IMG/VR virus record: IMGVR_UViG_3300037851_000192
Coordinates: 1 to 64,000 of that record
DNA: 64,000 bases
Reading direction: 5' to 3' (one strand)
Source of the DNA: a virus
The translations under genes and the position numbers were made by a program. The notes beneath the pieces are model-generated. The model was not told the origin of the DNA and did no database searches. It saw nothing but the letters and a program-made list of their open reading frames with translations. Within the stretch, counting starts at the first letter, position 1, and the number at the start of each line of letters is the position of its first letter. This document shows positions 1 through 64,000 of this stretch, piece by piece.

Positions 1-1
1 C

Positions 2-250
2 GCGTCGATCCTCGACGCGCTCTCCGAGGAGTCGCAAAAGATCGCGGCGGACTTGAACGCCGAGATCGGCGAGGGCGGCATGACGAAGCGCAAGGCGCGC
101 AAGCGGATCGAGCGGTGCGAAGACGCCGAGGCGAAGCTCGCACGCTACGAGGTCCTTCTCGGCGTCAAGGCCGACGGGCTACGCGGCAAGCTCGAGGAGC
201 TTCGCGCGGCGCTCGCGGTGGTCATGCTCCAAGAGGACGCCGATGCCTGA
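2..250 (+). CDS. hypothetical protein, 5'-truncated at window edge
   Basis: Frame of ORF 53..250 stays open back to nt 2 (ASILDALSEESQKIAADL...); charged coiled-coil-like sequence. Confidence 0.4.
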   Translation, partial: ASILDALSEESQKIAADLNAEIGEGGMTKRKARKRIERCEDAEAKLARYEVLLGVKADGLRGKLEELRAALAVVMLQEDADA

Positions 251-770
251 ACGGTGCCCACAATGCGGGGGGCCTATGGTGGTCTCGGAGCCTTTCGAGC
301 GCGTGCACGAAACGGGATCGCCGGCGTGTCGCGCTCGAAAGCTCGCGATCGACCTCGACGCGGCCGAGCTTGTCGTCGTCACGAACCCCGAGGAGCGGCA
401 AGGCCTCGTGTTGCTCGGCGTGCCGGCGGTCTACCGTGACGTGAAGGGCACGGCGCGCAAAGGGCGCGGGCTTGATCAAGTCGCGCCGCGGTGGGCGCTC
501 GAGGCCTACCGGGCGTTGGCTCCGATGGCGAAGCGACAAGATCCGCGGAGCCAAGCCTTCCGCGTCATGATCGAGGAGTTCGGCGCGGGGCCCGACTTCA
601 CGCGGCGAGGCGCGGCCCACCTTGCCGAGATCCTCGAGGCGGTGGACGAGGACGAGGAGTTGAAGCGCGCGATCGTCGCGACGTCGATCATGGATCCCGA
701 TCCGGAGGCCGTGGTCGTGCTTGTCGAACAATGGGCAAGGGACAGAGCAAGAGCAAGGAGCAGAGCATGA
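243..770 (+). CDS. hypothetical zinc-ribbon protein
   Basis: ORF 243..770; N-terminal CPQCGG; stop overlaps next start (ATGA at 767-770). Confidence 0.55.
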   Translation: MPERCPQCGGPMVVSEPFERVHETGSPACRARKLAIDLDAAELVVVTNPEERQGLVLLGVPAVYRDVKGTARKGRGLDQVAPRWALEAYRALAPMAKRQDPRSQAFRVMIEEFGAGPDFTRRGAAHLAEILEAVDEDEELKRAIVATSIMDPDPEAVVVLVEQWARDRARARSRA

Positions 771-1285
771 GCCCGATCGAAGAACTCGCGGATATGGTGG
801 ACGGGATCGCGCGGGACCTCGCGCGGCGCGTGTGGTGGGCGGACGTCGAGGACCTTCGCGGCGTGGGGTGGATCGAGGGGCTCGCGGCGCTCGCGCGGTT
901 CGACACAACCAAGTCCACAAGCGGATCGATCAAGCCGTTCGCGCGGCTCCGAGTTCAACGCGGGATGACGCGCTACCTCTTGCAGAACTCGACCCCGGTC
1001 TCGGCGAGCGACCACGGGCGCTACGGCTTGATCGGTCTCACGCGGGCCGAGCTTGATCCGGGCATGCCGGACGAGCGCACGACCGAGGGCTCGCTCGTGT
1101 TCGAGCGGTGGCGTGCGCGCGTGGTCGTGCGGCTCCGCGAGGTTGTGCGAGACCCGAAGATCCTCGCCTCGCTCCTCGAGGGCGAGGCGCCGAGCACTCC
1201 GGCCGACGAGATCGCCGTGCTCGACGCGACACGCAAGATCGAACAAGACCCGGAGCTTCGTTTGCTTTGGGCGGAAACAACATGA
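767..1285 (+). CDS. sigma-70 region-2-like protein (putative phage transcription factor)
   Basis: Start at ATG 767 (ATGA overlap, AAGGAG 7 nt upstream). DVEDLRGVGWIEGLAALARFD...KPFARLRVQRGMTRYL resembles sigma-70 region 2.1-2.4. No clear region 4. Confidence 0.45.
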   Translation: MSPIEELADMVDGIARDLARRVWWADVEDLRGVGWIEGLAALARFDTTKSTSGSIKPFARLRVQRGMTRYLLQNSTPVSASDHGRYGLIGLTRAELDPGMPDERTTEGSLVFERWRARVVVRLREVVRDPKILASLLEGEAPSTPADEIAVLDATRKIEQDPELRLLWAETT

Positions 1286-1911
1286 AGCACAAGAAGATCC
1301 AAACCATCGCGCTCGACAAGCTACACGCTCGAGAGCGCAACCCGAACCGCATGAGCGCGGCAGACTACGCGGGGCTCGTAGCGTCGATCGACACGCGGGG
1401 CTTCCTTCAACCGATCCTCGCGCGGCCCGTGGCCGACGGCTTCGAGATCGTGGACGGCGCGCACCGATGGCGCGCGGCGGGCGAGGTCGGCTATGGGGAC
1501 GTGCCGTGCGTGCTCCTCGAGGAAGGCGACAACGCCGAGGAGATCGCGGCGGCGCTGCAAATCGGGATGAATAAGCTACGCGGCGAGCTTGACCTCGGCG
1601 ACGTGGCGCTCACGATGGCGGCGCTTGTCAAGTCGGGATGGGACGCCGAGGCGCTACAGGTCACGGGCTTCGACTCACGCGAGATCGACGATCTGCTCGC
1701 TTCGGTCGAAGGCGAGGACACGCGATCGCTTCTCGCGGGCAGCGACGCCGCGCTACCGGAAGACGACGAGAAGCCGGAGCCGACGACGTTCACGATCGAG
1801 ATCGAGGTCTCGAGCCGCGAAGAAATGACGCGCGCGAAGCGTGCGCTCCGGAAGGCTGGCAACGGCGATATGGGGCGCGGGCTCCTCGCCCTACTAGGGG
1901 ACGAATCATGA
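1282..1911 (+). CDS. ParB-like nuclease domain protein
   Basis: ATGA overlap start; IALDKLHARERNPNRM ... FEIVDGAHRWRAA (ParB N-terminal/DGHHR-type motif). Confidence 0.7.
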   Translation: MKHKKIQTIALDKLHARERNPNRMSAADYAGLVASIDTRGFLQPILARPVADGFEIVDGAHRWRAAGEVGYGDVPCVLLEEGDNAEEIAAALQIGMNKLRGELDLGDVALTMAALVKSGWDAEALQVTGFDSREIDDLLASVEGEDTRSLLAGSDAALPEDDEKPEPTTFTIEIEVSSREEMTRAKRALRKAGNGDMGRGLLALLGDES

Positions 1912-2192
1912 AGGCGGACGAGTTCAACTTGGCGGACGGCTTCGTGCCGGCAGCGGACGCGGCGGAGGCGCTCGGGATCGACGTGACCGCGGTCTACAAG
2001 GGGATCGAGGCGGGGCGCATCCCGGGCAAGTACGTTCCGGGCCTCGGGCGTTACGGGCGTTGGCTCGTGGACGCGGTGGCGCTCCTCGCGAAGCTCGATC
2101 CGAGCACGGCCGTCCAGATCCGCGAACGGGTGCAAGGCCTCGCGGATCGCGTGACGCACGCGAAGCGGGGGCGAAATGTGGCTCGAGGTTGA
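1908..2192 (+). CDS. small helix-turn-helix DNA-binding protein (excisionase/MerR-like)
   Basis: ATGA overlap start; AAEALGIDVTAVYKGIEAGRIPG HTH-like segment. Confidence 0.45.
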   Translation: MKADEFNLADGFVPAADAAEALGIDVTAVYKGIEAGRIPGKYVPGLGRYGRWLVDAVALLAKLDPSTAVQIRERVQGLADRVTHAKRGRNVARG

Positions 2193-3597
2193 CAACCTAC
2201 GGGCGAAGGTGACGCGCGCGAGCCCGGCCGAGCAAGATTGGCTCCTCGAGTACCTAACCTTTCCGGACACGGCCGCGAGGTTCTCGGGCAAGCGCGGGGG
2301 CGTCTCGCGAATGCTCAACCTCTTGGACGGGACGTTCCCGGCGGGCCTCGTCTCGCTCGTGGTGAAGGACGCGCCGGAGGTCGGCTTCAAGGTCGAGATC
2401 GCGGACAAGGGCGAGGCGGCCGAACCGGCAACGGACGCCGATCTCGCGTGGCTTCGGGACGATCAACGCGAGGCCGTGCGCCGTGCGCTCGACAAGCGGC
2501 GGGGCGTGCTTCATTTGCCAACGGGCAGCGGCAAGACGGAGATCGCGGTCGCGCTCGTGCGGTCCGTGCCGTGCGAGTGGCTTTTCCTCGTGCACCGGAC
2601 CACGCTCGGGCAGCAAGCGGCGGAGCGCTTCGACCGGCGCAACGCGGAGCACGGCGTCGATCTCGGGCCGGCGGGCGTGATCGGCGAGGGACAATGGATC
2701 GAGGGCGAGCGGTTGACGTGTGCCACGTTCCAAACGATGGTCGCGGCGCTCCGGTCCGGAGGTCGGGCGGGCGCGCGGGCCGTGGCGCTGCTCGGGCGCG
2801 TGGGCGGGATCATCGTGGACGAGTCGCACGTTCTCCCGGCGGACACGTTTTGGTCGGTGGCGATGAAGGCGGAGCGGGCCGCCTACCGGATCGGGCTCTC
2901 GGGAACTCCGCTCGCTCGAGGCGACCGGCGGAGCGTGCTCTCGATCGCGGCGCTCGGGCCGATCCTCTATCGGCTGCGCGCTCCCGAGCTTGTCGAGGCG
3001 GGGATCCTCGCGCGGCCGCATGTTCGGCTCGTGCCGTGCCGGCAGCTCACGGGGCGGCCGACGTTCGCGGGCGTCTATCAAGACCTCGTCGTGCGGTCGG
3101 CGGTCCGGAACGCGCTCTTGGTCGAGATCGCGAACAAGGCGGAGCGGCCGGCGTTCCTCTACGTGAAGGCGATCGAGCACGGAAAGATCGTCGAGCGCGA
3201 GCTTCTTCGCGCGGGGATCCCCGCGCGGTTCGTTTGGGGCACGCATTCGACCGAGTGGCGCAAGGCGGCGATCCGCGATCTCGTCGCGGGCCGGATCGAG
3301 GTCCTCGTCTGCTCGGTCGTGTTTCAGGAAGGCGTGGACGTGCCAAGCCTTCGGAGCGTGATCAACGGCGCGGCGGGGCGGAGCGTGATCGCGTCAATTC
3401 AGAAGGCGGGCCGCGGGATGCGCGTCGAGCGCGGGCGCGACGGCGAGATCCGCAAGGACGAGTTTTGGGTTTGGGATGTTCTCGACACGGGCGACAAGTG
3501 GCTCGAACGGGCAGCGCGTGACCGGCGACGGGCCTACATGAAAGAGGGGTACGAGACCGCCGAGATCCGGCTTGCCAAGGGCTCGGGTGCAGAGTAG
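2176..3597 (+). CDS. superfamily-2 DEAD/DEAH-box helicase
   Basis: LPTGSGKT (motif I), IIVDESH (motif II), SGTP (III), QKAGRGMR (VI). Confidence 0.8.
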   Translation: MWLEVDNLRAKVTRASPAEQDWLLEYLTFPDTAARFSGKRGGVSRMLNLLDGTFPAGLVSLVVKDAPEVGFKVEIADKGEAAEPATDADLAWLRDDQREAVRRALDKRRGVLHLPTGSGKTEIAVALVRSVPCEWLFLVHRTTLGQQAAERFDRRNAEHGVDLGPAGVIGEGQWIEGERLTCATFQTMVAALRSGGRAGARAVALLGRVGGIIVDESHVLPADTFWSVAMKAERAAYRIGLSGTPLARGDRRSVLSIAALGPILYRLRAPELVEAGILARPHVRLVPCRQLTGRPTFAGVYQDLVVRSAVRNALLVEIANKAERPAFLYVKAIEHGKIVERELLRAGIPARFVWGTHSTEWRKAAIRDLVAGRIEVLVCSVVFQEGVDVPSLRSVINGAAGRSVIASIQKAGRGMRVERGRDGEIRKDEFWVWDVLDTGDKWLERAARDRRRAYMKEGYETAEIRLAKGSGAE

Positions 3598-3600
3598 GAA

Positions 3601-3642
3601 TCGGACCACGCTTCGGGCCGTTTTCGCCGGCCTCGTGGTCGA
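3601..3642 (+). terminator. composite GC-rich hairpin just after the helicase stop (no U-tract)
   Basis: 3604-3610 pairs with 3634-3640; inner stem 3616-3620/3628-3632. Confidence 0.25.
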
Positions 3643-3655
3643 AAAGGAGGTGCTT

Positions 3656-3817
3656 GTGTTAGGATCGCGATCGCCCTTCGCGGGCAGGAATGAGCGCGCG
3701 CCGGTGCGCCGGACGGACTCGGAAGTTCCGAGCGTAACCTCCCTCGGAACATCGATCGGCCCGGTCGGCGGCGAAACGCCTCGCGCGTTCATTCCTGCCC
3801 GCGAGGCCGCACCATGA
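3656..3817 (+). CDS. small ORF (53 aa) translationally coupled to next gene
   Basis: GTG 3656 lies 5 nt after a strong AAGGAGG; stop overlaps ATG 3814 (ATGA). Also contains a 20-bp inverted repeat (see findings). Confidence 0.3.
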   Translation: MLGSRSPFAGRNERAPVRRTDSEVPSVTSLGTSIGPVGGETPRAFIPAREAAP

Positions 3818-5292
3818 GCCCCCCGATCGCGACGGGCTTCTACGCGGTGCGGCGGCTCCCGGTCTCGACGGTCGAGCGCAAGATCGGACCGAGCGCGCTC
3901 CGCGTGCTCCGGATGCTTTGGCGTTGGCGTGACGCCGAGGGCGTGGCCACCGTGACGCGCGAGAAGCTCGCGGGCTCAACCTTCGACTTCGCCCGGCTCT
4001 CGGTCGATTGCGTGCGGCTCGCGCTCCGGCGGCTGGCCGCGTGCGGCTTGGTAGAGAACCTCGGCTGGCGGACGGTACGGGCGCGCGACGGGGCGCTCCT
4101 CGAGGTCTACGCGCGGCGCGTCTACGGCGCCGAGGCCGAGGCCTCGACAATCGGAGAACGGGCTGCCCTTGCCGTTCCCGAGCCCGTGGCGGCGTGGATC
4201 TCGAGGCGGACGGCAGACGCTACCCGGGGGGGCGGCCGAGGCCGTGGCGGGGCTCCTCGAGGCAACACGAACTGGCAAGGCTCGGGCGCGAGTTATAGGC
4301 CGCAAGCTGCTAGGCGGCGGCTCGATCGGGCGCTCGAGGACGTGCGCCGGGGGCGGATCAAGGTAGACTCGGCGGCCGCCCGGCTCGAGGCCGCGGAGGC
4401 TCGAGAACGACGGCAAAGGGCCGAAAGCTCCAAACGGTCCGGAGTCAATGGATCGCGCCGAGGGGGGTCAATGGATCGCGCCGCTTATAGATCCTTCTCC
4501 GGATCCTTACCTCTCCCTTCTTCCCTTCGGGAAGAAGGGAGGGCGCCGGCTTCGCCGGCTGCGAGTTCTTCCTCGGTTGCGCCTCCGGCGCTCGGAGTCA
4601 ACCACGACGCGAAGCGACCGGCTCGAGGCGCCGACGATCACGGGCTACGACTCGGAGCGGCGACGCATAGCAGGCGCACTACTTCACAACCTCGAGGGCT
4701 CCCGAGCTATCCCACGATCCGGAGCGCGACGATCCCGAACCCGCCGATCATCGCTCCCGACGCTTCCGACGAAGAAGCGGCCCACGCTCTTGCGAGCGCC
4801 TACCGGGGCGCCTACGAGGCAGCAACGGGCAAAGCGTGCTGGGCTGCGCGGCTCCCGCAAGTCGTGCGGTCGAAGGCGTGGCGGCTGCTCCTCGAGGCCG
4901 GGGCGCTGCTCCGCGACGCGGCGGTGCCTCCGGCCGGTTGGGTTGTTTGGTCGTTCGAGGTTTGGCGCGGGCTCGGTCGAACGAAGAAGCCCCCGTCGCT
5001 CGTGTGGACGTTCTCGACCAAGCGGATCGGCGGCGACCTCGCGTGGTATCAACACGAGGGCTACGACGAGATCGGCGGCCGGAAGGTGAAGGGCCCGCTC
5101 GAGGACGCCTTCTACCCGCGCGACGCGGCGATGCGCGAGGCCGCGATCTGGACCGACGACGCGACCGAGGTTGTCGCGCGCTACTTCCCCGAGGGCTACG
5201 CCCAAGCCGTTGAAGCGGTGCAACGCGAGGCCGAGCAAATGCGCGCGAAGGTCGCGCGGCGGTTGGCGGCCGGCGAGTGGCTTTGGGGTTAG
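3814..5292 (+). CDS. winged-helix protein, putative replication initiator/helicase loader
   Basis: N-terminal wHTH-like LRVLRMLWRWRD...LALRRLAACGLVENLG; sits directly upstream of the DnaB-like helicase. Function inferred from position. Confidence 0.4.
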   Translation: MSPPIATGFYAVRRLPVSTVERKIGPSALRVLRMLWRWRDAEGVATVTREKLAGSTFDFARLSVDCVRLALRRLAACGLVENLGWRTVRARDGALLEVYARRVYGAEAEASTIGERAALAVPEPVAAWISRRTADATRGGGRGRGGAPRGNTNWQGSGASYRPQAARRRLDRALEDVRRGRIKVDSAAARLEAAEARERRQRAESSKRSGVNGSRRGGSMDRAAYRSFSGSLPLPSSLREEGRAPASPAASSSSVAPPALGVNHDAKRPARGADDHGLRLGAATHSRRTTSQPRGLPSYPTIRSATIPNPPIIAPDASDEEAAHALASAYRGAYEAATGKACWAARLPQVVRSKAWRLLLEAGALLRDAAVPPAGWVVWSFEVWRGLGRTKKPPSLVWTFSTKRIGGDLAWYQHEGYDEIGGRKVKGPLEDAFYPRDAAMREAAIWTDDATEVVARYFPEGYAQAVEAVQREAEQMRAKVARRLAAGEWLWG

Positions 5293-5293
5293 C

Positions 5294-6655
5294 ATGGCGG
5301 AACGGTATGCACTGACCGAAGACTACGAGCGCGCGGTAGCCTACTATTGCGCGGCGAGCCCGGCGTTCTTCGGGCGGGCCGGGCATTCAATCGATCCCGA
5401 GCGGATCGGGCAAGCGCCGGCGAAGCTCGTGATCGAGGCGTCGCGCGCGATCTGGCGTGACCGTGGGCGCGGGCCGGACTCTCCTCGCTCCGTGCTTCAA
5501 CGGATCCGGCGGTGGGTCGAAGACGGGCGCGTGCGCCATGACGATCTCATGCTGGCTTCGGACTTGTTCGACGCCTTCGAGGACGATCCGAAGCGGCCGG
5601 AGGAAGACGCCGTGATCGCCGAAGTGGTCCCGATCCTCCGGCGCGTCATGCAACAGGACGCGGCGATGGCGGCGACCGAGGACTTCGCCAAGGGGAACGA
5701 CTTCAAGCGCACACTTTCGATCGTCGAGAAGGCCGCGCGGCTTGGCGAGGTGGACGAGTCGATCGGCTTGAAGCTCGGCGAGGGGAGCGCGGCCGAGATC
5801 GAGACGATCCGGCGGCTCGAGAAGCTACCGCTCGGGATCCCCGAGCTTGATCACGCGCTCCGCGGCGGGATGCGTCGCGGGTGCTTCGGGCTCTTGATCG
5901 GTGGCACGGGCGACGGTAAGAGCATGGGCCTCGGGCACATCGCGGCGCATTCGCTCCGGCGCGGCTTGTTCGTCGCCTACGCTACGCTCGAGGTCATTCC
6001 GGCCGACGTCTTTGCGCGGATCGAGGCAAACCTTACGGGGATCCCGATCGACGCGATCCTCGAGGACGCGAGCGAGGCCGAGCGGCGGATCGCGGCGATC
6101 CCGGGCTTCGGGCTGCTCCGCGTGCACGAGTTCACGCCGCTTGCGACAACCTTTCCCGATATTGCGGCATGGGTTGACGCGATCGAGAAGGCCGAGGGCC
6201 GCGAGGTCGATCTGCTCGTGACGGACTACGGGGACAAGATCGGCGTTCCCAAGACGAAGGCGAAGGAGGCGGACGGCTCCTACAAGTCGGGGCTCGTCGT
6301 GTTCGAGGCGATGCGGAATTGGGCGAACCAGAAGCGGCGGTGGCACTGGTCCGCGAGCCAAGCGACGCGACGGAAGGACAAGAAGAAGCTACTCGAGGTA
6401 GACGACACGGCGGACAGCATGCACAAGGTCCGCGTGGCCGATCTCGTCGTGACCTTGAACCTTGACGGCGATCGGCAAATGACATTCAAGAACGCGAAGG
6501 CGCGGCACGGCGGGACGGGGACCGTGGTCGGGCCCGTGCCGACGGACTTCGAGCTTGGTCGGATCTGTCCCGTGGTCGAGATCCCGGCGGACGTCACGGG
6601 CGCCCAAGCCTTACAGGCAGACGACGCAACGCAACGGCTCGAGGTGCAAACGTGA
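5294..6655 (+). CDS. DnaB-like replicative helicase (RecA-fold)
   Basis: ATG 5294 within ORF 5171..6655; Walker A GGTGDGKS; Walker B DLLVTDYGD. Confidence 0.7.
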   Translation: MAERYALTEDYERAVAYYCAASPAFFGRAGHSIDPERIGQAPAKLVIEASRAIWRDRGRGPDSPRSVLQRIRRWVEDGRVRHDDLMLASDLFDAFEDDPKRPEEDAVIAEVVPILRRVMQQDAAMAATEDFAKGNDFKRTLSIVEKAARLGEVDESIGLKLGEGSAAEIETIRRLEKLPLGIPELDHALRGGMRRGCFGLLIGGTGDGKSMGLGHIAAHSLRRGLFVAYATLEVIPADVFARIEANLTGIPIDAILEDASEAERRIAAIPGFGLLRVHEFTPLATTFPDIAAWVDAIEKAEGREVDLLVTDYGDKIGVPKTKAKEADGSYKSGLVVFEAMRNWANQKRRWHWSASQATRRKDKKKLLEVDDTADSMHKVRVADLVVTLNLDGDRQMTFKNAKARHGGTGTVVGPVPTDFELGRICPVVEIPADVTGAQALQADDATQRLEVQT

Positions 6656-6990
6656 CAACGATCCGGACCGAGCACTTGCCGCTCTTGAAGCGGATCCTTC
6701 GGCGGTTGCAGCTCGACGACGTTTCGGGTTGCTGGACGTGGACCGGACAGACCTCGCGGGGCTACGGTCGGATCGACGTTGCGGGTCGGCGGCTGCTCGT
6801 GCATCGTGTCTTGTTCGGGCTGCTCGTTCGTGAGCCGGCGGCCGCGTTGAAGCTCGACCACGTTTGCCGGAATCGGCGATGCGCGAACCCCGCGCACCTT
6901 GAAGAAGTGACGAACCGAACGAACGTGATCCGTGGCGTGCTCTCGCGGCGCGCGGCGGGCACGCTTCCACTACCATTCGCGGAGAATTGA
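6652..6990 (+). CDS. HNH homing-type endonuclease
   Basis: CWTWTG...GYGRI...HRVLF...LDHVCRNRRCANPAHLE. Confidence 0.8.
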   Translation: MTTIRTEHLPLLKRILRRLQLDDVSGCWTWTGQTSRGYGRIDVAGRRLLVHRVLFGLLVREPAAALKLDHVCRNRRCANPAHLEEVTNRTNVIRGVLSRRAAGTLPLPFAEN

Positions 6991-6993
6991 ACC

Positions 6994-7650
6994 ATGCCAA
7001 GTTGGGAACCAGGGGAAGGGCCGCTCGTGTCGAGGCCGGCGCACGTTCCGCAGCACACGAGCGACACGGCGGAATGGTTCACGCCTCCGGAGATCATCGA
7101 AGCGGCGCGCGCAACGCTCGAGGGGATCGATCTTGATCCGGCGTCGTGCTCGCGTGCGAACGAGGCCGTGAAGGCCGTGCGGTTCTTCGGTGCGGGCTCC
7201 TCGGTCGAGAACGGGTTCACGACCGGATGGGCGGGGCGCGTCTTCCTAAACCCGCCCGGCGGTCGGTGCGACGAGCACGGCGTCCGGCTTGCGAAGGGCG
7301 GCAAGAGTGCGGCGAAGCGGTGGTGGGAGAAGCTCGCGAACGAGTGGGCTAGCGGCAACGTCGCGGCCGCCGTCTTCCTCGGCTTCTCGGTCGAGATCCT
7401 ACAGTCGACGCAAGTGAAGCCGAAGGCGCCGATCCCGTGCTCGTTCCCGTTGTGCTTCCCGTCGCGTCGCGTTGCCTTCATCGATCCAAGCGGTGCGCGC
7501 GTGACGGGCAACACGCACGCTTCCGTGATCGTCTACCTGCCGCCGCACGGAAAGGCCTACCGCGAAGGCGTCGAGCGCTTCGTCCGGGCGTTCGAGGAGA
7601 TCGGGGCGCTTTGCAACATTCCCGACGAGATCGCGGAGAACAGGGGGTAG
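6994..7650 (+). CDS. phage Dam-like DNA N6-adenine methyltransferase
   Basis: WFTPPEIIEAA...IDLDPAS...GWAGRVFLNPPGG (NPPY-type motif IV variant). Confidence 0.65.
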   Translation: MPSWEPGEGPLVSRPAHVPQHTSDTAEWFTPPEIIEAARATLEGIDLDPASCSRANEAVKAVRFFGAGSSVENGFTTGWAGRVFLNPPGGRCDEHGVRLAKGGKSAAKRWWEKLANEWASGNVAAAVFLGFSVEILQSTQVKPKAPIPCSFPLCFPSRRVAFIDPSGARVTGNTHASVIVYLPPHGKAYREGVERFVRAFEEIGALCNIPDEIAENRG

Positions 7651-7651
7651 C

Positions 7652-7879
7652 GTGTACGAGGTTGCCGGCGTTCGGTTCGTGCCTTCGGTCCGTCCGAAGA
7701 ACCCGCTCCGCGCGGTGCTCGTTCTCGCGTGCGGGCATGAGGTCGGGCCGGTCTCGAGTAACGCGGCGGTCGTGCGCGCGTGGGCTGCGCGGAAGTCGGC
7801 GGGGATCGCCGGACGGCCGTTGCGGCGCGGCGGGCGGCGTTGGCTTCGACGTTGCCCGACGTGCGAGGGCCGGACGTGA
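7652..7879 (+). CDS. hypothetical small protein
   Basis: ORF 7652..7879 (GTG start); C-terminal CPTC; GTGA overlap with primase start. Confidence 0.4.
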   Translation: MYEVAGVRFVPSVRPKNPLRAVLVLACGHEVGPVSSNAAVVRAWAARKSAGIAGRPLRRGGRRWLRRCPTCEGRT

Positions 7880-8790
7880 GCGAGCGCGACGATCTAGTCC
7901 TCGACGCGATCGCGGGCCGGCGTGTCACGTCTTCGGGTTGGGTTCGTGGGAACTGCCCGTTTTGCGAACTCCGCGTCGGCAAGCAAGATCGGCAGCAGTG
8001 TCTAGGGCTCGAGGTCGCGACGGGCTCGTGGCACTGCTTTCGGTGCGGCTCGGCCGGGCTGCTCCAAGAAGTTCCCGAGGACGTCGAGACGCTCGCGCGG
8101 AAGGCGCCCGATCTTCCGGACACGATGGAGCTACCCGAGGGCTTCTTGCCGTTGTACGCGGAGCCCGGCTTGTCGTTTCCGTTCACGGACGGCGCGCGGG
8201 CCTACCTCGAGGCGAAGCCCCCCGTCGGGCGTGGGCTACCTCGCGCGATCGCGAAGGCCGCGGGGATCGGCGTCGTGTTCTCGGGCCGCTACCGTGGGCG
8301 CGTGGTCGTGCCGATCCTCGACGTGAACGAGCACACGCTCGTCGGTTGGTCCGCGCGTTCCTACGTGGGCGACCCCTTGCGCTACCTCTACCCGCCCGGC
8401 ATGGAGCGGCGCTCGATCCTCTACAACGGCGCGGCGCTTTGGCGTGACGTGCCCGACCCGGTCTTCGTTGTCGAGGGCGTTTTCGACGCGCTTCCACTTT
8501 GGCCCGACGCCGTGGCGTGCCTTGGCAAGCCGAGCCCCCCGCAAGTCGAGGCGATGATCGCGAGCAAGCGGCCGATCGTCGTGCTCCTCGACGGCGATGC
8601 TTGGCGCGAATCGTTGGCGCTCATGCTCCGGCTACGGCTGCACAGCCGCAACGCGGCGTCGATCCGGCTACCGCCGGCGATGGATCCGGGCAAGCTCGGA
8701 GAGACCGTCGCGGGCGTGGCGGCGCTTCGGAGGGCAGGCGCGCGGGCGCTCGAGAAGGGCGCCCAAGTCGTATGGTCGGAGGCCGCCTAA
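7876..8790 (+). CDS. DNA primase (zinc finger + Toprim)
   Basis: GTG 7876; CPFC...CFRCG zinc finger; VVEGVFDA and LLDGDA Toprim motifs. Confidence 0.7.
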   Translation: MSERDDLVLDAIAGRRVTSSGWVRGNCPFCELRVGKQDRQQCLGLEVATGSWHCFRCGSAGLLQEVPEDVETLARKAPDLPDTMELPEGFLPLYAEPGLSFPFTDGARAYLEAKPPVGRGLPRAIAKAAGIGVVFSGRYRGRVVVPILDVNEHTLVGWSARSYVGDPLRYLYPPGMERRSILYNGAALWRDVPDPVFVVEGVFDALPLWPDAVACLGKPSPPQVEAMIASKRPIVVLLDGDAWRESLALMLRLRLHSRNAASIRLPPAMDPGKLGETVAGVAALRRAGARALEKGAQVVWSEAA

Positions 8791-8791
8791 C

Positions 8792-8995
8792 ATGGGTCCG
8801 GTTGTCGAGTTCGATGGTTGCGAGGCGCTACGGGAGACCGATCTAGCGATCCTCGTCCGCTTCGAGGACGGGCGCGAGGAGTGGATCCCGAAGTCGCAAA
8901 TCGCAGACGACTCCGAGGTCTTCGACGCGGACGAGAACCGGGCCGGGACGTTGGTCGTGACCGAGTGGATCGCAGAACAGAAGGGGCTAGCATGA
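8792..8995 (+). CDS. hypothetical protein
   Basis: ATG 8792 within ORF 8597..8995; MGPVVEFDGCEALRETDLAILV... Confidence 0.5.
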   Translation: MGPVVEFDGCEALRETDLAILVRFEDGREEWIPKSQIADDSEVFDADENRAGTLVVTEWIAEQKGLA

Positions 8996-9600
8996 AGATC
9001 GAGACATTCGCGGGCGTGTTTCAATTCAACGGCGCGGAGCGGCGCTTTGCGCTCGAGGGCGACGCGCTTCGGATCGGGCCGCTCTCGGTCAACGAAGCAA
9101 GCGGCTTGCTCTCGGCGATCGAGGACCGCGAGGGCGTGCAACCTGCCGAGCCCGTGAAGGTAAAGGCCGAGCCCGTCGAGCTTGCGGGCGGCACGAAGGC
9201 CGCGGGCCGTGTGAAGAAGCCCGCGGAGGCTCGACCCGAGCCCGTGAAGGCGGAGCCCCCGAGGCAAGTTGAGCTACCGAAGGTCGAGCCCGTGAAGGCG
9301 GAGCCGGAGCCGGCCGACGAGGCCGAGATCCCGTTCGGTAAGCCGGAGGCCGAGGCGAGCCCGGACAACGGCGGAGGCGTGGCCGAGACCGTGAAGGCGG
9401 GCGACGCGGCGGGGCGTCTCGACTTGTCCGCGGCGAAGCGCTTGGCCGACGTGATCTCGGCGTTGCAAGAGCAAGGGATCACGGACGCGGAGGCCTTGAT
9501 CGCGGAGTGCGAGCGGCTCCGGCCCGAGGTTCCGCTCCTTGCGCGGATCCCCGATATGCGCGATCGCGTCGAGCGAACTCTCGCCACGCTTGGACAATGA
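8992..9600 (+). CDS. hypothetical protein with Pro/Glu/Lys/Val-rich linker
   Basis: ATGA overlap start 8992; repeated EPVKAEP-type linker. Confidence 0.5.
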   Translation: MKIETFAGVFQFNGAERRFALEGDALRIGPLSVNEASGLLSAIEDREGVQPAEPVKVKAEPVELAGGTKAAGRVKKPAEARPEPVKAEPPRQVELPKVEPVKAEPEPADEAEIPFGKPEAEASPDNGGGVAETVKAGDAAGRLDLSAAKRLADVISALQEQGITDAEALIAECERLRPEVPLLARIPDMRDRVERTLATLGQ

Positions 9601-12356
9601 CGGCCGTTGTCCGCCTCTACGCCGGCGTTCCGCGCGCGGCGGTCGAACTCGCGGAGCCGAGGAGCCGATCCACGCTTCCGGTTCTTCGCGAAGCGATCCC
9701 CCCGTCGATCGGCGACGGCCGGGACTGCCAACGGTGCGCGCTCCGCGAGGGCGTGCACACGGTTTGCGTAGGGGCGGAGGGCGAGCCCGGCGGGCTCATG
9801 TTGATCGGCGAGAGCCCGGGAAGCAAGGAGGACACGCGGGGGCGGCCGTTCGTTGGACCTTCGGGCTTGCTGCTCCGCGAGCAAGTCGCGAAGCATTGGC
9901 GCGGGCCGGTCGCGATCGACAACGCGATCCGTTGTGCTCCGGGCCGGCGCGAGGTCACGGAGAAGCACGTCGAGGCGTGCCGGGGCTACCTCGTGGACAC
10001 GATCCGCGAGGTCGCGCCAGCTCGGATCGTGACGCTCGGATCGTGGGCGTCGTTCGCTCTGTTCGGTCGGTCGGTTCCGCCGATCTCGTCGCGGCGCGGG
10101 TACGCCTATCTGTTCGACGTGGCCGACGATCCCGTGCCGTGCTTCTTCGTGCTTCATCCGGCCGCGGCGTTGCGCAACCGATTCGTGCGCGCTTGGTTCG
10201 AGGCCGATCTCGCTTGGGCTCTTACGGTCAAGCCCCCGAGGCCGGCGCCGGCGCTCGGCGTCGTGCGCGTGGTGGATTCGGTCGAGAGTGCGCGCGAGGC
10301 GATCGAGGCCGTGCGCGGCAAGCGGTGCGCCTTCGACGTCGAGACGGCGGGGATCTTGTGGAACCGATCCTTCCGGATCGAGGCGTGCTCCGTGGCGCCG
10401 GTTGGCGACGAGACCTCGGCGGCGTGGCTTTGGGATCGCGAGGCGATCCGCAACCGCGAGATCCGCCGGCCGCTCGAGGAGTGGCTCGCGGACGAGGCGG
10501 CGGAGAAGGTCGGGCACAACGTCAAGTTCGACGTCAACGCGGTCCGGGCCGCGTGGGGCGTTTGCGTGCGCGGCGTCGTGGGCGATACGCGCTTGTGGCG
10601 TAGGCTGCGCGATCCCGAGGCCGGCGCGAAGCTCGACGAAACGGCCGAGCTTGTCGGGATGGGCGGCATGAAGGCCGAGGCGCGCGCGGCGATGAAGGCC
10701 GTGGTCGATCGCGTGAAGTCGGGGATCTCGGCCGAGAAGACGATCGAGAAGCGCAAGGCCGAGGACGCGGCGCGACGCTTGGGCGACACCGCGAAGAAGT
10801 GGCCGCGGCTCTCGGCGCCGCGAAGCGAGGGCTTGGTCTACCTCGAGGAGATCGGCCGAACGGATCCCGAGCTTGCCAAGGTGATCCGCGACGCTCCAAG
10901 CGAATGGGAGCGCTACGCCTACGCGCTTGTCGACCGCGAGATCCTTGCGCGGTACAACGCGAGGGACACGATCGCAACGGCGCGGCTTGCGGCGAAGCTA
11001 CCCGAGGCGCTCGCGGAGGTTCCGTCGCTAGACCGGCTCCGGCGCATGATCGTGGATCGTGCCGGCAACGCGATCGCGGAGGTCGAGCGTTGGGGCGTGG
11101 CGGCCGACCGCGCGGCGATCGCCAACTTCGACCGCTTCCTCGGCGTGAAGATCGACGAAGTGAAGGCGCGGATCGACGCCTACGGCTTCGACTTCAATCC
11201 CGACTCTCCGCCGCAAGTGGCGCGCATTCTGTTCGAGGTCTTGAAGCTCCGGCCGCCGAAGCTCACGGACACGGGGCGCGCTTCGACGGACAAGGAGGTC
11301 CTCGCAGAGCTTGCACGAAAGCACCCGTTCGCGCGTGACCTTTCCGAGTGGCGGCGGCTTGGCAAGCTCCGCGGCACTTACGCCGGCAGCCGTGAAGGCG
11401 AGGGGCTATGGGCTCACGTTCGCGAGGACGGGCGGATCCATACGTCGATCCTGCTCGACGGCGCGGGCACGGGGCGGACGAGTTCGCAGGAACCGAACTT
11501 GCAGAACATTCCGGTCCGCACGGCCGAGGGCCGCATGGCGCGCGATTGCTTCGTCGCGGCTCCCGGTTGCTTGCTCGTGCAACTTGACTACTCGCAGCTC
11601 GAACTCCGGGTCGCGGCGATGCTCTCGCGCGATCCGGCCATGATCTCGATCTTCCAATCGGGCGACGACTATCACACGCGGACGGCGCAGATCATCGCCA
11701 AGATCGCGTGGGGCATTGGCCCCGACCAAGTGCAAAAGAAGCATCGGTTCACGGCGAAAACGATCAACTTCGCCCTACTCTACGGCGCGGGCGACGCGAA
11801 GATCGCCGAGCAGATCAAGACGCAGAGCAACGGCGAGTTCTCGGTCACGTCGGAAGACGTCGCGAAGATCCGCGTCGCGATCCTCGGCGCGTTCCGCACG
11901 TTCTCACAGTGGGCCGACAAGAAGCTCGCGGAGTCGCGCAAGACGGGGCAGGCGTGGACGTGGTGGCAAGGTGCGCCGGCGCGGTGCCGGTCGCTTTGGA
12001 AGATCGGATCGAACCAAGGCGACGACGACGGCGCGCGGATCACGGCGGAGCACTCGGCGGTCAATACGCCGGTGCAAGGCACCGGATCGGACTTTTGCAT
12101 CGCGTCGCTTACCGAGCTTGTCGAGTGGATCCAACGCGAGGGGATCGAGGACGTGGTCAAGCTCGTGCTTCCCGTGCACGATTCGATCATGTTCGAGTGT
12201 CGCGAGGATTGGGTCGAGCGCGTGGCGAACAAGGCGCGCGAGGTCATGACCGGCTGGCCGAGCGACGGCGTTCCGCTTGTCGTAGACGTCGAGGTCGGCC
12301 GCTCGTGGGGTTCGCTCGCGAAGTGGCCGCCCAAGCCTGAAAGCGAGGCAGCATGA
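9597..12356 (+). CDS. family-4 uracil-DNA glycosylase fused to family-A DNA polymerase (3'-5' exo + pol)
   Basis: GESPGSKED...GRPFVGPSG and VLHPAA (UDG family 4); FDVETAG, HNVKFD, YNARD (exo I-III); DYSQLELRV, RFTAKTINFALLYG, PVHDS (pol A/B/C). Confidence 0.85.
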   Translation: MTAVVRLYAGVPRAAVELAEPRSRSTLPVLREAIPPSIGDGRDCQRCALREGVHTVCVGAEGEPGGLMLIGESPGSKEDTRGRPFVGPSGLLLREQVAKHWRGPVAIDNAIRCAPGRREVTEKHVEACRGYLVDTIREVAPARIVTLGSWASFALFGRSVPPISSRRGYAYLFDVADDPVPCFFVLHPAAALRNRFVRAWFEADLAWALTVKPPRPAPALGVVRVVDSVESAREAIEAVRGKRCAFDVETAGILWNRSFRIEACSVAPVGDETSAAWLWDREAIRNREIRRPLEEWLADEAAEKVGHNVKFDVNAVRAAWGVCVRGVVGDTRLWRRLRDPEAGAKLDETAELVGMGGMKAEARAAMKAVVDRVKSGISAEKTIEKRKAEDAARRLGDTAKKWPRLSAPRSEGLVYLEEIGRTDPELAKVIRDAPSEWERYAYALVDREILARYNARDTIATARLAAKLPEALAEVPSLDRLRRMIVDRAGNAIAEVERWGVAADRAAIANFDRFLGVKIDEVKARIDAYGFDFNPDSPPQVARILFEVLKLRPPKLTDTGRASTDKEVLAELARKHPFARDLSEWRRLGKLRGTYAGSREGEGLWAHVREDGRIHTSILLDGAGTGRTSSQEPNLQNIPVRTAEGRMARDCFVAAPGCLLVQLDYSQLELRVAAMLSRDPAMISIFQSGDDYHTRTAQIIAKIAWGIGPDQVQKKHRFTAKTINFALLYGAGDAKIAEQIKTQSNGEFSVTSEDVAKIRVAILGAFRTFSQWADKKLAESRKTGQAWTWWQGAPARCRSLWKIGSNQGDDDGARITAEHSAVNTPVQGTGSDFCIASLTELVEWIQREGIEDVVKLVLPVHDSIMFECREDWVERVANKAREVMTGWPSDGVPLVVDVEVGRSWGSLAKWPPKPESEAA

Positions 12357-12955
12357 AGAACGAACCGCGCGAGCTTGCACCTGGCGAGATCGAGCTACTC
12401 GAGGCGAACCTTCGCGACGCGATCCGCGTCGAGCCCTTGGCGCTCGAGGAGGAGTTCGTTCGGACGCCCGGCGACCTTGCCTATTGGACGGCGCGTCATG
12501 CGGTCTCGATCGGCGTTCACTTGCGCGCGAAGGCGCGAGCGAAGAAGCTCCGCGCGCTCCTGTTCCTCGAGGCGCGCGAGGTTCCCGAGGCTCCGCCCGA
12601 GGCCGAGGCACCGACCGCGAACGACGTGGCGGCCGCCACGGGCGCGGACCCGGAAACGGCGAAGGCGGTGGCGGAGGCGGGCAAGAAGGCGAAGGCCGCG
12701 GCAAAGCCCAAGGCTCCGCCGCGTGCGACCGAGAAGGACGCCGATTCGCGCGTGGAACTCGACCCGCGGTGGCAAGACGCACAAGAGGCGGAGATCGCGG
12801 CCGAGGTCGAGCGCGAGAAAATGAAGGGGGCGGTCGCGGCGCTCGTCGCCAAGAAGGATATGCTCGTCCAGCTTGGCGCGAACCAACGGGCCGAGTTAGA
12901 ACGGGATCCGGTCATTCGCGAGCGGCACTTCGCCGATCGCTTGGGCCGGCGGTAA
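12353..12955 (+). CDS. hypothetical protein
   Basis: ORF 12353..12955, ATGA overlap with the polymerase stop. Confidence 0.55.
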   Translation: MKNEPRELAPGEIELLEANLRDAIRVEPLALEEEFVRTPGDLAYWTARHAVSIGVHLRAKARAKKLRALLFLEAREVPEAPPEAEAPTANDVAAATGADPETAKAVAEAGKKAKAAAKPKAPPRATEKDADSRVELDPRWQDAQEAEIAAEVEREKMKGAVAALVAKKDMLVQLGANQRAELERDPVIRERHFADRLGRR

Positions 12956-12980
12956 CAACAGCACAAGAGGTCAGAGCACA

Positions 12981-13739
12981 ATGAGCAACCTAGCAAAGTT
13001 CGGCGACTTTTCGATCGAGGCGGCAGCGAAGGCGCGCGAGGAGAGCGAGCGCGCGACGACGGGCGCGGAGTTCTTCAAGGCTCCGGCCGGCGAGTCGAGC
13101 CTTCGGTTTCTTCCGCCGATGATCGGCAAGTCGGATCCGTTCCGCGTCGTCTACCAGCACTTCGTCGAGATCCCCGGGGCCAAGAGTTCGATCTCGTTCG
13201 TCTGCCCGAGGATGCAAGCGAAGACCGACAACCTCGGGCCTCGCTACTGTCCGGCGTGCGCGAAGGCCGACGAGCTTCGCGAGCGCGGCGGGCCGGTCGC
13301 CTATGACCTCGCGGGTAACTTCCTCCCGCGTCGGCGGATCTTCGCGAACGTGGTCTTTCGCGGCGCGCCCGAGCGTGGCGTGTTGATCTTCCCGTTCGGA
13401 AAGCAGATCCATGACCAGCTCTTGGCGCTCCGCGACAACCGCGACGCGGGCGGAAACTTCTGCCACCCGATCGACGGCTTCGACATTGTGATCTCGCGGT
13501 CGGGCACGGGCATGAAGACCGAGTACAAGGTCTATCCGTCGCGCAAGCTCTCGAAGCTCGCCGATGACGTCGAGACCATGAACGCGTGGCTCGAGACCAT
13601 GCACGATCTCGATCGCTATGCGCGGATCCCGAGCGAGGACGAGCTTCGGCAGCTCACGAGTCAAGTGGGCTCCGTGACCGTGGACAGCGCGCGGCCGACC
13701 GGCCGCAAGCGCACCGCGGCCGACGCGATCGAGGACTGA
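12981..13739 (+). CDS. gp32-like single-stranded DNA-binding protein
   Basis: SSLRFLPP...FVCPRM...YCPACAKA (T4 gp32-style RFLP + zinc site); acidic C-terminal tail AADAIED. Confidence 0.6.
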   Translation: MSNLAKFGDFSIEAAAKAREESERATTGAEFFKAPAGESSLRFLPPMIGKSDPFRVVYQHFVEIPGAKSSISFVCPRMQAKTDNLGPRYCPACAKADELRERGGPVAYDLAGNFLPRRRIFANVVFRGAPERGVLIFPFGKQIHDQLLALRDNRDAGGNFCHPIDGFDIVISRSGTGMKTEYKVYPSRKLSKLADDVETMNAWLETMHDLDRYARIPSEDELRQLTSQVGSVTVDSARPTGRKRTAADAIED

Positions 13740-13791
13740 CCGCAAGACCTTCGGGCCCCGACCGGCGATCCTTTCGTCGCGTCTGCTCCCG

Positions 13792-14307
13792 ATGGACAAG
13801 CGCTCCCCGGAGTCGGTCGGGGCGGGGGAGCGCGCTTCTTCGGAGGCGCGAGTGTCGATCGAGCTTTTCAAAGCGCTCGCGGGGATTCGCTTCGTCTACG
13901 CGGGCCGGATCGTTTGCGCGCTCGAGGGCGGTAGCTACTCGAACGGGCGCGGCGCGGTGCAAGTATTCGCGGACGGCGAGCCCTACGCGGTGCTCTCGGT
14001 CAACCTTCCGGACGAGGCGCTCGAGGCCGACGAGTTCTTTTGCCGCACGGGTGCCGAGCAGCACACGGACACGAAGCAAGTTCGGGCGGCCGTGCTCGGC
14101 CTTCGGATCTTCGAGCCGAGCGGCGTCTTCGTCTCGGCGGGCTACGTCGAGGACTATGCGACGCGGTGGCGGTTTGCGACGTGCTCGCACGGTGCGCGGG
14201 CGGTGCTCTGCTCCGATTGCCGCGCGGCAATCGACGCCAAGTTCCAAGAGCAGATCGAGCGGATCCTTTCGGCCGACGCCGTGAAGCGGCTCGGGGGTAG
14301 ATCATGA
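13792..14307 (+). CDS. hypothetical protein
   Basis: ORF 13792..14307; start uncertain; ATGA overlap with next gene. Confidence 0.45.
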   Translation: MDKRSPESVGAGERASSEARVSIELFKALAGIRFVYAGRIVCALEGGSYSNGRGAVQVFADGEPYAVLSVNLPDEALEADEFFCRTGAEQHTDTKQVRAAVLGLRIFEPSGVFVSAGYVEDYATRWRFATCSHGARAVLCSDCRAAIDAKFQEQIERILSADAVKRLGGRS

Positions 14308-15404
14308 CGCGGATCGTTTTCGCGGCCGACGTGCACGTCGGCAACCATAGGCGCATGGGCGGGGCGTGGGATCGTGGGTTGAATAAGCGCGCGCGGCTTT
14401 GCGTCGAGGTTCTCGCGCGTGCGCGCAAGCGTGCCGAGGAACTCGGCGCCGCGGCGTTCGTCGTGCTCGGGGACGTGTTCGACGATGATCGGCCAGGACC
14501 GCAGCTCGTGGCGGCGGTGCAACGTGCGCTTCGTCCGGTGGGTCGAATGGCCGTGATCGTCGTGAAGGGCAACCACGACGCGACGAGCGACGAGCCGGGG
14601 CACAACGCGCTCGCTCCGCTTGCGCCGGCCGTGACCGTGATCGCGGAGGCTCCGCGCGTCGAGGAGATCGAAGGCGTCGAGATCGGGCTTGTGCCGTTCT
14701 CGGTCGGCAGCGCGCCCGAGATCCTTCGCGCGGCCGTGGCGGGGTTGAAGTGGTGCCCGCTTGGCGTTCCGCGGATCCTCGGGATTCACTTCGGCGTGAA
14801 GACGGCGCGGACGCCCCCGTGGCTTCGTGACGCACCGGACGCGATGCACGTCGAGGAACTCGGCTTCCTCGCGGCGAAGCACGAGATCGGGGACGTCTTC
14901 GCGGGACATTGGCACCATAGGGAAACACGCACGGCGCAAGGGGAGGCGAGCGTTTGGCAGATCGGATCGCTCTGCCCGAGCGGCTTCGACGATACGAGCG
15001 AGGGCCACGGGATCGCGGTTTGGGAGGACGGCGCCGTGCGCTTCGAGGAGATCGAGGGGCCCCGGTTCCTCGAGGCTAAGACCGAGGACGAGATCGCGAA
15101 GGCGGTCGGCGGCGACGTGCGGCACTCGTTCTTCGTCTCGTGGTCGGTTCCGCCGGCGAAGGTCGCGGAGTCGATCGAGCGGCTCGAGGGCTACGGCGCG
15201 CACCGGATCTCGGCGTTCGAGGTTGTGCCCGACGGCGAGGTTCTCGCGGTCGCGGCGAAGGACGCGGCGGACGCGGCGCGCTCCGCTACCGCGTTCGACG
15301 AGGCTCTCGAGGGCTTCGTTGCAAACATGGCGATCCCCGAAGGCGTGGACCGGGCCAAGGTTCTGGACCTCGCACGGGGCTACATCGAAAGGACCAGAGC
15401 ATGA
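14304..15404 (+). CDS. Mre11/SbcD-like metallophosphoesterase nuclease
   Basis: AADVHVG, VVLGDVFDD, KGNHD, AGHWHH motifs. Confidence 0.75.
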   Translation: MTRIVFAADVHVGNHRRMGGAWDRGLNKRARLCVEVLARARKRAEELGAAAFVVLGDVFDDDRPGPQLVAAVQRALRPVGRMAVIVVKGNHDATSDEPGHNALAPLAPAVTVIAEAPRVEEIEGVEIGLVPFSVGSAPEILRAAVAGLKWCPLGVPRILGIHFGVKTARTPPWLRDAPDAMHVEELGFLAAKHEIGDVFAGHWHHRETRTAQGEASVWQIGSLCPSGFDDTSEGHGIAVWEDGAVRFEEIEGPRFLEAKTEDEIAKAVGGDVRHSFFVSWSVPPAKVAESIERLEGYGAHRISAFEVVPDGEVLAVAAKDAADAARSATAFDEALEGFVANMAIPEGVDRAKVLDLARGYIERTRA

Positions 15405-16420
15405 GCAAGAGCAAGAGCACAAGTTCGGCGCGGCGTTGTCTCGACTTCGCGGGCCCCCCTTGGGATTCGCCGGCGACCCTTCCGGAGAAGTGGGGGGCGA
15501 GTCGGCCGTCGTGCGAGTTGCTTTGGGTTCTGCCCGAGGCGAACGGCGACGACGAGGGCGGCGTTCCGGTGCTCGCGTTGCAGCTATTGAACGCGGCGCC
15601 GATGGCTCCGGCGTTGAAGGCGATCGGGTTCTACTATCGCGCGGGCGGTCGCTTCCGCCGCTTGTGGGTCGGGAAGAACACGACGAACAACGCGGCGACG
15701 TGGCGCGAGGTCGCGGCGATCGTGAACGCCTCGAAAGACGACGGCCGGCGCTACAAGGTGCGGCTCACGGAACGTCCCTTGCCGTTTCCGCCGCTTCCCT
15801 TCGAGGTCCTCGAGGACGGGATGACCTTGCGCTTCCTCGACAAGACGCAAACCGCGGCCGACTATCCGGGCGGGCGGTTGGCAGACGACCAACGAAATAC
15901 GAAGTGGACCGAGACCGAGTGCGGCGTGCTCGAGGGGATCTTGGTTCGGCGCAAGCCGGGCGATCCCTTCTTCGTTCACAAGGTAGACGACGAGCGAAAC
16001 CGAGAGCGCGCGGGCGTGCTCCTCGAGACCTTCTACAAGCTCGGCAAGGTGCGGCGGTCGAAGGACGCGGTCGCGAGCAAGCTCCGGAAGCTCGCGGACG
16101 GCTGGCCGCTCGGAACGCAAGCGGAGGCCGACGCGAAGATCGGGGCCTATTGGATCACGCGGATCGCGGACGAGGAACGCGGGGCGGCGCCCGACCGGCC
16201 GATCAAGCCGCGGGTCAGTGTTCCGGCGATCGTGGCTCCGCCGGAACCGCCGGCGGCGGCAGACCCGCCGAACCTTCCGGACTCGCCGGCGCCTTTGCCC
16301 GACGTCGGCGCGTTCCTCGAGGCCTTCGGCGGCGACCTCGAGGCGGCCCGGCGGGCGCTTGCGCGCGAGGCGGCCCGCAAGCTCCGAGAGCAAGCCGACG
16401 CGCTCGAGGGCGAAGCATGA
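15401..16420 (+). CDS. hypothetical protein between the Mre11-like and Rad50-like genes
   Basis: ATGA overlap start 15401 in ORF 15140..16420. Confidence 0.55.
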   Translation: MSKSKSTSSARRCLDFAGPPWDSPATLPEKWGASRPSCELLWVLPEANGDDEGGVPVLALQLLNAAPMAPALKAIGFYYRAGGRFRRLWVGKNTTNNAATWREVAAIVNASKDDGRRYKVRLTERPLPFPPLPFEVLEDGMTLRFLDKTQTAADYPGGRLADDQRNTKWTETECGVLEGILVRRKPGDPFFVHKVDDERNRERAGVLLETFYKLGKVRRSKDAVASKLRKLADGWPLGTQAEADAKIGAYWITRIADEERGAAPDRPIKPRVSVPAIVAPPEPPAAADPPNLPDSPAPLPDVGAFLEAFGGDLEAARRALAREAARKLREQADALEGEA

Positions 16421-16548
16421 CGCGGAAGCACACGCTCGCGGAGTCGATCGGCGTGCTTCTCGCGCTGCTCGTCTTCGTCATGTTCTCGGGCTGCGCGGCG
16501 CGGCTCGGTTGGGCGCTAGGTGACCACGTTCTTCGGAGTGGACCGTGA
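16417..16548 (+). CDS. small membrane/lipoprotein-like peptide (43 aa)
   Basis: ATGA overlap start; hydrophobic LLALLVFVMFSGC (lipobox-like). Confidence 0.35.
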   Translation: MTRKHTLAESIGVLLALLVFVMFSGCAARLGWALGDHVLRSGP

Positions 16549-18230
16549 TGCACGTCAAGGCGATCGAGGCCGCGGGGATCTTCAAGCATGCCGGCTCACG
16601 GGTGGAACTCCCGCCCGAGGGGATCGTGGTCGTGACCGGCGAGAACGGCGCGGGCAAGTCGGGGCTTTTCGTCGAGGCGGTTCCGCTCGCGATTTGGGGG
16701 CGGACGCTCCGCGGCGAAGGGCACCGGGGCTTCGACCCATGGGGCTCGGAGGGCTCGATCATGGTCGAGTTCGACGGCGGGCTTCGCGTCGAGCGCACAC
16801 GGCGCAAGGGCAAGACCGATCTCCGTTGGTCGGTCAACGGCGATGGCGAGCGGTTCGAGACGGCGACCAAGGCGCAAGAGGCGCTCGAGGCGGTCGTAGG
16901 CTCGTTCGCGTTGTGGGCGAACGGTGCGAGCTTCTCGAGCGCGGACGCCTCCGCCTTCATGCTGGCGCCCGACGCCGAGCGGAAGCGGCTCCTCGAGGAG
17001 ATCATCGGCGGATCGGTCAATTTCGACGCGGCGCTTCGTGCGTGCCGTGCGGACCTCGACGCGGCCGATCTCGAGGTCTCGCGGGCCCGGCGCGAGGTCG
17101 AACAGATCGACGCCGGGATCGTGCGCCTCGACGCCGAGATCGCACGGGCCCGCGAAGGGCTCGCACGGTTCAACGCCGAGGCTCCGGCCGCGGTTGCGTT
17201 GCCGAAGGGCAAGAGCGCGGACGAACTCGCGGGGCTCGCACGGGCGGCCGAAGCCGATATGGCACGGGCCCGGGATCGGGCGCGTGTGATCGAGCGTGCC
17301 GGGGGTGAGGCTTCGGCGATGGCGCGGCAGATTGGCGACACGCTCCGCCGGCTCGAGGGCACGGCGGCGTGCCCGACTTGCGGGCAAGTGGTCGGGCCGG
17401 ATCTCCTCGAGGCGCTCCGGCGTTCGGTCTCGAAGCTCGCGGCGCAAGCCGAGGCCGAGCGGAAGGCGACCGAGGCCGAGCGGCAAGCTATAGCGGCCGA
17501 GCTATCGGAACTCGAGGACGAGCGCGCGGCGCTCGTGCGCCGGCGGGACGAGCGGGCAGCGGTCGAGCTTGCGGCGCGCGCGAGGGCGGACGAGCGGGCA
17601 CGATGGGCGGACGCTCGGGACCGGATGGCGGCGACCCTGGCCACCGTCGAGGCGGAGCGCGAGAAGGTAGGTTCCGGCCGCGACGATTGGCTAGAACGGG
17701 CGAGCAAGGCCGAGATCGGGCAGCTAACCCTTCGGGCCGTCGAGGCCGTTCTAGGCGTTCGTGGCGTCCGCTCCGCGGTGCTCGGTCGGGCTCTCGGGGG
17801 CGTCGAGTCGATCGCCAACGGGTGGCTCGACCGGCTCGGGATCGAAGGCCTACACTTGCGCCTAAGACCTTACACGGAGAAGAAGACCGGCGGGACGAGC
17901 GAGTCGATCTCGGCCGAGGTTCTCGGCGCGGGCGGGGGCTCTTACTACGGGGCAAGCTCCGGCGAGCGGCGCCGGATCGACGTGGCGCTCGTGCTCGCTC
18001 TCGCGGAGGTCGCGGGCGCGGCTCGAGGGCGCCGGCCGGGCACGATGTTCTTCGACGAGGTCTTCGACGCCGTGAGCGCGGCCGGGCTCCCGGCCGTCGT
18101 GCGCGTCGTGCGAGAGTTCGCGCGGGGGCGGTGCGTCGTGGTCGTGACGCACAAGGCCGATCTCGCCCGGGACATTCCGGCCGCGGCGCGCTACCACGTC
18201 GAGGCGGGGAAGGTGGCGCGCGTGTCATGA
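16545..18230 (+). CDS. Rad50/SbcC-like ATPase
   Basis: Walker A GENGAGKS; long coiled coil with CPTC zinc hook; C-terminal SSGERRRIDVAL... and MFFDEVFD. Confidence 0.8.
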   Translation: MMHVKAIEAAGIFKHAGSRVELPPEGIVVVTGENGAGKSGLFVEAVPLAIWGRTLRGEGHRGFDPWGSEGSIMVEFDGGLRVERTRRKGKTDLRWSVNGDGERFETATKAQEALEAVVGSFALWANGASFSSADASAFMLAPDAERKRLLEEIIGGSVNFDAALRACRADLDAADLEVSRARREVEQIDAGIVRLDAEIARAREGLARFNAEAPAAVALPKGKSADELAGLARAAEADMARARDRARVIERAGGEASAMARQIGDTLRRLEGTAACPTCGQVVGPDLLEALRRSVSKLAAQAEAERKATEAERQAIAAELSELEDERAALVRRRDERAAVELAARARADERARWADARDRMAATLATVEAEREKVGSGRDDWLERASKAEIGQLTLRAVEAVLGVRGVRSAVLGRALGGVESIANGWLDRLGIEGLHLRLRPYTEKKTGGTSESISAEVLGAGGGSYYGASSGERRRIDVALVLALAEVAGAARGRRPGTMFFDEVFDAVSAAGLPAVVRVVREFARGRCVVVVTHKADLARDIPAAARYHVEAGKVARVS

Positions 18231-18424
18231 GCTACCCTGACGAGGTTGCAAAGCGGGCGGTCGCGTTGCTGCGCGACATTGGGCGCGCTTCCTACGCCGG
18301 GCCCGGGGGCTGCGAAGGTGTGATCGAACGGGCGCTTCTCGAGGCGTTCGAGGCGGGGCGCCGTAGCGTGTTGGGAGATCCGATCAATGGGAACGACGAA
18401 GACGACGAGAAGCCGCGCGGTTGA
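18227..18424 (+). CDS. hypothetical protein
   Basis: ATGA overlap start 18227; MSYPDEVAKRAVALL... Confidence 0.45.
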   Translation: MSYPDEVAKRAVALLRDIGRASYAGPGGCEGVIERALLEAFEAGRRSVLGDPINGNDEDDEKPRG

Positions 18425-18650
18425 AACGGTCTCGAAGCATCGGTTCGAGGAAGAACGCCGGCGGGCCAACGCGGCGGAGCGTGAGCTTGCCGAGGCTCGG
18501 CGCGAGGTCACGGCGCTTCGTGACGCGCTACGCGGTGCGCGCGAGCACTTCGACGAACGGATCCGCGAGGCCGTCGAGGAGAAGAAGCAAGCGCTCGCGC
18601 TCGCGCTCTCGATCTCCGAGGCAGTCAAGACGATCGGGCACAAGCCGTGA
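18387..18650 (+). CDS. hypothetical coiled-coil protein
   Basis: ORF 18387..18650; GTGA overlap with next gene. Confidence 0.4.
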   Translation: MGTTKTTRSRAVETVSKHRFEEERRRANAAERELAEARREVTALRDALRGAREHFDERIREAVEEKKQALALALSISEAVKTIGHKP

Positions 18651-19480
18651 TCCGGCTTACGCGGCCGCTCGTGCTCGCGTTCGACTTGAACGGCTTCGTC
18701 CATCGTGCTTTTCACGGGCAGCCCTACCGCGCGGCGAGGCTCGCGATCGGCTGGGCTGCGCGGGCGATGCGCGTGCACCAACCCGAGTTCGTGGTCGCGG
18801 CGATCGATCGGCCGTTCCCGACGTTTCGGCATGAGCGCTTTCCGGCGTACAAGAGCAAGGGCAGGGTCACGGGCGACGAGCGGGCGCGCGTGCTCGGGCA
18901 GCTTCGCGAGGCCGAGGAACTCCTCGAGGACGTGCTCGGCGTCCGGACGCTTTGGGCCGAGGGCTTCGAGGCGGACGATATGCTCGCGACGATCGCGCGC
19001 GAGGCAAACAGCCGTGGCTTCGGTTGCATGATCGCGACGAAGGACAAGGACCTCGCGCAAGTTGTGGGCAGCGGCGTGTGGCTCCTCGACTTCATGACGG
19101 GCGAGATCGTCGGGCCCGATCAAGTTGTCGAGCGCTTCGGCGTTCCGCCCGAGAAAATGGCGGACTACCTCGCGTTGGTCGGGGATTCGTCGGATTGCTA
19201 CCCGGGGGCGCCGGGGATTGGGCCGAAGGCCGCGGTCGAGATCCTAAAGTTCGCGGAGGGCGCGCTCGCGGCGTGCGAGAGGTCGGCGGCGTTTTCCTGC
19301 TCGGATCCGAATGTTGCCGGGACGCCGTTCGCGCGCGACGCAATTCGGCGCAAGCTCGCCGCGGGCGCGGCCGATGTTCTCGTGTCGCTTGACCTCGCCC
19401 GGCTTCGCGACGACGTTCCGATCGTGATCGACTTCGAGGCACTCGAGGCGCTACCCGTTCCCGACGAGGTTTCCGCGTGA
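18647..19480 (+). CDS. 5'-3' exonuclease / flap endonuclease
   Basis: LAFDLNGFVHRAF, ATKDKDLAQV, GDSSDCYPGAPGIGPKAA (H3TH). Confidence 0.8.
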   Translation: MIRLTRPLVLAFDLNGFVHRAFHGQPYRAARLAIGWAARAMRVHQPEFVVAAIDRPFPTFRHERFPAYKSKGRVTGDERARVLGQLREAEELLEDVLGVRTLWAEGFEADDMLATIAREANSRGFGCMIATKDKDLAQVVGSGVWLLDFMTGEIVGPDQVVERFGVPPEKMADYLALVGDSSDCYPGAPGIGPKAAVEILKFAEGALAACERSAAFSCSDPNVAGTPFARDAIRRKLAAGAADVLVSLDLARLRDDVPIVIDFEALEALPVPDEVSA

Positions 19481-19755
19481 CGTTCGCCGATTGCAAGTAC
19501 GCCGACCTCGTGGCGGAGGGACTCGCGGGGCAAGTGCGCGTCCATCGTGAGCGGCTTGGCTGCTCGAAGCGGAGGCTCGCGAAGCTCGTCGGGATCGAGC
19601 CGAGCTATGTGACGAAGATCGAGAGCGGCGAGAAGGTGCCGAGCGTGGCCGTGCTCGTTCGGATCGCGTTCCACTTGCGGATTCCCCCGTCGCGCTTGTT
19701 CGCGGACGCGGAGCAATTCGCGGCGACGTTCGGCGAGGTTGGTTGGATCCGGTGA
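19477..19755 (+). CDS. XRE-family helix-turn-helix regulator
   Basis: LGCSKRRLAKLVGIEPSYVTKIESGEKVPSVAVLVRIA. Confidence 0.7.
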   Translation: MTFADCKYADLVAEGLAGQVRVHRERLGCSKRRLAKLVGIEPSYVTKIESGEKVPSVAVLVRIAFHLRIPPSRLFADAEQFAATFGEVGWIR

Positions 19756-20351
19756 CGCGGACGGGGCAGCGCGTTCCGAAGCCGAAGCCGTTCGCGTGCC
19801 CGGCGTGCGGCAAGGCGTTCGCTATGCCGGTGCCGGCCGAGAAGCACGCGGGCTCGGCCGATTGCGTGCTCGTGCAAACGCGCAAGGCGTTCGAGGCTCG
19901 AGGCTTCGCGCGCGCCTACTCGTGGGCGGGCACGCTCGCGGCGTGCGGCTTCCCGATCGAGCGCGGGCCGACGACGCTCGCGCGGGCTCCGCGGGACACG
20001 GCCGAGGAGCCTTGGCGGTCAAGGTCGGTCAGTCGGCACACGGTCGAGATCCCGATCGATGGGCCGTGGGCTCCGCGCTACGCGATCGAGGCCGCCTACC
20101 TGTTCCAAGACGTGAAGATCGACGCGGCGAAGCGGCGCGAGGTGATCCTTATGGCCGTCGAGGACGAGGAGTTCGCGGCGTCGTGCTCGGCCGCACGTTC
20201 GCTCGGAGGCACGCGGGCGGTTCACGCGCTCGTCCTCGCGGTGATAAAGCAGCGCCCAAGGCCGACGCGAAGACGCGGCGGGGGGGATGCCGCGGACGAC
20301 GAACCTTGGGCGCTACCTTCCGAAGCTACCACGCCCAAGCCGATCCGATGA
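19752..20351 (+). CDS. hypothetical protein with C2H2-like zinc finger
   Basis: GTG 19752 (GTGA overlap); FACPACGKAFAMPVPAEKH. Confidence 0.5.
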   Translation: MTRTGQRVPKPKPFACPACGKAFAMPVPAEKHAGSADCVLVQTRKAFEARGFARAYSWAGTLAACGFPIERGPTTLARAPRDTAEEPWRSRSVSRHTVEIPIDGPWAPRYAIEAAYLFQDVKIDAAKRREVILMAVEDEEFAASCSAARSLGGTRAVHALVLAVIKQRPRPTRRRGGGDAADDEPWALPSEATTPKPIR

Positions 20352-20364
20352 AAGGGGATCGACG

Positions 20365-20574
20365 ATGCACGTTTGGATCGTGACCAAGGGCGAGGAAGGG
20401 CAGGGCGCCGGGATCGAGGCCGTGACGGCGACGCTCGCGCGGGCACGCTCCGCGGCGCGAAAGCTCGCGGCGTCGAGCTTCGGCGATTGGACCGAGGACG
20501 GCAAAGATCGATGGACCAACGGTTGTGACGTGGTCGAGGTCGAGCGGCACGAAGTCCAGGGCGCGAAGTGGTAG
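20365..20574 (+). CDS. hypothetical protein
   Basis: ATG 20365 in ORF 20287..20574; MHVWIVTKGEEGQG... Confidence 0.45.
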   Translation: MHVWIVTKGEEGQGAGIEAVTATLARARSAARKLAASSFGDWTEDGKDRWTNGCDVVEVERHEVQGAKW

Positions 20575-20584
20575 GCTTGCGACC

Positions 20585-20764
20585 ATGGGCGACGAGGCGC
20601 GGATCTGGCGCGTTGTCGAGCCGATGCTCGCGACGCTCTCGAGCGAGGAACGTGCGCGCTTGTTCGCGGTCATGCTGGCGCGCTTTTGCGTCGCGTGCGG
20701 CCGGGACCTCGAGGCGACGGCGTGCCGTTGCCTACGGTGCGCGGACACGACGAGGGCGCCGTGA
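20585..20764 (+). CDS. hypothetical Cys-rich small protein
   Basis: ATG 20585 in ORF 20525..20764; CVACG...CRCLRC. Confidence 0.4.
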   Translation: MGDEARIWRVVEPMLATLSSEERARLFAVMLARFCVACGRDLEATACRCLRCADTTRAP

Positions 20765-21018
20765 AGCTCGACGAAGAACTCGAAAAGCTCGGGAACGATC
20801 TCGGCGGCGTGCTCTCGTCGCTTTGGGGGAAGGACGTCGGGCCCTACGCCAAGGGGCAGATCGAGCGGGTGCGCCGACGGATCCTTGATCTTGCGTGCGA
20901 GGAGCGGGCGAAGGCCGCGGTTGTCGATTCGTTCCGAGCCGAGATCGCACGCTTGAAGGAAGCGGACCCGGCGGGCAAGCTCGCGGCGCTCGAGGCACTC
21001 CGGAAGCCGAAGCCGTGA
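20761..21018 (+). CDS. hypothetical protein
   Basis: GTG 20761 (GTGA overlap) in ORF 20686..21018. Confidence 0.45.
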   Translation: MKLDEELEKLGNDLGGVLSSLWGKDVGPYAKGQIERVRRRILDLACEERAKAAVVDSFRAEIARLKEADPAGKLAALEALRKPKP

Positions 21019-21023
21019 TCCGT

Positions 21024-21311
21024 TCAGTCGAGGCCGAGAAGCGCGGCGACGACGCGGGCGTAGAGGTCACGAAGGCGGCGATCGAGTAGGGCGCGGAGGT
21101 CTCGAGGCCGGAGCGCGTAGGGCGAGGAGCGCGCGGTTGCGCCGACGTTCGCGAGCAAGTCCTCGATCGTTTCGTTCGAGTCTACGCGCGAGGCGAGGCC
21201 GGACACGGCGTGGGCGACGTCGGGGCGGTAGCGAAGCTCGAAGGCCTCGCAACGGAGGAAGCTCGCGACGGCTCGGCGGGTGGCTCGTTCGTCTTCTGCG
21301 ATCGGGGGCAT
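21024..21311 (-). CDS. hypothetical protein
   Basis: ORF 21024..21311(-); convergent with the plus-strand module. Confidence 0.5.
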   Translation of the reverse strand: MPPIAEDERATRRAVASFLRCEAFELRYRPDVAHAVSGLASRVDSNETIEDLLANVGATARSSPYALRPRDLRALLDRRLRDLYARVVAALLGLD

Positions 21312-21365
21312 TGGTCGAAGACCTCGAGGAAGCGGGCGGAAAGGATGCTCATGGGGGCGGGATCA

Positions 21366-21587
21366 CTACCACGGCCGCGGGCATGGTGGCGAGTCGGGGA
21401 CGTCCACGAAGCAACGGCACTCGCACGGCGGCCGAGGCTCGGGGCAGACCGCGGGCTTCGGCTCGCGGAAGTCGAACTCTTGACCGAGCGTGCGGACGCC
21501 AACGGCGAAGCCGGTCACGAAGGCGAGGATCGCGAGGAGCACGCCGAGCGCGGCGCGCGTGAACTTGGGGTAGGTTGGTGGCGTCAT
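21366..21587 (-). CDS. small membrane protein with Cys/Pro-rich tail
   Basis: ATG at 21587 (GGAG upstream); TM segment AALGVLLAILAFVTGFAVGV, then CPEPRPPCECRC. Confidence 0.45.
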   Translation of the reverse strand: MTPPTYPKFTRAALGVLLAILAFVTGFAVGVRTLGQEFDFREPKPAVCPEPRPPCECRCFVDVPDSPPCPRPW

Positions 21588-21686
21588 GCTCGCGGCTCCG
21601 GCTTGGGCGAAAGGTGCCCGATGATGAAGGCGACGAGCGGACCGAGCCAACGGACGGTGCTTGCGTGTTTCATGGTGCGGATCCTA

Positions 21687-22058
21687 TCAACCGCCGATGG
21701 CGTGTGGCCAGCGGGCGCGAAGGGCCTCGAGGCCGTCGAGGCGCCAAACGGCGAACGCGGCGGAGAACTCGGCGGAGGGCACGAGGGCGATCCCGAGCGA
21801 GACCCAAACGGGGCGGGCGTTGAAGACGGCGACGACCCGTTCTTCGTCTCGTCCCGTCGGGGCCTTGGGGTCGAAGCGCTCGGGGCTCACGATCTCGGCG
21901 GGCACGAGAAGGAGGGCAGCGCCGGCGGACGTGTCGACGCCTACTCGCTCGAGGTCGGCGGGCGTGAGCGCGAGCCAAGCGGCGAGCTTGTCGAGGACCG
22001 CGCGGAGCGTGCCGGCGCTCGAGTGCGGATCGGCGTTCACGATCTCGACGGCGTTCAC
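21687..22058 (-). CDS. hypothetical protein
   Basis: GTG 22058 forms a GTGA overlap with the upstream stop (22055). Confidence 0.5.
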   Translation of the reverse strand: MNAVEIVNADPHSSAGTLRAVLDKLAAWLALTPADLERVGVDTSAGAALLLVPAEIVSPERFDPKAPTGRDEERVVAVFNARPVWVSLGIALVPSAEFSAAFAVWRLDGLEALRARWPHAIGG

Positions 22059-22480
22059 GACTTGCGGGACTCCCGGCGGCCGGTCTCGGCGCATTCGACG
22101 CCGAGGAAGTCGCCAGCTCTACCGAAGACGAAGTGCGCGCCGGCGACGAGTAGCGACAACCCACGGTGCGGATCGGCGTCTTTCGTGTAGGGCACGCCGA
22201 GCGAGTCGAAGAAGGCGCGGAAGGTCTCGCGGTCGGTTGCGCCATGATCGATCACGGGCCCGGCTCCGAACCCCGGCGGGGCGAGCGGGATCGCGTCGTG
22301 CAACGAACGCGGGTGCCGATCGTCAAGGTCGGGCGGCGGTTCCTCGGGGGCGAGAGCGATCGAGAAGGGTTCCGGAGGAACACGCTTTGGCGCGTCGGGG
22401 ATCCCGAGGTCGGAAGCGTCGCGGGGCTTGGGCCCGAGCCAACGGGGCGGCTTGCGTCTCGGCGGGCAGCGGCGCGTCAT
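22055..22480 (-). CDS. hypothetical protein
   Basis: ORF 22055..22480(-). Confidence 0.5.
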   Translation of the reverse strand: MTRRCPPRRKPPRWLGPKPRDASDLGIPDAPKRVPPEPFSIALAPEEPPPDLDDRHPRSLHDAIPLAPPGFGAGPVIDHGATDRETFRAFFDSLGVPYTKDADPHRGLSLLVAGAHFVFGRAGDFLGVECAETGRRESRKS

Positions 22481-22507
22481 GGTCTCGATCCTTTCATAGC
22501 GTGAAGG

Positions 22508-23083
22508 CTACCAGACCCACGTTTCGACGATCACGGCGTCGTCGCTCGGGTGGCGGGGGATGCAAACGCGAGAGCTTGGCGCGACGGCAGCGACGGCGAC
22601 GCGGGCTTCCTCGAGGGAGCCGACGACGGCGATCGGAACGAGGTCGGCCGAGAGCACGCCTTCGACAAGCGACCAACGGCGAACGACGAAGCGGCCGGGA
22701 TAGTCGCTCGGGTTCAAGTAGACGACGACGAACTCGGCGCGCGTGTCGCGCTTGCCTGCGTCGGGGAAGGGCGGCGGCTCGGCGGGTGCGGGTTCTTCGA
22801 CGCGCTCGACTTCGGTCCCGTGCGTCTTGTCGTGCCAAGCGACGAGGGCCTCGAGGAAGGCGAGCGCGGCGGCGACGTCGCTCGAGTCGGATTGCACGAA
22901 GCGGAGTTGCGCCGAGCCCGGCGGGTTGCGTTGCCGGCGGCCGCGGGAGCGCACATTGTCGAAGGTGCCGATCGATAGCTCGGCAGCTATACAACCGGCC
23001 GCGGCCTCGAGGCCTCGAACAACGCGGGCCGTGAGTCGTGGCTTAGGGGGACGCTCTCGGTTGCGGTCTGCTAAGTGGCCCAT
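22508..23083 (-). CDS. hypothetical protein
   Basis: ORF 22508..23083(-). Confidence 0.5.
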   Translation of the reverse strand: MGHLADRNRERPPKPRLTARVVRGLEAAAGCIAAELSIGTFDNVRSRGRRQRNPPGSAQLRFVQSDSSDVAAALAFLEALVAWHDKTHGTEVERVEEPAPAEPPPFPDAGKRDTRAEFVVVYLNPSDYPGRFVVRRWSLVEGVLSADLVPIAVVGSLEEARVAVAAVAPSSRVCIPRHPSDDAVIVETWVW

Positions 23084-23103
23084 GGTCTACGGCTTGGGCG
23101 GGC

Positions 23104-23364
23104 TCACGCTTGGGGCGTCTCGAGGCCGAAGGCAGCGCGGACGAGGGGCGGGGAGCAGAGCGGGCACGCGAAACGGATCGGGCGCTCGGCGCCGGGAAGA
23201 AGCCCGACGAGCGGATCGCCTCCGGCGTAGGAGCACTCGGGGCAACGGTAGGCCGCGGCCGCGTGCTCGATCGTGGTGGCAAGGTGCTCGGCGTTCTCGG
23301 TGCCGGGTACGGCACGAAGACGGCGAGCGAGTTCAAGGGCGCGCGGCGCGAACGGGTGGCTCAT
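23104..23364 (-). CDS. hypothetical zinc-ribbon protein
   Basis: ATG 23364 inside ORF 23104..23826(-). The upstream part of that ORF is Arg-rich junk. YRCPECS...FACPLCS. Confidence 0.5.
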   Translation of the reverse strand: MSHPFAPRALELARRLRAVPGTENAEHLATTIEHAAAAYRCPECSYAGGDPLVGLLPGAERPIRFACPLCSPPLVRAAFGLETPQA

Positions 23365-23633
23365 GCCCCACGGCTTGGGCGCCTCGAGGAAGTCGAGCGG
23401 AGGGCGGCGGACGCGGAGAAGACAAGGAGGGAGCGACGCCAAGTGCACACGACGCGGAGGGAGACGAGGGCCCATGCGGAGGGGAACGGCGGCAACGAAG
23501 ACGCGGACGCGGTGGCGGGTGCCGTGAAGGGGAAGGCGGCAGCGTTCAAACCGAACGCCCGAGCGGAAACGGTTCCGCGGGAGCGTAAGAAACGAAAGGG
23601 GTGCGCGTGCTCCTCGACGGTTCGCGCTTCGGG

Positions 23634-23642
23634 TGGTAGCTT
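23634..23642 (+). promoter_or_regulatory. extended -10-like TGGTAGCTT, 7 nt before ATG 23650
   Basis: TGGTAGCTT-gtgaccc-ATG; same motif and spacing recur at other gene starts (see findings). Confidence 0.3.
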
Positions 23643-23649
23643 GTGACCC

Positions 23650-24558
23650 ATGAGCGCGGCAGCGGGGATCTACTCGAGGGACCTCTACAATCGGCTTGTG
23701 GGAGCCTTCCGAGAAGCGGGGGGCGTGGCAAGGCATGCGGCGCGCTTGTGCGGGGTGAACGAGAAGACCGCACGAAAGGCCTACCTTTTGGGCTGGCCCC
23801 GCTACGATTGGGCGCGGCCCATTCAACTAGTGCTAGCGGAGGAACGGGAGAAGTCCTTGTCGGTGGTGGCCGAAAGGGCCCGGCGCGAGGCGGCCCGAGC
23901 GGAAGCCGAAGGCCGGGCAGCCCGCGAGCACTCCGTCGAAGCGGTGGCGCAAGAGGCCGCGGTACTGACCGCGGCACGGAAGAACGTGCTCGCGGTCTTC
24001 GGGCTAAGCGCCCGGCTCGTGCCGGCGATGGACGCGCTTGTGGGCGTCGTGCGTCACGCGACCCTTGGGCCGGACGGGAAGCCACGACCGGCGCATGAGA
24101 TCGACCTAACGCCCGAGCAAGCGCTCGGGCTCTTGAAGTCGCACGCCGGGATCCTTTCCCGGGCGATGGCGGTCGGGCAGCAAGTGATCGAGCTTGGGCG
24201 CGCGGAGCGGGGGCAGGCTTCGGCGATCGTCGGCGTGGCCGTGGCGGACCTAACCCCGGAGCAAGCCGCGGAGTTGATCGAGGAGCAAGAGGCAGCGGTC
24301 GAGCTAATCCGCGGCGCCGGCCGGCGGGGAGCTATCCGAGACCGGCCCCGGATGCTTGGGGGGCCCGGCGGCCCGAGCAAGGTCGAGATCCTCGAACACC
24401 GCGAGGCGCTCGAGGCGTTCGGCGCGGGGGCTCCGGCGGAACCGCTCGAGGACGTCGAGGGCGACGCGGCCGCGGTCCCGCGTTTCGTTTCGGACGCCCG
24501 CGCGGAAACTTCCGGCGGGGCGTTCGCCGCGAACGGCGCCGGCGGGGGCGGCTCATGA
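23650..24558 (+). CDS. HTH-domain protein (regulator or possible small terminase)
   Basis: N-terminal HTH VARHAARLCGVNEKTARKAY followed by a long helical region. Function not established. Confidence 0.5.
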   Translation: MSAAAGIYSRDLYNRLVGAFREAGGVARHAARLCGVNEKTARKAYLLGWPRYDWARPIQLVLAEEREKSLSVVAERARREAARAEAEGRAAREHSVEAVAQEAAVLTAARKNVLAVFGLSARLVPAMDALVGVVRHATLGPDGKPRPAHEIDLTPEQALGLLKSHAGILSRAMAVGQQVIELGRAERGQASAIVGVAVADLTPEQAAELIEEQEAAVELIRGAGRRGAIRDRPRMLGGPGGPSKVEILEHREALEAFGAGAPAEPLEDVEGDAAAVPRFVSDARAETSGGAFAANGAGGGGS

Positions 24559-24929
24559 AGCGCTTGCCCTATCATTCCCGCCGGATGAATACGGCGGTCA
24601 CGATGCCTTGGACGCTGCTCCTCGATCTTGAACTCGAGGCGCAAGCCCGGGGGGTCACGCGCTCGCAGCTCGTATGCGAGGCGGTGGCGCTGCTCCTCGG
24701 GGCGGAGGTCCCGCCCCCACGCATGACACCGCGCTCCCGCCCCCAACGGCCGGGACCGAGGCCGAGGCCTCGGCGGCACCGATACATTCCCGCCGAGTTG
24801 CGCGAGGCCTCGGCTCCTTGGCTCCGCGAGCCGAAGGGCGGAGCGGCCGAGCCGTTCGTCGAACCCGAGGACAACCCGCGGCGGCCGCTCGTCCGCCAGC
24901 CCGCGGACCTCGGGGCGCTCGAGGGGTAA
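24555..24929 (+). CDS. ribbon-helix-helix (CopG/Arc-like) protein
   Basis: ATGA overlap start; VTMPWTLLLDLELEAQARGVTRSQLVCEAVALLL. Confidence 0.5.
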   Translation: MKRLPYHSRRMNTAVTMPWTLLLDLELEAQARGVTRSQLVCEAVALLLGAEVPPPRMTPRSRPQRPGPRPRPRRHRYIPAELREASAPWLREPKGGAAEPFVEPEDNPRRPLVRQPADLGALEG

Positions 24930-25053
24930 GGCGCCCGGGGCTCCTCGAGGCCGAGGCCTTCGACCCGATGATCCCGAGCCCGGCGGCGGGGGCGGTCAAC
25001 TTCGGGGCGGGGATCCTCGAGGGGCGGCGAGGCTCGCAAGTTCCGAACGAGGG

Positions 25054-25195
25054 CCCCCCGGGGGGGTAGGGGGGAGGTAGGGCGGCGGGGGCATAAGCGC
25101 CGACACCGGGGCACGAGGGGAGGGGGGTCGCCGAAACACGTTTCGTCGGGGGCGCCAGCTAGGGCGGGCGCTACCCCGGTATGCCCCCCTACCCC
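25054..25195. repeat. G-tract-rich segment bounded by a 12-bp inverted repeat
   Basis: GGGGTAGGGGGG 25063-25074 vs CCCCCCTACCCC 25184-25195. G-runs of at least 4 start at 25060, 25069, 25087, 25108, 25117, 25122 and 25148. Confidence 0.7.
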
Positions 25196-25237
25196 ACATT
25201 CCCCGATATAGTCCGTGAGCTATACACCGACCAACCC

Positions 25238-25276
25238 GAACGCGCGGAACGAACGCGCGGAACGAACGCGCGGAAC
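25238..25276. repeat. 3 x 13-bp perfect tandem repeat GAACGCGCGGAAC
   Basis: Units 25238-25250, 25251-25263 and 25264-25276, in non-coding DNA. Confidence 0.85.
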
Positions 25277-25314
25277 GGGCAGCGGGCGGAGGGCCCGCGG
25301 AAAGCGGCTCCGGC

Positions 25315-25590
25315 TCACGGTAGGCGCATGGGGCGGTCGAGCTTCTCGCACGCCGGGCACCATACAAGCCGGGCGCGGCCCCCCTTACAGCCGAGAGCGA
25401 TCGAGGCGGTGCGCGGTTCGCGCTCCTTGCGCTCGCCGCATAGCGTCGGCCGCAACCTCGAGGGCTCGGCCCCGAGCCGCTCCGCGGCGTCGAGGGCTAG
25501 GGCCTCCGGGGAGTCGAGGGGGAGGACGTGCATAACGTAGCGAGCGGCGCCGTTCCACGTCTCGAGGAAGACGCCGATCCGAGCCTTCAT
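25315..25590 (-). CDS. hypothetical protein
   Basis: ATG 25590 in ORF 25315..25911(-); MKARIGVFLETWNG...; last gene of the leftward operon. Confidence 0.5.
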   Translation of the reverse strand: MKARIGVFLETWNGAARYVMHVLPLDSPEALALDAAERLGAEPSRLRPTLCGERKEREPRTASIALGCKGGRARLVWCPACEKLDRPMRLP

Positions 25591-26081
25591 CGCTTCCGCC
25601 TCCGGCCGAGGAGCGCCGGCGGGACCGCGGCGCGGAGGAACGACGCACCGGCCTCCGGACCTCCGAGGGCAAGGGCGCCGGCGTGCGCTCGGGCGAACTC
25701 GGGATCGTCGAGGAGTCGGCGCACGAGGGCCCCGCGGGCTTCGGCGCAAAGGCCGAGCTTGGCCGTTAGCGCGGCAACGCTCACGGCGAGGCAATCGGCC
25801 CACGCTTGGCGCCAAGGGACCATGACGAGATCCGGCCGCTCCCGGTTCGCGGTCGCTCGTGTCCACGGGTGCACGTTCCGCGGTAGGCCAACCTTCGGCC
25901 CCGCGTTCCATGGCGGGCCGGCGTGCTCCCGGCGGACGGCGTGGACCGCGGTCTCGAGTTCTTCGACGCGAACGCCCGCGGCGCGAAGTGCGGCCGCCGC
26001 TCCCTTCGCGAGTCGTAGCCCGCGGCGCGTGGCGTGCTTGGCTTCCTCGAGGGCGAACGCCCGCGCGGTCTGCGGCTTCAT
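25587..26081 (-). CDS. hypothetical protein
   Basis: ATG 26081; ATGA overlaps at both ends. Confidence 0.5.
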   Translation of the reverse strand: MKPQTARAFALEEAKHATRRGLRLAKGAAAALRAAGVRVEELETAVHAVRREHAGPPWNAGPKVGLPRNVHPWTRATANRERPDLVMVPWRQAWADCLAVSVAALTAKLGLCAEARGALVRRLLDDPEFARAHAGALALGGPEAGASFLRAAVPPALLGRRRKR

Positions 26082-26368
26082 CGGGCGGGCAGCTCCCGCG
26101 CGAGCCGTTCGCGCTCGAGTTCGCCCGTCGGGGTCAAGTGGTAGAAGGCGGTCCCTTCCGGCGTTGCATCCCAAGTCACGAGCCCCCGGGCCTCGAGCGC
26201 GTTGATCGTTCCGAGCGTCGTGCGGCACGGGTCGGGACGTAGCGGCGTGAACCCCGCGGCGCAAAGGTCAACTCCGCCGCACGCCCAACGCTCGTCGCGG
26301 ACGTAGACGCGGCCCGGTTCCATGGCGAGCAGCAAACGGATCGCGGCGTAGCGGTAGCGAAGGCTCAT
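26078..26368 (-). CDS. winged-helix-like small protein
   Basis: ATG 26368; TINALEARGLVTWDATPEGTAFYHLTPTG. Confidence 0.45.
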   Translation of the reverse strand: MSLRYRYAAIRLLLAMEPGRVYVRDERWACGGVDLCAAGFTPLRPDPCRTTLGTINALEARGLVTWDATPEGTAFYHLTPTGELERERLARELPAR

Positions 26369-26595
26369 GGATCGGTTCCTTCGTCGAAGGGCTTTCCGTC
26401 GTGCACGACGACGGCCGCCCACCAATCGGGCGGCGAGCACCGATCGCACCGAAGGTGGAAGTGCGGCCGGTCTTGCGCGCTTCGACAAAACCGGCAGCGA
26501 TCGACGTGCCCGTGCTCGACGCGCATGGGTTCGTCGCACACGGCGCACGAGTAGCGCGCGGGCTCTTGCTCGGTCGGTCTTCCTCGGATCGTCAT
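26365..26595 (-). CDS. Cys-rich zinc-finger-like small protein
   Basis: ATG 26595; CAVCDEP...RCRFCRS...LRCDRC. Confidence 0.5.
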   Translation of the reverse strand: MTIRGRPTEQEPARYSCAVCDEPMRVEHGHVDRCRFCRSAQDRPHFHLRCDRCSPPDWWAAVVVHDGKPFDEGTDP

Positions 26596-27239
26596 GGGCC
26601 TCCGATGAACTCGGCCGGCGTTAGGTTGCGAAGCGTGCGCGCGAAGTTCTCGACGGCCGCGGCGTGCGCGCTCGTTGGCGTGCCGTATGCGTGGAAATAC
26701 CAAAGCTCCTCGGACGTGTAGATCGTCGGGAGGTATTTGCGGAACATGCGTCCCGCCCATTCGACGGCGACGGCTTCGATCCGGCAAGGGCAGAAAAGCA
26801 CCGGATCGTCGCGCCGTTCTCGGAACTCCAGCGGGAACGGCTCGGGAAACCACGTCGTTTGACGGTGGTGCCAATCGCCGGATCGTCGGATCTCCTCGAG
26901 GCGGTTGCCCCACGAAAGCCACCAATCCGGAACACGGATCCCATAGCCGTTGTATCGGAAGACCTCATGCGCGAGCATGCCGGCGATCGCGGTTCGCACG
27001 ACCTCGCGGATCGCGCCGTCGCCCTTTGCCGCGACGGTAACGAGGCGTTCGGCAAATCGGCTTTGGCCCGTAACGCAATCGTGCGAGTGCTCTCCGTCGA
27101 AGCGCACCCACCAACCGAAGAAGCAATCGCCGGGCGTGATACGCAACCCCACGAGCGGGATCGGTAACTCACCGGCTAGCGGTTCAGTGTTGGCGCACTC
27201 GCACCAACGCTCCGTTTCGTTCGTTCGTTTCGTCTTCAT
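26592..27239 (-). CDS. hypothetical protein
   Basis: ATG 27239 (MKTKRTNETERW...) in ORF 26592..27272(-). Confidence 0.5.
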   Translation of the reverse strand: MKTKRTNETERWCECANTEPLAGELPIPLVGLRITPGDCFFGWWVRFDGEHSHDCVTGQSRFAERLVTVAAKGDGAIREVVRTAIAGMLAHEVFRYNGYGIRVPDWWLSWGNRLEEIRRSGDWHHRQTTWFPEPFPLEFRERRDDPVLFCPCRIEAVAVEWAGRMFRKYLPTIYTSEELWYFHAYGTPTSAHAAAVENFARTLRNLTPAEFIGGP

Positions 27240-27243
27240 GGCT

Positions 27244-27741
27244 TCACCAAAGGGGGAGTTGGATCGTTGCACACGCGACGCGGAGCGCGTCGAGCCCGCC
27301 GAGCCGTTCGGCTGCGTCGAGCGCGCGCCGGAACTCGCCGTCGCGCTCGAGGTCGAGGAGCCGGCCGGGGATCCGTTCGAGCGACACGTCGGCCGCGAAC
27401 AAGCGCCGAGCGAGGAACGCGACCCACGCCGGGCGCACGACGAAGACGTTTCGGATCTCGGTCGTGCAATCGATCGGCACGTCGGCCGGATCGATTGGCC
27501 AGCGCTTCAACGCTTCCGAGTCGTTCGGTTTCGGGAAGGCAAGCTCGACCGTCCGCACGGCCCACGCCCGAAGCCCGCCGAACGCTTTGAAGCCGGAGCG
27601 GGGATCGCTCTCGGGGAAGCGGGCAAGCGGACCGCCGAGCACGGGCCCGAGTTCGTCGGGCACGCCGAGCCACGTCTCGCCGTGCTCGTCGCGCCAAGCG
27701 ATCCCGATGATGGTCGGGAGATCGGAGTAGCACGGCGTCAC
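27244..27741 (-). CDS. hypothetical protein
   Basis: GTG 27741 gives a GTGA overlap with the upstream stop 27738. Confidence 0.45.
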   Translation of the reverse strand: MTPCYSDLPTIIGIAWRDEHGETWLGVPDELGPVLGGPLARFPESDPRSGFKAFGGLRAWAVRTVELAFPKPNDSEALKRWPIDPADVPIDCTTEIRNVFVVRPAWVAFLARRLFAADVSLERIPGRLLDLERDGEFRRALDAAERLGGLDALRVACATIQLPLW

Positions 27742-28136
27742 GCCGAGCCCCCGGCTTCCTCGAGGAGCGCGGCCGCCGTCCGAAGAAGCTCGCCCGCGGT
27801 AGCGGCTCCGCCGCGCTCCGCGCGGTCGGCTCCGGTTCGTAGCGTCGCGGCGACTTCGGCGCGGTCGGAAGCCAGGAACGCGCGCCACGCTCGCGCCGTG
27901 TTCGTGCTTGTCTTCGACTCCGGCAACGCGACGAGATCGGCGCCGACGAAGCGCCGCGCGCGGTGCACGGCCTCGAGGATCTCGTCGGGTTCGACCTCGC
28001 AATCGGCGCACGCTCCCGACGAAAGGCCGACGAGTGTCCGCCCGTCTTCGTCGTGTCGTTCGATGCACACGACCGTCGCGGAGTCGATCCACGAGTCGCC
28101 GATCCGAACCCACTGTCCGCGCGTTTCGATGCTCAC
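27738..28136 (-). CDS. hypothetical protein
   Basis: GTG 28136 preceded by GGAGG. Confidence 0.45.
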   Translation of the reverse strand: MSIETRGQWVRIGDSWIDSATVVCIERHDEDGRTLVGLSSGACADCEVEPDEILEAVHRARRFVGADLVALPESKTSTNTARAWRAFLASDRAEVAATLRTGADRAERGGAATAGELLRTAAALLEEAGGSA

Positions 28137-28140
28137 GCCT

Positions 28141-28521
28141 TCAACCTCCGTCCGTATGGCTTGGGCGCTTCGCGAGGGCTCGGCGCCAAAATGGTTGCTC
28201 GTCGGGCTCCGCGCTATCCGGCTCGATTCCGATCGCAACGCACGCGGCGTCGTGAAGCGCCACGTCGCGGCCGAGGATCCACGCGGTCTCGAGCGCGGCG
28301 AGGAGTTCGGGATCGAGGCGCACGGCGCGGAGCAGATCCACGATCGCCGGCTTCGCGTGATCGCTAAACCAGATCGCTCGGATCCGCTCGTAGAGTCGAC
28401 CGACCTCGAAGGGCTCGACGGCGATCGTGCGGCTTGGGTTCAAGCCGCTGCCCGGCCGCACGTCGTAGCCCGCGGCCTCGAAGAACTCGCGGGCGTCGTA
28501 GCCTAGAAGGCGTCGCGTCAT
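28141..28521 (-). CDS. hypothetical protein
   Basis: ATG 28521 (MTRRLLGYDAREFF...). Confidence 0.5.
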   Translation of the reverse strand: MTRRLLGYDAREFFEAAGYDVRPGSGLNPSRTIAVEPFEVGRLYERIRAIWFSDHAKPAIVDLLRAVRLDPELLAALETAWILGRDVALHDAACVAIGIEPDSAEPDEQPFWRRALAKRPSHTDGG

Positions 28522-28943
28522 GGCTTCCCCCGTCGGCGGAGGATCGTGCGCGCTTCGCGCTCGAGAACCGCGGGATCGCCTCCGAGCTTCACGGCGGCGA
28601 GAACGGCCTCGGCGAACTCGCCGGCCGCCGGCGTTCCACGAAGGCACGCACGAAGCACCCGAAGGGCGTGCTCGCGCCAAGCGTCGTATCGCTTGGCGAC
28701 CGTGCCGATCTCGTGCACGCTTCCAAAGCCGTGCTCCTCGCCGTAGCGCCAAACCTCGATCACGACCTCGGGCGCGAAGCCGACCTCGCGGTGCGTTGCC
28801 CATCGGGCGCCGGGCAGCCCGTGGCCCCGGGCCTCGACACGCTCGCGCCGGAGGCACAACCAAAGCGAGCCGCGCCGGCCGAGGAACTTGTCGAGAACCC
28901 CGACCGCGAGCCCGTCGATCTCGGCTTCGTCAAGCGCGCTCAT
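28518..28943 (-). CDS. hypothetical protein
   Basis: ATG 28943 (MSALDEAEIDG...); ATGA overlaps. Confidence 0.5.
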   Translation of the reverse strand: MSALDEAEIDGLAVGVLDKFLGRRGSLWLCLRRERVEARGHGLPGARWATHREVGFAPEVVIEVWRYGEEHGFGSVHEIGTVAKRYDAWREHALRVLRACLRGTPAAGEFAEAVLAAVKLGGDPAVLEREARTILRRRGKP

Positions 28944-29170
28944 GGCTTCGACTTCGCGAAAAGCTCGGCGCCGCCGTAGGGGTGCCCATAGTCGGGATGG
29001 CCGTTGACGAACCAACCGACGCAACCGCGCTCGAGGAAAAGCGCCGACCCGTCCGCGAACTCGACGCGCCAGCAATCCGGATCCTTGATCTTGTCGCCGC
29101 AACCCGTGGCGCAGCAACGAATGCTTTCCGGCGTCGCGACGACGGCCGCGGCGATTGGGCGTGGTCTCAT
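28940..29170 (-). CDS. hypothetical Cys-rich small protein
   Basis: ORF 28940..29170(-); IRCCATGCGDKIKDPDC. Confidence 0.5.
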   Translation of the reverse strand: MRPRPIAAAVVATPESIRCCATGCGDKIKDPDCWRVEFADGSALFLERGCVGWFVNGHPDYGHPYGGAELFAKSKP

Positions 29171-29598
29171 GGCTTCGGCTCCGTTGGATCGTAGGCTTCA
29201 ACCTCGGGCGGTAGGCCTTCGGCTTCGATGCGCGCGACGAGCTTCTCGAGCCCGGCGACTCCGCGCTCGTCTTCGCCGGCGAGGCGCTCGAAGCGCGCGA
29301 CGATCTCGGCCGTGCCGTCGCGCCATACGTCGGGGTTCGCGCGGGCGTGCTCGGCCGTTTCCCGGGAGCGCTTCGCGCGGTCGGCCGCAAGGCTGGCGAG
29401 CCCGCGAAGGTGCGCGCAAGCGATCGCGGCACGCCGGCCCGGCTCCGAGAGCCACGCGCGGAACCGTGCCACGAACTCGGAACGCTCGCCCGATCGTGGA
29501 CCGAACGCCGGAGCGATCGGGCGGTTCACAAGGAGCGCGTGATCGAGCGCTCCGCGGAGCCTTCGGACGTCGGCCTTTGTCCAACGCTTCGACCTCAT
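29167..29598 (-). CDS. hypothetical protein
   Basis: ORF 29167..29598(-). Confidence 0.5.
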   Translation of the reverse strand: MRSKRWTKADVRRLRGALDHALLVNRPIAPAFGPRSGERSEFVARFRAWLSEPGRRAAIACAHLRGLASLAADRAKRSRETAEHARANPDVWRDGTAEIVARFERLAGEDERGVAGLEKLVARIEAEGLPPEVEAYDPTEPKP

Positions 29599-29963
29599 GC
29601 CGTACCGTCTCCTACGCGGATCGCGTGGTCTAGGATCTCACGCCGAAACGACTCCGAAGCGCACGCGGAACGTGCGGCCCACTCGTCCGCGGGGATCGCA
29701 TTCAAGACGCGGGCTAGCGCGGCGGCTTGCGCTCGGGTTGCGAGCATGGCGAGACGGAAACCCGAGCGCCGATCCGTGACCGTCCACGGCTTCGCGCACC
29801 GTCCGGCAAACCGCCAGACCCATACGTTGGACCGCGGGCTTCCGATCTCGCGCGGCAACGCTTCGCACGCCGGCCCGGCAACCACGGTCCATCCGTGCCC
29901 CTTGGGTGGCGGGCCCGCAGCTTCGACGGCTGCGCGTGCGCTTGCGATTTGCTTCGGCGTCAT
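29595..29963 (-). CDS. hypothetical protein
   Basis: ATG 29963 (MTPKQIASARAAVE...). Confidence 0.5.
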   Translation of the reverse strand: MTPKQIASARAAVEAAGPPPKGHGWTVVAGPACEALPREIGSPRSNVWVWRFAGRCAKPWTVTDRRSGFRLAMLATRAQAAALARVLNAIPADEWAARSACASESFRREILDHAIRVGDGTA

Positions 29964-30340
29964 GGGTTCGCGTTCCGTGCTTCGTCCGCGATCCGGATCC
30001 ACGCGGCGACGCGATAGGCGTTGATCTCGGCGTCGAGCAACCCCGTGGACGCCGGGGGGAACGCGCCGTAGCGGAAGGCTTGCGCGCGGGCGTGCTTCTC
30101 GAGGTCGGCTTCGTTGTCGAGCGCGCGGAGCGCGTGATCGCACGTTTCGACCACGATCGCAGCTTCGACGCCTTCGCGGGACCACTCGAGAGCGCGGATC
30201 GTCGCCTCGTTCACCATGGCGATCCATGCGTCACGCCTTGCGGTCGCGCGCTTGTGCATGAAGGCGACGATCTCGCGAATGGTCGGTCGGGGAGCTTCGG
30301 GGCTCGGGGCTTTGGTCGCTGGGCTCTTGGGCTTCTTCAT
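29960..30340 (-). CDS. hypothetical protein
   Basis: ATG 30340 (MKKPKSPATKAPS...). Confidence 0.5.
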   Translation of the reverse strand: MKKPKSPATKAPSPEAPRPTIREIVAFMHKRATARRDAWIAMVNEATIRALEWSREGVEAAIVVETCDHALRALDNEADLEKHARAQAFRYGAFPPASTGLLDAEINAYRVAAWIRIADEARNANP

Positions 30341-30362
30341 GGTTCGATCTCCGGCTTGGGCG

Positions 30363-30785
30363 TCACGCCCACGAAAGGTGCGTCGCGCCGGCCGCTTGTG
30401 CGGCGACGACGATCCGCTCGAGGATCGCGACGCGGACGAGGATCCCGTCGGCGTCGAGCCCGGCGCGGAAGAACCGCGGGGGGCGTAGCTCGATCGATCC
30501 GTCCTCGCGCGCGCGGGGAGGCCCCGGCTCCTCGAGGGCGGAGCGCTCGAAGCGCTCGGCACCGCCACGGGCGCGCGCCGCAACGATGGCGCGCCGGAGG
30601 CGGGGAAGCTCGATCTCGCCGAACTCGGGCGAGACCTCGAGACCGAGGTAGCCGAAGACCGCGGCCGCCGTCGAGTAGGCGATCGACAAGTCCTCGCACG
30701 CCGGGCACTCGACCCGCTTCGGGAAGGCGCCGAAGCCGTGGTCCTCGGTCTCGTTCACGTTCAGAGCTTGGAAGGCGATCCCCAT
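30363..30785 (-). CDS. hypothetical protein
   Basis: ORF 30363..30785(-); cassette copy 8 nt upstream of the ATG. Confidence 0.55.
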   Translation of the reverse strand: MGIAFQALNVNETEDHGFGAFPKRVECPACEDLSIAYSTAAAVFGYLGLEVSPEFGEIELPRLRRAIVAARARGGAERFERSALEEPGPPRAREDGSIELRPPRFFRAGLDADGILVRVAILERIVVAAQAAGATHLSWA

Positions 30786-30793
30786 GGTTTCCT

Positions 30794-30815
30794 CTTATAG
30801 CACGAACGATGCCAA
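30794..30815 (-). promoter_or_regulatory. bipartite promoter-like cassette copy M1
   Basis: TTGGCATCGTTCGTGCTATAAG, then 8 nt, then ATG 30785. Confidence 0.5.
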
Positions 30816-30817
30816 AC

Positions 30818-31075
30818 CTACCGCCACGCCCACGGGGCGACCCAACCGGCCGCGAGCCGGAGGGCGGGCACGAAGCGCCGGTTCCGGAGGCCGAGCCCGT
30901 CGGCTTGGATCAAGGTCGGGAGCACGGCGCCGGCGTCGAGGAGTTCGCCGATCGCGTCCTCGCGCTCGACGTCCGAAACCCCGCGCTCGAGGCACGCGGC
31001 CCGGACGTGGTCTTCGGTCTGCTCGCCGGAGCGGAGGATCGTCGCGATCGCCTTGGTTGCCTTGCTCGTCTTCAT
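30818..31075 (-). CDS. hypothetical protein (MKT...)
   Basis: ORF 30818..31075(-); cassette upstream. Confidence 0.55.
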   Translation of the reverse strand: MKTSKATKAIATILRSGEQTEDHVRAACLERGVSDVEREDAIGELLDAGAVLPTLIQADGLGLRNRRFVPALRLAAGWVAPWAWR

Positions 31076-31083
31076 GGTAGACT

Positions 31084-31105
31084 CTTATAGCACACGTCAT
31101 GCCAA
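31084..31105 (-). promoter_or_regulatory. bipartite promoter-like cassette copy M2
   Basis: TTGGCATGACGTGTGCTATAAG + 8 nt + ATG 31075. Its TGA is the stop codon of the upstream gene. Confidence 0.5.
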
Positions 31106-31402
31106 CCGAGCGGAGCGGGCGGCGAGCACGAGCGCGGCGAGCCGCTCCCGGTCCGGTCCGTGAAGGTTGATCCGCGCGACGCCGGCTTCCATGGTCGGGT
31201 AGTCGCGCGAGAACGTCGGGCGCGTGGTCTCGTAGCTTCGGATCCGATGGCGCCAAACCTCCGTGAGTAGAGCCCGAACCGTGCGCAACGGACGGCCGGT
31301 GATCGCGGCAAGCTCGGCCGCGGAATGGTCCCGCCCGTCGGCGAGGTAGGCTTCCGTGATCTCGGCTGCAAAGGTGGCGACTTGTTCCGTCGTGGTCTTC
31401 AT
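31097..31402 (-). CDS. hypothetical protein with HTH-like segment
   Basis: ATG 31402 (MKTTTEQV..., GGAG upstream); SAAELAAITGRPLRTVRALL. Confidence 0.5.
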   Translation of the reverse strand: MKTTTEQVATFAAEITEAYLADGRDHSAAELAAITGRPLRTVRALLTEVWRHRIRSYETTRPTFSRDYPTMEAGVARINLHGPDRERLAALVLAARSARLA

Positions 31403-31404
31403 GG

Positions 31405-31578
31405 TCAACTCCATGGGCCGAAGTGAACGACGCGGTCTTGCTGCTCGGCCGCCCAAGCGTTGGCTTGCTCGGGGCTCGCGAGCCCGTCGCGAACCATGCG
31501 GGCCGCTTTCGTGGCGATCTCCGCGTAGCGGCGTTCGGTGGCTTGCTCCTCGAGGCGTTGGAACTCTTGGCGCGTCAT
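31405..31578 (-). CDS. small hypothetical protein (57 aa, below ORF-track cutoff)
   Basis: Hand translation: MTRQEFQRLEEQATERRYAEIATKAARMVRDGLASPEQANAWAAEQQDRVVHFGPWS; GGGAG upstream. Confidence 0.4.
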   Translation of the reverse strand: MTRQEFQRLEEQATERRYAEIATKAARMVRDGLASPEQANAWAAEQQDRVVHFGPWS

Positions 31579-31582
31579 GGTC

Positions 31583-31804
31583 TTAGCACTCCCTCGCGAG
31601 CCACTTCTCGGCCGCCTTGAAGGCGCCGCGGAGCGTCGTGTAGGTCTTGCCTGAGAACGCGCGGAGCGTGCAACCGCTCGCGGTCGCGACGATGATCCAC
31701 TCGCCCGAGCAGGGCGAGACCGTCGCGGCGCGGTTGCCGCGCGCGAGCGTCGTGTTTCCGAAAGCGTCCGCCGTCCACTCGATCCCGTTGTTCGTCGTCT
31801 TCAT
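31583..31804 (-). CDS. hypothetical protein (MKT...)
   Basis: ORF 31583..31804(-); cassette upstream. Confidence 0.55.
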   Translation of the reverse strand: MKTTNNGIEWTADAFGNTTLARGNRAATVSPCSGEWIIVATASGCTLRAFSGKTYTTLRGAFKAAEKWLAREC

Positions 31805-31812
31805 GGTAGACT

Positions 31813-31834
31813 CTTATAGCACACGTCATGCCAA
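31813..31834 (-). promoter_or_regulatory. bipartite promoter-like cassette copy M3
   Basis: TTGGCATGACGTGTGCTATAAG + 8 nt + ATG 31804. Confidence 0.5.
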
Positions 31835-31835
31835 A

Positions 31836-32097
31836 CGGCCGGATCGTGCTAAGTGCCCGATCCCTCGAGTTCGACCGAGCCGCGCCCCTTGCGTCGAGGT
31901 ATGACAGCCGCGTCATACTGAACTGCCTCCGAACGGCACTTTCGGCGAAAACCGCAACGGGTTCGCGGCCTTGGATATATGGCAGCGAGTATGACATTCG
32001 TGTCATGGTAAACGGGCTCCCGGTCGCGTCGGCGGCGAATTGCGCTGGACTTCCGCGAGGTTGCCGCCGTCCTCGAGGTATGACATTCGTGTCATAC
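31836..32097. repeat. non-coding repeat block L1 with three ATGACA-N4-TGTCAT palindromes
   Basis: Palindromes at 31899-31918, 31989-32008 and 32078-32097. Direct repeat of block L2. GCTAAGTG box at 31848-31855. Confidence 0.8.
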
Positions 32098-32613
32098 TGC
32101 GCTGGCCGTGGCGTTACACTCGGCAAGGAGCGCGTCGGCTTCGCCACGGTCGAGCGCGGCTTCGGCAAGTTGGCGGGCGAGGCCGGTCTCGTCGTAGCAC
32201 TTGTGGCCCATATCGTCGTCGCCGCGGCCGAAGCTCCGCCAATAGCCGTCGCCGGCAATCCAGCAAGATTCGCCGAGGATCTCGACGCTCTCGCTGCGCG
32301 GGCGCGCCTTCAAGGCGACGAGCCGGCGCTCGATCGCGTCGGCGTAGGGGTAGACGATCTCGCGGTCATACTCCGCGTCACAGTAGCGGTTGCCGCCGTT
32401 CAGGATCTCCCCGTGCTCGTCGCGGTCGATCCGGGCGTGGCCCGCGACGATCTCCTTCACCTTGGAGATCGAAACGTAAGGGCTGCGCACCTTTACGGCG
32501 ATCGAGGAGCCGAGCGAGTAGAACTCACACCGGACCGAGACCAACCGGGGCTTGATCCCCGCTGCCTTCAACTGCGCCCGAATCTCCGCCGCGTGGTCTT
32601 TCGTGGTCTTCAT
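32092..32613 (-). CDS. hypothetical protein (N-terminus recalls LPD29-type polyvalent-protein domain; unverified)
   Basis: MKTTKDHAAEIRAQLKAAGIKPRLVSVRCEFYSLGSSIAVKV; cassette upstream. Confidence 0.55.
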   Translation of the reverse strand: MKTTKDHAAEIRAQLKAAGIKPRLVSVRCEFYSLGSSIAVKVRSPYVSISKVKEIVAGHARIDRDEHGEILNGGNRYCDAEYDREIVYPYADAIERRLVALKARPRSESVEILGESCWIAGDGYWRSFGRGDDDMGHKCYDETGLARQLAEAALDRGEADALLAECNATASAV

Positions 32614-32621
32614 GGTTTCCT

Positions 32622-32643
32622 CTTATAGCACGTATGATGCCAA
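32622..32643 (-). promoter_or_regulatory. bipartite promoter-like cassette copy M4
   Basis: TTGGCATCATACGTGCTATAAG + 8 nt + ATG 32613. Confidence 0.5.
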
Positions 32644-32652
32644 CCGCCGGGC

Positions 32653-32877
32653 CTACTCGGCCTCGAGCGCGCGAACGCGGATCCGCGTCGTGCCGAAGAA
32701 GACGCGCACGTCCTCGGCCGCCGCGCTCATGTAGTGGTGAGCGTTCGAGAGCGTCACGCGGACGCGGCTCTTGCCCACGGGCTCGACCGCGGACACAAGC
32801 CATTCCGTCCCGCAAGCCTCGACCGCCCAATCGCCGGCCGTCAACTCGCTCGCCTTCTTCGTCGTCGTGGTCTTCAT
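32653..32877 (-). CDS. hypothetical protein (MKT...)
   Basis: ATG 32877 in ORF 32653..32883(-). Confidence 0.5.
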   Translation of the reverse strand: MKTTTTKKASELTAGDWAVEACGTEWLVSAVEPVGKSRVRVTLSNAHHYMSAAAEDVRVFFGTTRIRVRALEAE

Positions 32878-32885
32878 GGTCAACT

Positions 32886-32907
32886 CTTATAGCACGGATG
32901 ATGCCAA
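32886..32907 (-). promoter_or_regulatory. bipartite promoter-like cassette copy M5
   Basis: TTGGCATCATCCGTGCTATAAG + 8 nt + ATG 32877. Confidence 0.5.
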
Positions 32908-32929
32908 CCGACCGACCGGGCCCCGCGGG

Positions 32930-33235
32930 CTAGAGGGAGAGGTAGAGCCCGGTCGTGCGCTCGAAGGTCTCGCGCATTTGCGCCGTGTCGAGGCCTTCGA
33001 CCTCGAGGACCGTCCGCACGTCGAAGCGGGCGAGCTTGTAGATCGTGACGTTGTAGAGGTCCGCGCCGCGGTCGTAGGTCACGGTCACGGCGTTCGCCTT
33101 GCGCGAGCCCTTGAACTTGAACGAGACGCGGCACGCTTCGTTGTCGTAGGTGAAGCCGTGGGCGCCAAGCATGGCCGAGAGCTTGCCGAAGCCGCCGAGT
33201 TGCTCGATCGTGGTTGCGTTCTGCTCGTTCATCAT
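32930..33235 (-). CDS. hypothetical protein (MMNEQ...)
   Basis: ATG 33235 in ORF 32930..33259(-). The longer start would lie inside the cassette. Confidence 0.55.
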   Translation of the reverse strand: MMNEQNATTIEQLGGFGKLSAMLGAHGFTYDNEACRVSFKFKGSRKANAVTVTYDRGADLYNVTIYKLARFDVRTVLEVEGLDTAQMRETFERTTGLYLSL

Positions 33236-33242
33236 GACCTCT

Positions 33243-33264
33243 TTTATAGCACGCATCATGCCAA
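33243..33264 (-). promoter_or_regulatory. bipartite promoter-like cassette copy M6
   Basis: TTGGCATGATGCGTGCTATAAA + 7 nt + ATG 33235. Confidence 0.5.
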
Positions 33265-33268
33265 CCGA

Positions 33269-33559
33269 TCACGCGACGCGGACGCCGATCCGGCGAGTGT
33301 CCACGATCCAAAGCTCGGCGTCCTCGAGCGTTTGCCAAACGGCGAAGCCGGCAGCGTTGAAGCCGGCGGCCGCGAAGGCGTTCGCGCGGACGAGGAAGAA
33401 GTCGCCGTCGCGGGCGACGACGCGGGAATTGTTGAACATTCCGAGCCAAGCGGCCTTGCCCTTCCGGCCTTGGGTCGCGGCGAAGGTCTCGGCGGCGACG
33501 ACGGCGGGGCGGGAGGCGACGAGGCGGGCGGGGACGGCGGCGAGGTTCTCGGTCTTCAT
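33269..33559 (-). CDS. hypothetical protein (MKT...)
   Basis: ATG 33559 in ORF 33269..33802(-); first gene of the leftward arm. Confidence 0.5.
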   Translation of the reverse strand: MKTENLAAVPARLVASRPAVVAAETFAATQGRKGKAAWLGMFNNSRVVARDGDFFLVRANAFAAAGFNAAGFAVWQTLEDAELWIVDTRRIGVRVA

Positions 33560-33566
33560 GCTTCGA

Positions 33567-33588
33567 GTTATAGCACGCGGCATGCCAA
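33567..33588 (-). promoter_or_regulatory. bipartite promoter-like cassette copy M7
   Basis: TTGGCATGCCGCGTGCTATAAC + 7 nt + ATG 33559. Confidence 0.5.
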
Positions 33589-33853
33589 CCGATCGGGCTG
33601 CGCTAAGTGTCCGATCTCTCGAGCGCTCCGGCCGCGGGCTCCTCGCGTCGAAGCATGACAGCCGTGTCATGCTGAACTGCCTCCGAACGGCCCTTTCGGC
33701 GAAAACCGCAACGTGTTCGCGAGGTTGGATATATGGCAGCAAGTATGACATTCGTGTCATAGCAAACGGGCTCTTGGGCCCTCCGCTCCGCGAAAAGTGC
33801 AAGCGGTTCCGCAGCTTACGCCGTTCGAGCGAGGTATGACATCCGTGTCATAC
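33589..33853. repeat. non-coding repeat block L2 with three ATGACA-N4-TGTCAT palindromes
   Basis: Palindromes at 33653-33672, 33743-33762 and 33834-33853; GCTAAGTG at 33602-33609. Confidence 0.8.
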
Positions 33854-34100
33854 CTGAACGCGGAGGCACGGCCGACGCTCGAGGGCTCCGAGCGCTCCGC
33901 CCGTTGACCCACGGTCAAGAATTGTCACCGGCTCGCAGCCGTAAGCTCGCGTTTCCTATAGCACGCACGCCATAAGCGGACGGCGCGCGCGGCCGGAGCG
34001 ATCGGCTAAGTGCGCGATTCTTGGAGCGTGTGCCGCGAATTGTCACACGCATGCTATAAGAGCTGCCGAAAATTGTCACGCCGGAGGGGTTGACCCACGG

Positions 34101-34122
34101 GCCCAAACCTCGAGGTTTGGGC
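34101..34122. promoter_or_regulatory. perfect 22-bp palindrome GCCCAAACCTCGAGGTTTGGGC, 20 bp upstream of cassette P1
   Basis: Self-complementary over all 22 positions; lies in the divergent control region. Confidence 0.6.
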
Positions 34123-34142
34123 ACTTGCGCGCGTTCGGATCT

Positions 34143-34164
34143 TTGGCATGGCGCGTGCTATAAC
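34143..34164 (+). promoter_or_regulatory. bipartite promoter-like cassette copy P1
   Basis: TTGGCATGGCGCGTGCTATAAC + 7 nt + ATG 34172. Confidence 0.5.
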
Positions 34165-34171
34165 TCCAAGC

Positions 34172-34504
34172 ATGAAGACGAACGAGACGCGCAAGGCTGG
34201 CAACGTGACCGTGACCCGTAGCCGTGTCCTCGGGACCGCCTGCTACGTCTACACCGCTTGGGAGCCTTCGAGCGCGACCGGGCACGGCACGGTCACGACG
34301 ATCGACGGCGCTTGGCACGGCGAGATCGGAAGCCGTCGGGCTCCCGAAGCGGCGCTCGCGCTCCCGGTCGGGCCGGCTCGCTGGGCGGCGCTCGACGCGG
34401 ACCGCGCGGCGCAATACGCCGAGGCGCACGCGGCGATCGTCGCGGCCTTCCCCGAGGCCGCGGAAGGCACGCGCGAGAACGGCCGGATCTCGGTTTGGTC
34501 GTGA
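34172..34504 (+). CDS. hypothetical protein (MKT...)
   Basis: ATG 34172 in ORF 34148..34504; first gene of the rightward arm. Confidence 0.55.
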   Translation: MKTNETRKAGNVTVTRSRVLGTACYVYTAWEPSSATGHGTVTTIDGAWHGEIGSRRAPEAALALPVGPARWAALDADRAAQYAEAHAAIVAAFPEAAEGTRENGRISVWS

Positions 34505-34562
34505 CCTCGAGAACCCCGGGCCGGCTCCGGTCGGCCCAAGCATAGCAAGGAGATCGCAACCC

Positions 34563-34922
34563 ATGAAGACGAGCAGCAACGCAACGCGCAAGGCGGAGAT
34601 CGTGGCAAGCCGTGGCGGATCGCGCGAGGTCCGGATCACGATCACGGACGGCGCGCCGAACGGCCCGCGGGCTAGCTCGCGCGCGCTCGACGCCGAGGCC
34701 TTCCGGCTCGCGGCCGAGGTCGAGCTTGCAACCCCGACGGTCGAGCGGTGGATCGTTCGTGTCGAGCGCGCCTTCGCGCGCTCCTCGGCCGTCGTGATCG
34801 AGCTTGCCAAGGGGACGGCGGACGAAGCCGCGCGGGCTCTGTCCGTGGCGTTTGCGGCGCTCGAGGTCGAGCTTTGCAGCGCGGCGCCGTTGCACGAGCG
34901 GACCGCGTCTCGGTTGGCATGA
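34563..34922 (+). CDS. hypothetical protein (MKT...)
   Basis: ATG 34563 preceded by AAGGAG; its stop TGA lies inside cassette P2. Confidence 0.5.
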   Translation: MKTSSNATRKAEIVASRGGSREVRITITDGAPNGPRASSRALDAEAFRLAAEVELATPTVERWIVRVERAFARSSAVVIELAKGTADEAARALSVAFAALEVELCSAAPLHERTASRLA

Positions 34923-34935
34923 CGTGTGCTATACA
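34914..34935 (+). promoter_or_regulatory. bipartite promoter-like cassette copy P2
   Basis: TTGGCATGACGTGTGCTATACA + 7 nt + ATG 34943. Confidence 0.5.
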
Positions 34936-34942
34936 AGAGGGC

Positions 34943-35548
34943 ATGATGAACGAGACGACGACGGCGTGGCGGTTGGTGGCGGTTCGGGACGTGCGGCCGG
35001 TCGACCTCGACACGGGCAAGCGGATCGACCTCCCCGCCGATATGCTTCCGGAGTGCTGCCGTTGCGGCCGGCGGCACGCCAAGGTCTACGAGGTCACGGA
35101 CGGCGCCCGCGTGCGGACGGTCGGATCGGGATGCGTCCGCGCGGCCTTCGACGGTTGGGAGCCGACGGCCGAGGAGCTTCGGACCGCGCGCAAGGTCGAG
35201 CGGAAGGCGCTCGAGGACGCCCGCCGCGCGTCGATCGCGGCGCGTGCGGCCGAGCTTCTTCCGGCCGCCGTGGCCGTTCTGGCAAGCGTTCCCGCGCCGG
35301 CGGTTCTTAGCACGCGGACGACGGATCCCTTCGGAAATGCGGTCGCCCCGATCGTTCAGTGGGGGAACGACTTCGCCCGCGTTTGGTGCCGCGACGGTCT
35401 CACGGCCGAACGCCGATCGACGCTCGAGGACGCGACGCGCGAGCGGGTGGCCCATCGGGTGGTCGGCGACGCTATGCCCGGCGCACGCTACGCGCTCCGC
35501 GTGCTCGTCGCGGCCGCGCTCGAGGCCTTGATCCGGGGGCGGTCGTGA
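34943..35548 (+). CDS. hypothetical protein (MMNET...), Cys cluster CCRCG
   Basis: ATG 34943 in ORF 34748..35548. Confidence 0.55.
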   Translation: MMNETTTAWRLVAVRDVRPVDLDTGKRIDLPADMLPECCRCGRRHAKVYEVTDGARVRTVGSGCVRAAFDGWEPTAEELRTARKVERKALEDARRASIAARAAELLPAAVAVLASVPAPAVLSTRTTDPFGNAVAPIVQWGNDFARVWCRDGLTAERRSTLEDATRERVAHRVVGDAMPGARYALRVLVAAALEALIRGRS

Positions 35549-35841
35549 GCCGGGGGCGGGACCTCGACGGCCGGGCGGGCTGCGTCCGGCTCGGGCGCTC
35601 GAGGCAAACCGGCCGGCTCGTCGGCGTCTACCGCTCGAGGGACGCGGGGTTGGACGAGGGCGAGCCCGGCGAGTTCTCGACGGCTTGGTCGGTCGTGTGC
35701 GAGGAGCACGGGGCGATCGTCGGGCTCGGGACGCGGAGGGACGCCGAGCTTGCCGCGGCCGACCCGCGCGGGTTCTGCGAGGACTGCCAAGCCGAAGCCC
35801 AACCTACACGGACGCATGACAGCCGTGTCATACTGAACTGA
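35545..35841 (+). CDS. hypothetical protein
   Basis: GTG 35545 (GTGA overlap); 3' end runs into repeat block R1. Confidence 0.45.
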   Translation: MSRGRDLDGRAGCVRLGRSRQTGRLVGVYRSRDAGLDEGEPGEFSTAWSVVCEEHGAIVGLGTRRDAELAAADPRGFCEDCQAEAQPTRTHDSRVILN

Positions 35842-35948
35842 GCAAAAGTGAATCAAGCCCGCGAGACCGTTGAAGAAAAGAGCTATGACATTCGTGTCAT
35901 AGAAGTGAAAGGTTTGCGTAGCGGCAGATCCGCGCACTTAGCGGATCG
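35803..35948. repeat. 146-bp repeat block R1 with two ATGACA-N4-TGTCAT palindromes
   Basis: Near-identical to 37210-37355. Palindromes at 35814-35833 and 35883-35902; CACTTAGC at 35935-35942. Confidence 0.85.
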
Positions 35949-36018
35949 GGGCTCCTCGAGGCGCACGGCCCGGGGCTCCTCGAGGCGCACGGCCCGGGGC
36001 TCCTCGAGGCGCACGGCT
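35947..36018. repeat. 3 x 24-bp tandem repeat CGGGGCTCCTCGAGGCGCACGGCC
   Basis: Units 35947-35970, 35971-35994 and 35995-36018 (last base differs), between block R1 and cassette P3. Confidence 0.85.
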
Positions 36019-36052
36019 TCGGCCGTTCGGGCACTTCGGCCGGTTGTGTTGT

Positions 36053-36074
36053 TTGGCATGGCGCGTGCTATAAC
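36053..36074 (+). promoter_or_regulatory. bipartite promoter-like cassette copy P3
   Basis: TTGGCATGGCGCGTGCTATAAC + 7 nt + ATG 36082. Confidence 0.5.
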
Positions 36075-36081
36075 TCCAAGC

Positions 36082-36468
36082 ATGAAGACGCCGACCGAAC
36101 TCCTTGCCCCCTACGCCGCCTTGACCCCGTGCGACCCGACCGAGGGCCCGACGTTCCGCGCCATCGCGCGCAAGCTCTCGAAGGGCGCCCGGCGCTTCGT
36201 CGGCGCCGTCTACTCCGCGCCCGTGACGCTCACGCGCAACCCCGAGCTTTGCCGATGCTTCCGCGAGCTTTCCGAGGCCGACCGCGCGCGCATGCTCGTT
36301 TGGCGGACCTCGAACACGCGAGGGCAGACCGTGATCAAGGCGGAGCACGAGGACGCGCTTCGCGAGTGCATTCGCGCCGGGCTCCTCGAGGTTGCCAAGC
36401 TCGGGGAAGGCGTGGGCGTCGCTCGCGCGACCGACCTCGGCCGCCGCGTCTACCTTCACGTCTACTAG
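36082..36468 (+). CDS. hypothetical protein (MKT...)
   Basis: ATG 36082 in ORF 35848..36468. The upstream part of that ORF covers repeats and is rejected. Confidence 0.55.
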   Translation: MKTPTELLAPYAALTPCDPTEGPTFRAIARKLSKGARRFVGAVYSAPVTLTRNPELCRCFRELSEADRARMLVWRTSNTRGQTVIKAEHEDALRECIRAGLLEVAKLGEGVGVARATDLGRRVYLHVY

Positions 36469-36484
36469 GCCGACGGCCGCCCGG

Positions 36485-36506
36485 CTGGCATGCCGCGTGC
36501 TATAAG
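36485..36506 (+). promoter_or_regulatory. bipartite promoter-like cassette copy P4
   Basis: CTGGCATGCCGCGTGCTATAAG + 8 nt + ATG 36515. Confidence 0.5.
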
Positions 36507-36514
36507 AGGGAAGC

Positions 36515-36697
36515 ATGAAGACGCCGAAGCCGAGCAAGTGGAACCGGGCGATCGTGGTCTCGGTTCCCGGGCACAACGAAGACGATCCCGCAACCTACCA
36601 CGTGATCTCGCGCGACCGCGCCGAGCGTTACGCGCTCGACACGCAGACCTTCGCGACGGCGAAGGAAGCGGCCCGCGCGCTCCGGGGGGCAGCATGA
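36515..36697 (+). CDS. hypothetical protein (MKT...)
   Basis: ORF 36515..36697. Confidence 0.5.
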   Translation: MKTPKPSKWNRAIVVSVPGHNEDDPATYHVISRDRAERYALDTQTFATAKEAARALRGAA

Positions 36698-36900
36698 AGC
36701 CGAGGACGACGACGGCTAAGGGCGGGACGATCTACCGGCCGTGCCCGTGCGGCGAGACCGCGCACGATCTCATGGTCTGCCCGGCCGCGCTCGTGCCCGA
36801 GGCTCCGGCCGTGGCCGTGAACGAGTGGGGCAACGTGTGGATCTACAAGTGTCGAAATTGCCGAGCGCGGATCTACCGCACGACGCGGGGGGCAGCATGA
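36694..36900 (+). CDS. hypothetical Cys-rich small protein
   Basis: ATGA overlap start 36694; CPCGE...CP...CRNC. Confidence 0.5.
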   Translation: MKPRTTTAKGGTIYRPCPCGETAHDLMVCPAALVPEAPAVAVNEWGNVWIYKCRNCRARIYRTTRGAA

Positions 36901-37226
36901 CCGGCCGCCCGGTCTCGAGGGCTTCCGCGCGCGCGCTCGTGCGCGCCGGCGTCGAGGTCCGGTTCGGCCGACGCGGGCTCGAGGCGCCGGCGTGGGCCGC
37001 GATCGTCGCCTCCGCCTACTCCGATCCCCTTGCCGCGGTCGAGCCTTTGCGCGGGCTGCTAGCACTCCGCCACGGGCCCGAGCTTGCGGCCGCGGCGTTC
37101 GGGCTCCGGGCCCCGATCCCGGGGGCGGCCGCGCGCGTCTTCGCGCTGCTCGGTCCGGCCGCGCGGGTTGCCGTCGAGCCCGGCCGCGGCGACCAACCGA
37201 CGCGGCTTGCCTACACGGACGCATGA
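36897..37226 (+). CDS. hypothetical protein
   Basis: ATGA overlap start 36897; 3' end runs into repeat block R2. Confidence 0.45.
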   Translation: MTGRPVSRASARALVRAGVEVRFGRRGLEAPAWAAIVASAYSDPLAAVEPLRGLLALRHGPELAAAAFGLRAPIPGAAARVFALLGPAARVAVEPGRGDQPTRLAYTDA

Positions 37227-37355
37227 CAGCCGTGTCATACTGAACTCGGCAAAAGTGAATCAAGCGCGCGGAACCGTTGAAGAAACGAGCTATGACATTC
37301 GTGTCATAGAAGTGAAAGGTTTGCGTAGCAGCGGATCCGCGCACTTAGCGGATCG
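37210..37355. repeat. 146-bp repeat block R2 with two ATGACA-N4-TGTCAT palindromes
   Basis: Palindromes at 37221-37240 and 37290-37309; CACTTAGC at 37342-37349. Confidence 0.85.
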
Positions 37356-37433
37356 CCGCCCGGCCGGCGGGCTCGAGGGCTCCGGCCGTTGGCGGCGCGA
37401 ACGAAACTACGCGGGCTTGCGCTCCGCGACCGT

Positions 37434-37455
37434 TTGGCATGGCGCGTGCTATAAC
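37434..37455 (+). promoter_or_regulatory. bipartite promoter-like cassette copy P5
   Basis: TTGGCATGGCGCGTGCTATAAC + 7 nt + ATG 37463. Confidence 0.5.
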
Positions 37456-37462
37456 TCCAACC

Positions 37463-37750
37463 ATGAAGACGACGACGATCACGAAGGAGCAGGGCAAGCG
37501 GTTGGCGGCGGCTTGGGAGATCGTGAACCCCGCGGTTCCGGGCTACCAGGATTGGAAATCCCCGATCGCTTGGGGGATCTCGACGCGGCACTTGGACGAG
37601 CACTTGGCGGGGCGCGCGGGCGTCACGCTCGAAGACGTCCTAGACGCGATCGAGTTCTACACGGCGACCGCGGCGACCGTGACCGAGATCGGCGACATGA
37701 CTTGGATCAAGGCTCCCGGCTACCGCAACGGCCCCGCGGGCGACCACTGA
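37463..37750 (+). CDS. hypothetical protein (MKT...)
   Basis: ATG 37463 in ORF 37439..37750. Confidence 0.55.
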   Translation: MKTTTITKEQGKRLAAAWEIVNPAVPGYQDWKSPIAWGISTRHLDEHLAGRAGVTLEDVLDAIEFYTATAATVTEIGDMTWIKAPGYRNGPAGDH

Positions 37751-37761
37751 CCGACGGGGCT

Positions 37762-37790
37762 CGAGGAGCCCGGAGCGGCCGGGCTCCTCG
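37762..37790 (+). terminator. 12-bp-stem hairpin abutting cassette P6
   Basis: CGAGGAGCCCGG-agcgg-CCGGGCTCCTCG; no U-tract; ends 1 nt before TTGGCAT. Confidence 0.4.
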
Positions 37791-37791
37791 G

Positions 37792-37813
37792 TTGGCATGG
37801 TGCGTGCTATACT
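37792..37813 (+). promoter_or_regulatory. bipartite promoter-like cassette copy P6
   Basis: TTGGCATGGTGCGTGCTATACT + 8 nt + ATG 37822. Confidence 0.5.
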
Positions 37814-37821
37814 TCGAGGGC

Positions 37822-38100
37822 ATGACGAGCGAAAGGACGGACAGCATGAAGACGACGCGGACCGGAGCCCGGACCCTGTTTACCCTCTACTGCGCGCGCA
37901 CGGGCGAGAGTAGCGCGATCTGCGTGTGCCACGCGCACGCCAAGGAAATGCCGGCGGTCGATGGGGATCGCGTCCGCGCGGACGCGGCGGACGACGACTG
38001 CTCGTGCGACTTCTGCGAAGCGGCCGCGACCTTCGAGGCGCGGGCGGCCGCGAAGGCGGAGCGCGTGTGGTCGGCCGCTTGCCATGCTTGGGTCCGTTGA
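37822..38100 (+). CDS. hypothetical Cys-rich protein
   Basis: ATG 37822 (MTSERTDSMKTT...) in ORF 37084..38100; CVCHAH...CSCDFC. Confidence 0.5.
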   Translation: MTSERTDSMKTTRTGARTLFTLYCARTGESSAICVCHAHAKEMPAVDGDRVRADAADDDCSCDFCEAAATFEARAAAKAERVWSAACHAWVR

Positions 38101-38111
38101 CCCGACGGGCT

Positions 38112-38140
38112 CGAGGAGCCCGGCTGCTCCGGGCTCCTCG
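38112..38140 (+). terminator. 12-bp-stem hairpin abutting cassette P7
   Basis: CGAGGAGCCCGG-ctgct-CCGGGCTCCTCG; same arms as 37762-37790 with a different loop. Confidence 0.4.
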
Positions 38141-38141
38141 G

Positions 38142-38163
38142 TTGGCATGGCGTGTGCTATAAC
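38142..38163 (+). promoter_or_regulatory. bipartite promoter-like cassette copy P7 (no ORF; ATG position reads ATC)
   Basis: TTGGCATGGCGTGTGCTATAAC + 7 nt + ATC 38171. Confidence 0.5.
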
Positions 38164-38172
38164 TTCAAGCAT

Positions 38173-38259
38173 CGCAGGCACCGACGAAAAGCCCCCGGGC
38201 GGGGGGCCCGCAAGGGCGATCGGTGGCTCGGCCGGGTTCGACTCCCGGGCTTGCGACCA
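38173..38259 (+). ncRNA. tRNA-like RNA element (acceptor stem + T-arm + encoded CCA; no canonical D or anticodon arm)
   Basis: 7-bp acceptor stem 38173-38179/38249-38255 (one G-U). T-arm CCGGG-TTCGACT-CCCGG at 38232-38248. A-CCA at 38256-38259. Internal GC hairpins at 38192-38205 and 38206-38217 (GCAA loop). Confidence 0.5.
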
Positions 38260-38312
38260 GACGAACGAAGGATCACGGGCTCGACGCCCAAGACGGGATC
38301 CGAGGTGAGACC

Positions 38313-38729
38313 ATGGCAGACGAAGCGCGAGAGATCGACACGAGCACCGACCGCGATTGGCTCCGGCCGTCGGATTGGTTTCGGGACGTCCGAACGCGGG
38401 CGGGGTTGACGCAGCAGGAATTTGCGGCGGCGAACGTGGTCGCCCAATCGGTCGTGACCGTTTGGGAGCGGCCGAGCGATGCGACGCCGCGGCCCGAGAC
38501 GCTCGCACGCGTGGCGGCGGTGCTCGGCGTCGAGCCCCCGATCATGCTTTGCCGCGCCGGGGGCGTCATGATCCGGCGGGCGCAACGCGAGCCGGAGATC
38601 GACCGCGAGAAGCTCGCGGCGAGCAACCCGAAGGTGGCGAAGCGGTTCCGGCGCGGACCGCTCGCGGAACGGAGGAACGCGCCAAGGGAGGACCATGCGC
38701 CCGAGGAAGAAGGCGACGCGGTGGCATGA
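38313..38729 (+). CDS. XRE-like helix-turn-helix protein
   Basis: ATG 38313 (GAGGTGAG upstream); RTRAGLTQQEFAAANVVAQSVVTVWERP. Confidence 0.6.
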   Translation: MADEAREIDTSTDRDWLRPSDWFRDVRTRAGLTQQEFAAANVVAQSVVTVWERPSDATPRPETLARVAAVLGVEPPIMLCRAGGVMIRRAQREPEIDREKLAASNPKVAKRFRRGPLAERRNAPREDHAPEEEGDAVA

Positions 38730-39207
38730 GCACGAATGGATCGCGGAGCGCGCGCTTGCGCTTGCGCGCTTGTGCGGCGTGCGCGGGTTGAAGCTCGGCA
38801 GCGGTGCGACGCCGCTCCCGGCGTGGGCTCGAGTCGTGGCGGACTTCGCGCCGAGCAGGAAGAAGGGCGGCAACGCGGCGCTTGTGCGCGCAGCCAAGAG
38901 GCTCGCCGGCTCGCTCGAGGAACAAGCCGCGCTCGACGCGACCGCACGGATCGGAGATCGTGGCGCGATCCGCGCCTACTTGGGGAAGCTCGCGAAGCCC
39001 GTCGGCCCGACGTTGACCGACGAGCAGCGCGCGGTCCGGAAGGCCTCGAAGCGCGAGGCGTTGATCGTGAAGCGCGCGCGGCACGCCCGCACGAAGCTCC
39101 GCGAGGCCGAGCGGAAGCTCGCAACCGCGAAGCGCTTGATCGACAAGTGGGGCGCAAAGGTCCGCTACTATGAGGGGCGAGGAGTTCTCGCCGATGCCAT
39201 TTCCTAG
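38695..39207 (+). CDS. hypothetical protein
   Basis: ORF 38695..39207, GGGAGGA upstream. Confidence 0.5.
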   Translation: MRPRKKATRWHEHEWIAERALALARLCGVRGLKLGSGATPLPAWARVVADFAPSRKKGGNAALVRAAKRLAGSLEEQAALDATARIGDRGAIRAYLGKLAKPVGPTLTDEQRAVRKASKREALIVKRARHARTKLREAERKLATAKRLIDKWGAKVRYYEGRGVLADAIS

Positions 39208-39418
39208 CCCGCGGACAACCCAAAGCATGATGCGATCGATCCTTGAAGGTGGCGACCCTTTGGACCGCGTGCTCGTCGGCTTCGTTGCATCCCCGAACGG
39301 CCCACGATGGACGGCCGAGTTCGGCGGCGAGCGCGCGCGAGGCGAGACGCTCGACCAAGCGCTTCGCGCGCTCGTCGTGAAGGTCCGCCGCGCCCAAGGC
39401 GTGAAGGTTGGAAGGTGA
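39194..39418 (+). CDS. hypothetical small protein
   Basis: ATG 39194 (GAGGAG upstream) in ORF 39170..39418; start uncertain. Confidence 0.4.
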   Translation: MPFPSPRTTQSMMRSILEGGDPLDRVLVGFVASPNGPRWTAEFGGERARGETLDQALRALVVKVRRAQGVKVGR

Positions 39419-39422
39419 GACC

Positions 39423-39773
39423 ATGAGCGAACGGGCTATGATCTTCGTGTTCCCTCCGCGCGGGGGCGCGCGGGAAACCTGGCGGGATTGGCTCGGCTGG
39501 CGTGCCGTGATCCTTTCGTCAACGTCGAGCGTGACGTTCGAGGACGAGAACGCCGGCGGCTCGCACGACGCGGCCGAGGCCGGCTTTGATCCGCCGTTCG
39601 ATCCGGGGCTTTGGGTTTGGCGCGGCGAGATCCGCTACCCCGATCCCGACCTCGAGGAAGACACCGGCCCCGCGTTCGTGGGCGAGTGGCGGAGGCCGAC
39701 GACCGACGAGCTTGTGGAGCTTGCGGGCCCCGTCGGGCGTGCGCCGTCAATCCGGCCGGCGGGGGCGCCATGA
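39423..39773 (+). CDS. hypothetical protein
   Basis: ATG 39423 preceded by GGTGAGACC, the same initiation context as 38313. Confidence 0.45.
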   Translation: MSERAMIFVFPPRGGARETWRDWLGWRAVILSSTSSVTFEDENAGGSHDAAEAGFDPPFDPGLWVWRGEIRYPDPDLEEDTGPAFVGEWRRPTTDELVELAGPVGRAPSIRPAGAP

Positions 39774-40207
39774 GCCGCGAAGCGAAGAAGCGCCGCGGCC
39801 GTGCGCGTCGACTCCTCGAGGCGATCGGGCTCGGCGCGCGACCGCTCTTGCGCGTCTTCGATCGTTGGGATGAAGAAGCGATCAGGCTTGGCGAGGCCGC
39901 GCTACGTTGCGGCCCGGCGGCCGATGTTCCCGGCGCGCTCGACGCCGTGCGCCGGCTTCGCCCGCGCGACAAGTTCGGGGAGTTCCGCTATTGGTTCAAG
40001 CCTCGCGGCGAGCAAACGATCCGGCTCCTCGACGAAGCCGCGACCGTTGTGCACGAGCACCGGATCGAAGGCGTGACGCACGACGAGCGCGTGAAGTCGT
40101 GGATCCGCGAGGGCAGGGCGCCGCACTTCTCGGTCGGTTCGCGCGTGGTATCCTCGCCGCATGAACCCGCCAACCCCTGTCCAGCACACGGCGCCGGTTC
40201 CGAATGA
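39770..40207 (+). CDS. hypothetical protein
   Basis: ATGA overlap start 39770 in ORF 39611..40207. Confidence 0.45.
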   Translation: MSREAKKRRGRARRLLEAIGLGARPLLRVFDRWDEEAIRLGEAALRCGPAADVPGALDAVRRLRPRDKFGEFRYWFKPRGEQTIRLLDEAATVVHEHRIEGVTHDERVKSWIREGRAPHFSVGSRVVSSPHEPANPCPAHGAGSE

Positions 40208-40532
40208 CGTCGCGTGGTATCTGATAGCGGGCGCGATCGTGCTCGGCGCGGCGCTCGTGACCGTCGGCTTGTCGAAGAACGCGGCGCGATGGGAGGCGGA
40301 GCTTAGGTTGCCCGCGTGGTTTAGCGTCGCGGGCGAGGTTGTCGCGATCGTGATCGCAACGGCCGGCGGGGCGGCCGCGGGCTTCTGGACGTGGCATTGG
40401 GGGCTCGGCCTCTTGTCCGGTCTCGTCGGCTCGCTCTCGGCGTCGATCGTCGTGCGGTTCGTGGCCGCGTGGATCGAGCGAAGGCGGGGCGAGAACGACG
40501 ACGAGATCAAGAAGGCGGATCGACCGGGATAG
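40161..40532 (+). CDS. integral membrane protein (about 3 TM segments)
   Basis: WYLIAGAIVLGAALVTVGL, VAGEVVAIVIATAGGAAAGFW, LGLLSGLVGSLSASIVVRFV. Confidence 0.5.
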   Translation: MNPPTPVQHTAPVPNDVAWYLIAGAIVLGAALVTVGLSKNAARWEAELRLPAWFSVAGEVVAIVIATAGGAAAGFWTWHWGLGLLSGLVGSLSASIVVRFVAAWIERRRGENDDEIKKADRPG

Positions 40533-41826
40533 CTCCGGCGCGGCGCTCCGCCTTGCGGCCCGTGAGTTCTTCCCAACGGCGGACCGAGACGTCGCACCAC
40601 TTGGGTTCGACGTCGATCCCGATGCACCGGCGGCCGGTCTTCTCGCACGCGATCACGGTTGTCCCCGAGCCGAGGAACGGATCGAAGACAAGCTCGCCGG
40701 CGTCGCTCGAGTTCTCGATCAATTCGGCGAACAAGACGACCGGCTTCGCCGCGTTGTGCTTGCGCTCGTGCCCGCTCACGCGCGGATAGCGGACGAGGTT
40801 TAGCTTGTGGACCTGCCGTTGCCCTACGCGCGACGAGCGCTTCATGATCCGCTCCTTCGGAAGCGCCGCGAAGAACGCCACAAACTCGTGCGTGTTAGCG
40901 TAGGACGAGCCGAGCCCGCACGATAGCTTGTCCCAAACGATGCAGTTCTTAGGCGTGAGCCCGCCGCGTCGCGCGCCATCCCAAAGCGCGGCGTAGCTCC
41001 GCCAATCGCAGCACACGTAAACGTGTGCGAACATGCGAACGTGTTCGCCGCAAATGCGCGCGAGCTTCTCGAAGAAGGGGCGAACCATCTTGTCGTCTGC
41101 AATATCGGCAGCGATCCCCGTGCTCGACCCGTAGATCGCGAACGGCGGATCGGTCAGAACGAGATCGACTAGCGCGTCCTCGAGGAGCGCGCGGCGCTGC
41201 TCCTCGTGAAAGGTGTCGACGCACGCGATCTTGTGATCTCCGAGGATCCAAAGGTCGCCCGGCTTCGTGATCGGATCGGCTAGCGAAACGAACCGCTCGG
41301 GCTCCTCGTCTTCGTCGGTTGCCTCGGGCGGCGCCTCGTCCGTCGTGATCTCGAGTTCGCCGGCGCTCGTCGCGGCCGCGATCAAGGAGTCGATCTCGCC
41401 GCTCTCGAAGCCGAAGTCCACGGGAAGGATCTCGCCTTCCGCCGCAAGGTCCGCGAGCACGCGGCCGAGGTCGGCGTCGCTCCGCCACGTTCCGCGCTTT
41501 TGGTCTAGTTTGATCGTGAGCGCCTTGGCTTCGCGCTCGGTCAAGCCGTGCAAGAGCACCATGGGCCCTTCGTGAAGGCCGACGTCGCGCGCGGCGATCC
41601 ATCGGTGCTCGCCGTCAATGATGAGGTTGCGAGGCGTGGCGATCTCGTCGGTCGCCCATACGAGAAGCGCTTGTGATACGAGCCAACCGTCCTCGCGGAA
41701 GCCGTGGCGGATCGACGCCATGACGTGTTCGGGGACGTGGTTTGGGTTCCAGCTATTCGGCCGCACTTGGTCGAGCGGAAGGATCTCGACCTTGCCGCGC
41801 AGCCTGGCGGCGTTCTGCTCGTGCAC
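40507..41826 (-). CDS. ParB-like domain fused to DNA (N6-adenine/N4-cytosine) methyltransferase
   Basis: GTG 41826 with GAGG 8 nt upstream; ILPLDQVRPNSWNPN...IIDGEHRWIAA (ParB); LTDPPF (motif IV); FDPFLGSGTT (motif I). Confidence 0.75.
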   Translation of the reverse strand: MHEQNAARLRGKVEILPLDQVRPNSWNPNHVPEHVMASIRHGFREDGWLVSQALLVWATDEIATPRNLIIDGEHRWIAARDVGLHEGPMVLLHGLTEREAKALTIKLDQKRGTWRSDADLGRVLADLAAEGEILPVDFGFESGEIDSLIAAATSAGELEITTDEAPPEATDEDEEPERFVSLADPITKPGDLWILGDHKIACVDTFHEEQRRALLEDALVDLVLTDPPFAIYGSSTGIAADIADDKMVRPFFEKLARICGEHVRMFAHVYVCCDWRSYAALWDGARRGGLTPKNCIVWDKLSCGLGSSYANTHEFVAFFAALPKERIMKRSSRVGQRQVHKLNLVRYPRVSGHERKHNAAKPVVLFAELIENSSDAGELVFDPFLGSGTTVIACEKTGRRCIGIDVEPKWCDVSVRRWEELTGRKAERRAGAIPVDPPS

Positions 41827-41977
41827 GAATGACCTCGCGAAGAAGTTCGACAACGATCGTGTTGCGGGACAGATACCCGCCGCGAACGCGCATCGTGGCG
41901 CGCTTGATCTCGTCCACGTCGGCAAGCAACCGCTTGTCGAGCCGGACGAACAAGACGACGTGTTCGCGCGCCATCAT
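41753..41977 (-). CDS. ribbon-helix-helix protein
   Basis: ATG 41977 in ORF 41753..42148(-); VVLFVRLDKRLLADVDEIKRA...SRNTIVVELLREVI; 3' 74 nt overlap the methyltransferase start. Confidence 0.55.
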   Translation of the reverse strand: MMAREHVVLFVRLDKRLLADVDEIKRATMRVRGGYLSRNTIVVELLREVIRARAERRQAARQGRDPSARPSAAE

Positions 41978-41984
41978 GCCCCGA

Positions 41985-41993
41985 GGTCTACCA
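41985..41993 (-). promoter_or_regulatory. extended -10-like TGGTAGACC, 7 nt before the RHH ATG
   Basis: Reverse strand reads TGGTAGACC-tcggggc-ATG. Confidence 0.3.
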
Positions 41994-41999
41994 CGGAGG

Positions 42000-42016
42000 G
42001 CTAGCACCGTGCTAGC
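42000..42016. promoter_or_regulatory. 17-bp perfect palindrome GCTAGCAC-C-GTGCTAGC (candidate operator)
   Basis: Lies between the divergent RHH and terminase starts; right arm overlaps the TGCTAGCTT -10-like element. Confidence 0.5.
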
Positions 42017-42018
42017 TT
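42010..42018 (+). promoter_or_regulatory. extended -10-like TGCTAGCTT, 7 nt before the terminase GTG
   Basis: TGCTAGCTT-ctcgatc-GTG 42026. Confidence 0.3.
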
Positions 42019-42025
42019 CTCGATC

Positions 42026-43609
42026 GTGCCGATCCACGTCGAGGACTTGAACGAGGACGTCCGCGCCACGCTTGCCGATATTGCGCGGCAGCGACACCGC
42101 GCGATCGTCGCGCGAGCGCGCGAGGATCCGGCGGTATTCACAACCCACGTCCTACGCGACGAGAAGACGGGCAAGCGGATCAAGCCAGCGCCGGCGCACT
42201 TGCGTTGGCACGAGTTGATCGACACGCACGACCGCTTGATCCTATGGGCGCACGTCGAGGCGGGGAAGACGGCGCAAATCAGCGTTGGCCGCTCGTTGTG
42301 GGAGCTTGGCCGGAACACGAACGTCCGGATCGCGATCGGGAGCAAGACGAAGCCGCTCGCGCAGAAGATCGTCCGCCAATGCCAGCAAGTGATCGCGGGT
42401 AGCTCGCCAATGTCGGCCGCCTACCGCGAGGTCTTTCCGAACGTCATACCCGCCAAGGATCCAAGCATGCCTTGGACCTCGCTCGCGATCACGATCGAGC
42501 GCACGAACCCGGTCCGCGATCCGTCGATCCAAGCCTTCGGCAACTTCGGGAACATCATTGGATCGCGTATCGACCTCTTGGTCTTGGACGATGTTCTCGA
42601 CCAAACGAACACGCGAACGCCCGCGCCGCGCGAGGCGCTTTGGGATTGGGTTCGCTCGACCTTGTTCGGCCGGCTCACGTCGAACGCGCGCGTCGTGCTC
42701 GTCGGGAACGCTTGGCACCCGGACGATCTCATGCACCGCTTCGAGCGCGAGCCCCGTTTCCGTGGCTTCCGGTTCCCGGTCCTCGATCCGAACGGGCTCC
42801 CGACGTGGCCCGAGCGTTGGCCGATCGAGCGCGTCGAGGCGGCCCGCGAAGACTTCGGTCCGTTGGATTATGCGCGGCAGCTATTTTGCCAACCGCGCGA
42901 CGACGACTCCGCGCGCTTCAAGCGCGAATGGGTCGAAGCCGCGCTCGCTCGTGGCTCCGGGCTCGACTTCCTTCCGACCCGCGCCGAGGTCCTCGAGGAG
43001 TTGACCGACCCGGCAACGGCGGCGCTCTATCGGCTCGGGAAGATCCTCGCGAACGACAAGATCCGGATCTTCACCGGCGTCGATCTTGCCGTTCAACAGC
43101 ACGCGGCCGCGGACCTCACGAGCTTCGTCACGATCGCGGTGCTTCCCGACGGGACGCGGCGCCTTTGCTCGGTCGAGAGTGGGCGTTGGGGAGCGCCCGA
43201 GATCCTCGCCCGGATCGAAGAACACGATCGCCGCTACCAACCGATCTTCGTGGTCGAGAACGTAGGCGCGCAAGACTACATCGTGCAACTTGTGCGCGCG
43301 ACGACGGCGATCCCCGTGATCCCCTACACGACCGGCAAGACGAAGGCGCATCCGGAATTTGGCGTCGAGGGGATCGCGGCCGAACTCGCGGCCGCTAAGT
43401 GGATCTTTCCGAACGCGGGGGCGAGCGATCGCGGCGGCGCGAAAATGCACCGCGAGGTCTTCGCGCTCGTGCAAGAGCTACTCTCCTACGATCCGCGCTC
43501 GCACACGGGCGACCGGCTCATGGCGCTTTTCTTCGCTCGCGAGGGCGCACGCACAACCGAGGCGCGGCTCGGTTCCGGCCGCGCGCGGGCTACAGTGATC
43601 AAGGCATGA
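42026..43609 (+). CDS. terminase large subunit
   Basis: WAHVEAGKTAQIS (Walker A-like), IDLLVLDDVLD (Walker B-like); size and position upstream of portal. Confidence 0.8.
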   Translation: MPIHVEDLNEDVRATLADIARQRHRAIVARAREDPAVFTTHVLRDEKTGKRIKPAPAHLRWHELIDTHDRLILWAHVEAGKTAQISVGRSLWELGRNTNVRIAIGSKTKPLAQKIVRQCQQVIAGSSPMSAAYREVFPNVIPAKDPSMPWTSLAITIERTNPVRDPSIQAFGNFGNIIGSRIDLLVLDDVLDQTNTRTPAPREALWDWVRSTLFGRLTSNARVVLVGNAWHPDDLMHRFEREPRFRGFRFPVLDPNGLPTWPERWPIERVEAAREDFGPLDYARQLFCQPRDDDSARFKREWVEAALARGSGLDFLPTRAEVLEELTDPATAALYRLGKILANDKIRIFTGVDLAVQQHAAADLTSFVTIAVLPDGTRRLCSVESGRWGAPEILARIEEHDRRYQPIFVVENVGAQDYIVQLVRATTAIPVIPYTTGKTKAHPEFGVEGIAAELAAAKWIFPNAGASDRGGAKMHREVFALVQELLSYDPRSHTGDRLMALFFAREGARTTEARLGSGRARATVIKA

Positions 43610-44067
43610 AGTTCCAACCGACCCCGATCGAACCCGTCAAGCGACCCACGATTCACGACGCGAAGCTCCTCGGCGGGCTCGAGGACGGCGATCTTCTCGT
43701 GGCGGTTGGCGGCGTGGCGTTCTCGTTTCACCGGCTGCCCGACGGCGATTGGACCGGCGGGGGCGCCATGACGATCGGCCGCGGTTGGGAGATCGACGAG
43801 CGTTGGCTTACGGCTGCCCGTGGCGTTGCGGCCGAGGCGCTACGCGCCGCGATCATGGCGGGCGGCGAGCCCGGCGAGGAGCCGGTCGAGACCGTGCGCT
43901 GCCCGGAGTGCGAGCGCCTCTTGTCGAGCGCGGCGCTTGTTCGCGCGATCGAGGTCGCCTCAATCTCGTGCGGCCCGGCGCACGTCGTCGCGTTTTCGGA
44001 TGGCTTCGAGGTCATATTCGGGCCGCACGGGATCACAACCTCGCAACGCGAGGCCGGCGGCGGGTAG
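43606..44067 (+). CDS. hypothetical protein
   Basis: ATGA overlap start 43606; RCPECERLL. Confidence 0.5.
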   Translation: MKFQPTPIEPVKRPTIHDAKLLGGLEDGDLLVAVGGVAFSFHRLPDGDWTGGGAMTIGRGWEIDERWLTAARGVAAEALRAAIMAGGEPGEEPVETVRCPECERLLSSAALVRAIEVASISCGPAHVVAFSDGFEVIFGPHGITTSQREAGGG

Positions 44068-44078
44068 AATGCGACGCC

Positions 44079-44270
44079 ATGGACACCGGCGACTTCTTGA
44101 TCGCGGTCGCGTTCGGCGTCTTCCTTCTTGCGTTGATCTCGTCACAACGCCGGCAAGCCGTGATCACGAGGCGCTCAGATCGCCGCGCGATCGCGGACGC
44201 CATCGCGCGGACCTCGGCGGAGCCCGCGCCGATCACGGTCGACCGCCCAAGCCGTAGGGGCAAGAGGTGA
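44079..44270 (+). CDS. small membrane protein
   Basis: ATG 44079; FLIAVAFGVFLLALISS. Confidence 0.4.
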   Translation: MDTGDFLIAVAFGVFLLALISSQRRQAVITRRSDRRAIADAIARTSAEPAPITVDRPSRRGKR

Positions 44271-44521
44271 GCATGGACCCGAAGGTTGCCGAAGACCTAG
44301 CGCACGAACTCCTCGAGCGGCTCCGCCCGTTGGCCCGCGCGCCGTGGGGGGCGGAGGCGTTCGCGGAGGCGAGGCGGATCGCGGTCTCGTTCTTGGTCGA
44401 GCGTCTCGGCCCGAGCGATCGGATCGTCGAGGTTGTGGCGAAGCACTGCCAAGCCTCGGAGAAGCGCGTCGCCTTCGACGTGCGCGCGATCCTCGAGGAG
44501 CTAGCGGAGCCCAAGGCGTGA
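44267..44521 (+). CDS. hypothetical protein
   Basis: ORF 44267..44521 (GTGA overlap; alternative ATG 44273). Confidence 0.5.
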   Translation: MSMDPKVAEDLAHELLERLRPLARAPWGAEAFAEARRIAVSFLVERLGPSDRIVEVVAKHCQASEKRVAFDVRAILEELAEPKA

Positions 44522-44781
44522 GCCGGCCGCGGCGTTGCTGGGGCCCGGCTCCGAGTCAACACGCGGAGGGCTGCCGGCTTGGCCGTCCGCTCTGCCGATG
44601 GCGGCGGCGCGAGGCGGAGAAATACCGCGCGTGCTCGTGCGGCGCGGTGCCGTTTCCGCACCGGCGGGGCTATTGCCGATCGGGCTCGGCCGATCTCTAC
44701 ATGCTCCGGAAGGTCTACGGCGAGGAGCAAGTCGAGGCGTGGCTTCGAGAGCGAGGAGCGGCCGGAGGCGCGGCGGGCTAG
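44518..44781 (+). CDS. possible Cys-rich small protein
   Basis: GTG 44518 (GTGA overlap) in ORF 44344..44781; Arg-rich, weak call. Confidence 0.3.
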   Translation: MSRPRRCWGPAPSQHAEGCRLGRPLCRWRRREAEKYRACSCGAVPFPHRRGYCRSGSADLYMLRKVYGEEQVEAWLRERGAAGGAAG

Positions 44782-44825
44782 ATAGGTGCTCGCACTTGCC
44801 AGCGTTCCGCGGTAGTCTTCGGGCC

Positions 44826-45080
44826 ATGCAGCACAAGGTCCGCGTCCATGAGTGGGACGAGTCGAAAGCGCGGCGGCGTGTGCCGTTGTCGCTTCTCGGC
44901 GAGTTCGCCTTCGACGGACCCGTGATCGTGGACGGGATCGGGGACGTCGATACGGTTCGCCAAATCGCTCGCGACGAGATCGCGCGGCGCTTCCCGCGCC
45001 GGCGTCTTCACGGGCTCTCGTGCGTCGTCGGCGGCGGGCTGGCGGCCGTGATCGCTCCGGTAGAAGGGACCGCACCATGA
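44826..45080 (+). CDS. hypothetical protein
   Basis: ATG 44826, 7 nt after TAGTCT (-10-like). Confidence 0.5.
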   Translation: MQHKVRVHEWDESKARRRVPLSLLGEFAFDGPVIVDGIGDVDTVRQIARDEIARRFPRRRLHGLSCVVGGGLAAVIAPVEGTAP

Positions 45081-45352
45081 GGCTCGAAACCTACGCGCTC
45101 GACTTCCCCACGACGATCGCAACCGGAAGCCCGCTCCGGTGCGCCGACTTGATCACCAAGTACATTCAGATCGCCAACTTCACCGGCGCCGCGGTAGTGC
45201 AAGGGTCGATCAACGGGACGGATTTCGAGGACGTCTACACGGCGGCCGCGGGGATCGCCGCGATCACGCCGTCGATCGTTTGGATCCGGATGAAGCGCAC
45301 GACGGGCGGAACGGGAACGGCCCACCTTGCGGGCTTCGGTCGCGAGGGCTAG
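45077..45352 (+). CDS. hypothetical protein
   Basis: ATGA overlap start 45077. Confidence 0.5.
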   Translation: MRLETYALDFPTTIATGSPLRCADLITKYIQIANFTGAAVVQGSINGTDFEDVYTAAAGIAAITPSIVWIRMKRTTGGTGTAHLAGFGREG

Positions 45353-45355
45353 CGC

Positions 45356-47359
45356 ATGAAAAGCGCGGCGATCGTGAAGGCGTCGGTCTACGACGCGGAA
45401 GCGAAACGCTCGAACATCGTTCCCACGAACGAGGACGAGCGCTTCTATTCGATCACCGGCGCGATCCCTCCGCCCTACGATCCGGAGCAGCTCTGCTCCT
45501 TGTACGAGAAAAGCTCGAACCTCCGGCCGAACGTCGAAGCGCTCACAACCAACGTCGAGGCGTTCGGCTTTCGGCTCGAGTCGGCGATCGACTTGCACGC
45601 ACCGGACGCGGACGCGCGGATCGCGGATTCGATCTTGATCGAAGCCTTGTTCGATGGCCGCGTGCCGAATCTCGACAAGGCCGCGGTCGCGGCGCGCCGG
45701 CTCGAACTTCAAGCCCTCGAGCGCGTCGAGCGCTTGCGGACCGCTCTGTTCTTCGAGCACTGTTGCGCGGAGTCGTCTTTTGTCGAGCTACGCAAGCGCA
45801 CGCGCGTTGACCTCGAAGTCACGGGCAACGCCTACTGGGAAGTGCTTCGGAACCGCATGGGCGAGATCGCGCAATTCGTCTACGTGCCGAGCACGACCAT
45901 GCGCCTCATGCGTTCCGATCTCGAGTTCACGGAGGCCGAAACTTGGCAACGTGTATCGGCTGCCGAGTTCCGCCGCGTGACCGAGTTCCGCCGCTTCCGT
46001 CGCTTCGTTCAGTACATTCGCGGGCAGGAAGTTGCCTACTTCAAGGAGTTCGGCGATCCGCGCACGGTCTCGGCAAGAACCGGCCGCGTCTACCCGGACG
46101 AGGCTTCGTTCCATCGGACCGAGCCGAAGACGCCGACGGCTTCCGAGATCGTCCACTTCCGGATCCATTCTCCGCTCTCGGTCTACGGCGTGCCGCGTTG
46201 GGTCGGTGCAACGTGCGCCGTTGCCGGAACGCGCAACGCCGAGGAAGTCAACCTAGACTACTTCGACGCGAAGGCGGTCCCGCCGTTCGCGATCCTTGTC
46301 TCGGGTGGCGTGCTCGCGGAGGGCGCGGCCGATCGGATCAAGGATTACATTCGAGACCAGATCAAGGGAAAGGAGAACTTTCATTCGGTCATGGTCCTCG
46401 AGGCCGAGCCCGCCGGCGGCGGTGCCGTGACCGGAATGCAAGGCGCGCGCGTGCGGATCGAGATCAAGAACCTCCGCGATGCGCAGAACGCCGACGCCTT
46501 GTTCCAAGTCTACGAGCAGAACAACGCCGAGAAGGTCGGCAGCGCCTACCGAATCCCGAAGATCCTCCGCGGTTCGATGCTCGACTTCAACCGAAGCACG
46601 GCCGACGCCGCGCTTCGCTACTCCGAGCAACAGGTCTTCAACCCCGAGCGGCAAGCCTTCGATTACTTCGTGAACCAACGGATCCTCACGGATCGCGGCG
46701 TGCGCTTCTTGCGCTTCACGTCGAACTCGCCGGTCGAGAAGGATCCGCCGGTGCTCGTGGATATGGCGGCGAAGCTCGTGGACTCGGGCGTGATCACGCC
46801 GAACGAGGCGCGCGTGATCGCGGCCGATGCGTTCAATACGCGGTACGATCCGGTCTCGGCGCCGTGGGCGCGCATCCCTCCGAAGTGCGCGCAACTTGGC
46901 TTCTCGCCCGAGCCTACGCCGGAGGAAGCCGAGCAAGCCGCGGCCGAGGGATCGGCCGCTCGTCCACAAGTCACGCTCGCGCCGACGGACGCCGCTTCCG
47001 TCGTGACCGTGAACGAGGCGAGAAGCTCGCTCGGTCTCGGGCAGCTCATGAGCGCCGACGGATCCTCCGATCCGGATGGCTTCTTGTCGCTTGCGCAATT
47101 CCGCGCGAAGCAAGACGCAACGGGCGGCGTTGCGCTACCTTCGCCGGCCGATGCTCCGCTCGAGACGCAAGCGCGTCGGCTTGTCGAACTTCGCGATCAA
47201 CTTCGCGAGGTCGAAGGCTTCGCGGGCGAGGCCGCGCTCCGTGAAGCTCGAAGGGCCGAGGCCGAGGCCGTGCACCATGTTCCGGCCGCGGAATGGAACC
47301 GTTGGTTCGGCGATGCGCCGGCCGCGGAGGAAGAAGCCGAGCAGACCGAGGGGGGATAG
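45356..47359 (+). CDS. portal protein
   Basis: 667-aa ORF between terminase and MuF-like gene. Call rests on size and synteny; no motif verified. Confidence 0.7.
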   Translation: MKSAAIVKASVYDAEAKRSNIVPTNEDERFYSITGAIPPPYDPEQLCSLYEKSSNLRPNVEALTTNVEAFGFRLESAIDLHAPDADARIADSILIEALFDGRVPNLDKAAVAARRLELQALERVERLRTALFFEHCCAESSFVELRKRTRVDLEVTGNAYWEVLRNRMGEIAQFVYVPSTTMRLMRSDLEFTEAETWQRVSAAEFRRVTEFRRFRRFVQYIRGQEVAYFKEFGDPRTVSARTGRVYPDEASFHRTEPKTPTASEIVHFRIHSPLSVYGVPRWVGATCAVAGTRNAEEVNLDYFDAKAVPPFAILVSGGVLAEGAADRIKDYIRDQIKGKENFHSVMVLEAEPAGGGAVTGMQGARVRIEIKNLRDAQNADALFQVYEQNNAEKVGSAYRIPKILRGSMLDFNRSTADAALRYSEQQVFNPERQAFDYFVNQRILTDRGVRFLRFTSNSPVEKDPPVLVDMAAKLVDSGVITPNEARVIAADAFNTRYDPVSAPWARIPPKCAQLGFSPEPTPEEAEQAAAEGSAARPQVTLAPTDAASVVTVNEARSSLGLGQLMSADGSSDPDGFLSLAQFRAKQDATGGVALPSPADAPLETQARRLVELRDQLREVEGFAGEAALREARRAEAEAVHHVPAAEWNRWFGDAPAAEEEAEQTEGG

Positions 47360-47362
47360 CTC

Positions 47363-47695
47363 ATGAGCGAACCGGGCGAAGTGATCGCGCGGTGCACGCT
47401 CACGGCCGCGAGCTATCAGAAGTGCCTTGCGACGCTCGAACGCGGGCAAGTCAAGCGCGTGATCCAACGTGGCCCGCTCGTCGGGTATTACCTTTGCTGC
47501 CCGTCGTGCGGTTGGGCTAGCGCCTACCTTCACGAGAAGTGCGGATACGTCGAGGCCGAGCCCTACGTCGGGACGTCATGGCCGCGGCGGCTCGTCGGGA
47601 TCACGAATCCCCCGACGTGCCACAAGTGCCGATCGCGTTTGTCGATCGAGAGCGGCGTCGAGGGCTTCGACCTCGTGGCGCGGGGGCAGCCGTGA
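47363..47695 (+). CDS. zinc-ribbon protein
   Basis: CCPSCGW...CHKCRS. Confidence 0.5.
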   Translation: MSEPGEVIARCTLTAASYQKCLATLERGQVKRVIQRGPLVGYYLCCPSCGWASAYLHEKCGYVEAEPYVGTSWPRRLVGITNPPTCHKCRSRLSIESGVEGFDLVARGQP

Positions 47696-50600
47696 TCGGG
47701 CTCGTCGCCATCCGAAGGGGCCGCTACGCGGCGGACGAGATTCTCGCCAAGGTCTTCGGCCTTCCCGTGCGGAAGGCGCGACGAGTCAACCCGAACAAGC
47801 CGAAGGGCTTTGACGCCTTCGTGGTCTCGCTGCTCGGGGATCTTGTCGAGGAAGCCGAGCCGATCGAACGCGAGGCGATCAAGACGTGGCTCCGCGATAT
47901 GGATCGCAACTGGCCGTCCATGACGAAGGACCAACGGAACGCGGCGATCGACCGCGCCGCGCGGGAATGGCTCGACACGACGCGACGGATCCCGGTCCAT
48001 CAATGGCCAACCTACGCCGCGCACGGCAAGACGATCGTCGAGCAAACGAAGGCGGCCGCGGTCCTCGAACACGGGATCCGGATCGTGCCGTCGTTCGACC
48101 TCGTGGACGCGCAAGCCGTGAAGTCGTCGGCGGAAATGCAGGCGTTCTACACGCGCAACTCCTACGGGTTGCGCGAAGTGCAAATGAGCGAGCAAGCGCG
48201 GAAGATCGTGTCCGCGGGGATCGAGGGCGGGCTTGACCGCTACGAGATCGGGAAAGACCTCGCGGCGATGGCGGCGACGGGCCCGGTTTCGTGGCAGCGA
48301 TCGATGGGTTACTTTCAGATGATCGCGTCCGTCTTCACGGCACGCGCGCGGAGCTACTCGAACCTTTCGGCCTACCAGCAAGCCGAGATCGAGCGCTTCC
48401 GATTCGAGGCCGTCCTAGACGAAGTGACGACCGACGTTTGCCGCATGATGCACGGCAAGACGTTCACGACTTCGACCGCGCTCGAGGGCTACGCGAAGGT
48501 GGCGGCGAGCGAAGATCCCGAGGACGTGAAGACGATCCAACCGTGGGTCCAAACCGGGAAGAACGAGCAGGGCGACCAGATCCTCTACTACAAGAACGCC
48601 GAGGGCTCGCGCGTGAAGGTCGCGAGCGTCAACGAATCGGCGGTCGGCAAGAAGGACACGATCGGGAGCTATGCGGGCATGAGCCCGCGGCAACTCGAGC
48701 GCGCGGGGATCTCCGCTCCGCCGTTGCACGGGCATTGTCGATCCGTGATCGTTCCCGCCAGCATGCAAGGCGGCGTTGGTGCCGTTCCGCGCGGGCCCGC
48801 TCCGGCAGCGGTTCCCGTGGCGCCTTCCGCGCCCGTGGCTCCGGCGGCCCCGCCACCCGCTCCGGCTCCCGTCGTTCCGACGGCTCCGGCCCCCGCGCCC
48901 GTTGTACCGCCTCCGGCCGCGGCCCCCGCTCCGCCTCCGGTCCTTCGGACCGATCAAGATCGCGCGTGGCACGCGCTCGACCGGCTCGGCCGGCTCCCGC
49001 GCGCCGACCCGAACGATCGCGAGTTCGACGCGATCGTCAACCCGATCCCGAGCGCGAGGCCTGACAGTTACGCGCTTCCGTGGACCGACAAGACCGAGCG
49101 GCAGGTTGGGCGCTTGTCCGAACGCTTCCGGCAACTCGAGGCCTCGGGCGGGGCCCCGCCGGCGCAGCAAGTGAAGATCAACCAACTCCGATCTATGTCG
49201 CCGGACTTGCTTCGCGCGAACGTCATGACGGGGATCGGCGAGGAGTTCACGGGCGCGCCGGGCGAGATCCCGCTCCTCGTTCGGCATAGGGGGCAGCTCT
49301 ACATTTACGAGAACGCCGAGCGCGTCGCGGCCGCGACGCTCGGCGGGCGATCAACCATCGCGGCGCACGTTATCGACCTCGACGCCGACGAACCGTGGCC
49401 GAAGCCCGCGCCGACCCCGGCCGCGGCTCCCCCGTTGGTTCGACAACCGGCGCCGATTGCACCGCGGCCCGTCGCTCCGCCTCCGCCTCCGCCTCCGGCG
49501 CCGATCATTCCGGCTCGCGCGCGGACGTTCCGCGACGACGAGGCGCGCGGATCCTTCGCGCTCGAACAGCTAAGCGGCCTCCCCGAGTTCGACTCCGGCG
49601 AACCGTCGGATCTTCGGTTCGTGCAGAATCCGATCCCGAGCTTCACGCGCGAGGTGACGGGCTACTCGAACCCGCCATGGTCGGCCGAGAACCAAGCCCG
49701 GCTTACAAAGTTCGAGGAACGGCTAGGCGTGCTCCGGAAGGAGGGGCGCGCACCGCTCCCGCGCGCCTTGCGGATCGGCGAACTCCAATCAATGTCGCCG
49801 GACTTGCTTCCGAAGAACATCGCGCAAGGCGTCGTCGAGGAGTTCTACGGCGTGCCGGGCGATACCCCCGTGGTCGTTCGCACGGGCGGCAAGCTCTACG
49901 TTTACACGAACGTCGAGCGCGTCGCGGCCGCGAAGCTCGGCGGCCGATCGACCGTCTCGGCGCACGTTATCGACCTCGACGCGCGGAAGCCGTGGCGCGC
50001 TCCGCCGAAGAAGAAGAAGCCGGAGCCCGCGCCCGCGCCCGCGCCCGGCGAGGAGCCGAAGCCGAAGAAGATCCCGGTCTCCTATGTTTCATCCGAGGAG
50101 TTCGCGCGCAAGCACACGAGCGCCTACGCTTCGGCCTTCACGAAGAAGGAGTTCGCGGCCGCCGCGCGCAAGGTCTTCCCTTCGGACAAGATCCCGACCG
50201 TCGAGTCGCTCGAGAAGGTATGGGGCAGCGAAGCGGCCGAGCACTCGATCAAGATTTCGAGCGTGCGCGCTTACGACGAGGACGGCGTCGCGAAAGTGTG
50301 GCTAAGCGGCGACATTATCGGACCCAAGGGCAACTCGATCGGAAGGATCACGCGCACGTTCATTCGATACCCGAAGGACCGACGGCACCCGAACGGGTTG
50401 CTTGAAGTGCATCACGACTACTTCAAGATCGAGGACGCCGACGAGCAGGGGAAGAAGACCGGCGAGAGCATGCTCCGGCAATCGATCCAAACCTACGAGG
50501 AGCTTGGCGCGCACAAGCTCACGGTCGATGCCGCGTGGGTCGGCCGCTACACTTGGGCCACCTTCGGTTACAACTGGACCGAGAACTATGGGCGGAACAC

Positions 50601-50889
50601 GATCGCGCCGCGGTTGACGCGCTACCTCGTCTCGAAGGGGATCGACCAAGAGCGAGCCGCGGGCCTAGCGGCGAGCGTGGCCACGGAGTCGTGGGCGGTC
50701 GCGGCGCTCGACGTAGACGACAGAAGGATCAACGTCACGAGCGAGGGGAAGAAAATGGACATGAAGCTCGGCAAGGCGTTCCTGTTGGAATACACGAACA
50801 CGAGCGGCGATATGTGGAGCGGCACGATCGACCTCGAGGACAAGAGTCACCCGACCTACCAGCGCGCGAAGGCGCGCGTTGGTCTCTAG
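47692..50889 (+). CDS. MuF/SPP1 gp7-like minor head protein with two ParB-like repeats and a GNAT-like C-terminal domain
   Basis: GTG 47692 (GTGA overlap); LDEVTTDVCRMMHGKTF and PPLHGHCRSVIVP (MuF); repeats at 48946-49386 and 49522-49986; EQGKKTGESMLRQSIQTYEELGAHKL (GNAT motif-A-like). Confidence 0.7.
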   Translation: MIGLVAIRRGRYAADEILAKVFGLPVRKARRVNPNKPKGFDAFVVSLLGDLVEEAEPIEREAIKTWLRDMDRNWPSMTKDQRNAAIDRAAREWLDTTRRIPVHQWPTYAAHGKTIVEQTKAAAVLEHGIRIVPSFDLVDAQAVKSSAEMQAFYTRNSYGLREVQMSEQARKIVSAGIEGGLDRYEIGKDLAAMAATGPVSWQRSMGYFQMIASVFTARARSYSNLSAYQQAEIERFRFEAVLDEVTTDVCRMMHGKTFTTSTALEGYAKVAASEDPEDVKTIQPWVQTGKNEQGDQILYYKNAEGSRVKVASVNESAVGKKDTIGSYAGMSPRQLERAGISAPPLHGHCRSVIVPASMQGGVGAVPRGPAPAAVPVAPSAPVAPAAPPPAPAPVVPTAPAPAPVVPPPAAAPAPPPVLRTDQDRAWHALDRLGRLPRADPNDREFDAIVNPIPSARPDSYALPWTDKTERQVGRLSERFRQLEASGGAPPAQQVKINQLRSMSPDLLRANVMTGIGEEFTGAPGEIPLLVRHRGQLYIYENAERVAAATLGGRSTIAAHVIDLDADEPWPKPAPTPAAAPPLVRQPAPIAPRPVAPPPPPPPAPIIPARARTFRDDEARGSFALEQLSGLPEFDSGEPSDLRFVQNPIPSFTREVTGYSNPPWSAENQARLTKFEERLGVLRKEGRAPLPRALRIGELQSMSPDLLPKNIAQGVVEEFYGVPGDTPVVVRTGGKLYVYTNVERVAAAKLGGRSTVSAHVIDLDARKPWRAPPKKKKPEPAPAPAPGEEPKPKKIPVSYVSSEEFARKHTSAYASAFTKKEFAAAARKVFPSDKIPTVESLEKVWGSEAAEHSIKISSVRAYDEDGVAKVWLSGDIIGPKGNSIGRITRTFIRYPKDRRHPNGLLEVHHDYFKIEDADEQGKKTGESMLRQSIQTYEELGAHKLTVDAAWVGRYTWATFGYNWTENYGRNTIAPRLTRYLVSKGIDQERAAGLAASVATESWAVAALDVDDRRINVTSEGKKMDMKLGKAFLLEYTNTSGDMWSGTIDLEDKSHPTYQRAKARVGL

Positions 50890-50906
50890 CGCCCAAGGCG
50901 TAGATC

Positions 50907-51188
50907 ATGGCGAAGAAGCAAGAGGGGCAGCCCCCGCACGGGACCGGCGACGAGGGACTCGCGATCGACCTCGAGGAAGCGGCCGACCGCGCGAACCAAA
51001 CGGAGCCGCAACCGAATTGGGGCGAGCTTGCGACGATCACGGCCGAGACCAACCGCTTGCGCGAGGCCGGCGGGTTCGACGTTGCGGCGCGTGCGGGGCT
51101 CTTGATCCGGATGCGAAACGCGATCCCGTCCGGTCCGCTCTGGCAATACCTCGTCGACCGCACGGCGGCGGAGATCCTTCGCGACTAG
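50907..51188 (+). CDS. hypothetical protein
   Basis: ORF 50907..51188. Confidence 0.5.
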   Translation: MAKKQEGQPPHGTGDEGLAIDLEEAADRANQTEPQPNWGELATITAETNRLREAGGFDVAARAGLLIRMRNAIPSGPLWQYLVDRTAAEILRD

Positions 51189-51233
51189 TTCGAGGGCTAG
51201 TCGGGCACGGGCTCGAGTGGTAACTTCGGGCCC

Positions 51234-52736
51234 ATGGTGCCCGAGCAAAAGGCCGAGTGGTCGGCTGCCTACGTGAACGATCTCCCCGACTCCTCGTTCC
51301 TCTACGTCGAGCCCGGAGGCAAGAAGGACGAGACGGGCCGCACGGTCCCGCGCGCGCTCCGGCACTTTCCGGTCAAGGACGCGGACGGGAAAGTGGACGC
51401 ACCGCACGCACGCAACGCGATCGCGCGGATCCCTCAGTCGAACGCCCCGGGGCTCGACGCGGGCAAGAAGCAACGGCTACAAGACGAAGCACGCCGGATG
51501 CTCGAAGGCTCGCAGAAGGCGCTTGACGTCGTGAAGGCTGACACGATCGCACGCGCGAAGGCGGCCGCGGCGAAGCTCCGCGCCGGAACCAAGAAGGGCG
51601 ACGCGGCGGGCGCCGACCTCGAGGCCGGCGGGATGAAGGGGCCCGAGCAGCCGAGGCGGCCGCTATGGGAGCCGGAGAAGAAGGCGGAGGCACCGGCCGC
51701 GCCGACGCCGGTGCGGCGCGTCTTCGCCGGGATCCCGGTCGTGGTCGACCGGCCGAAGGGCTACGTGCAAGAGGGCAAGGCCGCGGACGGCGCCGCGTGG
51801 CGCCGCGTTTACCACGTCGATTATGGGCACATTCCCGACACGAAGGGTGGCGACGGCGAAGGCCTCGACGTCTTCGTGGGCGGCGACGAGACCGCGAAGG
51901 ATGCACATTGGATCTTGCAACGTAAACCGGACGGCTCGTTCGACGAGTACAAGGTCATGCTCGGCTTCGCGGACGTCGCAACGGCCAAAGCGATCTACTG
52001 CGCGCACATTCCGAAGCGGTTCCTCGGCTCGATCGCAACCATGCCGATCGAGTTTATGAAGGCGCTTCTCGGGATCGAGCCGACCGAGATCGCGAAGGCC
52101 GAGGACGCGATCCGCGGGATCGTCGAGTCGTGCAAGGCCGAGGACGCGATCGCGCTCCTCGAGAACTTCGGACCGCCGGACGAGTGGTCCGGCGCGGTCG
52201 CGTCGATCGCCGGACCCGAACGGCGGCGCGCTATGCAAGAGGCTTGGGCCGCGTGCACGCCGGGACAGCAAGCGATGATCCGCGAAGTGTGGGCGCGGAA
52301 CATGGGCGCGACTGACGGAACCGAAGACGAAGGCGGCCCGCGTGTCGAGCGCGCGATCAAGATCGCGAAGGCCGGACCGGAGGCGGGCGAGCTTCGCTAC
52401 GTGCTCGGCGTCGTTCTCGAACCCGAGACCGTGGACGGGCAGGGCGACGTCTACAGCGCGGACGAGATCCGGCGCACCGCTTGGGAGTACATGGCGAACT
52501 TTCGCAACGTCGGGCTCATGCACAAGGGGCTCGTCAACGGCAAGGTTCGGCTAGTCGAATCTTGGATCGCGCCATGCGACGTGACGGTAGACGGCACGGC
52601 GGTCAAGGCCGGATCGTGGCTCATGGGGCTTCACGTCGTAGACGACGCGATCTGGCAAGACGTGAAGGCCGGTAAGCTAACCGGCTTGTCGATTGGGGGC
52701 TTCGCTCGGCGTGAGCCGGTCGCGGCCTCGGCGTGA
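51234..52736 (+). CDS. multidomain prohead protease (XkdF-like C-terminal domain)
   Basis: C-terminus LRYVLGVVLEPETVDGQGDVYSADEI...VESWIAP...GSWLMGLHV...GLSIGG matches the XkdF/S78-type pattern; central pyrophosphatase-like DYGHIPDTKGGDGEGLDVFV. Confidence 0.6.
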   Translation: MVPEQKAEWSAAYVNDLPDSSFLYVEPGGKKDETGRTVPRALRHFPVKDADGKVDAPHARNAIARIPQSNAPGLDAGKKQRLQDEARRMLEGSQKALDVVKADTIARAKAAAAKLRAGTKKGDAAGADLEAGGMKGPEQPRRPLWEPEKKAEAPAAPTPVRRVFAGIPVVVDRPKGYVQEGKAADGAAWRRVYHVDYGHIPDTKGGDGEGLDVFVGGDETAKDAHWILQRKPDGSFDEYKVMLGFADVATAKAIYCAHIPKRFLGSIATMPIEFMKALLGIEPTEIAKAEDAIRGIVESCKAEDAIALLENFGPPDEWSGAVASIAGPERRRAMQEAWAACTPGQQAMIREVWARNMGATDGTEDEGGPRVERAIKIAKAGPEAGELRYVLGVVLEPETVDGQGDVYSADEIRRTAWEYMANFRNVGLMHKGLVNGKVRLVESWIAPCDVTVDGTAVKAGSWLMGLHVVDDAIWQDVKAGKLTGLSIGGFARREPVAASA

Positions 52737-52777
52737 GCTATTGACCCCGGCGCCGACTCTGGTAGGTTTCGGGCTAC

Positions 52778-53806
52778 ATGAACGCCTCGTTCCGTGGTTT
52801 CTCGTTTCTGAACTCGCTCGCGCGTGCGCAGCACGCTAAGGCGCGTCTCTCCGAGATGATCACGCAAGAGGTTTCGATGGTAGACGCGGCGGCAAATCTC
52901 CGTCGCTTCGTTGTCGTCAAGAGGAACAACACGATGGCCGACGAACAAGTGGCGAAGGTCGCGCTCCGTCTCCCGCCCGAGGCGAAGCGGGGGATCATGG
53001 ATGGCCTTGCGACCGCGCTCGACAAGCTCACCGCGCTTGCGACCGTGGTTGGTGACGCGGAGGAAGACGAGCAGGTTTTCGTTCCGTCCGATCTCGGCGA
53101 CGCGCTTCGGCAGTGCGCCGAGCTTGTCGGGGGCCTCGCGGCGCAATACGTGCCCGCGCAGCCCGAGCAGCCCACGGAGGAAGCGCCGGCCGAGCCCGAG
53201 GCCGCTCCCTCCGAGCCCGGCGTTCCCGACGCGATCGCGGCTCCGGCCGAGCCGGCGATGATGGGCAAGGCGCTCCCGCCGGCCGAGACGACGCCGCTCA
53301 CGCTCGCGCCGCAGAACGAGCCGCTCACGATGGCGCCGCAAACGAAGGCGATGATCGCGGACGCCTTCAAGGCAATCGCGGGCGAGATTGCCGAGACCGC
53401 GAAGGCGGGCCGCAAGATCGCCGGGCAGCGCTACAAGAAGCTGGCAGAGCTTCACGACACGCTCGGCAAGCTCTTGAACGAGCTGGCCTACGACGACGCC
53501 GCGGGCGCGGCGGGCTTGGGCTCGGAGGCCGAGGGTGCTCCGGCCGCGAAGGCTTGCGCATCCGACGGCAAGAAGACCAAGAAGGACGAGCCGGTCGCGA
53601 AGGCTGCCGACCCGAAGCTCGCGGAAGTTCTGGCGCTCACGAAAGCGAACGCCGAGAAGATCGAAGCGATCGAAAAGGCAAACCGGACGCCCGAAACACC
53701 GCGCGCTCGGTCGGCCGAAGGGGGCGGCGCTCCTTCGACCGTGTGGCCCATGGACATGAGCGCCGCTCTCGCCAAACGAAAGAGGGCCGAGAAGGCGGCG
53801 CGCTAG
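52778..53806 (+). CDS. scaffolding-like protein (Ala/Glu/Pro-rich)
   Basis: ORF 52778..53806 between protease and capsid; alternative start ATG 52934 (AGAGGA upstream). Confidence 0.5.
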   Translation: MNASFRGFSFLNSLARAQHAKARLSEMITQEVSMVDAAANLRRFVVVKRNNTMADEQVAKVALRLPPEAKRGIMDGLATALDKLTALATVVGDAEEDEQVFVPSDLGDALRQCAELVGGLAAQYVPAQPEQPTEEAPAEPEAAPSEPGVPDAIAAPAEPAMMGKALPPAETTPLTLAPQNEPLTMAPQTKAMIADAFKAIAGEIAETAKAGRKIAGQRYKKLAELHDTLGKLLNELAYDDAAGAAGLGSEAEGAPAAKACASDGKKTKKDEPVAKAADPKLAEVLALTKANAEKIEAIEKANRTPETPRARSAEGGGAPSTVWPMDMSAALAKRKRAEKAAR

Positions 53807-53834
53807 TGCGCGCGTGTGACGGAGGATCCCAACG

Positions 53835-54770
53835 ATGGCACCGAACCAGACCTACATCGAAAAGGCGGACATGGCGATCGCCGATCTCACGAGCGGCGGC
53901 CTCCTTGCTCCCGAGCAAGTCAAGACCTTCTACGAGCTAGTGATCGACGAGTCGGTCCTGCTCCCGATGGTTACAACCGTCCCCATGAGTTCCCCGACGT
54001 GGGAGCTTTCCAAGATGGGGTTCACCGGCCGCGTGCTTCGGCGTGCGACCGAAAACCAAGGGCTGCCCGAAGGCGATCGCAGCAAGCCCGAACTCGGCAA
54101 GGTCACGCTCACGACCGAGGAGTTGATCGCGGAGTGCCGGATCCCCTACGCGGTGGTCGAGGACAACATCGCGAACGGCTCGTTCCCGCAAGTCGCGCTC
54201 GGCTTCTTGTCGAAGGCGGTCGCGCGCGACCTCGAGGACCTCGTGATCAACGGCGACACGATGAGCGTGGATCCGTTCTTCAACATTCTCGACGGGCTCT
54301 TGAAGCAGATCACGAGCTACACCGTCAACGCGGGCGCCGTTCGCCTGAACAAGACGCCGCTCAAGGTCATGCTTCAGACCATGCCGCAGAAGTACCGCCG
54401 GCAGGGCGGGCTCGCGTTCCTGACCTCGGGCAACGCCGCGATCGACTATGCCGATTCGCTCTCGAACCGGCAGACCCCGCTCGGCGACGAGGCACTCGTG
54501 CGGAAGGCCGTGGGCGAGTACATGACCTATCCCGTCGTGCCGGTTCCGCTCATGCCGGAGAATCTCGGCAGCGGGAACAAGACGGACGCGATCCTCATGG
54601 ATCCGAAGAACTTCCACGTCGGGATGCACCGCGACATTCGGATCGAGACCGACCGCGACATTTCGGCGCGGCAGTTCGTGATCGTCGCGACGCTCCGCGT
54701 GGGTTGCAAGCTCGCGCACGAGCCGGCAACCGTGAAGGCAACCGAGATCCTCGCGGCCGCGGGCGCGTAG
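53835..54770 (+). CDS. major capsid protein (HK97-fold type)
   Basis: GGAGGA SD; 311 aa after the scaffold; sequence pattern typical of HK97-family capsids (recollection). Confidence 0.7.
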   Translation: MAPNQTYIEKADMAIADLTSGGLLAPEQVKTFYELVIDESVLLPMVTTVPMSSPTWELSKMGFTGRVLRRATENQGLPEGDRSKPELGKVTLTTEELIAECRIPYAVVEDNIANGSFPQVALGFLSKAVARDLEDLVINGDTMSVDPFFNILDGLLKQITSYTVNAGAVRLNKTPLKVMLQTMPQKYRRQGGLAFLTSGNAAIDYADSLSNRQTPLGDEALVRKAVGEYMTYPVVPVPLMPENLGSGNKTDAILMDPKNFHVGMHRDIRIETDRDISARQFVIVATLRVGCKLAHEPATVKATEILAAAGA

Positions 54771-54850
54771 CTCTCGGCTCTTGACTCGACAAGCGGCCGG
54801 GCTCCTCGAGGGCTCGGCCGCGTTCCGACCCTTGAAGGGAGATCCGCACC

Positions 54851-55177
54851 ATGGCACTCGGCACCTTGACCGTTTCGGCTTCGTCCGGCGGTGCGCCCTC
54901 GGCGCCCGTCTTTCGTGATCACGTTTCGATGCCCGGCGATTCGTCCTACCCGACGAACGGCAGCGCGTTCCTTGCCGCATTCCAAGCGGCGGTCGGCGTG
55001 AAGTCGGCGCGCGTGATCGACGCCGTGCACGACGTCGGCGGCGTCGCTGGCCACTACCCGGTCTATGACAAGGCGAACGGGAAGCTCAAAATCTTCGTTC
55101 GCACGACCGGCGTCGAGGTCGCGAACACGACCGACCTTTCCGCGACCACGTTCAAGCTGCTCGTCGAGTCGCACTAG
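54851..55177 (+). CDS. hypothetical head-associated protein
   Basis: ORF 54851..55177, GGGAG SD. Confidence 0.5.
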   Translation: MALGTLTVSASSGGAPSAPVFRDHVSMPGDSSYPTNGSAFLAAFQAAVGVKSARVIDAVHDVGGVAGHYPVYDKANGKLKIFVRTTGVEVANTTDLSATTFKLLVESH

Positions 55178-55207
55178 CGACGACGCGCGGAGGAAGACGG
55201 GAAGACC

Positions 55208-55504
55208 ATGGCAGCGATCAAGACCGATTTCGGAACCGGCGGTTCCAACCTCACGCCCGGCGGAAGCTCGGGCTCGCCCTCGCTTGCCGAGGCGCTCCGC
55301 GACGTCGCGGACGATCTCGCCGCGTTGAAGCCCGCGGCGCCGACGGCCGTGACGGTGGGCGCGGATATTGCGGCATTCACGGATCCCCCGAGCGCGGCAG
55401 AAATGGCGTTGCTCCGGACCTTCGTCAACGCCTTGAAGGCCGACGCGGCCGCGGTCCGTGCCGTTCTCCCGACCGGCGCGACCTTGAAGACGACGAAGGT
55501 CTAG
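55208..55504 (+). CDS. hypothetical protein
   Basis: ORF 55208..55504. Confidence 0.5.
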   Translation: MAAIKTDFGTGGSNLTPGGSSGSPSLAEALRDVADDLAALKPAAPTAVTVGADIAAFTDPPSAAEMALLRTFVNALKADAAAVRAVLPTGATLKTTKV

Positions 55505-55569
55505 CGCGAAGCGCTAGCACTTCCGGCGTTGGTCGTGTAACCTCGGGCCATCCCCGAGGGAGAAAAGAA

Positions 55570-55902
55570 ATGCCAGCAACGAAGCTCGTCCGAATCAAGC
55601 CCGAAGCCAAGCGCGTTCGCCACGTTTTCGAGGGGTTGATCTTCGACAAGGATCGTGGGTGGTACGAGATCCCGGCCGACGTGGCCGACCGCTTGGCGCA
55701 CGAGAAGGCGCACGAGCTTCCGACCTCCGAGGCGCCGCTACTGTTCGACGTGCAAGACAAGGAGGCGGCGGTGCGCGTTCACGAGGTCGAGACGCGGAAG
55801 GAAGATCCGGCAGGCACGCCGGAGAAGCCAAGCAAGGCGGTCGTGATCCCTCCGCCTCCGCCCGATGAATCGCCGTCGCCGCGACGCGGCCGCCGCGGTT
55901 GA
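55570..55902 (+). CDS. hypothetical protein
   Basis: ORF 55570..55902; SD partly buried in hairpin 55541-55559. Confidence 0.5.
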   Translation: MPATKLVRIKPEAKRVRHVFEGLIFDKDRGWYEIPADVADRLAHEKAHELPTSEAPLLFDVQDKEAAVRVHEVETRKEDPAGTPEKPSKAVVIPPPPPDESPSPRRGRRG

Positions 55903-55920
55903 CCTCGAGCCGAGCGAAAG

Positions 55921-55965
55921 CGAAAGCCGTCGAGCGCGAGAGCGTTCGGCGGCTTTCGTGTTTCT
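55921..55965 (+). terminator. intrinsic terminator-like hairpin
   Basis: About 17-bp stem 55921-55937/55942-55958 with a GAGA tetraloop, followed by TGTTTCT. Confidence 0.55.
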
Positions 55966-56039
55966 GCTAGGGGCTTTCGTTTTCCGGGCTCCGTGGTAGG
56001 TTGAATCGAGCCCATCCCCGGAGCGAGCGAGGCGCCTCC

Positions 56040-57953
56040 ATGACCACGAGCTACCAACGTCTGAACCGCATTCGCAAGGCCGACCTTTTCACGGACACGC
56101 TCACGGCAGCACAGATCGCCGGGATCGAATCGTCCGCGGTAGATCACGAGGACTTCCTCGGCGGTATCTTGTCGCAGTTCAAGCGCACGATCGGCGCTAC
56201 CGATTGGTGGTCAAGCGTACAAGACGCGGCCGGCGAGCCGCGCAACTTGAAGACGCTCACGGACGATCTCTACTACAAGAAGATCGACCGCTACCGCGTC
56301 GTGCTCGCGGACGTGGCGGTGCCGGCAGCGGTGCGCGCAACGGGCACGCTCACGGGTTCGGCGAACTTCGCCGATGGCGAGACCGTGACGATCGGATCGA
56401 CGGTCTACACGTTCAAGAGCCCGTTCGTGGACGCGGCGTTCAACGTCGCGGTTGGCGTGGATCTGCAAACCTCGCTCGCGAACTTGAAGGCCGCGATCAA
56501 CCTCGAGGCCGGCGGCGGAACGCTCTACGGTACGGCGACCACACTACACCCGACCGTCTCGGCTACCGCTTCCGACGCGACGACGCTCTCGGCTCGCGCG
56601 AAGTCCTACGGCACGGCGGGCAACGCGATCGCGACGACCGACGTAGCGGCGAACGCCTCGTGGGGCGCGGCAACGCTCACCGGCGGCGCCGGCGACGCCG
56701 TGGTCTTGTCGGTCGCCTCGAACCAGGCGCCGAACGAAGCCGCGGCCGTGGACACCGGATCGGCGAATGGCGCGATCGTGAAGGTGCTCGCGGGCGACGT
56801 AGGAGCCGCTTCGCTTGACGAGATCGCCGGGCTCTCGGCAGTGCAGCCGAAGAACTTGTGCGAGGTCCGCGACGCGACGACGTTCGACCCGATCCTGTCC
56901 GATTCGCGCAAGGTCTACGCGCTGCTCCAAGCCGAAAGCGGCGTCGTGGACGGCGACACTTTCAGCGACACGACGAAGCAAGCACAACTCTCGTTCGTGC
57001 GTCTCACGTCGGGCGGCGACGATCTCGAACTCTGCCCGGCCACGGACATTGGCGGCAAGTCGATCAACTACCAGTACGCAAGCCGCACCGAACTCCGGAG
57101 CATGAACGAGCAGGACTTCTTGTTCCCGGCGTTCGCTGATCCGCAAGCGGCAAGCGTCACGACGCTTCAAGAAGCCTACGTCGGCGGCAACACGATCGAC
57201 GTGCTCACGGCCGAGGGCAACCTCGTCTTCAACTTGTCGCAAGACCTCACGCGGTTCGAGGTACAACGCAACAGCGCAGCCTTCGCGACGTTCCTCCGCG
57301 ACGACACGCTCGGCGACAAGCTCACGCTCGATCTCGACATTCTCGACGTGAATAACGTGACCGACGCCGACTTCTTGAACGGCGCGAAGTTCGACACGGG
57401 CGCGACCACGATCAACGTCGGCGTCACGGCGGGCCGCGTGGACGCGACCGCGCTCACGGTCGCGAGCACCGCGGGCGATCTGAACGTGAACGCCTCGGCC
57501 GCGGTCAAGTTCACGACCGTTCGCGAGAGCGCGCTTCCGCTCGACGATGCAACGGCGGGCGCGATCTCCGCGCTGCCCGGCGGGCCCTACGCTTCGATCT
57601 CGGCGGCAATCAAGGCCGCGCTCACGTCGAGCGACGTGGACGTGTTCGTGCAAGAAATCCAAACCAACTACGCGCAAGACGCCAACGTGCCGGGCTCCGG
57701 CAACGGCAACGCGCAAGACTGGTCGCCCGCGCTCGATCTTTCGGCACGCTCGATCTCCATGCTAGCGGCCGACGTCTCGAACCTCGACACGATCCTATTC
57801 CTGAACGGCTCGCTCTTGTGGGGCGGCTCGGCCGTGACGAATAACGAGGTCTACAAGGGCACGACGCCGGCAAACGGGGATCTCAAATACGACTTCGCGA
57901 AGGGCGTGAAGGCCGGCGACGTCGTGATCGCGATCTCGTTCAAGGCGGGCTAG
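56040..57953 (+). CDS. large virion-associated protein of unknown function
   Basis: ATG 56040 in ORF 56001..57953; Ala/Thr/Gly-rich, fibre-like composition. Confidence 0.55.
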   Translation: MTTSYQRLNRIRKADLFTDTLTAAQIAGIESSAVDHEDFLGGILSQFKRTIGATDWWSSVQDAAGEPRNLKTLTDDLYYKKIDRYRVVLADVAVPAAVRATGTLTGSANFADGETVTIGSTVYTFKSPFVDAAFNVAVGVDLQTSLANLKAAINLEAGGGTLYGTATTLHPTVSATASDATTLSARAKSYGTAGNAIATTDVAANASWGAATLTGGAGDAVVLSVASNQAPNEAAAVDTGSANGAIVKVLAGDVGAASLDEIAGLSAVQPKNLCEVRDATTFDPILSDSRKVYALLQAESGVVDGDTFSDTTKQAQLSFVRLTSGGDDLELCPATDIGGKSINYQYASRTELRSMNEQDFLFPAFADPQAASVTTLQEAYVGGNTIDVLTAEGNLVFNLSQDLTRFEVQRNSAAFATFLRDDTLGDKLTLDLDILDVNNVTDADFLNGAKFDTGATTINVGVTAGRVDATALTVASTAGDLNVNASAAVKFTTVRESALPLDDATAGAISALPGGPYASISAAIKAALTSSDVDVFVQEIQTNYAQDANVPGSGNGNAQDWSPALDLSARSISMLAADVSNLDTILFLNGSLLWGGSAVTNNEVYKGTTPANGDLKYDFAKGVKAGDVVIAISFKAG

Positions 57954-57988
57954 TCGGGGCCTCGGTCTAGCGGTAGACTCTCGGGGCT

Positions 57989-58534
57989 ATGAACATCCCC
58001 GAGAGCAACCCCGAAGATCCCAAGACGAAGATCCGCCTTAGCACGATCCAAGGCGTAGGCCTTTCGATCGAGCACAAGATCGAGATCGCGAAGACCGAGC
58101 TACACCGCGCGCAAGGCGTGGTCGCCGGGCTCACGGCGGCAGCCATGAGCGAGATCCCGGCGACCATGACCGAGCTGGCGAAGCTCGTCCGCGGCGAGGA
58201 GTGCAAGCCCGAAGACCAGATCCCCGAGGACGCCGGGAAGCTCGCGCTCACTTGGCTTCAAAAGGCGCGCGAGCGTGTCGAGACCGCGGCACGGTTGAAC
58301 GGCCGGAACGTGGCCAAGCAAGAAGGCGTGATCGAGGGACTCACGAAAAGCGTGGACGAGTGTGAGACCTTGTTCCGCCAAGAGGTCGCGAAGGCGCAGC
58401 GACGCGAGAACGAAGCGGACCGCGGCCGGCGCGACGACGGCGGCCGCCCGATCTCGCTCCGCGAGCAGCGAAGCGAGGCGCCGGCCGTCGCTCCCGAGAA
58501 GCCGAAGCGCACGGCGAGGAAGCGGGCGAACTAG
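57989..58534 (+). CDS. hypothetical coiled-coil protein
   Basis: ORF 57989..58534. Confidence 0.5.
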   Translation: MNIPESNPEDPKTKIRLSTIQGVGLSIEHKIEIAKTELHRAQGVVAGLTAAAMSEIPATMTELAKLVRGEECKPEDQIPEDAGKLALTWLQKARERVETAARLNGRNVAKQEGVIEGLTKSVDECETLFRQEVAKAQRRENEADRGRRDDGGRPISLREQRSEAPAVAPEKPKRTARKRAN

Positions 58535-58990
58535 ATGGGCACGCAACCGGACCGCCGGCCGGGACCGTCAGTCGAGGAAGAACTCGTCCTCGAGGCCGAC
58601 CCCGCGGACCCCACGACGCCGGGGGCGGTCCGGTTCAACGGCACGTCCTTCCGGATGCGTGACGCGGTGGGCGTTCTCGATCCGCGCTCCGGCGGCGGGG
58701 GGATCACGGAGGGGCAGCACGAGATCCTAGACTCGCTCGTGCACGACTTGGCCGAATCTTGCTACACGGAGATCGAGCGCTCGGGCGGCAAGGTCGCGGC
58801 CGTGCGGACGTGGACCACGGCGGCAAAGATCATGAAGGTCCGCGAGGTCGAGATCACGCGCACGGACGGCAAGGTCTCGAGCGCGGTCGAGAAGCAATAC
58901 GACGCGGCCGGCGTGCTTGTGCAAACGCTCACGCACACGATCGCGCGGACGGGTGGCAAGGTCTCGAGCGTGTCCACGGCGGAGGCGTAG
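58535..58990 (+). CDS. hypothetical protein
   Basis: ORF 58535..58990. Confidence 0.5.
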   Translation: MGTQPDRRPGPSVEEELVLEADPADPTTPGAVRFNGTSFRMRDAVGVLDPRSGGGGITEGQHEILDSLVHDLAESCYTEIERSGGKVAAVRTWTTAAKIMKVREVEITRTDGKVSSAVEKQYDAAGVLVQTLTHTIARTGGKVSSVSTAEA

Positions 58991-58993
58991 GCG

Positions 58994-59947
58994 ATGGGCT
59001 TCTTCGCGGTTGTCGAGGTCGAAGGCGCCGTCCAGATCGTGGACGCTAGCGGGAACGAGCGCGGAACGGCGTCGCTTCCCTTCCGTGTCGATCCGACGGG
59101 CACGACGGCGCAACCCGTCGAGGGCCGCGCAGCAAGCGGCGTGGCACCCGTTGGATCTCCCGTGCTCGTCGCGGGTTCGGACGGCGCGCTCGTGCGGACG
59201 ATCTTGACCGACGGATCCGGGCGGGTTGTCACCGCTCCGCCGGGCTCGGTTTCGGCGCACCGCGGCTTCGCCGATGGCAAGGTGGTGCTATCGGCGACAA
59301 CCCCGACGCTCATTTGCGCAACGGCGCACACGGAGCAAACCACGAACGCACAACGCTCGATCGTGTCCTCGAGCGCGAATGATTCGGCAGCGGGCACCGG
59401 CGCGCGCACGGTTCGCGTAACCTATCTCACGGCGACCGGGCTCGGGCCCTACACGGAGGACGTGACCCTGAACGGCACGACGCCGGTAAACATGGTCGCG
59501 ACCAACGTGTGCTACGTCGAGCGGATCGAGGTCCTAACGGTTGGAAGCGGTGGCACGAACGCCGGCGTGGTCTCCTTGAAGGCCGCAACGGGCGGCGGAG
59601 GGGCGACGGTTTGGTCGATCGCGGCGGGCGACGGCCGGACCTACGGCGCGCACCACTACATTCCGGCTGGGCATGTTTGCCGCGTGACCGGCTTGCATGT
59701 TGGGATCAAGGGCGCCGATACGTCTAGCTTCACATTGAAGGCCGTTCCGCTTCCGGTCGGGAACAACTACGAGGAGCAGATCGGCGACTTGATCCGCGTC
59801 GCGTCGAGCGCTGGCTTCCTCCGAACCTACGGCACGCCGATCGAGGTTACGGGCCCGGCGCGCGTGTCGGTTTGGGCGCTGCCCGACTCGACAAGCTCAC
59901 GGACCTACTACGGCTCGTTTGACTACTACGACGAGGACGCGGCATGA
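58994..59947 (+). CDS. hypothetical protein
   Basis: ORF 58994..59947. Confidence 0.5.
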   Translation: MGFFAVVEVEGAVQIVDASGNERGTASLPFRVDPTGTTAQPVEGRAASGVAPVGSPVLVAGSDGALVRTILTDGSGRVVTAPPGSVSAHRGFADGKVVLSATTPTLICATAHTEQTTNAQRSIVSSSANDSAAGTGARTVRVTYLTATGLGPYTEDVTLNGTTPVNMVATNVCYVERIEVLTVGSGGTNAGVVSLKAATGGGGATVWSIAAGDGRTYGAHHYIPAGHVCRVTGLHVGIKGADTSSFTLKAVPLPVGNNYEEQIGDLIRVASSAGFLRTYGTPIEVTGPARVSVWALPDSTSSRTYYGSFDYYDEDAA

Positions 59948-60894
59948 CCGAGATCGCGAGAACGTGGGCGGGCTTGAAGACGGAGATCGCGGCGCGCGAG
60001 ATCCCGATCCAATTCGTCGAGAGCGCCGAGGCCTACCGCGTGTTCGCGATCGATGGCTCGATCGAGTTCGTCGCGACGATCTACAAGGGCGAGGTTCCCT
60101 ACGTCGTGGCGCGGACCTACTCGCAAGAGCAGAACGACGCCGACCTCGCGGAGTTCGAGAGCGCCTACAAGGCCGGCGCGAACCGAGCGATCGCGCCACA
60201 ACCCGCACTCGAGGACGATCGCCGTCTCGTCGTCGTGAACTTCCCGGCCGATACCGGATCCTTCATGTGGCTTTGCGGGCGGGGCGACGATCTCGAGAAC
60301 GGCGTCCGCGGCATGGGGCAACCCGTCTTGGTCTCGTTCGCGGACGTGCAACGAACCGAGCCCGAAACGAAGACGATCGATCTCGGCTTCCTCGAGCAAG
60401 TGCAGCTCCACGACGGGCAGCTATTCGTGCGCGATCCGACAACATGGGAGCCGGGCGACGAGTGGAGCTTCTCGATCCACTTCCCGGCGACCGAGTTCAC
60501 GGAGAACGCGAACGGCACCGGCAACGCGAACGTGATCGAGGGCGTGATCATTCCGGCCGCCGGCGATGGAGCGATCGACGTGGACCTCGATCAAGCCGTG
60601 CCCGTGCCGGCCGGGGGCTCCGGGTTCTGGGCCTACGACGTCTTCGGCGACGTGCTCGCGCCGTCGCCGAATCCCGGCGCCGCGTCGTGGCACTTGCTCG
60701 CCGTAGAAATGGACGCCTACTTCATGCGATCGGTCCCGATCCCGTGGCAAAAGACGGGCATGTTCGACTTCGACGCCTACAAGGCTGAGCGGATCACGAA
60801 GCGCTGGCGCCTTCGGCTGGCGGTCTCGAAGGTGTCAAGCGGTCCGGGCGTTATCGCCGGTTGGCTCGTCGTCTTCCGCGAGGTTGTAACATGA
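59944..60894 (+). CDS. hypothetical protein
   Basis: ORF 59944..60894, ATGA overlaps at both ends. Confidence 0.5.
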   Translation: MTEIARTWAGLKTEIAAREIPIQFVESAEAYRVFAIDGSIEFVATIYKGEVPYVVARTYSQEQNDADLAEFESAYKAGANRAIAPQPALEDDRRLVVVNFPADTGSFMWLCGRGDDLENGVRGMGQPVLVSFADVQRTEPETKTIDLGFLEQVQLHDGQLFVRDPTTWEPGDEWSFSIHFPATEFTENANGTGNANVIEGVIIPAAGDGAIDVDLDQAVPVPAGGSGFWAYDVFGDVLAPSPNPGAASWHLLAVEMDAYFMRSVPIPWQKTGMFDFDAYKAERITKRWRLRLAVSKVSSGPGVIAGWLVVFREVVT

Positions 60895-61772
60895 GGGCGT
60901 TGGTTCTTTCGGGCGGGGGCGCTCGGGGCGCCTACCAGATCGGGGCGCTCCGGCGCTTGCTTGTCGAGGAGCGACGCGACTACGAGATCCTCGCCGGCGT
61001 CTCGGTCGGCGCCTTGAACGCGGGTTTCCTCGCGCACGCACCGGCCGGCAAGCTGGCCGATCGGTTCGTCGAGCTGGACCGCTTGTGGGCCGGGCTCGAC
61101 ACGCCGAGGATCTACAAGAAGCGGCCGGGGGGCGAGGCGGCCGGGCTTTGGGCGCTCTCGATCTTCGACTCGAGCCCGCTTGTGGATCTCGTGCTCGGCG
61201 TGTGCAACGCGGAGGCGATCCGCTCCTCGGGGCGCAAGCTCCGCGTCGGGGCGGTCAACCTCGAGACCGGGGAGTACCGATCCGCGACCGAGACCGACCC
61301 ACGGATCGCGTGGTGGATCCTCGCGTCGTCGTCGTTCCCGGTCTTCTTCCTGCCGATCAAGATCGATGGGCAGCTCTGGACGGACGGGGGCGTGCGGAAC
61401 GTCACGCCGATCGCGGAGGCGATCCGGCTCGGCGCCGATCGGATCGACGTCGTGATCTGCTCCAACCCCGACGTGGGGGGATCATGGTCGCCCGAAGGCG
61501 AGTGCGCGATCCCGGGGATCCTTCTTCGGTGCCTCGGCCTCTTGGCCGACGAGGTAGCACGCACCGATCTCCAAGCCGTCGGGTTGAAGAACGATCTCGC
61601 GAAGCTCTGCGATCGGTACAAGTCGATCCGCTTCCGCGTGATCCAACCGTCGGGCAGCATGCCCGACTCGCTCGACTTCTCGGCCGGACCGCGGCAGACC
61701 ATGATCGACATGGGCTACGAGGACGCGCGCACGCTCTCGGCGCGGAGGAACGATGGCGACCCGAACCTGTGA
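60891..61772 (+). CDS. patatin-like phospholipase
   Basis: ATG 60891; LSGGGARGAYQIG (oxyanion hole), GVSVGA (GxSxG), WTDGGVRN (catalytic Asp motif). Confidence 0.75.
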   Translation: MRALVLSGGGARGAYQIGALRRLLVEERRDYEILAGVSVGALNAGFLAHAPAGKLADRFVELDRLWAGLDTPRIYKKRPGGEAAGLWALSIFDSSPLVDLVLGVCNAEAIRSSGRKLRVGAVNLETGEYRSATETDPRIAWWILASSSFPVFFLPIKIDGQLWTDGGVRNVTPIAEAIRLGADRIDVVICSNPDVGGSWSPEGECAIPGILLRCLGLLADEVARTDLQAVGLKNDLAKLCDRYKSIRFRVIQPSGSMPDSLDFSAGPRQTMIDMGYEDARTLSARRNDGDPNL

Positions 61773-62049
61773 TCTCACGTCGCAGGTTGACGGCTCGGTC
61801 GTGGACTTCGTGACCCCGGAGCCCTACCTACCGGGGACGCTCGAAGTTCACTACAACGGGCAACGCATCCGGCGCGGCGAGGAGTTCGTCGAGCTTGGCG
61901 GCGGCGTGTTCCGTTGGCTCGCAACCCCGAAGCTCCCGACGCCCATCCCGGGCGATTCGCTCCTCGTGCAATACGAGATCGAAGCGCCGGGCGAGACCGT
62001 CTTGTTCCCGCTTGTGGTAGCTTCGGGCCTAGACCCCACGATCCCGTAG
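61753..62049 (+). CDS. hypothetical protein
   Basis: ORF 61753..62049. Confidence 0.5.
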   Translation: MATRTCDLTSQVDGSVVDFVTPEPYLPGTLEVHYNGQRIRRGEEFVELGGGVFRWLATPKLPTPIPGDSLLVQYEIEAPGETVLFPLVVASGLDPTIP

Positions 62050-62056
62050 GTGAACC

Positions 62057-63154
62057 ATGCCGGCGCTCGCTCGCGGTCAAGCCTCGAATTGCAGCAACCC
62101 CGCGCTCGACCTTTTCACGGCGGTCAACGGCGTTCTGACCGACGTGGCGGTTCTCGAGTTCCAAATCTTCGACGTGAGCGATCCGGCGAAGGAGCTAGTG
62201 CCCGTCCAGGTCTACCCGGTCACGGCGGGCGAACGCGCGGCCGTCGTGGTCGGAACGCTCTGCCCGACGGGCGACAAGGTCTCGACCGGGCGCTTCGTGG
62301 CGCGGTGGACGCCGGGCTTGTCGGAACCGCTCGGCACGCACCAAGTTCGATGGTTCTTCAAGCTCACGGGCACGAGCCCGGAGCAAACCTACCGCGAGGA
62401 GTTCGAGGTCTTGCCGGAGGCGACGGCGACGAGCGACGTCGGCTATTGCTTCGTGGCGGACCTCCGCGCCGAGGGCGTGACCGTCGAGCAAGCGACCGAC
62501 GAGCAACTCCTCGCGATCATCGCGCGCGCTTCGAGGTTCATTGACAAGTGTACGGCGCGCTACTTCGAGCCGCGCAGCCGCACGATCAAGCTAGATGGCA
62601 CGGGTGGATCGATCCTGTTCTTCGACCAACCGATCATCGCGATCGACTCCGTGATCGAGAACGGCGCGGCCGTGAGTTCGGACGAGTTCGCGGTCTACAA
62701 TCGACACCTTTCGCAAGAGCTACTCCGGCCCGACGATCGCGAGAACCCGAAGATCGAGTTCTCGGTCTCCTCGTCCTACTCGTTCACGCAAACGAGGGCG
62801 ACCACGCGCAAGTGGGCCCGAGGGCAACAGAACGTCGAGATCGCCGGCGTGTTCGGCTACACCGATCCCGACCCGCCAAGCACGACCGGCAAGACGCCCG
62901 ACTTGATCCGGCGTTGCTGCGTCATGCTCTCATTCCGTGACGTCGGGCAACTCTCGGATCCCGACGGCCGTTTCGCGACGCGCGAGCGGCACCGGATCTC
63001 GGAAGAACGCACGCGCGATCAATCCTACCGGCTCGGCCCGGGGCGCGCGGATCTTGCGATGCAAGGCCGCGGCCCGACTCCGTGGACCGGCGATCCGGAC
63101 ATTGACCAGATCCTTGACCTCTATCGCGCCGGCCCAATGGTGCGTGTGCCATGA
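62057..63154 (+). CDS. putative head-tail connector/adaptor protein
   Basis: C-terminal half (ADLRAEGV...QLLAIIARASRFIDKCTARYF) resembles gp6-type connector proteins; position. Confidence 0.45.
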   Translation: MPALARGQASNCSNPALDLFTAVNGVLTDVAVLEFQIFDVSDPAKELVPVQVYPVTAGERAAVVVGTLCPTGDKVSTGRFVARWTPGLSEPLGTHQVRWFFKLTGTSPEQTYREEFEVLPEATATSDVGYCFVADLRAEGVTVEQATDEQLLAIIARASRFIDKCTARYFEPRSRTIKLDGTGGSILFFDQPIIAIDSVIENGAAVSSDEFAVYNRHLSQELLRPDDRENPKIEFSVSSSYSFTQTRATTRKWARGQQNVEIAGVFGYTDPDPPSTTGKTPDLIRRCCVMLSFRDVGQLSDPDGRFATRERHRISEERTRDQSYRLGPGRADLAMQGRGPTPWTGDPDIDQILDLYRAGPMVRVP

Positions 63155-63654
63155 ACCGAGGAAGGCTCATTTGTCCCTTCCTCGCCACGATCTACCGCTT
63201 GGACACGCGGGCGATCGAGGTCGCGGACGGCTACGATCCCGACTTCCGCACGACGAAACACGCCTACCCCGGAAGCATCGGCGCGCGAACCTCGACGCGC
63301 CGCGAGTTCCCGCCCGTCGATCTTCGTTGCCAAGTCGAGGTCGGCCGGTGGGAGGGGCAGCGGCAAATGGCGAGCGGCAACGCGCGTGAATCGCAACTCA
63401 CGCTCGTTTTCCACTTCGCCGAACTCGAGGACCGCGGGCTCGTGGACGCGACGACGGGCGACGCCTTGATCCGTGTGAACGACCGGCTCGCGGCGTTGAA
63501 GCGGACCGACGGCGCGCTCGTGCAACGCATCCCCGACCCCGGATTGTTCGCGACCGAACCGCAGATCGGAGGCATCGGGATCGGCGGTCGGCGGAACCTC
63601 TTGATCGTAACCTTCGACGTGCGGCCGCAAGGCTTGACCGCGGGGGCGGGCTAG
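63151..63654 (+). CDS. putative head-closure/head-tail joining protein
   Basis: ORF 63151..63654; call rests on synteny only. Confidence 0.4.
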   Translation: MNRGRLICPFLATIYRLDTRAIEVADGYDPDFRTTKHAYPGSIGARTSTRREFPPVDLRCQVEVGRWEGQRQMASGNARESQLTLVFHFAELEDRGLVDATTGDALIRVNDRLAALKRTDGALVQRIPDPGLFATEPQIGGIGIGGRRNLLIVTFDVRPQGLTAGAG

Positions 63655-64000
63655 TGGGCTTCGGCGTGAAAATGTTCGGTCAGTGGGCGCGGGCCGGACA
63701 GATCACGAGCACGATGGCCGAGCGCTTCAAGGCGGCAAGCGAAAAGGCGCTTCTTCGCGAGGGCCATTACCTCCGCGGGCAAATGGTCTCGAACATCACG
63801 GGGCAGGGCGCACCGGCGGGCGCGCCGTTCGCTCCGCTCTCGGCGGCGACGATGAAGATCCGAAAGTTCCGCGGCTTCGGCGGCTCGAAGATCCTCATGC
63901 AAACGGGCGCGCTCCGCGGCTCGATCACGGTCGCGCGAATGGCCGGCGGCGTCTTCGTGGGGATCTTGCGCAAGGGCGGCAAGGGCAAGGGCGGAGGCCG
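63654..64000 (+). CDS. HK97 gp10-like tail-completion/morphogenesis protein, 3'-truncated by window edge
   Basis: Hand translation from GTG 63654: VGFGVKMFGQWARAGQ...APLSAATMKIRKFRGFGGSKILMQTGALRGSITV...; open to the window end. Confidence 0.4.
   Translation, partial: MGFGVKMFGQWARAGQITSTMAERFKAASEKALLREGHYLRGQMVSNITGQGAPAGAPFAPLSAATMKIRKFRGFGGSKILMQTGALRGSITVARMAGGVFVGILRKGGKGKGGG

Follow-up and report, generated by a model that had tools for sequence, protein, structure and literature searches.

To our knowledge, small RNAs that mimic tRNA have been described in just a handful of systems (tmRNA, mascRNA, Y RNAs and the 3' ends of viruses), and every one of these has brought to light a new use of the tRNA-recognition machinery. 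The locus described here, an 88-base element of a phage genome, resembles the tRNA-like domain of tmRNA and the tag-less tmRNA of jakobid mitochondria in that the acceptor is built from both ends, the T-arm is canonical and the anticodon arm is missing. As in tmRNA, a helix leaves the junction at the place of the D and anticodon arms, and representatives occur in bacteria and phages. Unlike tmRNA, the element has no G3:U70 pair, no tag ORF and no pseudoknots, is only ~88 nt long, matches neither ARAGORN nor the Rfam tmRNA models, and possesses a two-hairpin body without a tmRNA counterpart.

In YrlA the termini make up the stem that binds Ro/Rsr, and the acceptor-like stem is closed; sigma-54 controls the yrlA locus of Salmonella. 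Some bacterial copies of the present element likewise follow sigma-54 consensus sites, whereas the element's termini form the acceptor stem and end in ACC. YrlA is described (PMC4201824) as a bacterial and phage-borne non-coding tRNA mimic with a T-arm and a D-loop-like partner, and to that extent the two are alike. No Y RNA or YrlA match was obtained in Rfam at E <= 1 for nine member loci or at E <= 10 for the element itself, and neither rsr nor rtcB was seen beside the copies examined.

Species 1 and 2 of phage T4 (RNA C and D) are small stable RNAs, with no function assigned, in a tRNA gene cluster; RNase P matures them, and they receive CCA as tRNAs do. One phage copy of our element (L043, on a 235-kb contig) also sits inside a tRNA gene cluster, a likeness by description only. 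We know of no cellular homologues of the T4 RNAs, whereas the present family has chromosomal members. The mascRNA of MALAT1 and the 3' structures of plant viruses are tRNA-shaped modules for RNase P, RNase Z or the CCA-adding enzyme, and the element would similarly be a tRNA-shaped module within a longer transcript. Those structures are, unlike ours, eukaryotic or from RNA viruses, their lower-body topology differs, and Rfam scores at the element were far below threshold (mascRNA 15.7 vs 42.5 bits; Tymo_tRNA-like 13.1 vs 40).

The pseudo-ToxI of phage PhiTE is a phage copy of a small host RNA, ToxI being a repeat-derived antitoxin encoded next to its toxin. Here too a phage carries a copy of a host small RNA, presumably acting in trans on a host protein, but no toxin gene is consistently linked to the family. 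Pxr of Myxococcus, like the element a myxobacterial small RNA, is expressed from a sigma-54 promoter, and the tRNA 3' exonuclease RNase D processes it (PMC5684412, PMC10217877). As far as its published primer sequences extend (PMC5684412), Pxr differs in having three stem-loops, a terminator hairpin with a U-tail and no T-arm; with this terminator-type 3' end, and no Rfam family matching the member loci, homology to Pxr was rejected.

The window is the whole stretch analysed, 64,000 nucleotides of a 99.5-kb myovirus (IMG/VR record IMGVR_UViG_3300037851_000192, positions 1 to 64,000). The element, a fold like the top half of a tRNA without an anticodon, occupies 38172–38259 on the + strand, with these parts and surroundings:

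38113–38139, + strand: terminator-like hairpin read from the sequence, 11-bp stem and 5-nt loop
38142–38163, + strand: putative promoter cassette P7, TTGGCATGGCGTGTGCTATAAC, one of 14 copies within 30795–38163
38167–38171, + strand: predicted transcription start zone, from the spacing to the -12 GC or the -10 hexamer, 1–5 nt 5' of the outer stem
38172–38179, + strand: 5' strand of the acceptor-like stem (C38173–C38179, plus U38172 able to pair with A38256)
38180–38186, + strand: 5' strand of the inner helix P2 (ACCGACG), with no linker after the acceptor strand
38187–38191, + strand: conserved single-stranded AAAAG
38192–38205, + strand: hairpin 1, 5-bp stem and tetraloop GGGC
38206–38217, + strand: hairpin 2, short stem, GCAA loop in the window
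38217–38224, + strand: 3' strand of P2
38225–38231, + strand: 7-nt junction between P2 and the T-arm at the variable-loop position, unpaired in the consensus
38232–38248, + strand: T-arm, 5-bp stem and TTCGACT loop
38249–38259, + strand: acceptor 3' strand and tail (stem 38249–38255, A38256, C38257–C38258 conserved, A38259 not)
38260–38312, + strand: spacer with Shine-Dalgarno sequence GAGGTGA at 38303–38309
38313–38729, + strand: gene for an XRE/HTH_3 regulator of 138 aa (Pfam HTH_3 4e-07; PHROG repressor families)

An earlier note on this DNA had proposed that a promoter cassette runs here into a tRNA-like RNA instead of an ORF, and its description was borne out when the sequence was read again. 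P7 is intact, and 38171–38173 reads ATC where the 13 other cassette copies carry ATG, 38171 being the position of the A. The acceptor-like stem pairs CGCAGGC (38173–38179) with GCTTGCG (38249–38255) at 7/7 positions with a single G-U (38177/38251). The T-arm, CCGGG-TTCGACT-CCCGG, is canonical and carries G53, T54, T55, C56, R57, A58 and C61; the discriminator A38256 is followed by CCA. The D-arm and anticodon arm are missing between the acceptor strands, and the 4-bp inner helix (38181–38184/38220–38223) encloses both hairpins as claimed. The family consensus lengthens this helix by A38180-T38224, C38185-G38218 and G38186-C38217, leaving A38219 bulged. Hairpin 2 has two consensus pairs, and its stem can be extended to 4 bp in the window.

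The hairpin at 38113–38139 closes the upstream gene (stop at 38100) directly 5' of P7; the terminator scan, which requires a T-run, did not call it. The same hairpin-plus-cassette unit also stands before the cassette at 37793.

The spacing of P7 (GG-N10-GC) resembles a sigma-54 -24/-12 site. The string TGGCAT-GGCGT-GTGCT at 38143–38158 fits the sigma-54 form TGGCAY-N5-KTGCW and is kept in 14/14 cassettes (a sequence match only); the cassette can also be read as an extended -10 (TGcTATAAC), and is 21/22 identical in the sister phage L033. P7 is predicted to act as a promoter, and the cassettes may represent a system of early promoters of the sigma-54 type, with leaderless genes, in a phage of myxobacteria. 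For the XRE gene we found no promoter-like site other than P7, as the earlier note had stated, and the terminator scan found no terminator in the spacer; the gene is probably co-transcribed from P7.

Taken by itself, the element in the window is weak evidence for an RNA. Its minimum free energy of -44.7 kcal/mol is not better than that of shuffled sequence (z = -0.70), and the T-loop-like 11-mer GGTTCGANTCC is not enriched in the window with <=1 mismatch. ARAGORN called 0 genes, neither tRNA nor tmRNA, in the window and in the five genome copies L001–L005. Rfam at gathering thresholds gave no match at the element, the best matches having E ~1 or worse; the tRNA clan stayed below threshold there (tRNA-Sec 15.5 vs 47 bits), and a permissive scan of nine member loci placed no family over the element. 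The 7-bp acceptor contiguous with a 5-bp T-stem and the T-loop form TTCRANY are tRNA features, but the fold is not the cloverleaf of a tRNA, with hairpin loops of 4–6 nt, no U33-type loop and no D or anticodon arm.

Through pattern scans we recovered full-length homologues, which were scored with family models named R1 and R2. Whole-element homologues lie in 5 Myxococcales/Polyangiaceae/Deltaproteobacteria genomes and 12 metagenome contigs; 13 distinct copies come from Myxococcales/Polyangiaceae genomes and bacterial-type metagenome contigs. Phage copies beyond the window were found in the closest related phage (L033) and in three jumbo-phage contigs (235, 350 and 309 kb), and three further copies stand on short contigs whose source is not assigned. 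A covariance model built from the 13 bacterial copies only recovered 38170–38261 at 99.3 bits (E = 3.5e-16), its sole match in the 64 kb window and full-length (model positions 1–92 of 92). Because the T-loop and some of the 5' region were preset in the search patterns, the breadth of the family and the invariance of these two parts are biased.

Many candidates fell away. When scored with the model, 15/27 metagenome pattern matches were not members, nor were 22/23 of the new loci from a further scan of IMG/VR (25 loci, L043 and L044 again among them). A relaxed T-loop pattern gave one match, L042, which was false, and a weak match in L036 is the junction of two coding genes. Searches of IMG/VR with the exact 3' 30-mer, the XRE protein or the first gapped pattern returned nothing. 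BLAST against GenBank phages (with the region and the element) and plasmids (with one bacterial copy) gave no homologue, the sole matches being T-arm words in common with mycobacteriophage tRNA-Leu genes. In six more distant phage relatives (L034–L039, terminase identity 60–68%) the element is missing from the 10 kb around the terminase gene; they therefore added no covariation, and the phage lineage can do without the element. The literature searched contained no account of an RNA of this kind. The structured RNA family is absent from Rfam 15 and from that literature.

Across 20 distinct aligned homologues, 97.4% of cells are paired and 16/27 pairs show compensatory changes, by which all five helices are maintained. 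None of 500 shuffles reached these values, and pairing collapsed to 36–48% when the structures were slid by 1–3 columns. Compensatory change occurs at 6/8 pairs of the acceptor stem (5' strand in alignment A5 columns 3–11, partner in columns 86–93), where C1:G72 is invariant in 20/20. The acceptor of L060 is wholly different yet complementary (CUCCCAC/GUGGGGG). Two pairs of P2, one of hairpin 2 and 5/5 of hairpin 1 have compensatory changes; the T-arm is paired in 100% of cells with two compensatory pairs, the invariance of its loop being partly ascertainment since the search patterns required that sequence. AAAAG is conserved in the members recovered with a 3'-only pattern (L001–L005, L043, L060), and in the remaining members it is partly imposed by the search pattern.

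The covariation that the earlier note had asked for is thus present in the acceptor, T, inner and hairpin helices, and a tRNA-like RNA behind P7, not an ORF, is supported by comparative evidence. The comparative data put the element far beyond chance. The loop of hairpin 1 has a GG invariant in 20/20, a candidate analogue of the D-loop G18-G19. Pairing of this GG with the 3' CC was rejected as sterically unlikely, the two lying at opposite ends of the fold; both are near-invariant and uninformative for covariation.

The element is 87/87 identical between the window and L033, whose adjacent XRE gene is 82.5% identical; the alignment is identical to 38258 and first differs at 38259. The chance of such identity at the XRE rate is ~5e-8. 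This comparison points to purifying selection on the element in the phage. The spacer 38260–38312 is replaced in L033 by other sequence with an 87-aa ORF, so that a different gene stands directly downstream. An element identical over 87/87 positions beside a gene at 82%, with a different downstream gene, argues for an autonomous RNA gene and against an XRE leader or an att relic.

Considering these results together, we lean, with some reserve, towards the reading that the element is an autonomous small-RNA gene, the phage-borne member of a family, whose product would mimic the upper half of a tRNA in trans and would derive from the host. Since the family is common to chromosomes of Polyangia-type Myxococcota and to several large phages that are not related, phages seem to borrow from the host an RNA that looks like tRNA. 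The 7-bp acceptor stem (an eighth pair, -1:73, is possible) would stack on the 5-bp T-arm, with an A discriminator and the conserved CC, and a 7-bp helix ending in two short hairpins would replace the D and anticodon arms. The hairpin-1 GG could dock on the T-loop in the manner of G18-G19. Bacterial RNase P makes use of the stacked T-arm and acceptor, favours U at -1 and base-pairs to the RCC at the 3' end, and this acceptor/T-arm minihelix is also what the CCA-adding enzyme and EF-Tu read.

Under the autonomous-gene reading, the early promoter cassette would place the transcription start only a few bases from where the acceptor begins, host tRNA 3'-end enzymes would cut the RNA free from the XRE-operon transcript, and the ACC(N) end would be trimmed, after which the CCA-adding enzyme would complete it to CCA; where leaders are longer, RNase P might mature the copies. 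The free RNA may compete in trans as a mimic of a tRNA minihelix or of the cell's own version of the RNA, occupying a host factor that reads the acceptor, T-arm and CCA end and for which no anticodon is needed. The phage would in this way supply or override the host RNA, which bacteria seem to place behind strict sigma-54 sites or another recurring upstream motif. The former lie 40–66 nt upstream of L005, L015 and L032 (TGGCACG-N4-TTGC), with GGGCACG-N4-TTGC at L003; seven other bacterial copies share the motif AAACTTTTCC...GTGCT.

The earlier note had left two options, a free tRNA mimic and a structured leader of the XRE gene. The former is favoured over the latter because the genes downstream of bacterial copies are not conserved and in several cases are convergent, the sister phage differs, and L043 lies in a tRNA cluster. 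A cis-acting 5' operon module is the related alternative, in which the fold is a processing or stability signal (RNase P/Z-type cleavage or protection of the XRE mRNA) and the released RNA is functionless; we consider this unlikely. The element does come first on the P7 transcript, no terminator separates it from the XRE gene, and a same-strand ORF begins 5–55 nt downstream in six contexts (window, L033, L014, L017, L023, L032). Bacterial operons that mix tRNAs and mRNA (tufB) and tRNA-like processing signals (MALAT1/mascRNA) are known. However, the downstream gene is not conserved even between sister phages; the bacterial neighbours are unrelated to each other (GT2, Usp, TetR, PFOR, AbiEi and others), and L001, L002, L004/L013 and L025 face a convergent gene or >1 kb without a co-directional ORF. 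The L043 copy within a tRNA cluster also speaks against it, and the inner hairpins, the invariant loop GG and AAAAG would be unneeded for a mere cleavage signal. Linkage to the XRE gene or to any partner protein was rejected, as neighbours are not conserved; neither the window nor its flanks yielded an enzyme related to tRNA, and the bacterial copies share no co-occurring gene.

About as improbable is a chargeable adaptor, an RNA that would be aminoacylated after CCA completion and act like a tag-less tmRNA on the ribosome or serve a tRNA-dependent transferase, the phages carrying it as they do tRNAs and tmRNA. The 3' end bears on this directly. The encoded CCA to which the earlier note drew attention is present in the window but is not a conserved feature of the family; what is conserved is A-C-C (ACC-N), kept even in the most divergent member, L060. 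The tail ACCA is encoded in the window, L017 and L060, ACCG in L033 and L043, and bacterial copies end in CCC, CCG, CTA or similar. CCA is encoded in 4/7 phage or presumed-mobile copies vs 0/13 bacterial ones (Fisher p = 0.007; confirmed phages only, p = 0.044). This distribution, the conserved A-C-C, the invariant C1:G72, the A at position 73 (16–17/20), the canonical T-arm and the copy in a phage tRNA cluster would all suit an adaptor.

Against an adaptor, pair 3:70 is C:G in 19/20 and G:C in 1. Without G3:U70 the alanine identity, the only well-known anticodon-independent one (as in tmRNA), is absent. The G-U stands at 5:68 and is A-U, G-C or C-G elsewhere, that is, not conserved. A tag reading frame is lacking, ARAGORN reports no tmRNA, genes resembling SmpB or a synthetase are absent from the vicinity, and the L043 element ends in CCG though its neighbouring tRNA genes encode CCA.

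An attP site or integration relic, in which the 3' part comes from a host (tRNA-like) gene and the rest is a hitchhiking remnant, is very unlikely. Genes for tRNA and tmRNA are classic integration targets, several bacterial copies share with the element a 3' end of at least 24 identical nt (GGTTCGACTCCCGGGCTTGCGACC), and in L004/L013 the end GCGACCCAA recurs 9 nt downstream, a possible scar of integration. However, the similarity spans the whole element, with compensatory changes in every helix and no stop at a crossover core such as the earlier note had named as the mark of a relic. The fusion of promoter and 5' end is precise, and conservation of the element between the phages is 100%. We found no integrase among the window ORFs scanned with Pfam or PHROGs, among genes called ~10 kb on each side, or adjoining the bacterial copies examined, and the phage encodes its own DNA polymerase, DnaB-like helicase, primase and SbcCD. 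The relic was rejected, the bacterial matches being full-length and not tRNA genes and no integrase being found in those places.

Chance resemblance in functionless GC-rich intergenic DNA, with which the unremarkable folding energy, the empty ARAGORN and Rfam scans and the lack of T-loop-like enrichment would agree, is refuted by the strong covariation of 20 homologues, the independent-model match and the identity in two phages whose neighbouring genes diverge by 17%.

Returning to the autonomous trans-acting RNA, we might speculate further, tentatively and with the odds against us, that the anticodon-less half-tRNA is a new class of cellular regulatory RNA of Polyangia-type myxobacteria, whose CCA-type end and elbow act on the machinery of translation or tRNA surveillance. 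Phages would then have acquired it in three or more independent lineages, for use as a counter-measure or for take-over, their copies evolving toward a ready-made CCA. If this were true, the RNA could be charged for a non-decoding use, or could sponge an enzyme or toxin that modifies tRNA 3' ends.

A compact family of ~88 nt with strong covariation was defined here from one window, and it offers a concrete, easily synthesised RNA for work with RNase P, the CCA-adding enzyme, synthetases and EF-Tu and for pull-downs. Its chromosomal members with their own upstream signals, together with phage members in the 99.5-kb myovirus and in contigs of 235–350 kb, suggest a host function that phages find worth copying.

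Reading of 37900-38700 bore out all coordinates of the earlier note for the tRNA-like element (about 38172-38259). The promoter cassette TTGGCATGGCGTGTGCTATAAC is intact at 38142-38163 (P7), ATC at 38171 takes the slot of ATG in the other cassettes, and the acceptor-like strands CGCAGGC (38173-38179) and GCTTGCG (38249-38255) pair at 7/7 positions with one G-U. The T-arm CCGGG-TTCGACT-CCCGG is located at 38232-38248, followed by A38256 and CCA (38257-38259). ARAGORN found no tRNA or tmRNA in the window, Rfam at gathering thresholds gave no match there (permissive matches only at E ~1 or worse), and no enrichment of T-loop-like 11-mers was found within it. The MFE of the element (-44.7 kcal/mol) was not below that of shuffled sequence (z = -0.70). 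Viewed as a single copy, without homologues, the element is unconvincing.

Through an exact scan with the 21-mer GGTTCGACTCCCGGGCTTGCG, one genome per species, we found five loci (L001-L005), all in Myxococcales, Polyangiaceae or 'Deltaproteobacteria' MAGs. At each locus a complete version of the phage element is present, with the matched 21-mer at its 3' end, and ARAGORN called no tRNA there. These five share the layout (U/C)CGCA(G/A)GC-ACCGnC-AAAAG-hairpin-hairpin-CGGU-junction-T-arm-GCUUGCG-(A/G)CC. Metagenome contigs, scanned with a gapped pattern, gave 27 matches, of which 12 were true members. Among contigs encoding terminase relatives, that of the nearest phage, L033 (terminase 87% identical), carries the same cassette and element; in relatives at 60-68% identity the element is absent up to 10 kb from the terminase gene. 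Two further IMG/VR scans revealed copies in jumbo-phage contigs of 235 kb (L043), 350 kb (L044, same element sequence as L043) and 309 kb (L060). The RNA is common to Polyangia-type myxobacteria and several phage lineages, the breadth of the family being sampled by exact patterns only.

RNAalifold predicted five helices from 17 sequences:
outer stem, 8 bp
inner helix P2, in place of the D and anticodon arms, 7 bp
hairpin 1, 5 bp
hairpin 2, short
T-stem, 5 bp

In a model-guided alignment of 20 distinct sequences, standard pairs fill 97.4% of cells and changes on both sides occur in 16/27 pairs. No column shuffle (0/500) reached any of five measures, and pairing falls to 36-48% when partners are slid by 1-3 columns. 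Covariation is seen at every one of the five pairs in hairpin 1 and at six of eight in the outer stem, which supports the acceptor pairing first proposed from one sequence; the L060 acceptor (CUCCCAC/GUGGGGG) is entirely different yet complementary. A second covariance model was built from the 13 bacterial-context copies only, so that circularity was avoided, and it matched the window at 38170-38261 over its full length (99.3 bits, E = 3.5e-16), the sole match in 64 kb. The invariance of the T-loop is partly ascertainment, since the patterns used for searching required it; the same holds for GCACCGnCnAnAAG in the metagenome set. Members recovered with 3'-only patterns (L001-L005, L043, L060) also retain AAAAG and the GG of the hairpin-1 loop. 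The element is a conserved, structured, autonomous RNA gene, whose acceptor/T-arm minihelix is of tRNA type and whose lower body is not, and we regard its family membership and structure as virtually certain.

Window and L033 agree at 87/87 positions of the element and 21/22 of the cassette; for the following XRE gene identity is 82.5%, and the gene upstream can hardly be aligned. Zero changes in 87 nt at the XRE rate have a chance of ~5e-8. The first difference is found exactly at 38259, which is the A of 'CCA' in the window and G in L033. In the phage, the element is an autonomous gene under selection. The next gene (38313-38729), preceded by a good Shine-Dalgarno sequence, encodes an HTH_3/XRE regulator. 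As had been proposed, it has no other obvious promoter: no sigma-70-like promoter lies between element and gene, and no terminator was found there. That the element serves the operon in cis, as a processing or stability module, is nevertheless unlikely. In L033 the element and the HTH gene are separated by an additional 87-aa ORF, so the element is not tied to the XRE start. Of the two options in the earlier note, the free tRNA mimic is favoured by this ORF and by the autonomy of the element, and the XRE leader is disfavoured because the downstream side is not conserved. Neighbours of the bacterial copies are unrelated (glycosyltransferase; Usp and NtrC-type regulator; TetR; PFOR; AbiEi-like/PIN), with KptA/TfoX farther off and a convergent gene facing several copies. 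In L005 a defence-island-like run (487-4452: AbiEi-like regulator, DUF4143 AAA ATPase, RNase T-like exonuclease, WYL/WCX regulator), not seen at other copies, lies 3' of the element, with a PIN-domain gene on the other side.

Among known RNAs, the tRNA-like domain of tmRNA has the same end topology, whereas the element has no G3:U70, tag or pseudoknots. A chargeable adaptor, either of tag-less tmRNA type or an amino-acid donor, is weakened by the absent G3:U70, and we consider it improbable. YrlA-type Y RNAs are likewise tRNA mimics occurring in phages, but their end topology is opposite and the element has no Rfam match; for mascRNA and viral tRNA-like structures its Rfam scores are far below threshold. 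Pxr, a sigma-54-dependent, RNase D-processed myxobacterial sRNA, was ruled out as a relative, since the published primers indicate a terminator hairpin at its 3' end. Species 1 and 2 stable RNAs of phage T4 are a close analogue. These RNAs sit in the tRNA cluster of that phage, and the L043 element lies inside a run of tRNA genes on its 235-kb contig. For several 80-85-nt tRNAs within this cluster (1000-4300) the best-scoring model is tRNA-Sec, and a class-II-like tRNA missed by ARAGORN (3461-3551) has an 8-bp acceptor, an apparent UGA anticodon and encoded CCA. More T-arm-like stubs (~2110-2215), an ORF that is AlkB-like by eye (~2846-3425) and a 25-nt inverted repeat (~2328-2352, ~2583-2607), enclosing ~230 nt right after a tRNA-Trp gene, were also seen. 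Scans of the window element and of nine member loci against Rfam 15 gave no matching family, and full-text literature searches turned up no account of an RNA of this kind; we thus rate the family as new, within the known kind of tRNA-like non-coding RNA.

The encoded CCA, named in the title of the earlier note, is not kept in the family. A-C-C is conserved at the 3' end and the last base varies: nine copies end in ACCC, four in ACCG (L016, L032, L033, L043), three in ACCA (window, L017, L060), and UCCA, GCCC, GCUA, ACUA and ACAA are seen once each. CCA is therefore no family feature. It is encoded in 4/7 phage or presumed-mobile copies versus 0/13 bacterial ones, mostly CCC (Fisher p = 0.007, with the mobile or phage status of L014, L017 and L023 resting solely on small ORFs without database matches; p = 0.044 with confirmed phages only), a difference that we treat as a trend. 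CCA is encoded by the tRNA genes next to the L043 element, which itself ends in CCG. In L004 (~1530-1560, minus strand), as in L013 (~5893-5923), the element end GGGCTTGCGACCCAA is followed 9 nt on by GGGCTCGCGACCCAA, a short direct repeat of the gene end that integration and excision at this locus could have left behind.

The phage carrying the element is large and apparently virulent. The window (65-73% G+C) belongs to a 99.5-kb contig with contractile-tail genes downstream, and encodes:
terminase and portal
ParB-methyltransferase fusion
DEAD-type and DnaB-like helicases
primase and family A DNA polymerase
SbcCD and exonuclease

Neither the scanned ORFs nor the gene calls for ~10 kb each side included an integrase, and an att relic is very improbable. 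Chance resemblance is barely conceivable for a fold whose pairs covary. The ParB-N6/N4 methyltransferase fusion (40507-41925, minus strand) occupies the place beside the terminase gene where relatives carry Tet/JBP-like dioxygenase and glycosyltransferase genes (L034:1187-2017; L035:6352-9010), which suggests DNA hypermodification in these relatives. A 1116-aa head-associated protein (47539-50889) is weakly MuF-like in one region and also gives a weak VapB-like match; its L035 counterpart carries a NUDIX match.

A fuzzy search of the window found 14 cassettes of the form TGGCAT-N5-GTGCTATAA across 30795-38163, arranged divergently (minus strand 30795-33587, plus strand 34144-38162). ATG, mostly as ATGAAGAC (MKT...), follows 7-9 nt 3' in 13/14; the sole exception is P7 (38143), with CATCGCAGGC instead. 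The cassette fits both sigma-54 -24/-12 spacing (GG-N10-GC; -12 GC of P7 at 38156-38157) and an extended -10 (TGcTATAAC; TATAAC at 38158-38163). Under either reading, we infer, phage transcription would start 1-5 nt before the stem, and cassette-driven mRNAs would be leaderless or nearly so. Nearly identical GC-rich hairpins (gaggagcccgg...ccgggctcctcgg) at 37763-37792 and 38113-38139 precede cassettes 37793 and 38143, so hairpin plus cassette looks like a duplicated unit.

Seven bacterial copies of the CGCAGGC subtype share AAACTTTTCC-N12-13-(C)GTGCT upstream, and GTGCT, where intact, lies 13 nt from the stem, as in the phage cassette. A sigma-54-type site, 40-66 nt upstream and facing the element, is present in 4/5 bacterial CGCAAGC-subtype copies: L005, L015 and L032 have a textbook TGGCACG-N4-TTGC, and L003 has GGGCACG-N4-TTGC. 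The 90 nt upstream of the element in these copies are:
L003:1495-1584
L005:4612-4701, minus strand
L015:2794-2883
L032:283-372

The two subtypes may be paralogues, each marked by its own promoter class; the 40-66 nt distance implies a 5' leader needing removal. U is found at -1 in 13/20 members; bacterial RNase P uses U at -1, the T-arm/acceptor stack and the RCC tail. The motif AAAAACTTTCC occurs ~40 nt upstream of many bacterial copies but 10 nt upstream in L060 (8203-8232, minus strand), so it may not be a -35 element.

Overall we lean slightly towards a phage-borne mimic of the tRNA top half, released, completed to CCA and acting in trans. tRNA end-processing enzymes would free the RNA from the P7 transcript, and its 3' end would be completed to CCA. 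In trans it would imitate the upper half of a tRNA, or the cellular counterpart of this RNA, towards a factor that presumably needs no anticodon. A phage with a sigma-54-type early promoter set would, if true, be unusual.

Follow-up and report, generated by a model that had tools for sequence, protein, structure and literature searches.

Within the window, a 64,000-nucleotide stretch of an IMG/VR virus record (IMGVR_UViG_3300037851_000192), one gene encodes a protein that begins with a MuF-type head morphogenesis domain and continues through two tandem repeats into a further C-terminal domain. What are these appended domains, and why would a phage attach them to a protein of its head module?

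The longest form of the reading frame in the ORF list is 47539..50889. The gene itself appears to start at a GTG at 47692 on the plus strand, yielding a product of 1065 aa. This start is supported by a 4-nt overlap with the stop of an upstream 110-aa ORF, by a phrog_13868 alignment that begins at residue 4 of the resulting product, and by the presence of an identical 1065-aa product in a public protein library (P0003). The gene span and product length given in the initial annotation are therefore real. The features of the gene and its surroundings are as follows.

45356..47359, plus strand: portal gene, given for context (PF04860 E 2.9e-23; phrog_12)
47692..50889, plus strand: fusion gene encoding a MuF domain, two probable ParB-like pseudo-domains and a GNAT-like domain, 1065 aa (ORF list, P0003, overlapping start)
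47692..48786, plus strand: MuF / SPP1 gp7-type head morphogenesis domain, aa 1-365 (phrog_13868, TIGR01641, tblastn)
48787..48945, plus strand: Pro/Ala-rich linker 1, read from the translation, with the degenerate short DNA repeats D2 and D3
48946..49386, plus strand: repeat 1, aa 419-565 (BLASTP to repeat 2; hhalign of the repeat family)
~49150-49386, plus strand: putative ParB-like core of repeat 1, with ENAER at the DGHHR position
49387..49521, plus strand: Pro-rich linker 2 (translation)
49522..49986, plus strand: repeat 2, aa 611-765 (BLASTP, DNA repeat, hhalign, predicted secondary structure, Foldseek)
~49750-49983, plus strand: putative ParB-like core of repeat 2, with TNVER at the DGHHR position
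49987..50130, plus strand: Lys/Pro-rich linker 3 and lead-in (translation)
50131..50886, plus strand: predicted GNAT-fold domain with a C-terminal helical/beta extension, aa 814-1065 (AF2, Foldseek PDB, BFVD, conserved residues, Pfam matches of relatives)
~50242-50562, plus strand: predicted GNAT core
50446-50463, plus strand: motif-A-like loop QGKKTG
50887-50889, plus strand: stop codon of the fusion gene
50907..51188, plus strand: 93-aa ORF directly downstream, a candidate immunity or accessory protein (ORF list)
51234..52736, plus strand: InPase + XkdF-type prohead protease gene (PF18823 E 2.6e-25; PF14550 E 5.2e-26)

The N-terminal region has the MuF/SPP1 gp7 character that the initial annotation had assigned to it. 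Specifically, TIGR01641 scores 45.4 bits on the fusion protein, above its curated cutoff of 39.65, and phrog_13868 aligns over aa 4-353 with an E of 1.6e-54; Pfam PF04233 reaches 24.0 bits, under its gathering score of 29.6. The tblastn matches are portal-adjacent MuF genes of Stenotrophomonas, Rhizobium, Vibrio and Aeromonas phages, and the two motifs quoted earlier as MuF signatures, DVCRMMHGKTF and PPLHGHCRSVIVP, are found in the protein, and both have counterparts in the corresponding MuF protein encoded by Stenotrophomonas phage DLP_5. The gene sits beside the portal in a standard head module, whose order is TerL, portal, small ORF, fusion gene, small ORF, InPase/XkdF protease, scaffold and major capsid protein. 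The product of the InPase/XkdF gene is a possible processing enzyme. Elsewhere in the window lie genes for the phage's own PolA, for helicases and for an SbcC-like protein, and related lytic-type siphophages have such genes too.

The two ~150-aa tandem repeats lie where they had been placed, at 48946-49386 and 49522-49986. BLASTP aligns them with 46% identity (E 5e-43), and the duplication is visible even in the DNA, where 49176-49399 and 49773-49996 are 77% identical over 224 nt at a spacing of 597 nt. Pfam, NCBIfam and PDB sequences, searched directly, yielded no ParB for the repeats, and a Pfam scan gave a weak match of PF23719 to repeat 1. However, when an alignment of nine repeat copies is compared by hhalign with four phage DGHHR ParB-like domains of head proteins, the two align over 77 columns with 96.2% probability, an E of 2.5e-9 and a score of 56.7, and TNVER/ENAER falls exactly on DGHHR. 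Shuffled controls reach maximal scores of 13.9 (column-shuffled) and 26.7 (block-shuffled), at probabilities of 30% or less. On Pfam ParBc_2 the DGHHR reference domains themselves reach 22.8 and 23.1 bits, just short of the gathering score of 23.6, and the repeat profile has no similarity to the classical ParB_N domain encoded in the window.

Repeat 2 has a predicted secondary structure of beta-alpha-beta-beta-alpha-beta. The structure model of the repeats is poor (pLDDT about 50-59), and a Foldseek search with this low-confidence model retrieves sulfiredoxin 6ky4 (probability 0.99, E 0.068, target-normalised TM-score 0.55). The hhalign result and its clean shuffles support the earlier proposal of a ParB/sulfiredoxin-type domain with a replaced DGHHR motif. 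From these comparisons the repeats are probably ParB-like modules, and probably pseudo-enzymes because TNVER/ENAER stands where DGHHR would be. The positions equivalent to DGHHR are not conserved among the nine copies. Furthermore, no ParB nucleotide- or nuclease-site residue is kept across them, so that any function we propose is a guess: the repeats probably serve as non-catalytic modules that bind nucleic acid, nucleotides or a partner, or as spacers.

The C-terminal domain is, by its predicted structure, a divergent GNAT fold. The AF2 model of the C-terminal 250 aa, built from a 37-sequence alignment, has a pLDDT of 94.3 and a pTM of 0.89, and the top 50 Foldseek matches in the PDB are essentially all GNAT folds with probabilities of ~1.0. 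They include NatD, Naa50, Naa10, TacT and AtaT, and the best-ranked are the C-terminal acetyl-CoA-binding regulatory domain of M. tuberculosis ICL2 and Rv1916; query-normalised TM-scores to these PDB entries are low, at 0.2-0.3. BFVD contains full-length matches to the model among phage proteins. Structure prediction with Foldseek, named in the initial annotation as a way to examine the protein, thus leads to GNAT folds for this domain and, at low model confidence, to sulfiredoxin for the repeats.

Pfam was proposed as well, and its outcome is divided. No ParB or GNAT model matches the window protein, which lies below every Pfam GNAT threshold, but GNAT matches do appear among its relatives. 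Pfam GNAT models weakly match 13, 8 and 6 of the 37 relatives, all sub-threshold, and scores above threshold are confined to multi-copy giant relatives (Acetyltransf_1, 66 bits in P0016). Together with the model and its PDB matches, these matches uphold the earlier GNAT-like call.

In the family profile, the motif-A region aligns to GNAT 2q0y, and the consensus contains a Q-G-x-G-x-G loop that leads into a helix, as well as a G-x-Y-x-W-A-x-F-G stretch aligned to GNAT beta5/alpha4. The C-terminal string EQGKKTGESMLRQSIQTYEELGAHKLTVDAAWVGRYTWATFGY, quoted in the initial annotation, is present in the translation and spans the most conserved stretch of a large protein family. Across 217 domain copies, conservation is 83-97% at R888, H908, Y935, Y953, W955 and in the Gly-rich loop, a pattern that argues for a ligand-binding or catalytic site. 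The likeness to GNAT motif A holds for the family consensus QGxGxG but less so for the window copy, QGKKTG, where K922 takes the place of the central Gly that 89% of family copies show in the CoA-pyrophosphate loop. CoA cofactor binding by the window copy is therefore not assured.

The GNAT-like family comprises at least 1576 clusters. Its members form the C-terminal part of MuF or portal-MuF proteins (P0004 and P0017 are portal, MuF and cargo fusions) and occur repeatedly within giant toxin-like proteins of Mycobacterium; the domain is at the extreme C-terminus in 92 of 115 single-copy relatives. In each of the eight clusters that carry the repeat domain, it lies directly upstream of the GNAT-like domain, and in one relative (L001-L004) a stand-alone gene, 40 nt downstream of a muF gene of 432 aa, encodes the ParB-like and GNAT-like cassette. 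The two domains thus form a two-part cassette that travels together in relatives. In proteins P0007 and P0008, MuF and the GNAT-like domain are separated by a canonical DGNHR domain, and the region just upstream of the GNAT-like domain in P0010 is homologous to theirs (jackhmmer E ~1e-47). Other relatives pair the GNAT-like domain with the effector enzymes ADP-ribosyltransferase (ART), glutamine deamidase or 2H phosphoesterase. One of these, P0031 (MuF, GNAT-like and ART), resembles the ART-associated one of the GNAT families, two in number, of Iyer et al. 2017 (PMC5512222).

How does this arrangement compare with known systems? Fusions of MuF with effector domains, presumed to be delivered to the host, have been described (PMC5512222), as have MuF polymorphic toxins, which consist of a MuF N-terminus, a variable C-terminus and a small downstream ORF of <150 aa (PMC5576092). 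The window protein has in common with these MuF-cargo proteins the N-terminal MuF domain, the portal neighbour and C-terminal effector-type domains, and the view of MuF proteins as carriers of variable C-terminal effectors, voiced in the initial annotation, is thus already in the literature. GNATs occur in phage polyvalent proteins, which are defined by at least two conflict-type domains in one phage or conjugative-element polypeptide in a virion-gene context, and for which GNAT, ParB-type and InPase domains are listed as components (PMC5512222). With a MuF, two ParB-like and a GNAT-like domain in one head-module ORF, the window protein falls under this definition. The exact string of MuF, two inactivated ParB-like domains and a GNAT-like domain is absent from both papers (PMC5512222, PMC5576092). 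The initial annotation was therefore roughly right that the combination had not been described, as far as the exact architecture is concerned, whereas MuF with ParB-like domains, GNATs of polyvalent proteins and MuF with effectors had each been reported. The DdrB-like ParB type (PMC5512222) keeps an active-site Arg, in contrast to the window repeats, which have no conserved catalytic residue.

A related arrangement is in Stenotrophomonas phage DLP_5, whose head module is orthologous to that of the window, with a ~38% identical major capsid protein and the same gene order. Its gp003 (ATS92281.1, 'ParB-like nuclease domain protein'; orthologues in DLP_3 and Summit) likewise continues from MuF into a ParB-like domain, to which the window repeat core aligns. 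However, gp003 has one such domain with an intact DGHHR and no GNAT-like domain, whereas in the window protein the domain is duplicated, has TNVER/ENAER at that motif and is joined by a GNAT-like domain. With the GNAT superfamily (Naa10, Naa50, NatD and RimI-like enzymes; the toxins TacT and AtaT) the window domain shares the core fold at only 10-18% sequence identity, and it differs in ~100 additional aa at the C-terminus, an extension conserved within its family. No TacA- or AtaR-type antitoxin adjoins the window gene.

Family members in named phages, with loose annotation at most, include Microbacterium phage Jera gp5 (listed as a capsid maturation protease, portal-adjacent; family HMM 70 bits), VanLee gp130 of a Gordonia phage (listed as an acetyltransferase; 34 bits) and proteins of Bacillus phages JL, CP-51 and Shanette (E 1e-10 to 1e-15 in tblastn against P0031; BFVD query-normalised TM-scores of 0.65-0.70 to the AF2 model). 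All lack the ParB-like repeats. Giant Mycobacterium 'toxin glutamine deamidase domain-containing' proteins (WP_462145658.1, 7601 aa; WP_231395961.1) are cellular or plasmid multi-effectors without MuF. They carry 6-9 copies of only the ~95-aa GNAT-like core, without the C-terminal extension, and these copies, unlike the window copy, reach Pfam GNAT scores.

What, then, might the fusion do? Our leading explanation, which we judge to have about an even chance of being correct as a whole, is that the product is a minor head protein carrying a capsid-delivered acyltransferase effector. What the analysis shows is the identity of the domains at the strengths given above, the place of the gene in the head module, the linkage of the cassette and the extent of the family; packaging, ejection, catalytic activity and target are inferred, with the mechanism modelled on SPP1 gp7 and the MuF-cargo literature. 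The MuF domain would dock the protein to the portal during procapsid assembly, leaving the remainder, on flexible Pro-rich linkers, inside the capsid. At infection the cargo would exit along with the DNA, and the GNAT-fold domain would then draw on the host's acetyl- or acyl-CoA and, at an early stage, modify one of its macromolecules, in host take-over or counter-defence. Our best guess for the target is a protein, because of the structural similarity to NAT/RimI-like enzymes; by analogy to TacT and AtaT, aminoacyl-tRNA would be an alternative. More speculatively, and with well under an even chance, the cassette may be a dedicated, unnamed phage effector that is injected from the capsid and acylates a specific host target to block defence or translation, the ParB-like modules tethering the cassette to the incoming DNA end or recruiting substrate, and the same unit may be the repeated warhead of the giant mycobacterial toxin-like proteins.

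Alternatively, the GNAT-like domain may not be an enzyme at all. Like the ICL2 regulatory domain, it could be an acyl-CoA- or ligand-binding module, or a structural one, in head assembly or DNA retention. The ranking of ICL2 and Rv1916 at the top of the Foldseek list, the Lys in place of the conserved loop Gly and the lack of a Pfam GNAT match for the window protein all suit this possibility. Nevertheless, we consider it unlikely, given the strong conservation of the His, Tyr, Arg and Trp positions over 217 copies, the combination of the domain with ADP-ribosyltransferase, deamidase and phosphoesterase effectors in relatives, and the presence of up to 9 copies in toxin-like giant proteins. A role in the producing cell or procapsid is more doubtful: here the cargo would act on phage components, for example by acetylating capsid, scaffold or DNA-bound proteins, while the ParB-like modules hold the packaged DNA end. 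Such a role would agree with the tethering of the cargo to a portal-binding MuF domain, with Rhizobium phages that fuse head-module ParB-like domains to the prohead protease, and with the Jera domain in an annotated capsid maturation protease. However, the domain is abundant in non-phage giant Mycobacterium proteins and beside ART effectors, so that a conflict effector fits better than a morphogenetic enzyme.

If the cargo is a conflict effector, could it instead be a polymorphic toxin as described by Jamet et al. 2017, with which a temperate phage delivers a growth inhibitor to competitors and the 93-aa ORF is the immunity protein? The layout of MuF N-terminus, variable C-terminus and small ORF of <150 aa matches (PMC5576092), and the domain is structurally similar to the GNAT toxins TacT and AtaT. 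Yet the 93-aa ORF at 50907..51188, without a family match in profile searches, shows no homology to its counterpart in the split relative, a 75-aa ORF behind the cassette gene. No integrase or lysogeny gene was found among the subset of window ORFs scanned, and the PolA, helicase and SbcC-like genes are likewise present in related lytic-type siphophages. GNAT and ParB cargo are also missing from the list of Jamet et al. (PMC5576092), and we regard this explanation as improbable. Finally, the ParB-like and GNAT-like likenesses might be due to chance, the C-terminal 700 aa being novel folds or disordered filler, as could be suggested by the negative outcome for the window protein, taken by itself, in direct Pfam, NCBIfam and PDB-sequence searches. 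The high-confidence AF2 model with its consistently GNAT-only top matches, the hhalign link with its shuffle controls, and the more than 1500 homologous clusters largely refute this reading, to which we assign a very small probability.

MuF-tethered cargo represents one of the few routes thought to carry tailed-phage proteins into the host with the DNA, and the cargoes known so far are mainly nucleases, ADP-ribosyltransferases and (p)ppApp synthetases. What is new here is the cargo combination; the principle of MuF with effectors and of polyvalent proteins is already established, and the theme is extended rather than changed. The duplicated, probably dead ParB-like module would be a clear case of a nuclease-fold domain turned pseudo-enzyme within a virion protein. 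The GNAT-like family is large, is missed by Pfam thresholds, has no Pfam model, and occurs both in head proteins of phages and in the giant toxin-like proteins of mycobacteria. The split version in L001, with MuF and cassette as separate genes, and the fused version provide a ready experimental handle. If true, an acyltransferase-type cargo would constitute a new class of early host modification.

The gene considered here lies in a canonical head module, within part of a phage genome that also encodes a UDG-exo-PolA fusion, helicases, an SbcC-like ATPase and a ParB_N-methylase. The order of head genes is common to the window, Vibrio siphophages and Stenotrophomonas phage DLP_5, and the capsid protein is ~38% identical to the capsid proteins of these phages. 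The module comprises the following features.

42026-43609, large terminase
45356-47359, portal
47363-47695, + strand, Cys-rich ORF of 110 aa (CPSC...CHKC, zinc-ribbon-like)
47692-50889, + strand, the gene in question (GTG start, 1065 aa)
50907-51188, + strand, acidic ORF of 93 aa, directly 3′ of the MuF fusion
51234-52736, + strand, InPase and XkdF prohead protease
52778-53806, scaffold-like protein
53835-54770, major capsid protein

A single long plus-strand ORF occupies the region of interest, and its longest form begins at 47539 and encodes 1116 aa. We prefer the GTG start at 47692 because it overlaps by 4 nt (GTGA) with the stop of the upstream 110-aa ORF and is preceded by a G-rich stretch, because the alignment with phrog_13868 begins at residue 4 of the 1065-aa form, and because one representative in the protein library (P0003) is exactly the 1065-aa product. 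The Cys-rich ORF that enters this 4-nt overlap fills the space between portal and MuF genes; neither PHROG nor Pfam has a match for it, and the 93-aa ORF likewise yields no family matches. In the product of the gene at 51234-52736, a ~160-aa N-terminus of unknown type precedes an InPase domain (aa 164-277; PF18823) and, at aa 386-493, an XkdF-type prohead protease (PF14550); this too is a polyvalent-type head protein. Elsewhere in the window, one 949-aa ORF (9507-12356, + strand) combines a UDG-superfamily domain, a 3′-5′ exonuclease and a family A DNA polymerase. A PDB sequence search of two minus-strand ORFs for an integrase found none.

Residues 1-365 form a MuF / SPP1 gp7 domain (TIGR01641, 45.4 bits versus a cutoff of 39.65; phrog_13868, E 1.6e-54), which Pfam PF04233 matches at a sub-threshold 24 bits. 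The related MuF proteins of Vibrio, Rhizobium and Aeromonas phages are bare (313-364 aa), whereas that of DLP_5 carries one extra domain. The initial annotation had described two ~150-aa repeats followed by a GNAT-like C-terminus. All of the motifs that it quoted are found in the translation, and the repeats (48946-49386 and 49522-49986) are real, sharing 46% identity (E 5e-43). Their C-terminal halves are also visible as repeated DNA (224 nt, 77% identity, spacing 597 nt), and all modules of the protein are set apart by Pro/Ala/Lys-rich linkers.

For the C-terminal domain (aa 814-1065), the window protein alone has no match in Pfam, NCBIfam or PDB sequences; a PHROG scan likewise detects no GNAT, and a phmmer search of PDB sequences with the whole protein returns low-complexity or spurious matches only. 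A word-indexed search with the domain yields only two close homologues, and HMMER, run exhaustively from a small alignment, retrieves at least 1576 cluster representatives at E<=1e-3, 349 of them at E<=1e-10. An AlphaFold2 model built from an alignment of 37 such sequences has a pLDDT of 94.3 and a pTM of 0.89, and Foldseek matches it in the PDB almost exclusively to GNAT-fold proteins, as had been proposed from the sequence. These include the acetyl-CoA-binding C-terminal domain of M. tuberculosis ICL2, Rv1916, NatD, Naa50 and Naa10/Ard1, as well as the GNAT toxins TacT and AtaT and SpeG-type enzymes. Probabilities are ~1.0, but E-values are modest, at 5e-4 to 1e-2, and TM-scores normalised to the query are low, at 0.2-0.3; of the domain's 252 aa, ~100 form an extension past the GNAT core. 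In BFVD, Foldseek finds full-length matches among uncharacterised phage proteins (query-normalised TM-score 0.57-0.73), including proteins of Bacillus phages JL and CP-51 and one labelled 'phage head morphogenesis domain'.

Sequence profiles point in the same direction. Pfam GNAT models give weak matches in 13/37, 8/37 and 6/37 of the aligned relatives and clear ones in multi-copy relatives (e.g. Acetyltransf_1 at 66 bits in P0016), and the family profile aligns its Gly-rich loop and next strand-helix to the GNAT protein 2q0y, at a non-significant E of 0.28. Over 217 domain copies, R888, H908, G920, G922, Y935, G939, G951, Y953, W955 and G959 are conserved at 77-98%, a pattern that fits an active site or a cofactor site. 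A caveat is that the window copy departs from the Gly that 89% of copies share at position 922: it has Lys there, as do its close relatives P0001 and P0007.

This GNAT-like family extends well beyond the window. Among its best 150 members, 92 of the 115 with a single copy carry the domain at the extreme C-terminus, and a MuF N-terminus is recognisable in at least 28 of the 150. Some members fuse further head or effector functions: P0004 and P0017 join portal_Mu, MuF and cargo in a single polypeptide, and P0031 adds an ADP-ribosyltransferase to MuF and the GNAT-like domain. In P0006, the N-terminal region ahead of the ParB-like and GNAT-like domains contains an intein (PF14890). At least 35 members contain several copies of the ~95-aa GNAT-like core. 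The largest of these come from Mycobacterium, measure 3212 to 7601 aa and bear the annotation 'toxin glutamine deamidase domain-containing'. Two of them from Mycobacterium sp., P0009 and P0016 (WP_462145658.1, WP_231395961.1), have 6-9 core copies. A domain scan of multi-copy relatives reveals Gln_amidase and alpha/beta-hydrolase domains in P0016 (3212 aa) and P0024 (1961 aa) as well, and the glutamine-deamidase label of P0009 (7601 aa) comes from annotation only.

Searching 50,697 phage genomes by tblastn with the window domain and the family consensus gives nothing significant, but more distant members used as queries did recover relatives in cultured phages. These include gp5 of Microbacterium phage Jera (70 bits against the family HMM), which adjoins the portal and is annotated as a capsid maturation protease, gp130 of Gordonia phage VanLee (34 bits against that HMM), annotated as an acetyltransferase, and proteins of several Bacillus and Exiguobacterium myophages. 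In contigs from four independent metagenomic samples (L001 at 5082-7589, and L002-L004), the gene after the portal is a muF gene of 432 aa that has a Pro-rich tail, and 40 nt further on lies a separate 389-aa gene for one ParB-like and one GNAT-like domain. The existence of both split and fused forms argues that the cassette is linked functionally to MuF. The window's 93-aa ORF shows no homology with the 75-aa ORF located after the split relative in L001, and on that ground we reject it as a conserved immunity gene.

Direct Pfam, NCBIfam and PHROG scans of the repeats detect no ParB, only weak PF23719 and PriCT_1 noise, and phmmer/hmmsearch comparison of the repeat profile with PDB sequences gives low-complexity or spurious matches. 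Word-indexed searches return no matches though relatives exist, a failure that likely reflects swamping by Pro-rich words rather than absence. The combined repeat and GNAT-like alignment finds no relative in public genome, viral and metagenome contig collections. In a library of 1.84 billion proteins, the repeat domain occurs in 8 clusters among the best 150 matches, in all of them directly upstream of the GNAT-like domain, and only the window protein has two copies.

DLP_5 offers a comparison: the last domain of its MuF protein has the motif YVQDGHHRLVA intact, matches PF23719 and reaches 22.8 bits for ParBc_2 (gathering score 23.6); among public viral contigs this domain matches only DLP_5 itself. 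Aligning nine repeat copies with it by hhalign gives a probability of 69% (E 4.3e-5), and with four DGHHR domains (from DLP_5, DLP_3, a Rhizobium phage ParB-like::XkdF protein and library representative P0054) 96.2% (E 2.5e-9, score 56.7, 77 columns). Against the same four domains, the reversed query gives 0.1%, 100 column shuffles at most 0.5% (score 13.9) and 100 block shuffles at most 29.9% (score 26.7). As the initial annotation had suggested, ENAER of repeat 1 and TNVER of repeat 2 fall on DGHHR. In a low-confidence structure model (pLDDT ~50-59 here), the repeat is predicted to be a beta-alpha-beta-beta-alpha-beta unit, and the one non-GNAT high-probability Foldseek match is to a sulfiredoxin from Arabidopsis (probability 0.99, target-normalised TM-score 0.55, E 0.068). 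At the corresponding place, after MuF and before the C-terminal domain, P0007 and P0008 have a canonical DGNHR domain, and the upstream region of P0010 is homologous to theirs; hhalign of the repeats with this DGNHR pair alone gives 0.2%. No similarity (0.8%) is seen to the window's own classical ParB_N domain, a weak match that is joined to an N6/N4 DNA methylase domain in a 472-aa ORF (40510-41925, - strand).

None of the catalytic-site residues is conserved across the nine copies, in which a Val, a Gly and the terminal ..IDLD strand are invariant. The repeat core thus appears to be a ParB/Srx-derived domain without a nuclease/NTPase site, an assignment that is good but not final because it depends on one profile-profile link and a poor model. 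Overall, the initial interpretation was essentially right: a direct Pfam scan supports neither ParB nor GNAT, and AlphaFold2 with Foldseek recovers the latter and hhalign the former.

PF23719 ('Antitoxin VapB-like') covers the same residues as ParBc_2 in the MuF C-termini of DLP_5 and DLP_3 and weakly matches repeat 1 and two of the nine aligned copies, and therefore this family is probably ParB-fold-related despite its name. In Rhizobium phage RHph_TM3_3_9 (L010, 1342-2079), a DGHHR ParB-like domain is joined to an XkdF prohead protease under the annotation 'DNA methyltransferase/prohead protease'. Phage head modules thus contain ParB-like domains repeatedly, on more than one carrier protein.

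MuF proteins, as known from SPP1 gp7 and PMC5512222, are portal-bound, present in few copies per virion and exit with the DNA. The most economical model, in which we infer every step after domain identity, is that the MuF domain would load the protein into the procapsid, that the linker-tethered cassette would be delivered into the next host, and that the GNAT-like domain would there draw on the host's acyl-CoA to acylate a host target. Our best guess for this target is a protein or an aminoacyl-tRNA, because the nearest neighbors of the modeled structure are N-terminal/protein acetyltransferases and aminoacyl-tRNA-acetylating toxins. The role of the ParB-like pseudo-domains may be in binding (of DNA, a nucleotide or a partner) or simply in extending reach, and their constant position beside the GNAT-like domain suggests that the two work together. 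The neighboring XkdF protease could release the cargo, and we speculate that the invariant HVIDLD end of each repeat might mark a processing site.

Other readings are less attractive. Both the ICL2-type top Foldseek match and the K922 substitution would fit a non-catalytic, ligand-binding module, which we regard as unlikely though credible. A MuF polymorphic toxin with the 93-aa ORF as its immunity protein is improbable, since the ORFs downstream of the window gene and of its split relative are not conserved and Jamet et al. (PMC5576092) list no GNAT or ParB cargo. We also give little weight to the idea that the cargo is an enzyme whose substrates are phage components within the procapsid. Chance resemblance for both domain types is highly improbable, as it is largely excluded by the AlphaFold2 model, the GNAT matches, the hhalign result and its shuffle controls.

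Fusions of MuF to effectors and multi-domain polyvalent virion proteins are established, with GNAT, ParB-type and InPase domains among the components (PMC5512222), and the pairing of MuF with a DGHHR ParB-like domain is already present in the cultured phage DLP_5. What is new in the acylating cassette proposed here is a tandem ParB-like module that is predicted to be catalytically dead, and the constant coupling of this module to an extended GNAT-like family that escapes Pfam. Also new are the size and reach of that family, which takes in head proteins of phages as well as giant toxin-like proteins of mycobacteria.
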